From Folioceros fuciformis (taxonomy: Eukaryota), in contig JBNGIO010006258.1 in NCBI GenBank assembly GCA_049999805.1, positions 178,486-242,485 on the forward strand: a stretch of DNA of 64,000 nt. The letters are read 5' to 3'. Positions 1 to 64,000 of the stretch are shown one piece after another. Each line of letters opens with the position of its first letter. Position 1 is the first letter of the stretch. Position numbers and translations under genes: made by a program. The notes below the pieces were generated by a model, which saw only the letters and a list, made by a program, of their open reading frames with translations, was not told the DNA's origin and made no database searches.

Positions 1-176
1 GATGATGATGGCAGGACAGCCTCGGGAGAGGTGAGCAGGGATTGGGGTAACGACATGATGGGGGTGGCCGGGGATGGGGAGATGAGGGAGATGAGCGGTG
101 GGTAGGCGAGGAGGGAGGAGTTATGTGAGCTGGCTGGCTGGGTGATGGGGTGTCATGGGGAAGCAGGGGCAGGGCC

Positions 177-2580
177 TTAGAGGAAGGAGAGAGTGGTGGT
201 GTCCGGGTCGCGGGCTTGGAACCGGAATGTACCACTGCGATCGTCCTCGATGCTGGCCCAGCTGCCCTCCATCACTGTGGTGGCTGCTGGGCGGGAGTGC
301 AGGTCGATCTGGCCAGTGTAGTGCACAGGACAGGGCTTGCCAGGAGCGTACAGCTTCGTCATGCGGAGTCTCAAGATGTGGGACTGTCGGGACACTGTGC
401 CTGTGCACGAGCCACGTGCAAGCGATGTGAGATGGGGGGATAGGTGCCATGGAAGCATGGGTTGGAGGGCAGGAAAGGAAAGGTGAGGGAAGGGTGGAAT
501 GAATTGGAGTAGTGGAACACTGTGGTGATGGGTAGGAGAACTGACCCAGGAATGTGAATGTTCCTGCCACGTCGCTGCCGAAACCGAAGATGCGGTTGCT
601 GCTGCTGATCACCAGGGCACCTCCGTCCACCAGCTGAGTGCCTGCTGCGCTTCCGGGGTTGCACACCTCTCGGTAGCCGGTCCAGTGGGCTCCATAACCT
701 GCTGCTGCACCTGTTTCAACCTTGTGCAGGAAAAATGTATGGGTGTCAGAGGGCTCGAACATGGCCACCATGTCGTGGAAGGTCCAGTGGCCTCGGATCT
801 GCTCTTGGCCGTCTTCGGAGCTCCTGATGCCGTCGTATTGGAGGCGGTAGCTGGGGTTGTTAAGGTACTGCTTCCGGAGCACCATCCGATCTTCTACCAC
901 AAAGTCACCTGTGGGCGGGATGGATGTTGGCTCTTAAAAGATTCCTGGTAACGTCTAAGAGCAGTAGGACTGCAGCCAGGATTTGAGTGGAGGTCTCAGA
1001 GTGTCTCACCTTCCCATGTCCACTCTCCTAGGTAGTCCACTCCGAAGCCGCAGGGGCGTGTGTCGTCCATGAGGAATGCCTTTGCGCTCATTTGCTTCTG
1101 GCTCCTGCGTTCCAGATACCATCCTTCCCATGCCTCCAGCTCACCAGCAAAATGGAGCGTTTTCTGAAATAGTCACAATCAGCGTATGTAAGGCGGAGTC
1201 TGTGCGTCAGTCAGGCTCATGGGTGAGACTTGTGTACCGAGGTGATTGCTTGGGCTTCAGGGATGGTGCTGATGCCAGTGGACGGTAATGGAGAGTGAAG
1301 ATGGAAAGTGCCGTACTTCTGATGCTTCACATCAGACCATTTGCCCTCAATGGTGATGGAATTGGTGGGAGTTAGAAACAATTGTCCCCAGAAGTGCAGA
1401 CAGTGAGGGCGTATGTCCGGCTGGTACATCTTCACAGAGGTAATCTTCAGCACACGATATTCTTGAGAGTATGTCCCTGTTCAAAGATACCAACATGGGT
1501 TGTCATGCCTGGAGACAGGAGTTTTACGTTGTTGCTCCTTTTATCAGCAGCGCAAATGAATCCCACCTGTGTGCATGAATTCCCCTTTAGTGTCTGTACC
1601 AAAGCCGAACACAACGTTCTGGCTGGTGAACACGAACACCGTGTCGTCGGTGCTCCGTTTATCGCTGCCAGACTCCCAGTAACCAGTCCAGTTGTGTCCA
1701 ATTGCTGAGACCACAGACGAGGCGTCTCTTTGAAGCGAGAAAGCTCCAGAGTTGTCTGGCCCCGCTGACCATGATCCTTGGAGCACCTCCTGCCCTTTCC
1801 TCAACAATCTTCTTCCGCTGTACTGAACGGTGTAGCCAGGGCTAGTCACATATTGCTTCCGGAGCAGCACTTGGTGGGTGCCAGTGGTCTCACCTGCATC
1901 GCTCCAGCCCGTCAGCACATCACATCCCATCCAACAGCACACCTCCAGGGGCTTCACGACTGCCCGGGCATACCTTCCCACGTCCACTGTCCGATCGCGT
2001 CATCACCATAGCCACATAGCCTGTTGGTGCCGGTCCGGAACAAGGTAGCTGTCATACTGTATGTCAGCCCCTCATTCACGTAACTGCCCTTCCAGCACTC
2101 CAAAACGTTCTGGGAACGAGGCTCCTGCTGGGGTGCAGTCTTCGCCGCCTCAAGAGGCCTTCTCAGTTCATTTACCGTGTTCTCCTCGTTTACAGCATCA
2201 GGAACTGGGCTGTGGAGCTCATGTTTGATATCACCTGCCAACCTAGCCTCCTTTTGCACATCCTTGATCCGCCCCGTCAGTCTCCCAACCAACTGAGACC
2301 ATCTCTGCCTAGTCAGAACCGCGAGATGCCGAGGCACAGAACTGGACTGTTCCTCCCAAGCCAGAGCTTGCGTGAGCAAGCCTACAGCCTCCTTCAACAG
2401 AGGCTCCACGGCCTGCACCCAGTTGTGCTCACCCGCGCCCTGAGGCTCCAAAAGCACCCGCCGGAGCTCCTCCCACGTCCCTAACGACTTGGTGGCCTCA
2501 GCAGCCGATTTGCTCACATGCTCCAGCAATGCCATGACTCCCATCCCTGCAGTAGCTGCTGGGTCCGCCATGGCAGCCAT
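177..2580 (-). CDS. Uncharacterised protein, about 637 aa: N-terminal helical region plus 4 tandem W/G-rich beta-repeats (beta-repeat gene A)
   Basis: Hand-built exons 2580-1974, 1893-1567, 1476-1238, 1163-1010, 908-546, 400-177, all with GT..AG introns and frame-consistent (1914 nt including stop). Repeat motif WxGx[YW]...[FY]xTxxNxLxGxGxDxxGx[WF]xxxG...LxKxY...[YF]xG...[EQ]GxW...GxFxL. Collinear with the paralogue at 39264-41374. The start could instead be the ATG at 2571. Confidence 0.85.
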
Positions 2581-3220
2581 TCGAGCCTGTGCTCCAAGCG
2601 CGAGTCGGGCTGTTAGTGTCACCGGGACGATGATGCTCCAAGCTAAGCTTCAGAGAGGTGTGGTCTCTGCCTCTTCGGTGGTGATGAATCTCGTACATAC
2701 TGTGGGAGCCTGTACAGACAGGTGAGTGCTTGCTGACGGTGGTGATTCCAACGTCTGGAGAATCCTGTGACCTGGTCCCAATCCAGTACAACATGACCTC
2801 AGCTGGTTATGACTGGGCAACCACCTGGTGAAGGCATATTTTTGCCATCTACTACATATCTAGCCCTGAGGAGTTTGCTCGATCGGTGATGCACGGCTGA
2901 TCAAGATCCTTAGAGCCAAGCCGTCCTTTGGTGGCAGTCATGTATACCGCCAAAGCGTGAGTGGAAGTCGATTCAGCCCGAAACCAGTTTTATCTGACCA
3001 CTGCTGACAGAAGCATGTGACTTGTACTTTTGCACGACAACCTTAAGCCGGATTCCGCAATGACACGAAAATTGCATGCCACTGCGTATGATTGCGGTAT
3101 CCACTAAAGGCATTGCGGTATCCAGGCATGCAGACTGAGAGTTTGCAGGACCCAGCTAAAAGAGAATACGAGATAAGGATGTTGGACAGATCCCGCACGA
3201 GATGTCGTATCGTGTGTCGT

Positions 3221-4685
<1,465 letters not shown>

Positions 4686-4689
4686 TTCA

Positions 4690-5180
4690 CAAGGAATGAA
4701 AGTGAAAGCAGGGCATGACAAGGAAAGCTGGAAGGTCTTACAAATATGTCAGATCCGTCAGGTTCTCGATTTCGTCAAGTATAGTGGAATTGAAGTAGTA
4801 TTGCGCCATTTAGTCCTGCGAGCCGCACGGCTGGGTGAGCACAAATGCGGAACTGCAGGCACCTTACCTCCAGGAGGCAGGCCGTCAATTTGGGGAAAGA
4901 CGCTGACAAACTGACAGCTGAACAAGGTTTTTCAGTTTCGAGACATCGCTCGAGGAGGCAACAAGATCATTGTTGCCCAGATACCTGCATCACATATGAT
5001 CAAAGAAGTCAGAGACGGAGGCGAAATGTTCAGCAATCTTGCGCAGCGGGGAAACGCACTTTTGGACTGTCAGCCAGAAGGTGAAGGTATTTCCGCACAC
5101 ACACAGACCGGCCAGGAACCTTACAGCTGGCGAAGCTGACTGAGTTGGAAAAACTGGTCAAGGATTGTAAAGGACACCAG
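4690..5180 (-). pseudogene. Diverged direct-orientation copy of three LRR exons of the LRR-RLK
   Basis: Same-strand similarity to about 10404-10865 (e.g. cagctgaacaaggttt, cattgttgcccagatacctgca, ctggcgaagctgact.agttggaaaaact) with indels; roughly 80% identical by eye. Confidence 0.85.
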
Positions 5181-6965
5181 TAACGATTCGGACAGGCCTG
5201 AACAAATCGTCCAAGGATTGAACGGCAGTATTTGTATCCGATCTTGTTTTCTCCGGTATTTGCTCTTGCGGCACACGATTCGTTGTATCTTCCGGGCTAG
5301 CCGAGAAGCCCGGCCCTCATTTCCACTCGATTGAATCTGTAACGAGTCTTCCAGAAGCGCTGCGGCAGCACTGATCAGCTTGTCCTGATGGGGATTACCA
5401 TCTCTGTCAGCTTCTAGAAAGGCAGTACAGAATGCAATGGTTCTTGTCCGAAGGCAAGCTGTGAGGATCTAAAGCCGTTTTGTATATGTGTGTCGAGGGA
5501 CCACAACATCAAATCTAGATTATGAATTGTGTTACAGTCTCCAGGCCTTCTAAGTGGAATATTTGCATGCAGTATTAGGTGCGTGTTCTACAGCAGCTTC
5601 GTGTTCATGCTTCCAGGTGAAGCCATACTAGTTGTTGTCCACGTCGTTTTCGGCTGGTCAGGTTTTGGATTCGAGCCTTGAGTCCTGTCGCCTCCACGTT
5701 TCCGGCTCATGGCTCTACGTCTGATACTCGTGATGTTGGACTGTTACAATCTGTCAATGGTATTACCGAAGCAGAAGTTGTTCGAACTTGCAGAACTTCG
5801 AGAGTCGTGCCAGATTGGACAACTTCTGAGGCAGCATCTCGAAGATGCATTGTTCGTCCATCCGTGGACTTCCTTTTCGGTTTCACAAGCTTTTGCTCCT
5901 CTACTTTACAATCTGAAGAAAACCTTTACGTTGTGAGCCATTTGTTCTGTGCTTGTTGTAGGACTAGCACATGTCTTCCCCTTCATAACAGAGCACTTGA
6001 GACAGCCATTCGAGTTGCATCTACAAGCGATCAAGCTCCGTGACTGAACAAGCTCCTGACGCTCACCTCCGAAAAGGACATCGCATGCATGCTAACTATG
6101 GAGTACGACATCACCGGGCAACTGTTGTAACCAGAGAAACGACCCTCCACGTGGTGTGTGAATGAATGCTCTCGACCCTGAAAGGCTGCACGAAAATCCG
6201 CCTTCTCAGGTGTGTGAGGAGTATAGTTCCTACCCAAGTACTCTACACTTGCATGCAGCATAGAGATGGGTATGAGAGACGTGGTGAGAAAGCTGAGCGA
6301 ACCAGATCAGGAGACGGGAGAGGGAAGGGCAGGTACCATTTCCACCGCGTACCAGGACAGAGATCTGCAATTCAATTTTTGTAGCTGGGACTAGGAAAAC
6401 AGTGAAGGTATCATAGAGAGTGTTACCATACACCATCCTCAGACTGCGTCCTGATCCATAGAAGACTAAGTGGGAAAGTACAGGATTATGCCATCATACA
6501 CCTCCCGCGGCCGACGATTTCGTCCCAACTTTCAACGAGAGAATTGAATTGCAAATCAGTGCGGAAGTATCAATTTGCTTTTATAATCGCCTCCCCTTGG
6601 CCTCATCTGACCGAGAAATCTACTGCAGTTCCCACGCTGTTGAGATGGACACGCCCTGCAACAATTCGGCCTAACGTTCGCTCCAGCTTAAGATGAAGCT
6701 TGCAAACAACTTATGCAGCACTTAACATAGAGTGGTACTGACCCCAACGACTTCTGTAGTGGAAGACAACCTGCCAGCCATGTCCATACGGCATATCAGA
6801 AATGCGAAACCATCAACACCTTCAGGTTTCCGTACCTGCCCGAAGCAGCGAGTGCCCAAATTTACCTGTGATACTCGAACGTCTTCACTGAGGCATGGAG
6901 GACGGCTCCACATTGGCAGTCTGCATTGAATTCACAAGTACATAAAAGCAGCCAGTGTACGCTCA

Positions 6966-11799
<4,834 letters not shown>

Positions 11800-13810
11800 G
11801 CGGAGCGCGGAACTCGATCTCGTGTCACCAGAACGCATCCGATACAATCCGCTCTCCTCCTCTTCACCAACGAACCTACACAATCTGTCGACTAGTCTCC
11901 ACACAAATCTCGGATCCAACACGGTCACCAACAGCTTGCCGCACCGCTCCAAGCAAGCCACCACTCAGGGTCTCTCAAATCAAGGCTCCTCCTGAGACAT
12001 CGACACCCAGCCTCCAGCAGCTCGACCTCTCCGTCACCGGATCCACATTTCCACGCGAATCGCAGCTCTTCACCCAACACCCGATCCTGGCTCCACATCC
12101 AGCCAGCAAGCCGAAGAGGATCGCCCGAGCTGCTGGCTCTTCCTGCTGCAAAGCGATAACAAATCTGGCACTGCGACCGCTCCCCGGGATCGTGGTGCAG
12201 CCAATTCCGCCAGAGGCCTAGTGTTTGTCCTTGGTGCTGGCCCGTCATGCAGGATCCGGAGTCACGGCAATCAACCAGGAGCCGGCATGCGGATAAGGGC
12301 CAGAGCAGCAAGAGGGGCTACAGCCTCTTTCTGGCGTAAGAGACTCGCGGGAGCAGACCCTCCTGGCTGGCATTCGACGAGCATTTCCTATTCCTGGCGT
12401 TTAACTATTGTCCTCGCTCTACCCCTTCACAGAAGGATCAGTCGGGAATTTGTGTGGAGCCCCAACCGACCTTCCGCAAGCTGCGAAAGGTGCCAACCAA
12501 CTTCCCTGTACCACACATTCCTGCTCCTCCACGCTACGTCACGACGTAAATCCCCACGATAATCAAGCTTTCTTTAAAAGGACGCGATGGCGTACTGATC
12601 AACCCTGATCAGTCAGTCAATTCCGACAAGCTTCCCTTCGACGCAAAGATGGACTGTGAATTTTGTTTTGTTGTTATCCCGCAATAGTTGCTGGGTCTAA
12701 TCGGCACCGGCTCCCCCATTCCCTTCTGGGTGACCAAGCCACAGGAGCCCTTGAATTTCTGGATCAAAGGAATGATGGTGGCCGTGAGGGGTGAGGGTCT
12801 GTTGAGCGCAGGAACTGCTGGGGTTCACTGTCTGTGTAGATGGGAATGGGTGGGGGAGGACATCTCCCAAATCCCTAAGGGCTTCATTTAGAAGCTTCGG
12901 CGGATGCTGCCAGTTTTATAGCAGGAGCTGCTAGTGGTTAGGGAGCGCCGACGAGAGGTATTAATCCGTTTGCAAACGTCCGATGGCCAGCTTTCTCTTT
13001 GAGCTCATGATGGGGAATGACGGATTTGGATGTGGCATGGAATCTCTGAATATCAACGCTTCCAAGGTGTTTAGTGCTCCCGTAGCTATGGCGTCGAATT
13101 TCAGCAGGAGGAGAAGTTGAAGGTTCGTACTGATGTCTGGACTACTCTCAGGTAGTTTCTTCCTGCTGCTTACCTTGAGGATTTTGGAAACTTTGTCGGT
13201 CGTGTGTTCCCTAGTGTGACAGTGATCGTTGCGGATGGAAGTTACTACTGGTTTATGATGTTGTTCATAACGGAATTCATCGACTTGAGAAGAAGATCAA
13301 GGATAGTGGATAGCAACGCTGTTCAAGAGGATAGCTGTCCAAGTGCTGGTAGGGAACTCCACTCCCTCCTTGGTGTGGAAATGCAGAGTTGATAACCGAT
13401 GGAGTGTAGGCAGGAATGAATGAGCTAATCGTAGCTTCAGTACTGACGCATTTGGTTTCAAGAAGCGAGGCTGGATTTGCTGCCTTCTGGATGAATGATT
13501 CCCAGAATGATTCCCAGAATGATTCCCATCTTGTCCAGCATTCAAGACTGGAACAATATGTCTCTAATTGAACTCACGTCCGAGGCCTGCCTTCATCACG
13601 AAGCGGCATTAGGCAAAGCGGAAATTGTGTAGCCTACGCCCCATCTCCCCGATGGTGAACAACTGGAATTGAGGCGTGGAAGGTCTGAACAGGTGATAAC
13701 AATTTGTACGTGTTGACGGAGCTGCCATAATCTTCCCAGAATGTCCAGTGACATTGGAATGCTTTATGGATGGAATGACATTGTTCGTTATTCCCATGTC
13801 AGAGTAACAC

Positions 13811-13976
13811 GTTTGCTGTTCTTTGTCCACATGACAGATACAGTGCAGTATGTAAGTATGTAAGGGATTTGTTGTTCTTCGTCCACATGACAGAGAAACC
13901 GTAACAAGGATTTGTTGTTCTTTGTGCACATGACAGAGAAACTAAGGGATTTGTTGTTCTTCGTCCACATCACAGA
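13811..13976. repeat. Four imperfect copies of a roughly 40-50 bp unit
   Basis: Core GGATTTGTTGTTCTTYGTCCACATGACAGA recurs near 13811, 13865, 13908 and 13946. Confidence 0.8.
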
Positions 13977-15579
13977 AGAACTGTGAAAGAGTTGGACTTA
14001 CTCTATTCCCACGCGCATAGAAACGTCGTACTGTGATTCTCACACCTCCGGGGTCCCGATTCTGTTAGTTTGAAATACGTGGAGGAGCGGGCTCTGGATG
14101 TGCAAAGTGAGAAGTCTGTGAAGATGAAAGGATGTGACAGATTACCTGGAGTGATGCCCAGGCTCCCTTTTCTTCACACAGCAAGGGCTTCTTGCAATCC
14201 TGCCTGCACTCACATCTAGCTCCCTTCCTGAACTTGGATCTTCTACCTTGCAGAGGTCCACACCCGGTGGAGGCCTTCCATGGACACACTATCATCAGCG
14301 ATATGATGAAAAACCAGAGTGATGTCCTCGGTGAGAGCTCATCTCCGGCTTCCTGACACGTTCCACTTCCTGAGAGTTTCTTAGTCGTTCCAGCAACTGC
14401 TCTAGGCTTCCTGGTCTTAGACTTCTTCAGAAATTATTCTCAGACAGGCCATTATTCATGAGCTTTCTTGCATCAGAAGCAGTCCAACAGCCCTCATTAC
14501 TCTCTGATCTGGTTTCTATTTCTTTCGGGCTGGTTGTTCACCCGCAGGTCCTGTTCGTCTGCAGTCCAACACATGATTTTCAGTGCAGGCAAACCCTCAA
14601 GCTCTTCTTTAAATAGAGCCTTGCAACTTATCGGTCGATCTCCTGTACCCCCGGGCATAGCTGGGAACGGCAATCCAATCCCCTGCACCACACTCGTCCG
14701 AAACCCCCAGCGATCGGACACAGACAAACCTCCGCGGCCTCCACACCTGACGTCCGTCACGAGCTCCAGTTCTGACGGCATCTCGGACACAGTCCAACCC
14801 CAGACCTCCAAGATCAAACTCGTGGCACGCCTCTACAGCTGTCATGGGAATGGGAGCTCCCCCACGAACTACCTGCATCAGATCCAATTTCAACCTACGC
14901 ACCACACCCCACTCAGTCCGCCAGCGATTCGCATCTGCCACCGCCAGATCCGCGAGCAAACGCAGGTCTCCCTGACTGCCGGTCCCGCCTCCACATCCCG
15001 CTCTGACAGCAACGCCAGACACAAGCAACTGTCAGGTCTATTTCTTTTCTGCCCCGGCCCATCTCCCGAGTGGTGTAGCTACGGGTCAAGCAAGCAACGA
15101 GGTTTGTAAACCACCAACCGCAATCTCGCATATATTACAATAGGTCGCAATTTAATAGGTCCAAGGAATATACTCACTGCGTGCATAAATCGGATCCGGT
15201 TTCTCACCCTCGTATCTCGAGTAGCCCTCCTATCTCGCATAGGAGCAAGAAGGAATTGAAGATCGTCTATGATTCTACATCCCCTAGTTATTTTTTATTA
15301 TAAAAAAAGATGTAAAATTTAATCTATTCTAAAGATTGGAGATCAACTCGAGCAAGGGTTCCTAGCCTCTTCAAATATCATTTTCAAAAATTACTTGCTG
15401 TTTCCCAAATGTCATGATGTGGGTTGACAAATGGCCTACTTACCACCGATGTCAAAGAAGCTGCTTGATATGCACTTGTTGCTGTTCTAAAAGCTATATT
15501 GGCCAATGCTCGTTTCAAAGCAATGGATACACGTTCTTGAATTGGAAGGGTCTTGAATTGGAAGGGTCCATGTACTTTG

Positions 15580-16145
15580 GGGAAAACCATAAACCCAAAT
15601 TGGTGGGGTGCAAGATGCACTTGGAAGTGCTCCTGAAGTTGAATTACGATACTTCGGCTGATAATGTGTGGAAACACTGCTCCCACAGCAATAGGACGCA
15701 CTCTTTAGGTGGGCTTTTCCAATGCAAGTAGCCTACTTATTGCCAAAACTTAAGAGATTCGATTGAGAACTTCGCTCCTAGCCGCAGTAGCCGCTAGTAT
15801 ACAAAGCTTCGAAAAACCACTTCATGAGATCCTCAGGATAAAAATAATCTCAAAAATCATCATAAACTATACCAGACAAACCCCCTAAAGAAAGTCTCGA
15901 CGCAAAAGAGAGTGTATGCCCAAAAACATCCCTATCCAAGCCAAAAGGCTGCTTGACCGTGTGGTCAAGAGATCTTGCGATATAGTGTCATGAGGTTTTG
16001 GGTGAAGGACATGAAGTGTAGCAATGGTGTTCTTAGTTGTAGATGCAGCCGGCTCAAGGCGCAATGCTTAAGCAACCCATGCATATTCACCATCCTTGCC
16101 GAACATGAGACATCGCTTGAGATGCGCTGTAAATGGGTCATGGCA
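15580..16145 (-). mobile_element. Decayed non-LTR retrotransposon (CRE/R2-like RT), 3' part
   Basis: Minus-strand translation gives GKDGEYAWVA*AL...TIATLHVLHP and RPIAVGAVF..IISR...HLAPHQFG, typical of the RT N-terminal region of early-branching RLE-type elements; stops and frameshifts present. Confidence 0.7.
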
Positions 16146-16350
16146 AGTGAAGCGAGAAGAATCTTACGAACTCGCTCAGCAGAAGTACACACGGAAGAAG
16201 AAGTCTATTATGCACAAAGCATTACAATATGTAGGCCTGATAAGCAGTTGTAGAAAGAAGTTAAATAACTGACTAACCTGAATAACTACCTAGCCCCTAT
16301 TCACACCTAGCTAGATAATAAGAAACACTAATAAACTATCTCCTTTCTCA
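16146..16350 (-). repeat. 3' LTR of the copia element (205 bp)
   Basis: Near-identical to 20673-20873 (about 8 substitutions and one 4-bp indel); preceded on the - strand by the polypurine tract AGAGGGGG (16358-16351). Confidence 0.95.
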
Positions 16351-16648
16351 CCCCCTCTGTTTCGCTATTATTCTAGCCAGCTAATTCAAACTTCGTGTTT
16401 GTTCACAACCGCTGTCGATAGTAGAAGCTTCGCTTGCTCATATGATGCTCATGAATCCTTCTTCAAATCTGTTCGATACGCCCTGCGTTTTGAGGCCGTA
16501 TGGATTCAATACTGCCTCCTGGCAGGCTTGATGCGGCTAGGGCCGTTTTTTCTGCCGCCCAGTGTGTCCTTATAATCAGCGCCTGCCTGGAGGATTTCCA
16601 TGTGAGCCATATGCGACTTGGGCCACGCTTTCTCCAAGATAACGTCTG

Positions 16649-19050
16649 TCAGGCCCAATCCCTCACATGCTTTTGATGCAGCGGACCAGGCAGAGGTTTC
16701 GTCAGGATGTCTGCCAGGTTTTCCTCAGTCGCCACATACCTCAAACTCACTTCTCCCTCAGATATGAGCTGTCGGATATAGTGGTGTTTAATTTCGATAT
16801 GTTTTGTTCTGGCGTGATAGATAGGATTCTGGGATAGAGCTATCGCTGATTGTGAATCACACAACAGCTCAATAGGATGCTCATATTTCTGGCCTAACCC
16901 TTCTGCAAATTTCCTGTGGGATACAAGTTCTTTTGCCGTCTCAAAGCAGGCAGCATATTCGGCCTCTGTCGAGGAGAGGCAAATGGTCTGAAGGCGCTTA
17001 CTGCTCCAAGAAAGCGAGGCAGAAATCGCCATTACTGCATACGCAGCTGTCGAGCGCCTCTATTCAGCATCGCCGGCCCAGTTCGAGTCCGTAAACCCTA
17101 CCAAGCTGAGCATATTGTTTTGTGTTGCTTCATTTTGCTGTTGCCAATAGACTAGTCCTAGATTTTGTGTTCCTTTTAAATAGTGCATGATGCGCTTCAC
17201 GGCTGTCCTGTGATATGTGCCTGGGTTCTGGAAGAACTGGCAACAGAGACTAACAGCCTTACTGATATCGGGCCTTGTGCTCACTTGCAGGTGCTGCAGT
17301 GAGCCACAAGCCTGCCTGAAGGGCACTAGAGACATGGCTTTTATCTCAGCTTCAGTTGTTGGACAGGTTTCAGAGGTCAGCTTGGCTGATGCAGCCATTG
17401 GTGTCTGAACGGGTTTTGCTGTGCTCATATTATACTTGATTAAGATTTGTTCTACATAAGCACTTTGGCTTAATGAACTATAGTGATCCTGCCAGCTGCG
17501 TTCGATTTTGATCCCTCGAAAGGAGTGTAGCTCACCCAAATCACTCATGGCGAACTCAGCTGCCAGCATCTTTTTCACCTTGGCCATGGTGCCTTGCAGA
17601 CTATTCAAGACTAGCATTGTGTCGTCCACATATAGTGCCAGTATGACGAAGCCGTCTTGTCTTGCAGTTTGTAGATGTTGCTGTCACTAGGATTCTTCTC
17701 GAATCCACTGGCTATAAGGTATGTGTCAATGCGATTAAACTAGGCTCTATGGCTCTGTTTTAATCCATACAATGCTCGAATAAGTTTGCACACAAACGTT
17801 CGTTGATTCTCAGGCACCTCGAGACCTTCAGGTAAATCCATATAAATTTCCTCTTTTATGTAGCCATGCAGAAATGCTGACTGTACATCGAGTTGATGCA
17901 GATGATAACTAAACTTCGCTGCTAATGCCACCAGAAATCGAAATGAAGAGAGTCGAAGAACCGGCGAGAAGGTCTCACCGAAATCCTCCCCCTCTCTCTG
18001 CGAGAACCCCTTTGCCACGAGCCTAGCCTTCTTTTTATCGAAGCTCCCATCAACTCGGTATTTGGTTTTAAAAACCCATTTGCACTGAATGGGTTTGCGG
18101 CGTGGTGGGAGTGGCACTAGCTTCCATGTGCCATTCTTATGGAGTGCTGATAACTCTTTGTTTATAGCTTCAATCCATGCTGGGGCATCAGTACCTGATA
18201 TAGCTTCAGAGAAAGACTGAGGATCAGCTCCTCTCTCTGCTTCGGCAACTGCCTCTAGCATGGCTTGTTTGATAGTGTTTCGAGGTGCTGAGGTTAAGAC
18301 GAAGATATATTTATCTTTACTGACACTGCCTGTATAGTCAGGGTTAAATTCGAGAGGAGGTTCCTTCCAATCTCGGATTGCAGGTCTGTGCCGAATTGAC
18401 CGCCTTGGTTGATTATCTGATGGCCGACTCTGGTCAGCCCCCTCTGGATTCGTGTCATCAGACCCTGACGAAGGAGGCTCCATATCAGCTGGTAAGTTTT
18501 CCTCTCCTGGGGCTTCGCTATTGCTTCCATCAAGATTATAATTATCATAGTCAGGGAAAACAACGCCCGGCTGATCACCTTGCCCCTCTGGCTCCAAGGC
18601 AGGGTCTGAAGATGTATCCAGAAAGAAGTCGGTTTCGTTAAACCGGACGTTGCGGGCATAGAGAATAGTAAGACTGGTGGGGTCTAATAATTTGTAGCCC
18701 TTGGTCGTTTCGCCGTAGCCCACAAAACGAAGCTTAATTGTAAGTGAATCCCATTTGCTACGCAGATGCTTGGGGATGTGGGTGTATGCAGCACATTCGA
18801 AGGTGCGAAAGTAAGAAATGTCAGGCACACGACCAGACCACCGGTACATTGGTGTTTGCCCTGATGGTTTTTTCGGTACACGGTTCTGCATATGTACAGC
18901 GGTTGCAACTGCTTCAACCCAATATGACTTGGGCATGCTAGCCTGCGCCAGCATACTTCTAGCATGATCATTCAGATCTCTGTTGCGCTTCTCTGCTACG
19001 CCCATCTCTTGAGCAGTGAGGCGGTTGTCTAGCCGACAAGCATGCCACAA
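16649..19050 (-). pseudogene. Copia pol remnant (integrase C-terminal part, reverse transcriptase, RNase H), interrupted
   Basis: Motifs GVAEKRNR, WVEAVATAVH, CKWVFKTK, KARLVAKGFSQ, HQLDVQSAFLHG, LYGLKQ, YVDD, GFTDSNWAG, LSSTEAEY, RTKHIEIKHHYIR, ADILTKPL; split across ORFs 17740-19050, 17060-17629 and 16649-17032. Confidence 0.93.
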
Positions 19051-19109
19051 TGTGGCACCCTGGTGAGCCTTGAGAAGGCTTCACCATGATACGATTGCCC
19101 GTGACACCA

Positions 19110-19945
19110 CACTTCTGCTCATCCAGTTTCCTCTTGCGACACTCTCTCCAGAAGTGTCCTGGTTTTTTATAATAGGCACATTTTTGTGATTTCTTGTTGC
19201 TATTGCTGGATGACTAGTTGGGAGATGGACCAGCTCCAGATTCTTTGCCTGCAAACTTTCTAAACCGATTGCCCTTTTGCATGAACAGGGCACCATCTTG
19301 CCCTGTGGGGACACCAGATGAGGAGTTCATCTTTCTTGTGGTTTCATGTTGTAACATTGCCGACAAAACAGATGAGACCGTGAGGCCTACCCTGCTCTGC
19401 TGTGCTGTCACAAAAGCACCCCAGCTTTGGGGCAAGGCTGCCAGTAGTATTACTGCGGCCTGGGCTTCATCAACCACTGTCCCCTGATGTGCTAGACGGG
19501 CCTTGGACATACGAAAGGCCGTAGTGAAAGCATCAACGGTATCTGTTTCTTGCATTCTCAACTGGTAAAAGTTTTGAGTAGCAATAACCATAGATAATGT
19601 GTCTGTTGCTTGATATGCAGCTAGCAGACGATCCCAAGCTTCCTTCGCAAGAGTGATGCCATAAAGGTGGTGCATCGTTTCACTTGCAAGGCACTGCATT
19701 AGCAGTGTAAGGACCTTCTGATCTGTCTTATCCCACTCATTCATCGAACGGGTTTCCGCTGCGGTGGGAGCTTGGGCGTTTGCTGGTACAGGTCTAGTTG
19801 CTGACCCATCTACATGATCCATCCAGTCCTTGTCACGAAGAATAGATTTCACCCTCATGCTCCAGATTTCAAAATCTTTGCCTGTGAATCTATCTTTCTC
19901 CTTAAACTCAAACGTGAGATAATTGTTCACGGTGTTATGTGCCAT
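19110..19945 (-). pseudogene. Copia gag with degenerate zinc knuckle
   Basis: RFTGKDFEIWSMRVKSIL...W, AKEAWDRL, LLAALPQSWGAF; in-frame TAG at 19216-19214 followed by CAYYKKPGHFWREC (CCHC knuckle with the second Cys changed to Tyr). Confidence 0.88.
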
Positions 19946-20660
19946 GTTTTGATTCTGTCTTAGATCAGACTTTGGTTTCGGAAGAAGGGGATAAGGAACC
20001 TGTGGAGGTGCTGGAGGGTTCTTTTTCCTTCTTCTTGATGTTGACATACACCTATAGGGTCAGGTTTGTGTTCACGGGTGAACTGCTACTTGATCTAAAC
20101 TTGTTGAGTTCAGGTAAGGTGTCTCCCGTGCTTTGCGATATGTAGCTGTCTCTCTCAATACACTGCTGAAAGCATACTTGATTAACGCCGTGGTTGATGT
20201 TTTCACAGGCGCATTCCAGGTGATTAAGGAAAAGCTCAAGTCTTTCAATTCTACCAAGTGCAGCACGAAGGAGATACCCCTGATGCTGGGTAAGATTTAT
20301 CAAGTGATCAAGTCTTTCGTCCGTGTTTCTTAGCTATCTAAATTCTTCCACTAACCTTCTTGATGAATGTCGCTCTGCTTTGTGCAGGCGATTCGTTTTC
20401 CTGGCTTCACAGTTATAGTCTTTGTAGGTGGTCTCAGTTGAGGATCTGGAATAGCAGCAAGTTCGATCTACTAGGCCAGGAAGGCGTTTATCCTGGCGAT
20501 CCAAATTGCTGCTGCCGGATCAGTTTCGATCTCCTATAGAGCACTGTGGGGAGATTGTTCTCCTGGCTGATTGTTTAAGAATCCAGAAGAGTGATCTCTC
20601 CCTTTGTGGAGCCATCAGGCTCTCATAATGCATTGAGTTCCCGGCATCGTCGCCTTACAG

Positions 20661-20672
20661 GCTCTGATACCA
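20661..20672 (-). other. Primer-binding site (initiator tRNA-Met)
   Basis: TGGTATCAGAGC on the - strand, directly after the 5' LTR. Confidence 0.93.
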
Positions 20673-20873
20673 AGTGAGGCGAGAAGAATCTCACGAACTC
20701 GCTCAGCAGAAGTACACACGAAAGAAGAAGTCTATTATGCACAAAGCATTACAATATGTAGGCTTGATAAGCAGTTGTAGAAAGAAGTTAAATAACTGAC
20801 TAACCTGAATAACTAGCTACTATTCACACCTAGCTAGATAATAAGAAACACTTATAAACTATGTCCTTTCTCA
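20673..20873 (-). repeat. 5' LTR of the copia element (201 bp)
   Basis: Starts TGAGAAAGG on the - strand; pairs with 16146-16350. Confidence 0.95.
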
Positions 20874-20878
20874 TGGCA

Positions 20879-21425
20879 AACCTTGTCAACCTTAGCTAAC
20901 TCCAATTGAGATTTTGCTGCTAGTAGATCCTTCTCCTGAAGAACTTTCCAATCTCTAAATAAAAAACGGCCATCTCCCTATGACCTTAAGGACCACCCCT
21001 AGAGTGCCGAAGGCACCATCTAATGAGGAAAAGGAACAAAATCCAAGCATCCTCATCCCTTGGGTCCCGAAGGCAATCCAAAGGAAGACGATAAGCAAGG
21101 CAAATATATGCTATATATATATAGCAACGCATATAAATATATATATATAGGCGCCTAGGGAGGCGTCGGAAGAGGCAAGGACATGTAAAACGAGCATGGA
21201 AAAGAGCCAACAAGTGATCATATTGCCTTCGAAGCCACAACCAAGCCTCCAAGGCGGCCCTCGAGGATTTGTTGGAAGAGGATTGGTAGCTAGTTCAGAG
21301 GAAGAAGCAAGTTGCACTTGTGCCACCCAAGTGGTCATGTCAAAGTCCTTATGCTTGTGACTAATATGACACTTCACCCCCTTGACCTCGAAACAAAGTT
21401 AAGAACACACTAGGCAAAGGGTGTT
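20879..21425 (-). mobile_element. Decayed non-LTR retrotransposon (CRE/R2-like), 5' part with a C2H2 zinc finger
   Basis: CLVCS*LCFEVKGVKCHISHKH (C-x2-C-x12-H-x4-H), then RLPLDCLRDPRDEDAWILFLFLIRWCLRHSRGG; same strand and expected order relative to the RT relic on the other side of the copia. Contains a (TA)n tract at about 21104-21150. Confidence 0.65.
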
Positions 21426-21559
21426 CTTCACAGTTAAAGGCTAGGTATCACGCACCATATGATAGAGGCATGTAGAAAGTCTTGGAAAAAAATCAAAACC
21501 AAACAATTGTACTCCTCATTTTAATCCATAACCCTATAATGCCCTCCATATTCTCCACT

Positions 21560-21915
21560 ATATGCCGCTCAACCCTAAACCCATTTTGCTCCACAATGCT
21601 GATAAAACCTTAAACCCATTTTTCTCCATCATGTCGCTAAACCCTAAACCTATTCAACTTTTCCATGTCACTAAACCCTAAACCCTAAACCCATGTCGCT
21701 AAACCCTAAACCCATTCAGCTCTGCCATGCTGCTGAACCCTACACCAATTCTCCTCCACCATGCCCCTCTATTTTGTTGCTGTCATGGTGTTAAACTGTA
21801 AATCCCTATTGCTCTGCCATGCCACTAAACCCTAATCTCATTCTGCTCTACCATTTTGCTAATCCCCAATCTCATTCCGCTTTACTATGCCCCTAACCCT
21901 AAACCTTAATTGCTT
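21560..21915. repeat. Minisatellite (roughly 33-40 bp unit) built around plant-telomere-like AAACCCT motifs
   Basis: Recurrent atgtcgctaaaccctaaacccatt-like units; perfect run aaaccctaaaccctaaaccc near 21673-21692. Confidence 0.8.
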
Positions 21916-22156
21916 GCTCCATCATGTTCGTATACCATTTTTATCTATTATACCATTCCCACATATCTCTACACCACTTATACTATTTTCATATTGCTCC
22001 TCTAGTATACCATCGCATCGTCATTTCCCTTTGCCTCTCTTAAGCCCATGCTTTACAACACTTCTGCGTATATGACCACATTGTTGCTTCGTAGAGCATC
22101 ACACCATACCGCTCCACCATAATACACCACACCACCGAAATGCTTCACTTCAGCGT

Positions 22157-22372
22157 AGCACGTCACACTACCATAATACTCTACTCTTTCTATAGCACTC
22201 CTACGTATACCCCTATACTGCTCGACAGTAACACGCCACACCACCATAGCACTCTACTAACTCTATAACTCTCTTACATATACCCCTATATCACTCCACC
22301 GCAGCACGTCACACCCATCGTAGCGCTCCACTCACTCTATAGCACTCATACACATACGTGCACACTGCTCCA
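22157..22372. repeat. About three degenerate copies of a roughly 73-bp unit
   Basis: cacgtcacac..catagcactc..ctatagcactc..catatacccctata recurs near 22160, 22232 and 22304. Confidence 0.7.
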
Positions 22373-22419
22373 TTGACGAAGATGTTTGAAGCTTTTTTTT
22401 TTTTTTTCTCTTTCATTTC

Positions 22420-22740
22420 CCTAGAATAGAGAGATTGACTATATTATCCTTGGAAAATAAGAAAGAATTATGTTTATAGAGAGGCTTAAATTGTAGAATT
22501 AAAGATTGTCTATATACCTAGAATAAAGTAAAGGATTATGTTTTTAGAGAAGGCTTAAAGTGTGGAATTGAAAATTGCCTACATCCTTAGAATTAAAGAT
22601 CCATAGAATTAGAGTAAAGATGATTTCTAGAGAAGGCTTTAAGTGCACCTCTAGAATAAAGTAAAGCACTATGTTCCAGAGAAGCCTTAAAGATAGAGTA
22701 AAGGACTAGAGGAGGCTTAAATTATTTTTCGTAGAATAAA
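22420..22740. repeat. AT-rich degenerate tandem repeat
   Basis: Recurrent tagaataaagtaaag...tatgtt...agagaaggcttaaa segments. Confidence 0.65.
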
Positions 22741-23295
22741 ATTCAGATTATGGTAACTCATGTTATAAGGGGAAACAACTATTGAGCAAGCCTACTATGT
22801 ATAGAATAGAAAATCTTCGAATATGATATGAATGAAAAGATAGAATGAAACCAAACCCATGCTTTAAATCTGACAAAGGATATCGAAAGAAAACTTCATC
22901 CTCTTCAGGGGCATTAATGGTTCCACACAGCCTCACTCCCCAGAGGATGGAAGCCAACTTGCTTCCAATCCTTACTTTTGAACTTGCGCAGCGTGGCCAC
23001 TCTTGTTTCTTCGGCCGATAATAATATGTGCTTCCATATTTACCACAACAAAGATTTAATTGCCATTGATTCGTTCCCTTTATAAACTACCACCGTCCGG
23101 TTGAGCCAAAGGCCGAAGAGATAAGAATACCACAACAAATCCCACCAATGTTGTTGAAAGAGCAGTTTGTCCTTAGTTTCATCAAGGCCAAGAAGGGTGG
23201 TCTATTCCTTGATTAGGACATTGGTCTCCGAAAAGAGCCATGACTACCATTACCTGATCTAGTATTGTTCTCTCATTGCTATAAGAGAGCATCAC

Positions 23296-23583
23296 CAAGG
23301 ATTAGAGCATGAATTCATTCTAGGCTGGGTGGCCTCTACTGATGGCTTTCCCAAAAGACTAGAGTATGAAGTCATTTTTAGGTTGGGTAGTCTTTATCGA
23401 TGGCTTTTCCAAAAGACTAGAGTATGAAGTCATTTTTAGGTTGGGTGGTCTTTATCAATGGCTTTTCCAAAGGAGAAGAGCATGAAGTGATTTTTAGGTT
23501 GGGTGGCCTCTACCGATGCCTTTCCCAAAGGACTAGAGCATGAATTCATTTCTAGGTTGAGTGGCCTCTATTGATGGCTTACC
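23296..23583. repeat. 58-bp tandem repeat, 5 copies
   Basis: Unit caaaagactagagtatgaagtcatttttaggttgggtagtctttatcgatggcttttc starting at about 23296, 23352, 23410, 23468 and 23526; copies abut without spacers. Confidence 0.92.
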
Positions 23584-26188
23584 CTAATAGAGCACTACTC
23601 AATCGATGTTCTAGAAAAACAAAGAAGTGTCATAAACATAATGATTCGCTAAAGGAAGTGTTGCCTTCAAACTTGTAAAATGTTATGTAACACCTAATTA
23701 TTCATCTTGTCAATGAGGTTTTGGCTCATAAACCCGCGCACTATAGGTTGATATACACTGAGTGGTAAATGCAAGTTTTGAAAGCCCATGTGAGAAATTG
23801 TGCACGACTTGAAGGCAATATGGTCACTTTACAAAGTTATCATTCTTAGGTGCATTGTGCTTATGTAGTCTACGACATATAACATAGATTCCATTGTTAT
23901 GAGTCATGCCCATTTTACATGGAAGATAGGAAGAATTTACTACTTACATTTCTCGTAGATAAAGTCCATGTATTTTCCATCCCATGTCTTAAGTGTTTGC
24001 TTCACTAAGCGTACAAGCTTGTTAGCAAATTGGTGTATGTTGGTAACGAAATTCAATTTTTCATAAACACGGTGGATGCACTTGATAAGGTTGACCTATG
24101 TTGGGATACTTGCGGGATACTAGTGAGACCGCTATTAGATACCACCACCTATGTGCAAAACTTGAAAAGGTATTTAGTGTAGAGCAAACAAGGGTGGACC
24201 GTGTCGTCGAGGCGGAGGAGTGAACTTGGTGACTAAGAGGACCTAAAAGAGTTCATGCGTGACTCATATGAACTTGAGGGAGTTGCAATTGTGGGTGGAT
24301 TGCACCATTTAGGGTACGTAAGGAAGGAAAAAGTTTATTTCCTTCCAAATTAATCAGCAATAGTGCATTCCCCTTGTAAAAGAAATGAAACGTTCATGAT
24401 AATGGAAAAATGAGCACAACCAAAAGTCTCAACTATTGGCGTCACCGATAAGGACAAGGCCATTGAGACATGCTAAGATTGGATAGCCCCTTTGGAACAA
24501 GGCCATTGAGACATGCCAAGATTGGATAGCCCCTTTGCTTTCTTCTCGCATCGACTCGAGTGATGTTATTTTGCAAAGCATGCACCATAGTTCCTTGGCA
24601 AATTCATGTGAGGGTCAGTTAGCCCCTTTAAGGCATTGTCGTGTTGACTTAGCCCCTTGAAGGCATTATCCTGTTGATTGCAATTGTGTTGGTGGGGACA
24701 TGTTTATGTGTCTAGACATTGACATGGATGAATTAGACACTTTGCAAACCAAATTGGAAATGAGGTATCAGTGTCTATAGTGCTAGGTTTGTATATAGCA
24801 TGGGCAATTTGCTCGAGGAAATTTGAATGAAGGCTTGATGGTGTAGCAAATTCTCAAGGGACGCATCACGCAAGGAGAAGCACAAAAAATATAAGGACCA
24901 ATCTAAACCATATGGTGAGGTGCTAATTCTTTGGCATGTGAAACCAACATTGACTCATGGGATAGATTATAGGATTAAGCCCCCTACGATGTTCTTCCTC
25001 CACTCGTCACGACTCAACAAGTCGGGTATGGAACAACACCATGATTGGCCTCAAGGAAACCCTTGGGGTGGCCAACGTCTCCTCATGGCCTTGGCTATCC
25101 AATAAGCCACAAGGTGAAGTGACTCTAAACAATCCAGTTGTCTGTTCGTCACCAGGGAGGGTAATATGCATGCTCAAGTCAAACTCATGAGGATTGCATG
25201 CCTCTTTTGTAGCCATCTAAAGATGGTTCTAACATGATGGATTGGCAACACAAACTCCTTCCTAATGGTGTCCACCTCTTTGCAACAATGCTCTACCTTG
25301 TTCCATAAGTGCCTAACTAGTGACAAACCTTACCGACTAACCTTTCTAAATATCTAAGAGCGAGATACTATATATTCCAAGGCCCAAAGTTGACATAAAC
25401 CTTGCAAGAGTAAGCCTAACTCATCATCCATACAAGAGAGCTTAGTTGGGTAATAAATCTCCTCACCTTGGGATAGCTGCTAGCCATATCAACCGGAATA
25501 GCAGGGAGCAACCACTTTCGTCCAACGAGGGCCTCTGAGCGAGGATGCTATCCAAGGTTCATCGACCCTGCGCAACTACGAAAGTGTAATCTACGATAAA
25601 GTGAAGAACTATTAGCTTTCAGATAAAATAATAAAATACTTGATTTCAGGCGCGCCCCATGCTCTTTGTGAAATAAAATTGGTAAACGTTACGGTAGATC
25701 TAGATATGGTTTCGCAGACGGTGGACCGCGGTATGGGAAGATTTCCAGCAAGTAAGGAGAACTTTATGGATGGTCAATGCGCTGTCGTCGGTCTGCATTT
25801 TGCCCGGCTTTGCCATCGCTACTGGCAAGGTTCTGGAGGATGTTGGACACAGTGGCAGGAGGTATGTGATTGACCAAAGTCGAATTAGGGCAAGGCCTGT
25901 GGATGCCTCGCAGGGGGCGTGTGACGTGCGCGTGTGGGCACATGTGTTCACGACGGACTCCACTGCCTCCCTGAACGGCTTGCGCTCTCTATATGTGACG
26001 TCTTGGTCGATATACTTCTCGGCGGTCACACTTTGAGCCTCGTTGAGCCTCGCATCGCATCGTCTGGTTACTGCCTTTTGTCTGCCGGATTTCCTTTCCC
26101 GATTCCTCCTGCTCTTGCACATCGCGTACTTGCGGATTCCGCAGAGGACTGAGTGTCCAGGCATTCGGCCATACCCGGGAGCGGAGCG

Positions 26189-27715
26189 ATGGCGGTGGAA
26201 CGGCAGCTCGGAAGCTGCCTTCCGGCCCTAGCGGTGGCTGTTCTGCTGCTCCTGGCTGCCTCGTACGGGGAAGCTGGCCATGTGAAGAAGTATTTGGCTC
26301 CCGCTTTGCGCTTTGATTTCTACGACCAAAGCTGCCCGCAGCTCGGGAAGATTGTGGAGGAGACGATTGCGTATTACACCAGTTTGGATGACACCACTCC
26401 GTCTCCGCTCATGCGCCTGTTTTTTCACGATTGCTTCGTTCAGGTAGAGCCTAGTTCTGCGGTCGTCTCGGATCTGTGTTCTGTGGGTGGTTTGATGATG
26501 ACGAGTGTCGATCCGGCGGGGAGGTGTGAGCTATCGGTTAGTGATCGAGATTGGTGCGTTGGTGTGGCTGGCAGGGGTGCGATGCTTCGGTTTTGTTGAA
26601 CTCTACTAGAAAGAACAAAGCGGAGAAGGACGCAGACATCAATTTCAGTATTGGCAATTTCTTCGTTATTGATGACATCAAGGCGAAGCTTGAGAAAGTG
26701 TGTCCGGACACAGTCTCGTGTACAGACATTCTTGCTGCGGTTGCCGTCTACTCCATCAAGCAGGTGAGTGCCAGTTCGCGGCGCTGGTTCGGAACATGTT
26801 TGAATCAAAGGAGGGATCTTTGCAGAATAGGTACAGGATATCCTGATATTGTAAATTGATGCTAGGTACACTGTCCAGCAAGCTGACATGAACGTCTGAG
26901 CTTCGTGCTATGCTTGTAAGGTGATTTAATGCAAGTGTTCTTCTTCAGGCGGGAGGGCCGCTGTTCCCCATCGAATATGGCCGGCGCGATGCGCTTCTTT
27001 CATACGCGCAGAGTGCTGACACATTGTTGCCGGCTTTCCACCTCAATGTGTCTGGCTTGTTGGAAAATTTCGAGAACGTTGGGCTTGACCTGACGGATCT
27101 GGTGGCTCTCTCCGGTACCTGTTCTGACTCTCAAGTGGACCTGGTTATCTTTCTACGTACTCCTGTTACCAGAGAGGGATCAATTGGCGAGAAATGCTGA
27201 CGTTTCTCAAGACTGACAGTTTACGGACCGCTTCTGCAGGGGCGCACACCATTGGACAGGGTCACTGCTCCAGCGTGGCGGACAGGATTTATCCCAAGGT
27301 CGACTCGTCCTATCACGGAGGATTGGGGCAAGAGCTTCTGGCCAACTGCACCGACAATGGCGCCCTGACTAGTCCCGATTTCGACCCAGACGTGCAGTAT
27401 TTTCTGGATCAAGTGACGAGCCTTGTTTTTGACAATCAGTACTTCAAGAATTTGGAGTACGGGCTAGGCGTTCTCTCCTCCGACCACGTTCTCTTCACCG
27501 ATCCCAGGACCAGGAAGCTGGTGAAGCTGTTCGCGAAACGGCAGGATAAATTCTTCAAGCAGTTCGGGATCTCGTTACGGAAAATGGGCAAAATCAACGT
27601 GCTCACAGGCACTCAAGGCCAGATCAGGAAGCAGTGCTGGGTGAGGAATTCCAACAATCAGGACCCGGCGTTTGATCCCCTGTCTCTGGACTTCACCGAC
27701 TCCACGGATCCTTAA
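26189..27715 (+). CDS. Class III secretory plant peroxidase
   Basis: Exons 26189-26443, 26575-26763, 26949-27114, 27240-27715 (canonical 4-exon layout); signal peptide, FYDQSCP, RLFFHDCFVQGCDASVLL, VSCTDI, GRRD, LVALSGAHTIG, FDNQYFKNL, GQIRKQC. Confidence 0.97.
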
Positions 27716-28908
27716 ACTCGCACAGCCGGCCGGCTCTTTGCTGCAATTCCATTGTAATGTAATGTATGTATCTATTTTTATCAGCATGTAGCGGAGAGCA
27801 AAATCCGTCTCTGCAGGCTGCACGTGAGCCTCTTAATAGTATTCTATTATTGGGAGGAAAGCCTGCCAAGCAAGGCATCTACTCTTGAAGTGTGTCAGAC
27901 TCCGACCCCCCGCCACTGTTTGCAAGTTTTTGAAATCTCCGGATTTTTGTATGGCACTGTCTTCAGTGTGAGCGATGACGACGGAAAAGAAGAACGAGGA
28001 AAATGCGTGTGCTTTTACAATTGGCATCGAGCGCAAGCCTTTAGAGATTTCCTGGCACGTCGGAAACGAGCCTGTGTCAGGCCGTCAGGCTGTCTGAGAA
28101 TCCGTGTCTTATCCAGTAAGTCAGACAAAAAACAAAATTGTCCAGCTTCCGGCTCCGGGTTCCGCCTAGTGAAACATCACTTCTCTCATTATTTGTTTTC
28201 AAGTGATTTTCGGAGAGTTCCATATTACCCGCATTGATGGTTCTTCTTCTTGGAATATTACCACGGTATCTACTCAGTTGCGCGCAGCAAGACTTTTTGT
28301 GGCAGAAGGCATGTCGCCCATGACCCTAAGTAAAAAAAAGCATACCACTCACATTCTACCATCGCCACAAGAATCTGCCCCTGAAAGTCAGCTCTTCTCA
28401 AGAGACCATAGACGGCCCACTCCCAATACGTGTGAATGGTAGGCACCGCCGAGTTCCCATCGCTGAAACGATACTGCGCTTAATTCACGAAAATAATCCG
28501 TCCTTTAATAGAATTGAAGAGGATTTTGCTTTGCTGTAGCAGTTGGAGGCATGTCAAATCGGCGAGCTCCAGCCAGAGAGCTTGTCAGGCTGAGAAGGGC
28601 AAGCGGGAATAGGAGCCTTTGATACGTAGAAGATGGCGGGAAAGGAGATATCGGATCCACTAGAAAAAGAGGTACATATGACTCATGCACGAGCTCGTAC
28701 ATCGGTGGAATATACAAACAAGGTGTGAATGCTTGTTCAGTCCTTTGGGAGTGCTTTGATGTGGGAAACAAAGAAAGCCCACAGCCCATTTACTGTGACG
28801 AACCCCACACAAAGCTTAGCTTCTCAGCAGCATGGAAGCTGAAACTGAAGCTGGGGCTACTGTGATCACGTATGCACACATGTACACGCATTGGAGGGAT
28901 GTGGTTCG

Positions 28909-29868
28909 CTAGTTGAGCCAAGCAGCAATGCCTTGGAGAGTGGCCGCAGTGGTAGAAGGACTCAGGGTGTTCCCACCCAGTATGGTGTCCAACAGAGCGA
29001 ACACAATAGGTTCACTGGAAACTGTATGAACCGCCTCAACCCCATCCGCTTGCACCTGAGACACGACCTCGGTCACACATGTTACTTCACGGCATGGCCA
29101 AGTTACATGAGATATGAGCTCTGGCTGCAAGGAATCGCCCATACTTGTGTTACACAGGATGGGGAAAGTGATCATGAGTTGATACCTGGAGCTGGAGGAG
29201 GGAGGGACTGGGGAAGGAGTAGACTACGGTGGAGCCCAGTTGGGAGATGGGCTGGAAGAAGTGCACCAGCTCCTGAAGTGCTTTCTCTTCGGCCTCGCCC
29301 AGCTTGACTTCCTTCACCAGCCTGTCCCTGATGGAGGCCTCTATTTGGCTTCCGTACTGAGGACCCGGCGCGGGGCCCAGAAGCAGTAGCACCTTCACCA
29401 ACTTCTCCACGGGCGCTGTAAAGCATTGAATTCGTCAAACGGCTCGTCAGCTCGTATGACAAATGATGCGGGAGGGGTCGATGGTAAGGTGCCCCGGCCG
29501 GTACCTTTGATTAATGCGGTGAAGACGGCATTATCCCTTCTCAGATCGGCCACAGACTTGCCTTTCCAGGCTTGGAGGTGAGAGGTCACCTCCTTCTCTA
29601 TGTAGACGGCCAGCTGGGCCACCTTGAGCTGCTGTCCCTCGACGCTCTTCTCTTCCACACCTGCAAGCAACATCATTGCCCAGATGAAGATGTTTCGCAT
29701 ACGAAAAAACACGGAATGTCTGCGAACAGAAGAGTAGATTGGAGTGCAAAACTTGGCCAGATCAACAGGGCCTCAGAATTGTTGAGAACTAGTACCGTGG
29801 CCGGCGAGGTGGAGGGTCTTGGAGCTGGGTGCAACGATGGTTGGCTGAAGCTCGCCGGTCTGAGCCAT
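28909..29868 (-). CDS. Chalcone-isomerase-fold protein, CHIL (type IV)-like
   Basis: Exons 29868-29796, 29660-29505, 29415-29186, 29055-28909; motifs LHLAGHGV, VYIEKEVTSHLQAWKGKS, APVEK, GPQYGSQIEASIRDRL, EEKALQELVHFFQ, LGGNTLSPST. Confidence 0.85.
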
Positions 29869-31049
29869 CACAATTTTCTGTTTGGAGACAGGCAAAATGC
29901 ATATCAAATCTGCCTGCAGGCACTTTCACATTCCAATCTCAAACGACCACAAATTACACCAATCCCATATCCAGCTGTACATACCGGATTGGAAACGAGG
30001 GTAGCAGAAGCAGAGCAATGCGAGAGGGTAGGGGTGGAGCTGACTGATGTCGAGGAGGCCTGGAGCCTGGAATGTGGAGAGATTTGATGAACTACAGAGG
30101 GGATTGTTCTGTCGTGAGACTCGACAAGCCCGAAATTTATTGATCACACCGGCTGTTGAGTCCGCGATATCTAGTCAGCAGAGCCCTCACTTATTTCTCA
30201 TGACTGCAAGACCGCGAAAGTGCAAGGAAAGCGATGCCAGGCGAGTCGACCCATTGGGCACTTGCCATCTCATCGATTCCGACGAGTCCAGAATGTGGCA
30301 GTCACTCTCATTGGCTCTTCACATCTCACAACTTCTAGTTCCTTCTTGGCGTGGTTCACCTAACATCGTCGACCTGGCAGCGTAGAATCTTTCTTGCTTG
30401 CAGGATTTTCGGTCTTTCATCGGCGGATGGCAAACTCGGCATGTCCGTAGATGGTGCGGACGCAACCCAGTTGTTTGTGAGCTCCAAGACCTGCGATACA
30501 AATCACTTTGTGTATCACTGTCACGCATGTCCTACTACCATTCCTGCTGATTGTGGGTCACCAAAGCCCAATTTACCAGCTGCAAATTCTTGAGCCCCCA
30601 CAAGAATTGATCGGTAGCAGGACCTTTAAAAGCTCGGCAAAGATTCCAATGAATCAGGGCATGGCCTGGAATGATTCACGAGGACACACATGCATCACTG
30701 GAAGTCGATCAAAAACTGCAGACAAAAACTCAATGCCTCCTATATCTGCACATTTCACATCCGCGAAAATGCCAGTCTGGTGTACTTGAAGGACGCATAT
30801 TGTGCGGTTCAGATCTTAGTTTAGTGTATTGCTGGGAAGCTCATGCTGTCTTGGGGCTTGCTCTGCTGCCCTCTGAGCTTTCATGGCTTGCTGTGGGGAG
30901 TTTGGTCTCCACGGCTTGGAAATGACCCTTGGATTCTGATTGAAGAGATCCAAGATATCCCCCGCAACTTGGAATGTTGCAAAACGTGGAGAACTGAAAT
31001 GGGCACGTTAGCAGTGAACGAAGTCAGCACGAACACAAAGGATGGAAAG

Positions 31050-31330
31050 CAAGCTGGTAGCTCGGTAAAGATCATGTGTGAAATGCAGAATGCACAGAAG
31101 CATAGAGGTTTCCTTGACAGCATGGCCACGGAGGATTGAAGTAACATATCGACGACACTCATTGCTGGACATGTACAGCAACGGCTTGGACAATGAGGCG
31201 CTTGTTCTTGTTCTGTATGGACAAATGGAAGAGGAGGACCTCGTTTCGGCCGACGATGTTGCTTTTCCTTGCCTGGCCAGGCATGGGAACACTGTGTTGC
31301 CTTACGAGAAGGGCAGCCAGGGAAGGGATC
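31050..31330 (+). pseudogene. Possible decayed PLS-class PPR fragment
   Basis: Frameshifted pieces FLDSM, TTLIAGHVQQ, EAL..LYGQMEEE...DDVAFPCL resemble a P-type PPR motif; no intact ORF. Confidence 0.4.
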
Positions 31331-31996
31331 TCATGCGTTTATGAAATTCCCAAGTAAGTTGGGCAGACTGTCACAGTACTTGCATTGCGAACTAAAGTTG
31401 TGCGGGAAAGAGGAAGAGACCAACTGCAGAAGGGGATTCGTGTGGTTAGATTGAAGCTGGCATTTTAGAGCAGCTGGCTCTAGCCGTATCGGTACTCAAA
31501 ATGGAGATGATAGGGGTTCCCTTCAGGTTGGCAATGGGGATAGAGGATAGCAATGGGGGCAGAGGATGGCAAGGGAGCAAAGGATCGCAATGGGAAGAGA
31601 GGATGGCAGTGGCGCGGAGCATGGCAAGGCAGCACGAGGAAGATCTCTCTGCTGAAAGCCCATCAGTCAGCCGTTTACTCTACGCTCGGGAAGCCATGCC
31701 CCTGTGCAACTTAACCCCATCGACGGGAATGGTGAGCATGTTAGGCCGTAATCAGTCCCTAGTGCATTCTAATAGAACTCTTCTTCCTCCTCCTTAGGGG
31801 TAGGAGAGCGGACGCGGCGAACTTGCCGCGGCTGGGGTACGCTAAATGGTCGCTTAACAGCCCAAACGGTCAGGCAGGTGAAGGCCCTGCTAGAGCAGTA
31901 GAAAGGCTGTGACAGACTCCACTGTGCTGCTACCATGAAATGCCGTGAAGTTCCAGTGTCCTGCTACCATCTGTGTGAAGGAAGCTGGAGGGGAAG

Positions 31997-33160
31997 ATGG
32001 CAGCCTCCTCAGCGACGATGGCGGCCCAAGCGCAGACTCAGGCGCACGCTGTGCAGCCTGCATTTTGCGGTGTTCGGCTGAGCCGAGGTCGGGTCCTGGA
32101 GGCCAGGGTGGCAGCATGTCCCAGCATGCAGGTAGTTTCCTTCGATGCGCTCAGGCTGCAGGTGAAGAGGAGGCCAGGCGGGCCAGTGGAGAGGAACAGC
32201 AAGAGCAGCAAGCCGGTGGAGGTGTGGGCCAGCAAGGTGGCCCTCCGGGCGCCGGATCTGGAGGGAGCCAAAGAGCCGCCTGTGAATCTCTTCAAGCCGA
32301 AGCAGCCGTTCGAGGCGACGATCAGGTCGGTGGAGCGGATTGTCGGGCCCAAGGCGCCCGGGGAGACCTGCCATATTGTGATCGACCACGGCGGGAATGT
32401 GCCGTACTGGGAGGGGCAGAGCTACGGCATCATCCCGCCCGGGGAGAATCCTAAGAAGCCCGGGACTCCGCATGCTGTGCGCCTCTACTCTATCGCGTCC
32501 ACCAGGTATGGCGATGGTTTTGATGGCAACACGGCCAGTTTGTGCGTGCGGAGAGCCGTGTACTACGACCCGGAGACGGGGAAGGAGGATCCGAGTAAGA
32601 AAGGCGTGTGCAGCAATTACCTCTGCGACAGCAAGCCTGGGGACAAAGTGCTCATCTCGGGGCCGTGCGGGAAAGTGATGTTGCTGCCAGAGGAGGATCC
32701 GAACGCGACGCATATTATGGTGGCTACCGGAACGGGGATTGCGCCATATAGAGGATATTTGAGACGGATGTTTATGGAGGATGTCTCCTCATACAAGTTC
32801 GGGGGCCTGGCTTGGTTGTTCCTTGGGGTAGCCAACAGTGACAGCCTCCTTTACGATGATGAGTTCACGATCTACAAGTCGAAGTTTCCAGATAAGTTTA
32901 GATACGATGTTGCGCTCAGCCGTGAGCAGAGCAACGCCAGAGGTGGGAAGATGTATGTGCAGGACAAGATTGAAGAGTACAGCGAGGAGTTGTTCCAGCT
33001 TCTGGACAAGGGAGCTCACATCTACTTTTGTGGCTTGAAAGGCATGATGCCTGGGATCCAGGACACCTTGCAGAGAGTGGCGGAGACAAGAGGAGAGAGC
33101 TGGGAAGAAAAACTATTGCTTTTGAAGAAGAGAAAGCAATGGCACGTTGAGGTCTACTAA
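31997..33160 (+). CDS. RFNR: Ferredoxin-NADP+ reductase, root (heterotrophic) type, plastid-targeted, intronless
   Basis: Single 387-aa ORF; Ala/Ser-rich transit peptide; [56 protein letters not shown]-terminal WHVEVY. Confidence 0.96.
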
Positions 33161-34652
33161 TTGGAACGCTTACTACCGACCAAGGCTGAGGTCAGGTCTT
33201 GGCAGTCCATGTTTGAGCAAATGCTTACGATAACCAATTTTGGCAGTCCATGTTCGCACAAATGCCTATGATAACCAATTTTTGATGTCTCAAGTTGTTG
33301 TCACCGTTGACATGAATCTATTTTGATGCAACGTGAGAGCTCGTGTGAGGAGCGTGTGTGTGACATCTTTGTGGCCTTGTAGCTACAGTAAGAATTGTGC
33401 ATTTCCTGTTTGTTCAGTCTGATGAAGTGCAATTCTGACTAAATATATGCCTTCGCCAACGAACCAGCACCGCCTGTGAATAAGCAAGTTTTGGTTCACA
33501 AAAGTAGTTGGACCTGGTATGTTTTCGGCTTCTGAACTAGGACGGCACTAATCCGTTGATTATAGTTAATGCGCCCAAAAGAATGGAAGTAACAAAATGA
33601 CACCGTACTTCGAAAGAATCGCTACACTAATACCTGACGAGCCTGAAGGTCATCTTTTATCAAAGCCCTTTGCCAAAGTGGTGAGTGATACAAATAGCAC
33701 CATATGGTAAGCCTTTTCCTAGTCGGAACAGAAGGCTAATTGCCGCTTGTGTGAATAGACAGCCCTGCCCCAACTTCCCAAGAAAAGCTGACAGGCAGGT
33801 TGTCAGCTGTTGGATTGTACTGTCCCTGGCAGTCCTCTCTGACGATGCTGTGGAGGCCCTCACCACCGGGAGCGGCCCTTTCAAAGCTGTTGCTGATTCC
33901 TCCGGTGGTTGGCCAGAGTATCGTACTACATACATCTGCTGAGCTGCTCATTGAGTTTCGCAAGGGTTGCTGTGAAGACTATGCAGGATTCCGAGCGATG
34001 CAGGTTTGCCAAACAGAAGCTCGATCAGGAAATATACCACTGCCCATCATCTCCCTCAGCTTTGCGGTACTGACAGAGTTCCCTTTGAAGATGCAAAAAG
34101 GTGAACAAGGTTATGAACTGCGATCAAAGTTCATGCGATGCCAAATCGAAATGCCGACACAGCTATCATGGGATGGGGTCTCAACCTGATGGTTTTCTGC
34201 TGGTGGGTATAGGGTTGATGTCGCTGCCTAGTGGTGTTTGATCAAATACTGTCTGTATCTCTTGCCCACGCATCTCTCTGAATTTTCTTTCACTGGTTTG
34301 CTTAGCTAAAGGTCTTGAGTAGAAGCCTTCACAGGTTGATTTATCTGCAGGCACAAACATTCCAACGCTCACTTCCGACTGCCAAACCGTCTTACGCTAC
34401 CTTCACCTTTGTGGAACCTACAGACTCGTGCTCGCTGTTAGAGACAAGACAGTTTTGGGAAAGATGGATGGTTGATATCTCAGTACCGACGAGAAGGGTA
34501 AAACATCAAAAAACTGTGCATGGCAAGGGGATTTCCCACACTTGCGCAGCGACTTTACATATTTTGGGGCTACCAACAGCCCACGGTGGCCCGAAGACTA
34601 CGCAATCAGAGAGCCATGATCTAACGTAACAGGCTGCTCCAGAATGAGACGT

Positions 34653-36879
34653 CTACACAAGAGCTATGCTGCTGTCTCCACCTGGTGGCTTGCGGATTCC
34701 ACCAATAGAGTCTCGTGGAGGAGGTCTCTCATCGGCGAAGATGTCGCTGCCAGTCATCTCTTTCAGTTTTGCTTGACTGAGAGCCTTCTCCACAGATAGA
34801 GTAGGTGTTTCGTCCTTGAAAATGTTGCTCCCGGTGAGCTCAGCCAGCTTCTGATCATGAACTTTTTTTGCCAACATCTCGGCTTGCTCGGCCCCGAACA
34901 GAATCTGACTCTTACCTCCTGCGGGCTGCCAACCGACAACAGGTAGTTAGCAATCACAAACAACTGGTTGGTGGTCAAGACAACACGCAGGCTTACGACA
35001 GCAGCAACTTACGTTTGACACCCTCACAGAAGTATGAATGTTGCGAAGCTGCGAATCTGGGCTGGCGGTTTTGTTGTGCTCCCTGATTTCATTTCGCTGC
35101 ACCGATCTTGGTGCATCCACGGGGGGAGGCCCAAAAATATTACTTCCACTGAGTTCCTTAGCCTTGTTGTTGGAAAACTGCCTCCCGCGATGAATATCCT
35201 GTGGGTTCTCAAGGTTGCCACACAGTTCACGCTGCTTTGCGACCTCAGGAATCGACGTGGGTTTCTTTGGAGAAACTATCTCTTCTCCTCCGAAGGAAAT
35301 CTGGCTCGCACCTCCCGCAGGCTTCAAGATGGACATAAAAGGACGGCATCAGATAATTCCTTGAAGATTCGAAAAGTGCGCCTTGAGTAAAGGGAAATAA
35401 AGCTGGAGAGGCTCCTCACAACTACCTGGTGAGATAGCCGAACGCTGGGGGTGTAGGCAGCTTTTTCTGCCTCAATTCCATCTGCTGAGTCAGCCCCAAA
35501 TATTCCACTTCCTGACATTTCCCTCCTCTTCGATTCGGATCCAGGCCTCCTGAAACTTAGGGTCAGACACAAATAGAGATCAACAAAATGCTTTAGGGCA
35601 ACCGATTGCAGTCCCAACGTAAGAGCCCATAGAGCTTGAACGGGTGATCACAACCTGCGACCCCTCTTTCTGTAAAGGACTGACGACATGCTTAGATCCA
35701 TGGACTTCATGCACTGTTAACAAGCTTGGAGAAACACAAGGGCGTTGAATAAGTGGCACTACAGATCCACCTGCAGGTCCAGCGTTTGCAAGGTTTTTGT
35801 TTCCGTGGCAAGCGTGACTACTCACTCACAATCCGGATGATGAGCAGAGAAAGCAGGTACCTTTTGAGGAGCGCATCCGCTTCCTCTTGAGAGATTTGCT
35901 CGCCAAAGTTGATGTGGCTCACTCCACCAGCAGGCTGCACAGGTTCACCTTCCATGTCAGAAGCTTGGCCACAAAACCAAGACTCATCCCAGCGCCACTC
36001 TACCAAGCGTGTCTACCGAGTGCTGTAACGCAACGAAAAGATGAACGATGGTGAAATAGAGCATTGAAACCAGTCCATGATCAACGCAATATTGATGCAG
36101 TTCAACACTTACTGCTGCCATGATGAAAGATCCTGTATTCCTAGGGGAACGTTCTATTCAGCGTCCAGACAGCTTGATGGCTAGCTCTGTGCATTATATT
36201 TTAGGAAATGATTGTGCATGCAAGTTTCAGTGCTTCTTCGGAGCAAAGATTTCAGGGCATTTTCCGTCCAGTGCAAGTCCCGCAAGCAAAACAGCATCAA
36301 TAGAAGGCAAAACATGGAACACCACCATTGCCACAGAATCGTAGCAAGGCATCACACGCGTGCACACACACAGAGCCTTATCCTGCAGGTCAATCGCCTA
36401 CGCATAACACAAGCACCCCTATATGCAGACGAGGTGTTCCATATCCACGGAAGAGAAACAAGAATAAGACCGGAAACAAAAGACGCAACGCACTATTGCG
36501 ATACGCCAGGGATCGCATGTCCTCCACTCGACCTCTACGTCGCATGTAAGCCAAGAACCTCCGAGACGCCCCAACGTTCTGCTATCGTATGACACCATCC
36601 CGCCCAAACCCCGCAATCCACATCACCCTCAATCGGCACTCTGCTTTCCAAAGTAGAACGCACCTGATGCATCCGGATTGTAGGCCGGCCCACGGGGCTG
36701 GCAAACACAGCTTGTTGGTCATTGACGGAGGCGAATCCATTGCTGTCGTTAGTGGCTGAGACTCGCACTGGAGGGCGGGCCGATGAGTTGTCAGAGCCGT
36801 CGTACCAGCTGAAAAGTTCGAAGGTGGAGTTTCCTCCGGGAGTCCCCTTCCGCGCTGGGCTCTTGAATTCCACAGGCAT
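34653..36879 (-). CDS. DUF4057-family protein (PAGGxS repeats), 5 coding exons
   Basis: Exons ending RMHQ, then PAGGVSHINFGEQISQEEADALLKR, RPGSESKRREMSGSGIF, PAGGASQISFGGEEIVSPKKPTSIPEVAKQREL, PAGGKSQILFG...RKPPGGDSSIALV*. Confidence 0.9.
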
Positions 36880-37068
36880 TTCTTGAAACCACGGCTACCG
36901 CAAAACTAGAATTATCCGGGAGCGAGCAGGGAAAGCCCGATGCGGATCCTCGGCGGCACCTCCACACACCGCTGCCACCAGCAGCCTTAATTCCCCGCTT
37001 CCTATCCGGACCCCGGCAGCGGCAAACCCTGCGAAAAGCGGAGCCGTGCAGCAGAGCGCAGCATCAGA

Positions 37069-37168
37069 NNNNNNNNNNNNNNNNNNNNNNNNNNNNNNNN
37101 NNNNNNNNNNNNNNNNNNNNNNNNNNNNNNNNNNNNNNNNNNNNNNNNNNNNNNNNNNNNNNNNNNNN
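37069..37168. other. Assembly gap (100 N)
   Basis: Run of exactly 100 N; the true distance is unknown. Confidence 0.99.
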
Positions 37169-39263
37169 TCCCCGCTCACAAAAGCAAACAAGAAGGGCAG
37201 CTTCCAAACCCCCGCAATCAAGCAGCAAAACACCCGAAACAACCAGCTCCTCCGTCAGGGTCACCGGCATTACCTCCAAAGGCTCCCCTGGCAGCCGTAA
37301 CAGAAGCGAGGCAGCCAGAAAATGCGAAGGCGCACACGACCAGGGCGGCGATGGACGCAGCAGCCGGGACGGCGATGGAGATGGCGGACGAGGGAAACGA
37401 GACGCGACAGGGGCAAAAGGCAGCAAAGGATGGAGACGCGGAGGAGCAGGGCCCGAGACGGGTTCCGTGCAGCAAGAGCTGACGATGGCGCAGAAGGTGA
37501 TGAAGAAGACCAGAGCCAGAGCAGCAGAGAGGCACAGGTAGGGAGAGAGAAGGCGCGAAAACCAGAAAAGCGAGAGAGAGACGGTTAACATAACTGCTCT
37601 GCTCTAACCGCGGTCAGCTGCAGCTCATGTCAGCGTAACCCGTAGTTAGAAAGTGGAGGGAAAGGACAGCCAGCTAGAAATGGGGTTGTCTGTCCGTGCA
37701 GGGCAGTGAGCGCATGGGAGAGTCGAGCACCTCCGCCCGGGGGGCCTTGGGCTGGAGCCTGGGACTCTTGGGAGTGGAGCGCCAAATTCAAATCCCGGGT
37801 CGGCCCGAGCCTCGCTCCTGCCCCCATTGCACCTGAGACCTGACCCCGACCCTGACCCGCCTCCCATCGCCTGGCTGGCCCTCACTCAAAAGTGGTCTGT
37901 CCCCCCTGCCGCTGGCCGCTGCCGAATGCGCTTGCGTCATTTGAATCCCAGTACTGCTTGGGTCTCGGGGACGAAACCACTTGGCTGCGTTGCGTTTCTG
38001 GAATCGAGCTTGCGCTTGCTTTGCAATCAAGCCAACTTCTACACGTTTTGCGTCTACGCCTTGCTGTTGGACGATGTGAAAATGCTGCGTAAATGTGCAA
38101 TATTTTAATTCGAAAAATATCTCTTCTTATAGGGGTGGTACTCTTGTCCGTTGTAGATACGATACGAGGGTGTGGCAAGAGGGAGGCCTTACGCAACAAA
38201 TTCCAGACCTTGATAAAATTGGAAGATGCGCCGAGAGGAGGGGATATTTCTGGTCGGGGAGTGCCGATTCGAATTCAAAATGTGAATGCCGTCTGGCGGG
38301 CAGCGCCGGGCTCGGCTGGGGAGGCATGGGCCAGGGGTCAAGGGTCACGCCTGCGGTATTCATGCAAGATACGTGGGCATTTATGCGGCTATGTTTGGTA
38401 GAGCAGTGAGGTAAACGTTGTGACCAGTACCTCTTGATGAGACTGCACTCTTGGGCGACTCACAGTCTTCAGTCGGATAGGGACTACAGCTGCTAGATAT
38501 GTAGCAAGGAACAGACGAAGACGGAGAGGGACGCACCTCCTCACACCCGAGGGCGATGGGACGAGAAAGGGACGATGACAAGAGAGTCAGGTCACATTAG
38601 GTGTGCAGTACCTGAGTAAGCGGGACTGTCCTCAATTCTCCCTGCAGGCATGTACATACACTACACTGTGGGCTCATCTCTAATCATGGATTGCCCCAAA
38701 GTGGGCTACCTCATTGCTTGGGGTTCGGCAAGGAAGGACACGTACAGTACGTCTTGGACTAGGTGGTAAGTACATGTTCTTCCGTCCAGAGCTAGCAAGC
38801 GAGTGTGAGATACATACTGTACGTACTTGCCGTGGTTGCCTGATACTTCACCTGGGGTTCAGAGGAAACACAATCTCGTCCTACGACGGCATGGTGATCA
38901 ATTTTAGTAACATTTATCATTCGTTCGTATCGTACACAACACAAGACAGCTACGCCATCCACGAGGCAAGATTATTTTTTACAGTCAAATACTAAGTACA
39001 CCTGCACGCAGAAAGCATACAAGGCGGACCATCGGATGCAGGAAGGAATATGACCAGGAGTATGTTACAATATCAGACTCACGACCTGCTTTCTTGTATA
39101 CATGGGACGAGACTCGGGTTGCTGCAAACCTGGCGCCTGACAGTGCGACACGCTTGCGCCCGCGAATTCACGGGAAGTGGGGCGCCCGTGCAGTCGCAAC
39201 AATTTCCAGGAACAGCTCCTGCAGGAACGCTGTACAAGATGGGCCTCAACCTGCTATGAGTCA

Positions 39264-42200
39264 TCACTGCCTTGGCACTGGCCCTGCCAGCGATATGAAG
39301 GTCTCCACATCGAAATCTTGAGTTTGAAAGGCGAAGGTACCATGTCCCCTGCCGTCCACACTTGCCCAGGAGCCTTCCATGACTCTCGTTGAGGATTCAA
39401 GACATCGCAAATCAATTTGCCCACAATAATGAACCGATGCTGACTTGCCAGGTTCATACACCTTCACCATTTTGATTCTCAAGGTGTAGTAGGGCTCACG
39501 AGTATAAGAACCTGCGTCCAGAAATGCCATCATAATTCAACAGGATCGATCACACAATGATCTTTGGAGCGTAAGCTCATGCCCAAGCGTTGGCCCAAAG
39601 AACGAGAACAACACCACAATTTGGTACCGAGAAGTGCAACAGCACAGAGCAGACTCACCTAGATATGTGTAGGTCCCTTCTACATCGCAGCCAAAGCCTA
39701 ATATACGGTTGTTGTTCGTGAAAACAAAATCGGAGTCGTTAGATCCGCGTTTATTGCTGTCGGTGCTCATTTCACAATAGCCAGTCCATTGTTGTCCATA
39801 ACCTTTTCTTCCAGCTGCCTTATCAATTTCCAGGCGAAATGCTTGGGGATTCCGCCGAGGTGCATTCGCATTCACTTGCCAGTGACCTTCGATCACCTCA
39901 ACATCATTCAGGATGCTTCTAACACCCTTGTACAGGACCCGAGACTGCGGCCTGTCCAGATATTGCGTCCGTAGCTCCAATTGATTGCCGTCCGCATCAC
40001 CTGATACCGGAGATGGAGGATCAACATTCGGGTCTTTGCACATCAATGTCCAGACATGGAAAGGATACAGCAGACTCGGTGAGTTGGTTACCTTCCCAGG
40101 TCCACTCTCCGCTTGAATCACGACCAAACCCACATAACCTATTACTGCTTGTCACATACAGTTCTGCAGTCATTTCGAGAAATCGCCCATCTTGTTGGTA
40201 CCCTCCTTTCCAAACCTCCAGCTCAGTAACACTGAGCGGGAGCTACAAAGAGGAAAAAGAAAACGGGCGTCAATAATGAGAACTCTCTTCTACAAGAAGT
40301 TCCAAGACTTGACAGATGACACTCGTCAACAAGATCAGGACCTAACCTCCAAAATCAACACATACCGGCACACAGCTGGAGACTGAGGGACAGAGTTCAG
40401 CACAGAAATCTCGTGTCTCCAACCGAAAGATCCCATTTCCAGGATCGGGGCCAGGTGCAACATTCAACCATTTTCCCTCCATGAGAGTTGAAGCCTGGAA
40501 TCTTATATATAATTGTCCCCAGTACATCACACACGGAGAAGTGTTGGGTTCGTAGACCTTCAAGGTAGTGATCTTCAAAGTGTTTCCTTCTTGGGCATAT
40601 GTCCCTGCATGTCGACCATACTCAGATGGGGTCACAGAATGAGCAGCTCAATTCAACTACAATTAACCGTGTGACAATCCTCTGAAAGGAGGACTGATCA
40701 ATGTCCCGACAGTGAAGAAAACATGCCATTACGGGATCAATTGCAAGCCTTTGCTGTCAAGTAGAAGATAGAAAAAGGACTTCTCGATAGACACCTGTGT
40801 GAGTGAAGCTGCCCTCCATATCACTTCCGAAACCAAACATCTTATTATGACTGGTGAAAACAAACTCCGTGTCATCTGTCCCACGTCGACCACTGCTGAA
40901 CTGCCAATAGCCTGTCCAAAGTTGTCCGTAAGCTGTATTCATTGATGACGTCTCTCGCTGAAGGGAGAATTTTCCATCGACCCTCCCATGACTTGTCAAG
41001 TTTGACCAGGTCCCTTCCAGTACCTCCTTTCCCTCTTCGTTAAAGCATTTTGTACCAAAGTATCTAACACGGTAACCACGCTTGTTTATGTACTGCTTGT
41101 GAAGAGAGACTTGATGATTGCCAACATATTCACCTATTTCAACACCCAATGAAATCCTAATCAGGAATCGATCACAATCTACCATTCGCTGCTACTTGGA
41201 CAAAACAGAAACGCCACACACACCTTCCCATGTCCATTGTCCACCAGCGTCACTCCCATAGCCACAAAGCCTATTACGGTTGGTAAGATACAAAGCTGCT
41301 GTCAGGCTTCGCTTCAATCCATCCTGCTCATGCCAGCCCTTCCAAGACTCCAACACACCTGGGATACGGGGGCTCTGCAAACATGACAACTCACTGTCAC
41401 TTCACTCCCTGTCCAGCTAGAGAGGATTCAACACGATGAAGATGAATGCTATGAACGTACAAGCACACACCAGTCTGTTCGAAGACAAGGGACCAGGAAA
41501 CACTCCAGGAAATCCCCTTGTTGCAAGTCGAAATCGCCCATGTGCATTATGTCCAACTCCACCAAAAATGCCTTCCAGGACTGTTGGAACCCCTGACAAC
41601 CCTTTGAACAGCTGACCCCAGTAGAGTAGACAAGTCGAATCACGCTGTGGGTGGTCATAAAGTTTCAAGAAAGCAACTTTAACCCGGTTCCCTTCCTGCG
41701 CATAGGTGCCTGCCACAACAACCACACAACACAGGAATTGAGAGCATGTAAGACCAATCTAAAATCAATTGCGTATGAAAAGTTTGAGCTAAAGAACTCA
41801 CCTAAGTACATGAAGCGGCCAAGGTTGTCTTTCCCAGAGCCAAATAGCTTGTTATGGCTTGTGAAAACAATGTCACTACCCTCAGTATTGAGGTCCATCA
41901 TGGTCTCATCCTGCTCCCAGGAGCCAGCCCACTGTTGAGCACGCCCTGCTTTTGGAGATGATAAAACCCTTTCCAAATGAAATCCACCTTTCTTTTGATT
42001 GCTATCACTTAGACGGCTTTGGTCACCCTCCATGTACTCAGTCCCATTGGTCTTGAGATGTCTTTTGCCAATGTATAGCACTTGCTTGTCCCGCTGATAT
42101 ACATACTGCACTCGGAACTTCACATCATCACCTGAACAATGACCTGCTTACATGTAGAAAGGAACAAAAGTTGAACGTGAGAAATCTTCCTGATGGGCAC

Positions 42201-44078
42201 GATTGACCACAAGCCTTGTCCGTCACATGTAATTGTCCTCGTGTAAGATCTACAAGTCTAATATAGCTTTTCATCCAAGTATTGTGTGCATCCAAACGTA
42301 AGGCATCTTTCGGCCGCTGATTTGAAGGGCATGACCTACCTTCCATAATCCAGTCGCCACTTGCATCACTGCCATGGCCATACAACCTGTTTTGGCTGGT
42401 TACAAACATCTCCAGGTACATGTTGAGGCTGAGGCTGTCAGATCGATACCAGCCCATCCAGGACTGCAGCTCACCAGATATCTGGCACATCTACATGCAC
42501 TACACAACATCAGAGGGCTGTTTATGCTGCGAGAATCTTGAACATTCGACAAAATTTCCCCACTTTGAATACCTGGGCATTCTCTTCCATATCCCGATAA
42601 AGCATACCAGCCAAGCTTGGTTCATCAAGGTCCTTCAACAAGGTCAAGGATGAGCCGCCACGACTCTTTTGCTCCTGCAAGGCGCACCTAGCAGAAACAA
42701 GTAACTTGGTACAGCAAGAATCTGATTCTGCCCATTTGAGCACATTTTCCAGCATCGAAATGGCCTCCTCGTACTCCATCTGATCAACTTTCCTTGCAGC
42801 TTCATCACGATATTCGCGCCGGCGGGTCAAGTAGCTAGCCTCCTGTTCTGGAAACATTTCAAAGAGCCTCCCCCGGACATCCACATCATCGCATATAATG
42901 GAGAAAGGATCACGGTTGTCGTAGGGCCCTCGAGTCACATTGTGGTCGATTATAGTCCAGCGATCATAGGTGCGACCATCATTGCACTTGACAGGATCAA
43001 CTAGCGTCTCCCATGTGAGCGGATCCTGGTACCACTGAGGTGGCGTAGAAAACTTTTGCTCATGGCTTCTGGAGGCCCCATTTACTGTGGCCAAAACCTG
43101 CATGGTAAATTACTCGACTGCATCAGAAAGTGCTTTGATCATTGCAGACCACTCCCTCTTACGTACCACTGCACGAAACAGCTGCCAGAAGGCCATCTCA
43201 GAAGTTGCCCATAACCCTTGACCTTGCAGTTACCAATTCTGCGTGTACAACGTAACCAAAACCACACGAGCCAAATCCGAGCTCTTACGTCATCTAGGAA
43301 GTCCCCAGAACAAGTGCCCTTGGCAGCCTCCTCGATCCTCTTGCACGTCCGGATATCCAAACCAGGCTGTAACACATAGCGCAAAGCAGAAAGCCTCTGC
43401 GCCGAGCTAGTATGCTCCACGCAGGCATGTCCCGAACGAGGTTCAACAACTCTCAATTCCAGCAAAGCCAGGCCCTCCAGAAACATGGCGTCTCCTCCCT
43501 TACTAACAAGACCTACCTGCATTCCCGCACTGCAAGTAAGCACCAAGACTGGCACCATCCACAACCACAAAACCGCAAGCACAACAATTTTACACAACTC
43601 CTCACATCTAAAGCGGTAACAAGAAGAGCAATCTGATAGCTATAGAACAAGCCCTCCTGAATCCTGAGCAGGTCTTGCTCAAAGAACCCTAGCCCCGACC
43701 CGAGCACAAAATCCCCCGTGTTCAGCTCGCATTTCAGAAACTCGGCAGCTCGGTCCAGATTAGTAAGCAACAATCCTGCACGCAAAGCCACAGACACGAA
43801 TGACTCATCCTCCTTCCTGCAGCAACGCGAACACAAACACCAACATTCGCACGCATCCATTGCCCCGCACCGAAACAGAGAGCCGACGGCCTACTGCCAA
43901 TGACCGTGTCCCGCAAAACAGGCAGTTTTGCCTCCAGCTTTTTGGCGAAGATCTCAATCTGCAGCGCATTGCTGGATTCTGCAACCTTGTCATTGAAGAG
44001 AGCTTTGCAGCGTTGTAGGAGGGCGTGGACGTGTTGGGCAGCTGCAACCACCTCAGGCGTGGTGCACAGTCCTGTCAT
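39264..44078 (-). CDS. Uncharacterised protein, about 1113 aa: helical N-terminus, U-box, TPR-like helices and 6 tandem W/G-rich beta-repeats (beta-repeat gene B; putative E3 ubiquitin ligase)
   Basis: Exons 44078-43891, 43816-43606, 43516-43289, 43097-42573, 42490-42340, 42131-41802, 41709-41471, 41374-41224, 41133-40795, 40604-40366, 40242-40092, 40000-39659, 39511-39264; frame-consistent. U-box-like PPQWYQDPLTWETLVDPVKCNDGRTYDRWTI...GPYD; TPR-like EYEEAISMLENVLKW. The first donor is non-canonical (see findings), so the 5' end is less certain than the rest. Confidence 0.82.
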
Positions 44079-44639
44079 CCCTTCTGCCGGATGCTTCAGC
44101 GGGCCGGATTGGATTGGATCGGTGGTCTGGATGCCGAGCTTCGAGAAGCGAGGGACTGGCGACTCCGGATTCCTTCCAGGCTCAGTGTGCCTTGCGTTTG
44201 GAGGTCTATCAAGGAGACGAAATTAATCTGCCTTGTGGGCCAAGCAATGCGAACGATTCCAGGGCGTGGGCGTCTTTGACCTCTTCGTAGACTACTTGAA
44301 AATTTTCACCTCACGCCTTGCTTGCCCGGAACAAATATTCGTGCAGATACAGGTAAGTCTGCCCATTTCCCCATTCCTTTCTAATGTGAACACAAGGGTG
44401 GAGAAATCGAGCCGAGAACTGGAACTAGATTGTGTCCTCCACGCTTCATGGATAAAGAGTGATAGCCCTGTACTGAGCCACATTCATCGAGATCGAGAGG
44501 AACGAGCTGAGAGGAAGGGCTGGTGTGAGTAGACATCATCAACGGCCCAGGATGGGAAAGGTGGGATAAAAAATCATTGAATATTGTAAGAGGATTCAAA
44601 CACGGAGGCCACTCTACGCCTCTTCGTCAAACCATGGCT

Positions 44640-45410
44640 TTGTTACACTTTCACACAGTGGAATACTTCAGCAAGAACTTGTGGAACGTTCTGCCAAAAG
44701 CCTCCTTTCATGTTGTAAGCAACAACGAAATACTCATCATCTGTCGCACTAACTTCCGACCAAGGAGATAATTGGTGAAAGAAAATCAAGAAGTCCCCAG
44801 CAACTTGTACAGCGTGCAAGTACAAATCATCCCAAATTAGAGTGTCATGTCGTAATTTGTGAGGCGGACACTCCTCTCCAACCTTTGCCCATTGCTTCCA
44901 GTGGTTGTCCACCATCCAAATACCATTGGAGTGGCAAAGCAGCAGTCTTTCATGGTGCAATACCAGACAATAGCCATTGATCCTCTCCCAAAAACTTGTC
45001 CAATGCACAGGCAATGCTACTTTATGCAGGTAACGCGGACCATCCTCTATGTTTAGTTGCACCAGCTCAAAAGGTATAACATCATTATGAACCAAGGTAG
45101 TGTACAAGCTGTCACCAAAGGCCATAACGTCATCAACTCATTCCCTCCAGATAAGAAGACCCTCCACTTAAAAATACTGCTGTTGTAAATAGCGCAGTAA
45201 TACCGCTGCGATCATGTAGTGCCATGATAAAAGCAGATCCTAGCATTTCACAAAAACCTTGAAGCAAGGAAAGCTTTCATTTGCCTTTTTTGTCCCCCTG
45301 ACTAGAGCGGTACGAAGAACAACAAGCCTCTTGAGCATCTTTGCTCGTTCCTGTGGTCCATCGTAAATGACACGAGCTGAAGGTCGTGTCATTTACCAAG
45401 GACCACGGGC
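44640..45410 (-). pseudogene. Truncated F-box gene copy (C-terminal part only)
   Basis: GPRYLHKVALPVHW, LLLCHSNGIWMVDN, VQVAGDF, YFVVAYNMKGGFWQNVPQVLAE match the F-box at 47433-48854; frameshifts upstream and no F-box motif. Confidence 0.88.
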
Positions 45411-45933
45411 AGATGTGTGACCATACTTTTTTGCAGTCTACGGTATCTTTTGGCCCCTGGCCAGTGAGTCATACGTGTTAGTTGAGTCTAATTGGTGGTT
45501 GATAGCCATCTTGATGGATTTTCGTCTATTCCAAGGTAATAATGTGAAACCACAGCCTGTGGATGTAGGAGACTTCCTGCAGGAGATAACGACGCCCGAA
45601 AGCCAGCAGTTTTTGCAGCCTGGTTTCCATCACCTCATTGTTGAGAGCTTCATGAAGTCTTATAAAAGCTCTGATTTACGTAGGGAGGCCCTTCAAATTG
45701 TTGATTCTTCCAAGGTATGTAGCATATGTAATTCTTGTCCTGTGCTGGATTGATTCTAAGGGTTGTAGAGCTCTGAAGCACGGTCCGATCTTCAGGTGAT
45801 GCACGAGATCTGGTTCAAGCTGACAAGCCCTTAGCGCTGAAGCTCCGTGATGGTGAAGGGATATAAGGTGAGCTCTTGCTCGGTCTTCAAACAGTAGCAA
45901 ATAGGACTTCATTTGAGAGGAATCTCTGGTTGT

Positions 45934-46042
45934 GCTGATCTCAGCCATGTTGATGCTGATCTCAGCCACGTTGATGCGAATCTCAGCCAGGTTGATGCTG
46001 ATCTCACCCAGGTTGATGCTGATCTCAGCCAGGTCGATGCTG
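45934..46042. repeat. 21-bp tandem repeat, about 5 copies
   Basis: Unit GCTGATCTCAGCCAGGTTGAT. Confidence 0.9.
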
Positions 46043-46355
46043 TAATAATTTGGACATTATATTTCTCCAACCAAGTACAGTCTAGTCCACAGGCATCTAG
46101 CGGTGCCCTTCTTCATGTGTCATGACATCTTGTGATCGAGGTCTGTGAGGTCCACCCACTAGAAATATTGCAATTGCTGATGTTAAGCAAACTGGCAGAG
46201 TTAAGGAAGGGAACTTGTGTGACTGGAGTTTTAGGCCCCAATGGAAGGCTTGAGTACGTTGCTGGAGAAGAGTCTGCGTTCTTCGCTGCTAATGTTGTGA
46301 AGGAGGTTATGGATGCTTCAGACAAAGTTCGCATCCAGCTACTATATGAAAGAGA

Positions 46356-46903
46356 CGACATTCAGACACCTGTGACAGTTCCTGCTCCATTCGCAGAACT
46401 TTCGCCTCCAACTCGGTTGTCTCACGTCTTTTTGCCGGCGAGAAATTGGTTTGCTTCCATCTTCCTGGCCAACTTCCTGAGTTCTTGGACTCTTTTCCTG
46501 TTCCTGTGTCAGCAAGCAATGCCTTTTCCGCACAAAGATCTTGCTTGACAATCTCTGGCTCAGCCTTCAACCTTGGCAACATGCCACTCCTTTCGCAATG
46601 TCTCATTTTGATGTCCCTGCACTGTCAACCTGAGCTTCAAATCATAAAGCTCTGCTGATAGCTGGCGGATTCTTTCTGCTGCCAGTGACTCCGCTGCTGC
46701 CCCTTCCTTCATGTCCAGCAATTCGGCCTGCAATGCAATGATTGTTCTTGCCGTCTCCGTCTCAGCTTGCGCGCGGGAGGTGTCCATGTCTCGCTCTCTG
46801 GCCAGCGCTGCAGCATGTATCATTCCATGTCCCGTCGTATGATCCGTTCCTCTCCTCCTCCACGGACCTGGTACCGAACTGGACCTCAAGCTTCTTCAGC
46901 TCC
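46356..46903 (-). pseudogene. Two fused fragments of the kinesin-12 coiled-coil exon
   Basis: 46903-46577 matches about 57486-57082 (KKLE...GSYDGTW...[20 protein letters not shown]); 46576-46356 matches about 53719-53501 ([11 protein letters not shown]...ELSQVSEC). Confidence 0.92.
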
Positions 46904-47312
46904 CTCCCGCAGCAACGAGCACACAAACGCCACCATTTGCACGCATCCATTGCCCCGCACCAAGACTGAGAGGCGACGGACCTGCCGATGACCATGTCCT
47001 GCAAAACAAGCAGTCTTGCTTCCAGCTTCTTGGCGAGCATCTCAATCTGGAGCGCATTGCTGGATTCCGCAACCTTGTCACTGAAGAGAAATTTGCAGCG
47101 TTGCTGGAGAGCAAGGAAACATCGGGCACCTCAGGCGCAGGTGCAGAGTCCCGTCATTCCCTCTGCCGAATGCTTCATCGGGCCGGATTGGATTCGATCG
47201 GCGGTCTGGCCCCCGAGATTGCAGCAGCAAGGGACTGGCGACTGCGGATTCCTTCGACGTTCAAGGTGCCTTGCGGACTCCTTGGACATCTACCAAGGAG
47301 ACGAGTTTAATC
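46904..47312 (-). pseudogene. Copy of the 5' region, exon 1 and intron 1 of beta-repeat gene B
   Basis: Matches about 43812-44229; ATG at 47157 reads MTGLCTCA* (frameshift) versus MTGLCTTPEV in the intact gene. Confidence 0.9.
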
Positions 47313-47432
47313 TCAGGGCGGTTTAAAACATTATTGAATGTAACCGATGGGAAACGTGGATTGAGAAATTAATAAATATTCTAAGAGATTTGAAATACCA
47401 CGACTACTCTACGTAAGCAACCTGGCTTCGTT

Positions 47433-48854
47433 TTAGTTCTGCCCTGAGCAACAGGGCGGGCCTGAGACAAGAATCATTACCTGTTCTCCATCCTTTTTGC
47501 TGAACATTTCAGCAAAAACTTCAGGAACCTTCTGCCAAACGCGTCCATTCATGTTGTAAGCAATAACGAAATACGCATCACATTCAAACCAAAAAGGCAA
47601 TTTGAAAGCAAAAATCACAAACTCCCCAGCGACTTGCACATGCTCCAACTCTAAATCCGCCCACTTCGAAGTCTCGGGAGATAGCATGTGAGGTGGATAT
47701 CTCGCTGCCACCTTGGCCCATTGCTGTGAAGCATTGTCCAACATCCAAATACCCATAGAGTGGCAAAACAATAGCCTTGCATGGTGCTCTACCAAGTGAA
47801 ACCTCTCCATCCTCTCTTGAACATTGGTCCAAAACACAGGCAATGCTAATTTATGCAAGTATCGTGGACCAATCTCTGTGTTCAATTGCGCCACCTCCCA
47901 AGGCCCATTCTCATGAGCTAAGATTGTGTACAAGCTTCCCCGAAAGAATATAACGTCTTGCCCCTCACTCTGTCCGCATAAGAAGCTGTTCCATTCATCG
48001 GTACAACTATTGTAGATAAAGGAAGTGTGCTCATGAGGCCACATGATGTGCTGGTCATGGTGATGACGAAGGTGGTGTAAGTAACTCACCTGAAGCTTGA
48101 AGCATGGAAAGCTTTCCTCCGCAGTTTTAGTTCCCCTCAACAAGGTCGCACAAGTAATGGAACAATAATTCTTCAATAGTGGAGGTAAAACTTTGAAGGT
48201 CTTGTTCTGTAGATTGACCACACAAAAATGTATTCCCTCGCCATCGATGAGCTTACAAATACATATAAAATCACAAGATTTATGAGGAAACATATCACCA
48301 GAATGGAACAAACATGGTAAGAAAGACATATCCACTACCAAGCTTCTCCTCAAAGGGGGCCAAGTTGAAACTCCAGGCTGAATATTCCTTGCAAACGAGT
48401 CTTGTCTTCTAAGATTCACACTATAATACATGCTTGCCCAAGAGGGAGGTGGCATCCTTGAACGTGATCTAAGAAAGCTTTGTCTTGCAAACTCTGAAGT
48501 AGAGAACATGACGAGCCACTCCTTGCATACAGTTTTGAAGTGGGCTTGCGATACTACTGGTAGTTGCAACAACACTTCTTCCATTGCACCATTTGGCAAT
48601 TGGTGCCAATCCCTTGTAAGAGACAATGTAGAGTCTGTTTTGATGTTAGAGTTAGAGTCAGCATCAACAAGCTCCTCTGAAACATTGTACAGTATAAGAT
48701 AGGGTTTCATGTCACTAAGCCAAGGGTCTGGGTTTGGTTCAGTGACCCTTTGCTTTGTGACTTCTATGTCTCCAACATGCTGAGTGATAGACAACACCCT
48801 ATTTTGCAAATCATTCTGCACACCCACATGGAAACTTGAATCCCCATGCAACAT
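47433..48854 (-). CDS. Intronless F-box protein with a beta-rich (FBA/kelch-like) C-terminal region
   Basis: Long ORF with F-box motif WHQLPNGAMEEVLLQLPVVSQAHFKTVCKEW, then VVNLQNKTFKVLPPL and IYNSCTDEW. First in-frame ATG at 48854. Confidence 0.88.
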   Translation of the reverse strand: MLHGDSSFHVGVQNDLQNRVLSITQHVGDIEVTKQRVTEPNPDPWLSDMKPYLILYNVSEELVDADSNSNIKTDSTLSLTRDWHQLPNGAMEEVLLQLPVVSQAHFKTVCKEWLVMFSTSEFARQSFLRSRSRMPPPSWASMYYSVNLRRQDSFARNIQPGVSTWPPLRRSLVVDMSFLPCLFHSGDMFPHKSCDFICICKLIDGEGIHFCVVNLQNKTFKVLPPLLKNYCSITCATLLRGTKTAEESFPCFKLQVSYLHHLRHHHDQHIMWPHEHTSFIYNSCTDEWNSFLCGQSEGQDVIFFRGSLYTILAHENGPWEVAQLNTEIGPRYLHKLALPVFWTNVQERMERFHLVEHHARLLFCHSMGIWMLDNASQQWAKVAARYPPHMLSPETSKWADLELEHVQVAGEFVIFAFKLPFWFECDAYFVIAYNMNGRVWQKVPEVFAEMFSKKDGEQVMILVSGPPCCSGQN

Positions 48855-48867
48855 AATTACTGCTATA

Positions 48868-49083
48868 AATCTTGAAATCTTAGGCCTTTTTTTACAAATT
48901 TGAGGTATTGTAAGACACCACTCTTTAGGGTTGTAGGCCAATCTTGAAATCTTGGGCCTCCTTCTGCAAATCTGTGGTGTTGTAAGACACCACTCTTTAG
49001 GGGTGTAGGCCAATCTTGAAATATGAGGCCTCCTTCTACAAATTCGTGGTGTTGTAAGACACCACTCTTTAGGGTTGTAGGCC
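48868..49083. repeat. 72-bp tandem repeat, 3 copies, just upstream of the F-box ATG
   Basis: Unit aatcttgaaatcttgggcctccttctgcaaatctgtggtgttgtaagacaccactctttaggggtgtaggcc. Confidence 0.92.
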
Positions 49084-49738
49084 TTGCTCTGGATGTATTA
49101 TAGTAAAAGTTTTCCCAACCAGTATACTATGCACAAGCCTTTTTTGGAACAAGCCTTTTTTGGAACAAGGAAATATAACAATGGACGGTGTGTAAGCCTC
49201 TCTTGCCTCGTCAAACAAGGAAGCAAGACTTGACATCGTTTTGTTGTTGAGAAGTATTAAATGATGTGCTTACTTCAGAGAAGGAAACAAGAAACAAGAC
49301 ATGACACCGTTTTGTTGTTGGAAAGTGCTAATTGGTGTGCTTACTTCAGGGAAGTGACAACAATGGATCACAAAGAAAGCAAGTATGTCTCAGACCAAAA
49401 TTCTCATTGCATCCATTGGAATAGCAGGTACTTTAGAAATATCCTTTAAACTATTTAAATAATCTACAATATTAATTTTGCTAGGTGTGAGATTGGTGGC
49501 TAAAGTGGCTAGGTCTTTTTGTGACACACCGTCGATCCCATGTTGCTCACGTCAACCAGCAGGGCACACATTTGCCTCATGCTAAGTTTGGAGCTTTTCT
49601 GTGCACAATGATTCTACATGGGTCTTCAAGTCTCAAGGTCCAATAATACATATCAATTTTTGATCAATTTAAGATGAATATAGTATTACACATTTGTACA
49701 AGCTTCTGTACATTCTCAAGACGCAGGTACCTCCTGCA

Positions 49739-52700
49739 CTATCTATCCTCCCGGGGGCTGGAGAGTTGTATGCCGGCCGTGAAGTTTGTCTTGTAGGGGG
49801 AATGTACAGCTCGGAGCTCGCTCAATCTCCTTTTTTCGCCAGCTATTCTCGTCTGAAGTCCAACCTCTGGGTCAGACACAAGCAAATTGGCTTGGTAGAC
49901 AAATGGAAGTGAAACGAGCGAGAACATTACCGTTAATCTTATGTCTGACAGTTCCCTCTCTGCCGTGTGAAGGCGGTCTTCAAGCTGGCGCAGAGCTTTC
50001 ATGGCTACAGTTGAATCGACTTCCGTCGAAGGAGACCCTACTCCCGCAGCCTGGGCAGTGGACAACCCCAAAGACGTAAGCTTGAAGCAACAGAAGCCCA
50101 ATTCAGTAGAGCCGCAGCTGCTTCTGCTGACTAATTCCTACCTGCATTATGCTGGTACACAGGCCAATCAGTGTTTGGGCTATTTGAATCCTGTTGTCCT
50201 CTTCTTCCTGTATCAGATCAGATGCAAGGCCATTAGTCCTTCAATACTTGGGAGACAGATAGACTCATATGTGGAGTAAATGCTGGGTGATATAATAACC
50301 TTGAGTTGGTTTCTCAGGCGTTGCTCTTCATCAATGTTCAAAAATGGCTTCTTTCCTTCCGCAGTGCGATAGCGAGCGAGCTCATCACTCACTCTCGCTA
50401 AAACTGCTTCAGTTCTTCGAAGTCTGCCGGTAAGATCGTCGTTATGTCCTCTGAGCTGGTTGTTCTCCTCCTGTAATACGCGCCAAGACGTTAGTCCAAA
50501 TGAGCAACAACGCCGTAATGACCTGTTTGGTAGTTGTTGGGTGTACATCACCTTGATCTTTGCATGATGATGAATTCGCTGCTGCAGATTCTGCTGACCA
50601 GAGAGCTTTTTCACCTCGCCTTCCAATTCTGTCAGCCGTTTCCGCTGAGCACCATTTTCTGCCTGTAACGTGAAAAGACAGTTTCTTAGACGTCTTAGAC
50701 GTGAAGATATTTCAGGGCGTTCGGCTTGCCTACGAGGCAGGTCTTATACCATCAGTCTCTCATTGTCAGCTGTGAGAGTTTGGTCTCGCAGCCTCAGCTT
50801 CTCAGCAGCAACACGAGCAGCCACCATCTCAGCCTGTCGCCTATTAATCTCTTCCAACCAGCTGCTCAACAGAACGGGACGGTCAGAGATTGCAAAGCTT
50901 GGCAATTGGGGACGCGGAAAATGCACGTGTCTTTCCTTGTTTTACCTTTCCCGCTCTTCTATGAAATCGGTCAGCTGAGCCCTCACACTTTCTAGCTCTG
51001 TTTCCTGAACGGACAACAAACAACATTCTTGATCTGCTGCTTGCTCGCACATTCAGGAAGCCAAGTTGGGATACAGAGACGGGGCTCGAACCTTCTCCCT
51101 CGCTTCGTCACTTCGCTTACGCGCAGACTCTGCAATTTGCTGAATCTTCTCCTGGCTCAGAACAGACTGTATGGAAAACATTTTACAGTCAGAACACAAG
51201 GGATGCACGTCGCCATGCACAAAAGGATGCACGTCGCCAACGTGACAGTGACTTACAGCATAGTTTGTTATGTCAAGTTTAACACCCAAAAGATCTCTCA
51301 CGACGTCATGAGTCATGCTTTCGGCTTCGGCAAGTCGTGTATGTAACATGAAAACCTGCAGGGTTTGCAAGCAAGGTGCGTTAACTAGTAGGGGCCAAAT
51401 AGTTGCGACCATCCAAAGCCTAGCTCACAATCAGCTCAATACCTCCTTTTGCCTGGCGGCAGCTATACCCTCCAACTCTTCAATCCGATGGCGGTTGGCG
51501 TACAGTTCTTCATCTATGTCTGAGTGCATCTGTTGCACAAGCCCTTTTCCCCCGCACTTGAACGGGGATCCTCCACCTTTTGTCTTGATCATTGCCCTCT
51601 CACTTGATTTGCTGGAACATTGCTGAAGCGTGGTTGGTTTGGAGTGCTCCAACAAAGATTCAAAGTGTTGAATCTGCAAGTGGAAGAACTTAAACGACCA
51701 GTCATGCACTTGTTGAGGCTTTTCAAGAAGCAGTGCAGTTGTTGGACCAACCTGTCCACTTTTTTCTTCAAGTTCCTTCCGAAGTTGGTCTGCCTCGTTG
51801 CGAGACTGCAAGAGCAGCATCTCCTTCTCTTCAAGAGTCCTAATGACGATTGCCACGACATCAGAAAAAGCAAGGTAGGGAAAACGTCGACCACTCCTTT
51901 CCCTTTAGCTACGCCAGACCTCTCTAGCTCGTCGGTCATAGCCCGTGCTTCTCTGAGATCTTGGACCCTCTGCGCATTTTTGCCTTCAGTGCTGGCTTGG
52001 ACGATGTTCATATGGTGCTTCAGCGATTGCAGCTCCATTTCCAAATCTTCTCTTAAGATGCGCTGCCTTTCTCCTTCTCTTTTCACTATGCCGACCTGGA
52101 AAGAAGAACCTGGTTAGGCTCGTGCGAAATTTTCTTCTGAGAGAAACAAACAAGTCTGTAGCAATGCCTCACCTGGCTCTCAAGGGCGTTCACAGTACTC
52201 TCTAATTCCTCCACTGATCTCTCTAGCAGTCTAGCTTCGGCATCTCGCTCCTCAGCTCGGGTTTTACTCGACTCCGCCATCTGAAGGGACCCGAGTTAGT
52301 TAGGAACGAGCTCAATGGTAACGCAATCTGTCCACGGATGGGAAAAACTATTCACCTGACGAGCTTCAGCAGCGAGGGACTCTTGCTCCTCAGCAATAGC
52401 ATGTGCCATTTCAAGCTGTTCTGTGAGCACAAGCAACTCGGCATGAAGCCTATCCCTCTCCTTGGTCACATGGTTCAACTCTTTCTTCAGAGATCGAGCC
52501 GTTTCCTGCTCCATAGACGTGACATCGAGCAACTCCATCTCCAGAGCTGCAATAGACTGTTGCTTGTCCTCCAACTCGTCTTCAAGCACTTCCTTTTGCC
52601 TGCGCAGACAATCTACTTCTTCCTTCAGAGCCAAAGCCTCTGTTGCGGCTGCCTCAGCCAATTCATTTGCCCGGTCGAGCTCCTTTCTCAAGGAATCCAC

Positions 52701-55700
52701 CGACCTGGACTTAGCAGCAAGTCCTGTCTCGAGACTTGCAGTATCGGACCTTAGTTCCTGTAGCTGGACCTTGATCTGGTCGGCCTCCTCAATACAGGAA
52801 GATAAAGTGTTCTTCGCTTGGGCCATCTCTTTGCCCATACTAGCCAGGACCCTGTCCTTATCCTGCAGCGCTCCTTCCAGTCTGCAGACTGTGGCTTCCA
52901 TTTCACGCAATTCCTGCTCTCGCGTGTCAAGCACTTGCTCAAGCTGCAGAACAGCTGCCTCTGCCCTTTGCGCTGCGTCCTTCTGATCCTTCAATTCTAC
53001 AGTCGATTCTTGCAGGAGACTAATATCGAACTCAAGTCCCCTCTTCAATTCCTCTGTTCTCTGCAGCTTCGACTGCAGGGCGGCATATTCATCCTGGCTC
53101 ACATACAGCTTTTTCTTTTCCGATTGCCAGGCTTCGGTGTGAGACTTCAGGCTCTCATTGGCAGACATGAGAGCCTTCAAGGTGCACTCCAGTTCTCTTA
53201 GCGTTGACTGCCCATCTTCTAGCCTCTTCCGCAGGGCGACTGCTTCAGCTTCCCGCTCTTCAATCTTCCTTCTGGATTCGTCAAGCTGCAGCATCAAGTT
53301 CTCCTTCTCTTGTTGGAAGTGGGCCTGAGCGTTCGCTAACATCTCCTGCCCTTCCTCTTCACAACTCACCAAAGCAGCCTTTGCGTTCTCCTTTGCCGCA
53401 AAAATTGCTGCTTCAAGTCTCTCAACCTCAGCCTGCTGCTGGCTCCTTTCTGAACTCCACGCTTCTGAAGCGTCGTCCATCCTTGCTTGGGCTATTTTCA
53501 GACATTCGGACACCTGTGAAAGTTCCTGCTCCAATTGCAAAACTTTCGCCCCCAACTCGGTTGCCTCAGATGTCTTTCTGCCAACGAGAGACTGGGCTGC
53601 TTCCAGCTGCTGACGGAGTTCTTGAATTCTTTGACTCTGTCCTGTTGCTGTGTCAGCAAGCAGTGCCTTTTCCGCACAAAGCTGTTGCTTGGCAATCTTT
53701 AGCTCAGCCTTGAACCTTGAGGCAGTTTCTTCAAGCTGATTCCTTTCGGTCCTCCAGCATGTTGCATCGGCTTCTTTCTTTGCTAGCACTCCTGCCATCA
53801 ACTCCGACAGCCGCGCAACTTCTTGTTCCAGTTGCCTGACTTTTTCTTCCGACTCCAAGGTTCTTTTACCTGCAGCAGACTCGGTTTCGGCCAACTCCAT
53901 ACGGAGCTGCATCACAATCTCCCTCAGTTCCGCCTCTGCTGCACTCTTGTCAAGTAGCTCCTTCTTGGCACCGTCTATAGCAGCCTCCAACTTCAGGGCA
54001 TTCGCTTGCATATGGCCCCGTTCTGTGTTCCACAGCTCAGTGCCACCGTTCAATTTAGCCTCTGCTCCTTCCAACGAGTCAGCCAGCTGCGAGATTTCGT
54101 ACTCCAGCTCTCTGACTTTCCCACTCAGCTCTTCAACCTCAGCAGTTTTCTTCTCCACAATCGCGTGGGCTTCTTCAGCACGGAGACTCCAACCTGCCTG
54201 AGAGTTAGCCATCATCGCACTGTTAGCAGACAAGTCTTCCTTCGTTGTCTCTAGCTGGGCCTGCAGTCGAGAAACATCTTCTTGCAACTGACTTCTTTCT
54301 GAACTCCAAACTTCAGCCTGCAACTCTGAAGTTGTTTTTGCTGCTTGAAGCACGTCAGACAAGTCTGTAAGCTCAGTCTCGAGAAATCTGACTCTGCCTT
54401 CCAGCTCCTCTGCCTCAGAGCTTCTCTGGCTTGCAACTCTGCGGCTCACGACCACCTCTTGGTTAGCTGCTTGTAACTGTGCCTCCAAACGGGACAATGT
54501 TTCCGCCACCTGATGCCTTTCATTGTTCCACAATGACGTCTCATCTTCGGTTTTCAATTTTGAATCTTCCAACAGTCCAGACAGCTGCGTAAGCTGAACT
54601 TCCAGAAGGCTCACTTTGCCCTCCAACTGCTGGGCCTCCAAGCTTTTTTGGCTAGCTGCAGACTGGAATTCTTCCAGCTGCAGCCGAAGCCGTTCCACTT
54701 CTCGTCTCAAATCTGCCATTGCTGAATTCTTCTCACGCAGCTCCATTCTAACAGCCTGCATCTCCACATTCAACTTGGAGGCGTTTGCTTCATAAGTTTC
54801 AGCATCGGCTTTCATCTTAGCCTCCGCTTCATTCAGCTGGGCAGACAACCGTGAGAGCTCATCCCTCAATTGTCTTTCCTGACCCTCTAGTTCTATCACC
54901 TCAGATGTCTTTTCCTCCGCCAAAGCCTGTGCCTGTTCCAGCTCCAATTGGAGTTTAGTCAGCCGTTTTCGCAATCCCGTTTCGATCTCCACCTGGTGAG
55001 CCAGAATCTCGCATTTTTGTTCAACTTCGTTCTGTGCTGCCTCTAGTTCGGCCCTCAACCCTCCAACATGTTCCTGAAGAGCTTCCGCCTTGCTGCTCTT
55101 TTCACTTGCCTCAGTTCGGGCTTCATGAAGCTCCGCTAAGAGCACCTCAAGCTTGTGTGTCCAGCTGCCACCTGCAGCATCTTCTCTCTGTGTGGACACA
55201 TTTCGCTCCACACCTTCCGCACCTCCACACTGGGAAGTTTCAACGTCCTCACTCTCTACGTTTCTATCACCTGCAGCGTCTTCAAAGGAATCCCGAGACT
55301 TCCTAACAGAAGTGAAAGCTGCATTCACCGTCTCCTCTGCCTGCCGCAGCTCGGCTTCATACTCCTCTTGGTTCAAACTGAGCCTCAAATTCTCGGACTT
55401 GGACTTCTCGTTAGCCCGGATGAGCGCATTCATAATCCGCTCCAGCTCCATCAAAGTGGATTGTCCCTCCTGGAAGCGTTTCAGAAGCGTTGCCGCTTCA
55501 CATCCTTTTTCCCTGGCCTCCAATCGAGCCTCATTCACATCCAAGACAAGCTGATCCTTCTCCCTCCTCCACTTCCTCTCCAGATCGTGAATGATTTCGT
55601 CTTTAGCCTCGATTGCCAACTGCACCTTCTCAAGCTCTGACTCGAGATTCGCAATTCTGAACTTAAACTTCTCAGTGCCTTCATCAGCGCCCACGCTCTT

Positions 55701-58700
55701 GGCTTCTGAGACACCAGTGTGCTCCTTACCATTCCTACGACTGTCGTGAACCACTGACAGTCTCTGCCTGGTTTCCAACAACAAGGTTGACAATTTAGTT
55801 AACTCGGCCTGGAGGCCGTCTTTGGCGGCCTTCACCCCCTCCAGGTTGCGAGTCAGGCTCTGTTTTTCAGCATTCCACGACTCAAGCTCTTGGTGGTGAG
55901 AACGCTCGTCCTCAGCCCTGGATGCCTCCAGCCGCTCAAGCTCGAGCTCCAAGCTCGAAATCGTTGAACCCAGTACCGCATTCTGTTCCTGAGATATCTC
56001 GGCTGCGTGTCTAAAACGCTGTGTCTCAGCAGCGAGACTCTCCCTCTCTTGTTCCCAATGCAACTCCCTGAATCGACTTCCATCCTTTGCAGCCTGCAGC
56101 CTGCTTGTTACCTCAAGCAGTTCCGCGTCCAATCTCGCAATTCTCTCTGCTAGCCTCCCAGCTTCAGCGGTTCCGTTAGCGGCGTCTGCCTTGGCCTTAG
56201 CAAGGTCGGCAGAGAGCTGTTCTTGCTCCAGTCTCCACTGAAGAGCAGCAGAGCTTGACTGATTCACAGATTGGTTCAGGGATAGAGTCAAGCTTGCCAC
56301 CTCAAGTTCCAATTGCTGAATTCTGCCTTGGAGCCCGACCACCTCAGAAGCCTTCCCGCTTCTATCATTCCTAGTCTCCTCCAGCTGCAATTGCACATCT
56401 TGCAGCTTCGTCGCCCACGATGTCTCTGCCTCGGAAATGCTTGAGTCCTTCTCAACAAGCGTTCTCCTTGCCGTCTCCAATTCTGCCGCCAACAGATCAG
56501 CCTTACTTGCTTTCTCCTGTGCCTGTCCTAGTTCAGCTGCAAGTACGTTCATCTTGTCACCCTGCTGCGAGAAAGCAGCCTTCAGGTCCTCCACCTCACA
56601 TTCCAAGAGAGCAGCCCGGTCGTGCAATATGCAGAAATCGTTTTGTTTGTTCCTCACGAACAGCAGAGCAGCATATGCCTTCTTCTCAGCCCGGCTACAC
56701 TTCGCCTCCAGCTGCAGCATCTCGGCTTCCAATTCGGTAGCTTTCCTGGACATGACGTCTGCGGCATCGCTGAGAACGAGAATCTGATCCTTCAGTGCTG
56801 CCTTCTCCTGCTGGTGAGACTCGTGGAACTCTGACACAGACTTGCTAAAAGCCCGGAGCTCGGCTTCTGTGTCCCTAGCCAAACAATGCGCGCTCTGGAG
56901 CTTCTTCTGCATTATCTCCAAAGGCCTGCTCCTATCCGTCAACTTAAAGGATGAACGAAGAGGGCCATTATCGACACTCATCCTCTGAGAAAAGGTTTCC
57001 TCGATAATCTCATCCATCTCCGAGGAGGCATCAAACAATGCTTGGTCACCTTCAGCAAGGTACTCTGCTAGCTTCGTGGTCGCAACTTCCCACTCCCTTC
57101 TCAATGTCTCGTTCTGCTGTTCCTGCTCCGTCAACCTGAGCTTCAAATCATCAAGCTCTGTTGATAGCTGACGCATTCTGTCGGTTGTCGATGCCTCCGC
57201 TTCTGCACCTACCTGCATGTCCAGCAATTCGGACTGCAATGCAGTGATTGTTCTTGCCGTCTCCGTCTCAGCTTGCGCGCGGGTGGTGTCCATGTCTCGT
57301 TCTCTGGCCAGCTGGGCAGCATGCTGCATTTGCAGCCTCTCGTTCAAGCGTTGAGCTTGCTCGAGTTCCCTTCTGGTTACATCCAACCTGCTCTCCAGAG
57401 CGGACTTCCATGTCCCGTCGTATGATCCGCTCCTCTGCTCCTCCACAGACCGTGTATGTAATTCGGCCTCAAGCTTCTTCAGCTCCTTTGTCTTCCTCAG
57501 CTCAAATCGAAGGTGATGAAGTTGCTCTTCAAGGAGCTTGTTCTGTTCCTCACTCTTCTGCAAGCTGGCAACTGAGTCCTCCAACTCCCGTATGGTGAAC
57601 ACCTGCTGCCCTTCCATAGCTTCCACCACAGCCTTTTCCTCGGTCAGCTTCTCCGTCAGTTCCCCAACCTTTTGGCTGAGCTCCGCGCATCTTTCCTCCA
57701 GGCCTTTCCTTTGGGTCTGCTCTTCCTCAAGCATCGCCTCGTAGGACTCGATTTCCAACTGCAATTGCATTACTTCCTCGGAATGCCTCATCTCAAGGGA
57801 ATGAACTTTCAGCATTCGGCCAGAACAGCTTGCATCTCCTGACCTATCATCCCCATCTTCATCGCAAGCAGTTGTTGCTGGTACCGACAATTTGTCGATC
57901 AGGCTGCGAGCTTCCTGAAGCTGAGTCTTGAGCTGGTCAAGTTCCATTGCGACCTCGTCCTTTTCCGCGTCCCCTTCAATGCCGGGCTGGGCCCCTTCGT
58001 TTTCAACTTCCTCTTGTTGCTGCCACAGAGGACCAGCCCGTCCATTGGACAGAGATTCCCTCTCCTGCAAATCAGTCACCTCTGTCTCGATTCTTATCCG
58101 CTTCATCGAAGCTCGAGTTGAAAATGCAGTTTCCTGGACATGCTTCCGCAGCCCCTCCGCTTCCTCCATAGCATCTTTCAGCTGTTGTTCCATCTGCAAT
58201 CTCAAGTCCTTTTCTTGTTCCCGCTGCGCGACTTCCTCTTGAACTCGCTCTCGTTCCTGCACAGAGGGCCAACAAACGTCACCATCCATCCTCACTCCAT
58301 CACCCCCCATCTCAGACAAACAAACAAACCTTCTTCAACTCTTCTTCCAACCGAGCAACGGAGTCCCTGCTCTTCACAAGCTGCTCTTCCAGCTCCTTGA
58401 CACTCTCTTGATCGGACTCCCTCGCCTACCAACCCGAAAGAGTAACAGACATCAACAATCACGAACCTCCAGCAGAGAAACAACATAACAGTCACAATCA
58501 TCATCGATAGCAAGTCACAATCCGAATGTCCATCAACACACCTTCATCATGGCCTCCAATTCCCTGTCCTGATCAACCTGAAACCCAGACATCTTCGCCT
58601 CCATTTCGTCAATTTGTCTGCACCGGCGAAAAGAAATCAGACACCAAAATCCATCGGCAGCAGTGCTGCAATCAAAGCCCACCCATATCCATCACATCCA

Positions 58701-61700
58701 CCCACCTGGTCATCTTGGCATTCGACTCCAGGCAGCTGTTTAAGTTATTCCGATACTCGTCAATCTGTCGCCGATAGTTCTCCATCTCCAGATGCAGCAG
58801 CTCATTCTCTCGCACAGCGGAAGCGAGCTCGGGAGCCAGAGACTCCCTCTGCCAATCAAACAACCCCCCCATCGCAGGATGAGCATCACTACAAGGCATA
58901 ACGCCACCGACACAATCATACGAACGCTCCAGGATCCCGCTCCCCTCTACCAGAAGCACGCCGCCCTCAAGGCGAAATGAATGCGGTTGGGGGGAAGCGG
59001 GGCATCCTAAACCACGAGGTCTGGGAGAAGGTGCAACCTGGGAGGTCGTGAGCGTCCTCCCACATTCATCGAGGAGCTTTCCATCCAGCACTTCAAGCAG
59101 CTGTTGCAAGCGATACAGCAGGACTGGGGTGAGTCAGACTGTGGGAAAGTACATAACGGACCGATCCGGTCCAGCAGCCACAGGCAGTGGTCCAGGCATC
59201 GGGACCCGGGATCTGCGACTGCAGCTGACTGCCACGCAATGCTACTCCTGCGACCTTCCCACGTGCAGCAGGAGCATTTGGTGAGCGTGTCAGAGGACGG
59301 AATCCCGTGACCCAGAGATCCTTCCGCCTGGCCACAAGCTTCCCAGTCCTGTTCGTGCAATAAAGCTCCAAACCCACCTTCACAAAGCATTCCACCACGT
59401 ACCTGATCACGGAGACTGGCCACTTCCTCCACCAGAATTTCTCGTTCCCCGCCTTCGTAGAATTCCTGATATCTGCGGGGAGCACGGCAGGAGTGATGTC
59501 AGGCATTCTGATTCAGCCAATGCCGTGGCTTGACTTGCGGGCTGTCGGATGATAACCTCCTGAGATCCTCCATGAGTCGAATGTTCTCCATGGCAAATCT
59601 CGTGAGCTCGGGATTCCTGTCGATCCGAGCACGAACCAGCTGCAGCTCTTCCTGTAAAGCATTTCTCTCTTCAATGAGATAATCTTGCGCTGGCAGGATG
59701 CCGTCTGCAACTAATTCCAGCCTCCTGATCTTGTCTTCCCGGAAGCGTAGCATCATTTTCCCGCACTGAGTGTCCTCTTCCCTTTGCCGTACCTGCAATC
59801 AAGGCAAGGATTAGGATATGGGCACACCAGCCGGTGATCAGAGGTGGAGGAAGGAGACTCATTCTGCCGAAGACTGACCAGCCGATTGAGTTGCTCGATT
59901 TCTGCAGCAAGCCGTTTGCTTGCATTCTCTGCTTCTTGCTCTCTTCTAAGGGAGCCTGCTAGCACAGCTTCGACATGCTTCATCTGAGGAGACCGTCAGG
60001 CTGTCAGTGCTCTGAAACGTTTGTAGCATGGACTGACTTACAGCTAGAGATTTGATGATCTCCGCTCACCTTTTTCGATGACATGTGTCGGCACTTAGCC
60101 GAGTCCCATGAAGAATCAACAGATCTCCTAAGAGTATCGCTGCCAGTGGCACCTATAATGGCCATGAAGGCGTCATCGTATCCCTGAGACGATTCTCGGA
60201 GAGGAAGTGATGACCGAATTGATGGAATTCTCGACACACTTTGTCGACGCAGGCGATTCAATTCATCCTGGTCGACGTTCATGGGGTCAGTGAGAGGAGA
60301 CCGGAATACGGGTTGAGAGCTGCCCCCGCTTGCAAGAAGTTGCCTACCTTGAGCTGCTGAATCTGTTGCCGCAGAGCAAGGACATCTCCTGAAGCATCCT
60401 CGTTCACCACAGCCTGTAGAAACAAGATCTTTGCCTTAGCAATCTGAATGTTAGAGAAGAGCGCAGTCATTGAAGGCAGCAGCATAAAACATCAGCTCAT
60501 ATACATTGTTGCGAATGAATTTAGCTCGTTGCGCAAATTTGAGGGTGCTGAGGGTCTCTAGTGCACAGCTGAATGTCGACGACAATGTCAGGAGGAAGGC
60601 CAGCACAACAGATTGTGACAATGAAAATTCTGAAAAAAGCGAAATCGCTTGCACGTACCAGCCTGATGGGCTGACGTTGGCGATGATGGTTGTCTTCGAG
60701 TTACCGCCAAGAGAATCCTGAGGATACGGTTGCATAAGCGTAATTCTTCCCCATCATTAACAAGATTGATACTACACACGGCCAGCTCGATCAGGGGACG
60801 GCAGGAACCTGAAGCAGGAAGGTGAGTTTGGAATCTCGATATGGTACGTGTCGCTGCTTCCCGTTTGCAACATCAACTAGAACCATGATCACAAGTCTGA
60901 AAATAAGCAGAACAGGTTAGCATGTTAACGGGGCGTGCATCCCGGACATGGCAGTGGCATTAAGATAGAAACGTACCCCAAAGTAGAGAGAGATTTGTTG
61001 ATATTAGCCGCTTCCTTGAGCCGGTCTCCCTCAGCCCCTGAACTCTTTTGTCTGTTGCAAGCGTCCGCACTTCAACCTACAGGCCCTTGACTTCGCAATG
61101 CACGTAAACGAAGTTGGTAGGGCAGTTCGGGATTCACCTCTCTGACCCAGCCAGGTCTACAAGATTCAGACGCCCGAACCTTGTGTTCACCATCGAATCA
61201 CTCTCCCACTGCGACGAACCCCGTGAACGGACGCATGCATTAGAGCCAAAGGAAGCGTCCAAACCCGGCAGTTACTCAACTAGCATGCGTGATGCATAGG
61301 TGCAATCCAAAGAAGGGTGACTCACCTTGCTTTCCACTACGCAGGTGAAAACACTGTGAGATCTACTGCTCTCTCTGTTCATGTTTGTTGCTGCAACTTT
61401 CCTGTTCGCCGCTCCCTGATACAACAACACCAAGCATGAGCACTGTGCAGATGGCTTGTTTTCCAGAGCACCAGATCTCAAGGCTTTCAGATCTCAAGGA
61501 TCGATTACCTGCAACAGCAACTGGATGACATCTTGGACTCCCAAAACCTCAACTTCGGTGAGGTTCTCCACATAGACACCTTTCTTGGCATCCTCCCTCA
61601 TCTGCACGCCGAGATGTTACAGTGCTAAGGCCGGGCACGCAGGCTATTTAGACCTTGGACGGACAACCCAGAAAGTGCCTCCTTACTTGCAAATTGCATG

Positions 61701-63557
61701 ATCCGGGCTCCAGAAGATCGGTGATCTGTTCATTGTATATCTCCAGGAATGAGCACTTGCAAAGATACTTCAGTCTCTCATGTCGGCGTATTTCCTCTTC
61801 CTGCCAGCCACAACGATAACGCATCGAAGCATGAGCTTAGAAGAAAGAATGTTCTGCCATAGACAAGATGTGAGATGGGCTTACATGGCGAATCCTCGCG
61901 AACAGGTATTCGAACACACGGGGAGTCATTCCGCGGTTGCTGCTAGGACGGTTGTTGTCCAAGCCATCAATGTCTCCCAGCATAGTATGTGTCTTACCAC
62001 TTCCCGTCTGGGAACATGAGATTCACCCAACCAAGATGCTTTCCATAAGACGCTTTCCAACTATGTTGCACAAAGGAAGGACACAAATTCTGAATAAAGC
62101 AGAGGAACTAACCTGCCCATACGCAAACATGCAGCTGTTGTAGCCAGAAATGCAGTTGTCCACCATGGGCAGACCAGCAACATGAAAAAGCTTTTCCTGG
62201 AATACGTCAAATCACCTTGGTCAGCTTGCAGCATTCCAGGTCGCCGCAAAGTTTCACCAGTTCTGACAACAGAAGAGCCTGAAAAGCAAGCAGAAGGGCG
62301 GAGCTTACCTGAGTTATGCTTTCACAAGCCACATGATCAAAGGTAAAGCGAGCTTCTGGCTGGCCTAACCACGTGATCGTGTGGGGGCTCTCTTGCTTAA
62401 TGCATTTAGCATAGCCTTGAGCGGAAATCTCAGAACTGCTCAGTGGACGAGTTCGGATGAGCACCTGCACAGTGCAAAGACATGATAAGCACATGCCATT
62501 TGTGGCCCAGAATTACAAGACTCCTTGCACAGCGAGCACCAGTCGAGTTGGACACCGGTGCAGCTCACCTGCACATTATGATCCCTCCAAAACATGGGAT
62601 CCTCCTCCAGATCGAACTGTACGTCCGTGACCATACCGCTACTGCTGCTGGGAGCAGCAACACTAGACTTGGCAGGTTGTGCCGAAGTTGGTGGCCGAGG
62701 AGCTACATTCTGGGCAACCTGTGAGCGACCACTCACTGGCACCCCTGTAGCACCACCATACTTAAGTGCCCTGGACACACTTCTTGCAGGGGTGGACAAG
62801 GGAGCCACTGACCCCAAAACTGTGCCATTCTCTGCATCGCCATTTTGCCGGATGCTACTGAGTCGTTTCGGGGGGGTCAAAGGATTTGTGCCTGCTGCAA
62901 CAGCATTCTGGTTGGCCATCAACGATTGAGCCTCCGCCCCATTCACCTGCCTAGGCAATCCTCGACTGGGCGTAGTAACCTCAACAGTCGGGACAGAGGG
63001 AGACCGTTTCAATCCCCCAACCCCACCTGCACAATGTAGAAGGTGGCAAAGGTGACGAAAGGCCATCAAGCAAGCAAACACCCCATCGTCTATGCACACC
63101 CAGGTCAACCAAATGCCGGCACTGCACATAACCCCAGCAGGAGCTTACCAGTAACAGCGCACTCCACAGCAGGCGCAGAATTGTGCCTCTGGTGCCAAGT
63201 AAACCTGCTCTTGGATACCTGTCCCGTCACGGAGGCAGCAGACGAGGCCAGCACATGTTTCTCCGGCGTCACACCTGCCTCAGAATTCTCCAAGTGCGGG
63301 AAAGTCCCGCCTCCCAGACCTGACCCCGCCAGTTTCTTCTTCGGAGTACCCGAGTCCCCTTTTCTTGGAGACACCCCGGCACCGGACCCATCTCCAGCCA
63401 ACGGATTGAACGCACTCTCCGGAATAGAGCTCAGCGGAGTCCTCCCTGACCCCGAACCCCCGCCCTTGGCCTGAAGCGCATCCGCGCTCAAATCCTGCGC
63501 CGGTTTCTTCGGCGATCCTCTGGAGAACAAGCGGAGAGGGGAAACGCCCTTCACCAT
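49739..63557 (-). CDS. Kinesin-12, POK1/POK2 (phragmoplast-orienting kinesin)-like, multi-exon, probably about 3000 aa or more
   Basis: Motor motifs [96 protein letters not shown]; post-motor [15 protein letters not shown] and [11 protein letters not shown]; 5901-nt coiled-coil exon 58256-52356; C-terminal GSPFKC..GLVQQM and [19 protein letters not shown]. Confidence 0.93.
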
Positions 63558-64000
63558 CTTCGTCACCTCTCCTCCCCCAAAGAGCTCGAATTGCCCACCC
63601 CCCGTCACCCCAAATCCGACCAGACCATCTCTCAATCCCGACACTCCCAATTTCGCCCACAAGTTCCGTCCAGCCCGAACCAATTCCCTCTCCCAGCCCC
63701 ACTTCCCACCTTACCGCAGGAATGCGCACCGAACCAGCCCAAGAAACCTGCACCACCAAGAACGCAGCAGCAGCCGCGAGCCCAGCCTCTGCTCCTATTC
63801 CCGCGTCTCAGTCCGACGAGGACGGGCACTGGCTCTGCGACCCGGTGCCCCAGAAGAAGACAGCTTTCTCGTCCATCGCACGGACGCAAGCTGTGTGGAA
63901 GAATTGCAGAGGAGGACTGGAGCAGTCGGGCCTCAGCCTAGCTGGGAGGAAGTAGAGGCTAGCACTCCAGAAGCGCAACGGCCACTTTGGTGGTGCCAGA

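Follow-up and report, generated by a model that had tools for sequence, protein, structure and literature searches.

The window analysed here is the whole 64,000-nucleotide stretch of Folioceros fuciformis contig JBNGIO010006258.1 from position 178,486 to 242,485. It contains two related genes on the minus strand, gene A and gene B, which share a repeated C-terminal module. All motifs quoted in the first-pass annotation of this DNA were recovered by six-frame translation on the minus strand, in one cluster at 177-2580 (gene A) and a second at approximately 39,260-44,080 (gene B). The distance from the start of gene A to the stop of gene B is 36,684 nt, which agrees with the second family member described at about 37 kb. 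The model of gene A comprises six exons and five GT-AG introns of 74-145 nt on the minus strand and encodes 637 amino acids with a lone terminal stop:

2581..2756, minus strand, transcribed and unspliced leader, contiguous with exon 1 (X1 contig piece 1972-2756)
1974..2580, minus strand, exon 1: helical head (residues ~1-124, window 2580-2209), linker and first half of unit 1
1567..1893, minus strand, exon 2: second half of unit 1 and first half of unit 2
1238..1476, minus strand, exon 3: second half of unit 2 and linker
1010..1163, minus strand, exon 4: first half of unit 3
546..908, minus strand, exon 5: second half of unit 3 and first half of unit 4
177..400, minus strand, exon 6: second half of unit 4 and stop codon

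Four sequence runs (X1-X4) were aligned to positions 1-12,000 of the window; gene A was covered by X1 and X2, but not by X3 and X4. The X1 contigs are 99+% alike to the window, their pieces being listed without differences, and X2 stems from a related organism that differs by ~6-11% depending on the piece. Exactly the five introns predicted for gene A are skipped in one X1 contig and in one X2 contig. These splice joints, together with similar joints in the neighbouring kinase gene, led us to take both runs as probable RNA, since none of those listed is recorded as RNA. The X1 contig continues beyond the start of the window, 3' of exon 6. At the opposite end, exon 1 and the sequence upstream of it are unspliced in the X1 contig mentioned above as well as in an X2 contig that reaches 3080. 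Both cross an in-frame stop at 2652-2650 in the leader, whose single ATG (at 2698) is out of frame. Hence, the isoforms represented in X1 and X2 have no upstream coding exon, bearing in mind that contigs drop rare isoforms, and a hidden upstream exon with a U-box is ruled out for the assembled isoforms. Together with the absence of any Pfam match to the U-box (PF04564) in the exons and open frames of gene A, this supports its original description as a gene without a U-box.

Of the X2 indels listed in gene A, every one whose length is not divisible by three falls upstream of the ATG; the one listed in the coding part is a 6-nt in-frame insertion at 698 in exon 5. For exons 4-6, the 36 differences listed between X2 and gene A divide into 18 synonymous and 18 non-synonymous ones, which yields a dN/dS of ~0.26 (binomial p 2e-4) with site ranges set by the analyst. 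With five of five introns spliced in two organisms and a dN/dS of this size, gene A is a real, expressed gene under purifying selection, and its interpretation as a pseudogene is ruled out. Two refuting conditions named in the first-pass annotation, absence of transcription and an upstream exon with a U-box, thus did not refute it in these contigs. The first-pass annotation had suggested selection on both genes; this was confirmed for gene A, which is the gene that the figure covers.

Gene B consists of the following parts:

43289..44078, minus strand, N-terminal helical exons with tentative junctions (~44078-43905, 43812-43606 and 43516-43289)
42573..43097, minus strand, U-box exon (PF04564) and the following helical hairpin, TPR-like by eye
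39264..42490, minus strand, barrel exons (nine exons, six units; units 3-6 at 41374-39264)

The match to PF04564 (28.4 bits against a cut-off of 21.4, E 1.9e-6) identifies gene B as a U-box protein with a predicted E3 ligase activity. Pfam returned no TPR family at E up to 10 for positions 42573-42860 (hairpin of gene B) or 2110-2580 (head of gene A). The last ten exons of gene B form an open frame of 904 amino acids. In the first intron (43894-43816) the donor and acceptor that look best do not match in phase, which renders the first three exons tentative and points to an unusual junction, an assembly error or damage. The claim that both gene models are free of stops is therefore valid for gene A and for the last ten exons of gene B. 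The closest database relative, P0001, the product of a Nothoceros aenigmaticus transcript, is the orthologue of gene B (62% identical over 519 columns) and is 46% identical to gene A.

Upstream of gene B, positions 46900-47313 and 47502-47985 match 43810-44229 and 44661-45158, respectively. This local duplication copied exon 1 of gene B (81%, now frameshifted) and, with it, the 3' portion of an F-box gene (47436-49097). Pieces at 46357-46903 match a long open frame of 2012 codons at 52299-58334 on the minus strand, for which Pfam gave only one weak row of coiled-coil type (Fez1, below cut-off).

A profile of the repeat detected four units of ~95 residues in gene A and six in gene B. Units A1, A2, A3 and A4 are closest to B3, B4, B5 and B6 with 54, 52, 39 and 49% identity, respectively, A3 being just one point nearer to B5 than to B3, and a tree of units recovers the same pairs. 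B1 and B2 take weak or basal positions in this tree, which bears on whether gene A lost parts or gene B gained them. Furthermore, four phase-1 introns interrupt the identical aligned codon in both genes, and both have a phase-0 intron within the corresponding linker; gene A lacks an intron that gene B has ahead of its unit 3. The proposed correspondence of the four repeats of gene A to repeats 3-6 of gene B is thus supported by identity, tree and introns alike. Synonymous sites between the two genes are saturated (pS 0.75, pN 0.34). Per unit, the Nothoceros protein shares 52-78% of its residues with gene B, compared to 39-54% for gene A and gene B. As it is nearer to gene B than gene A is, the duplication predates the split from Nothoceros. 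From these comparisons, gene A is an old paralogue of the last four units of gene B that most probably arose by local duplication. It is not the only other member of the family, since a third gene with these units was found on contigs C6171 and C6151 (loci L011 and L020). This gene starts directly with a barrel, is therefore headless, and is the counterpart of another Nothoceros protein. It may be one gene split over two small contigs, and the piece on C6151 ends in a beta-rich tail which has no Pfam match and appears beta-trefoil-like by eye.

Neither the repeat nor the head of gene A belongs to a Pfam family, according to searches with 13 exon pieces, 132 frames or proteins and 27 proteins. 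No NCBIfam family for the repeat was found among 11 proteins, and when two barrel profiles and the head were compared with PDB sequences, the best E was no better than 0.05. Scanning with the Nothoceros protein returned 31 relatives at E up to 0.001. Units were detected in 28 of 34 proteins (gene A, gene B, the Nothoceros protein and the 31 relatives), 76 in total. The organism was named for six of the 21 proteins looked up: Nothoceros (two), the liverwort Calypogeia fissa, the fern Ceratopteris richardii, Fabomonas tropica and the choanoflagellate Salpingoeca infusionum. Many relatives consist of barrels alone. Partner domains among the 31 are TIR_2 (two proteins), PLAT (one) and aquaporin (MIP, one), and the Calypogeia fissa protein carries a sub-threshold MLKL_N head (E 0.0013), the only one of the 31 to do so, before a barrel pair. 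Judged from these architectures, the barrel is a mobile module with varied partner domains, some of which are of immune type. In P0021 and P0023, one of them from Salpingoeca infusionum, TIR_2 is interleaved with three barrel units. P0006, P0007 and P0020 form a family of liverwort type, in which a weak MLKL_N-like head is combined with a conserved helical domain in the middle and a single barrel pair; we regard this family as a better cell-death candidate than gene A.

A 12-row barrel alignment matched none of 3977 longer proteins, which is a weak negative since longer relatives are known to exist. Prokaryote genome scans with P0016 and with an alignment of middle-domain patterns only (alignment A1) returned no relative; these scans are insensitive and silent on the origin of the module. 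In the literature, judged mainly from abstracts, we found no published description of the repeat or of the tail-swapping U-box family described below, which could be mentioned in subscription papers or supplements such as the domain tables of hornwort genomes.

The fold of the repeat was approached with a single-sequence model of P0001, which is poor (mean pLDDT 32) and in which residues 12-102 extend from the last part of one unit over the greater part of the following one. In this model, residues 12-102 match the designed barrel 6czj (Z 8.0, rmsd 2.5, 87 aligned), Cap15, by its title a cyclic dinucleotide receptor (Z 6.3, rmsd 2.9, 81 aligned), shwanavidin (Z 5.8, rmsd 3.2, 79 aligned; avidins 5.2-5.8) as well as lipocalins and Gid-complex chains (Z 4.7-5.2, Gid-complex chains 4.7-4.9), values that lie within the range given by a common arrangement, as do those for the head of gene A. 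Foldseek found no match in the PDB at E 0.001 for the barrel model or for the head model. Faint sub-threshold Pfam rows for Avidin or lipocalin-like families occurred in six of 23 barrel proteins; the Avidin row itself (PF01382, 17.8 bits against a cut-off of 24) appeared in one and was missing in the other 22. In the Atlas, which compares ESM features, an Avidin-bearing cluster scored 0.81. The repeat is similar to the calycin-like barrels of avidins and lipocalins in its length of ~95 residues, its eight predicted meander strands, its unspecific Z values of 4.7-6.3 and the faint Pfam hints. It differs from them in that it has no significant sequence match in Pfam, NCBIfam or the PDB and is arranged in large proteins as odd/even pairs in tandem. 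An eight-stranded avidin/lipocalin-like barrel is weakly supported by these models, as a consistent lead and not as a demonstration.

The U-box exon of gene B (U-box and hairpin) has counterparts at five other genomic loci with 42-52% identity. These are distributed over contigs C6317 (three loci), C5477 and C4447, and the copy on C4447 has a stop inside the match. Their tails are as follows:

L025, sub-threshold SPRY
L026, many tandem EF-hands
L027, two SPRY domains
L028 and L029, no recognised family

The N-terminal helical exons of gene B are clearly common to three of the five loci. Homology to the heads of these loci was clear for exon 2 (0 of 500 shuffles), weak for exon 1 (4 of 500) and not demonstrated for exon 3 (58 of 500). 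No barrel units were present at the five loci in the 6-10 kb examined for each, one stretch of which was one-third N. The head of the family, which may be MLKL-like, had no match to the liverwort and fern heads. In the family of gene B, therefore, head and U-box are constant and the tail is swapped between SPRY, EF-hands and barrels. The first-pass annotation had described a shared C-terminal module with swapped N-terminal heads. This applies across the barrel family, but is reversed in the family of gene B; modular shuffling is real and affects both ends.

The head of gene A was modelled from the single sequence as four long helices (residues 1-124, mean pLDDT 55, pTM 0.42), again a poor model. 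Its best structural matches are generic bundles such as chemoreceptors, vinculin and apolipoprotein E (Z 9-10), and the top match (Z 9.7, rmsd 3.7, 125 aligned) is a generic adaptor/sensor bundle, with Z values in the unspecific range mentioned above. The head is single-copy in the genome, and none of 501 candidates was a homologue of exon 1 of similar length. It also had no match to the N-terminal exons of gene B or to the head of the U-box family.

At roughly even odds (probability about 0.5), we propose that gene A encodes a non-catalytic cytosolic adaptor, a ligase-less binder paralogous to the last four units of gene B with a four-helix head of its own. A local duplication before the Nothoceros split would have produced gene A without the U-box and with this separate helical head. 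By analogy to avidin-, lipocalin- and Gid4-type barrels, its two barrel pairs may bind a small ligand or the end of a peptide in their cavities, and the helical bundle would connect what the barrels carry with a partner protein or with further copies of A. The assignment of the barrels as the putative binding part is based on their fold class and on their place as an interchangeable tail of an E3 ligase. In gene B, they could serve as the substrate-choosing tail for ubiquitination within a tail-swapping E3 family, whereas gene A would bind without ubiquitinating. Its proximity to gene B would then be a remnant of the duplication and not a working pair. Gid4 acts as a substrate receptor; we propose Cap15 and Gid4/Gid10 as functional analogues of the barrel repeat. 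Both the ligand binding and the adaptor role of gene A are functions that we infer. In favour of this interpretation we count barrels that occur alone, with MIP or PLAT, or in the headless third gene; against it, the HeLo/SesA-type neighbours of the head and the joining of the barrel to TIR or to an MLKL-like head in relatives.

The latter observations would fit a single-chain sensor-executor that acts without gene B: on sensing a ligand, the barrels of gene A would set free an MLKL/HeLo-type four-helix bundle, which would then oligomerise and damage membranes. The nearest named clusters of the head in the Atlas are HeLo (0.89), PigL_N/HeLo-like (0.86) and SesA (0.86), scores that are below threshold (<0.9, at most 135 of 256 shared features) and only a lead by the grading of the tool. 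According to PMC9815663, HeLo, HeLo-like and SesA domains have the MLKL four-helix core in common. The four-helix model with its hydrophobic and amphipathic first helix, the weak MLKL_N head before the barrel pair of Calypogeia fissa, two relatives with a like layout and the presence of Cap15 among the barrel matches point in the same direction. However, Pfam contained no family that matched the head of gene A at E up to 10, MLKL_N, RPW8, HeLo and HeLo-like included, and MLKL, HET-s, RPW8 and ZAR1 were all missing from the best 50 matches listed in either VIA search with the head. It is also unlike the liverwort and fern heads (hhalign 0.2%, 45 of 500 shuffles), and gene A is a single copy under purifying selection that has not expanded in the genome, as far as counts that are lower bounds can tell. 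We consider an executor function of gene A unlikely.

A closer comparison of the head with gene B suggests another alternative, namely that gene A is a trimmed copy of gene B whose head is the decayed post-U-box hairpin and which acts as a decoy that shields gene B or its substrates from ubiquitination. The annotation had noted no visible similarity of the head to the N-terminus of gene B, and this is nearly correct, except for a faint likeness of residues 57-86 to the post-U-box hairpin (pairwise E 0.008, hhalign probability 2%). Residues 62-122 compared to the post-U-box helices gave z 3.4 (6 of 500 shuffles), BLASTP produced a single alignment that runs from residue 63 through the barrels against gene B from the hairpin onward, and in both genes a hairpin-like segment directly precedes the first barrel. 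A six-sequence hairpin profile, one of several profiles used, scored the head with only 3.3-3.7 bits in two competing alignments (15-20 of 1000 shuffles). Moreover, the head is modelled as a four-helix bundle and not as a hairpin, and barrels that are merely 39-54% identical make common substrates doubtful. A decoy function thus appears improbable.

It may also be speculated that the barrel is an undescribed eukaryote-wide sensor which was plugged repeatedly into immune and ubiquitin outputs (TIR in the choanoflagellate, an MLKL-like bundle in the liverwort, the U-box in hornworts), and that gene A is an NLR-free, HeLo/MLKL-like cell-death receptor restrained by gene B, itself a member of a tail-swapping hornwort ligase family. 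We regard this combination as a long shot of about the same standing as the decoy.

Gene A and gene B are separated by a kinase copy and an LRR receptor kinase, by a copia element, and by genes for a peroxidase, a chalcone-isomerase-like protein, an oxidoreductase and a DUF4057 protein. No Pfam match to NB-ARC or NACHT was present in the scanned exons and open frames of either gene. With their location on the same strand, the lack of NB-ARC and of expansion, and the unrelated genes between them, gene A and gene B look like an old local duplicate. The linked immune pair suggested in the first-pass annotation, with A as executor and B as the E3 ligase that restrains it, is very unlikely: two members of a small family have remained within 37 kb since before the Nothoceros split, gene B has a U-box and, in other organisms, TIR and MLKL-like domains accompany the module. 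Against the pair, the two genes lie on the same strand and do not share a promoter, the copia element and at least five unrelated genes separate them, a third barrel gene resides on other contigs, and no barrel gene was present in the DNA examined around those relatives of gene B that carry other tails.

Paired NLRs are adjacent, usually head-to-head genes with a shared promoter. Gene A and gene B resemble them in being related genes of a single region that have a module in common and differ at their N-termini, but they have neither NB-ARC nor LRR, share one strand and are separated by 37 kb with many genes. A combination of UND, U-box and ARM repeats is a plant U-box E3 ligase architecture. 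Gene B is comparable to such ligases in its N-terminal helical region, its U-box and its repeated C-terminal module as a putative substrate binder; it differs by six beta-barrel units in place of ARM repeats and by genomic relatives with SPRY or EF-hand tails, and gene A differs by having no U-box. With the MLKL, RPW8 and HeLo executors (PMC9815663), gene A shares the modelled N-terminal four-helix bundle and the HeLo-type nearest clusters, whereas it has no Pfam match, no kinase or NB-ARC, and generic bundles as best structural matches. In NLRs of non-flowering plants, diverse N-terminal domains are swapped on a nucleotide-binding core (PMC11218826); in the families of gene A and gene B, both ends are shuffled. 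The proteins of Calypogeia fissa (CAM6099590.1) and Ceratopteris richardii (KAH7432594.1) contain an odd/even barrel pair as in gene A, and in the tree of units a single clade (support 0.87) unites the even units from liverwort, fern and hornwort. They differ from gene A by having one barrel pair and not two, and the weakly MLKL_N-like head of CAM6099590.1 shows no detectable relation to the head of gene A.

Gene A represents a new architecture around an unnamed domain, with a putative function, and the immune pair is unsupported. As the repeat is combined with varied partners in organisms as different as hornworts, a liverwort, a fern, Fabomonas and a choanoflagellate, it is a candidate for a new binding module. 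The U-box family, with a constant N-terminal part and swapped tails, offers a small natural system in which to follow how E3 ligases acquire new substrate receptors. Should the head of gene A kill cells, this would reveal an NLR-independent receptor design in bryophytes, which at present is a lead and not a result.

Further observations concern the DNA next to gene A. Positions 3221-4683 (plus strand) and 7682-9145 (minus strand) form an inverted duplicate of 92% identity that corresponds to the kinase part of the LRR receptor kinase. The plus-strand copy has an in-frame stop near 3510 and is arranged head-to-head with gene A, whose ATG is ~640 bases away; positions 3305-3662 of this copy are represented in X1 by an unspliced contig. 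A copia-type LTR retrotransposon with gag and RT frames in pieces occupies 16144-20873, and its 207-base terminal repeats are 94.7% identical. The multi-exon LRR receptor-like kinase itself (5540-12000, minus strand) is spliced in X1 and X2, and its joint at 8482-8643 has GC-AG ends.
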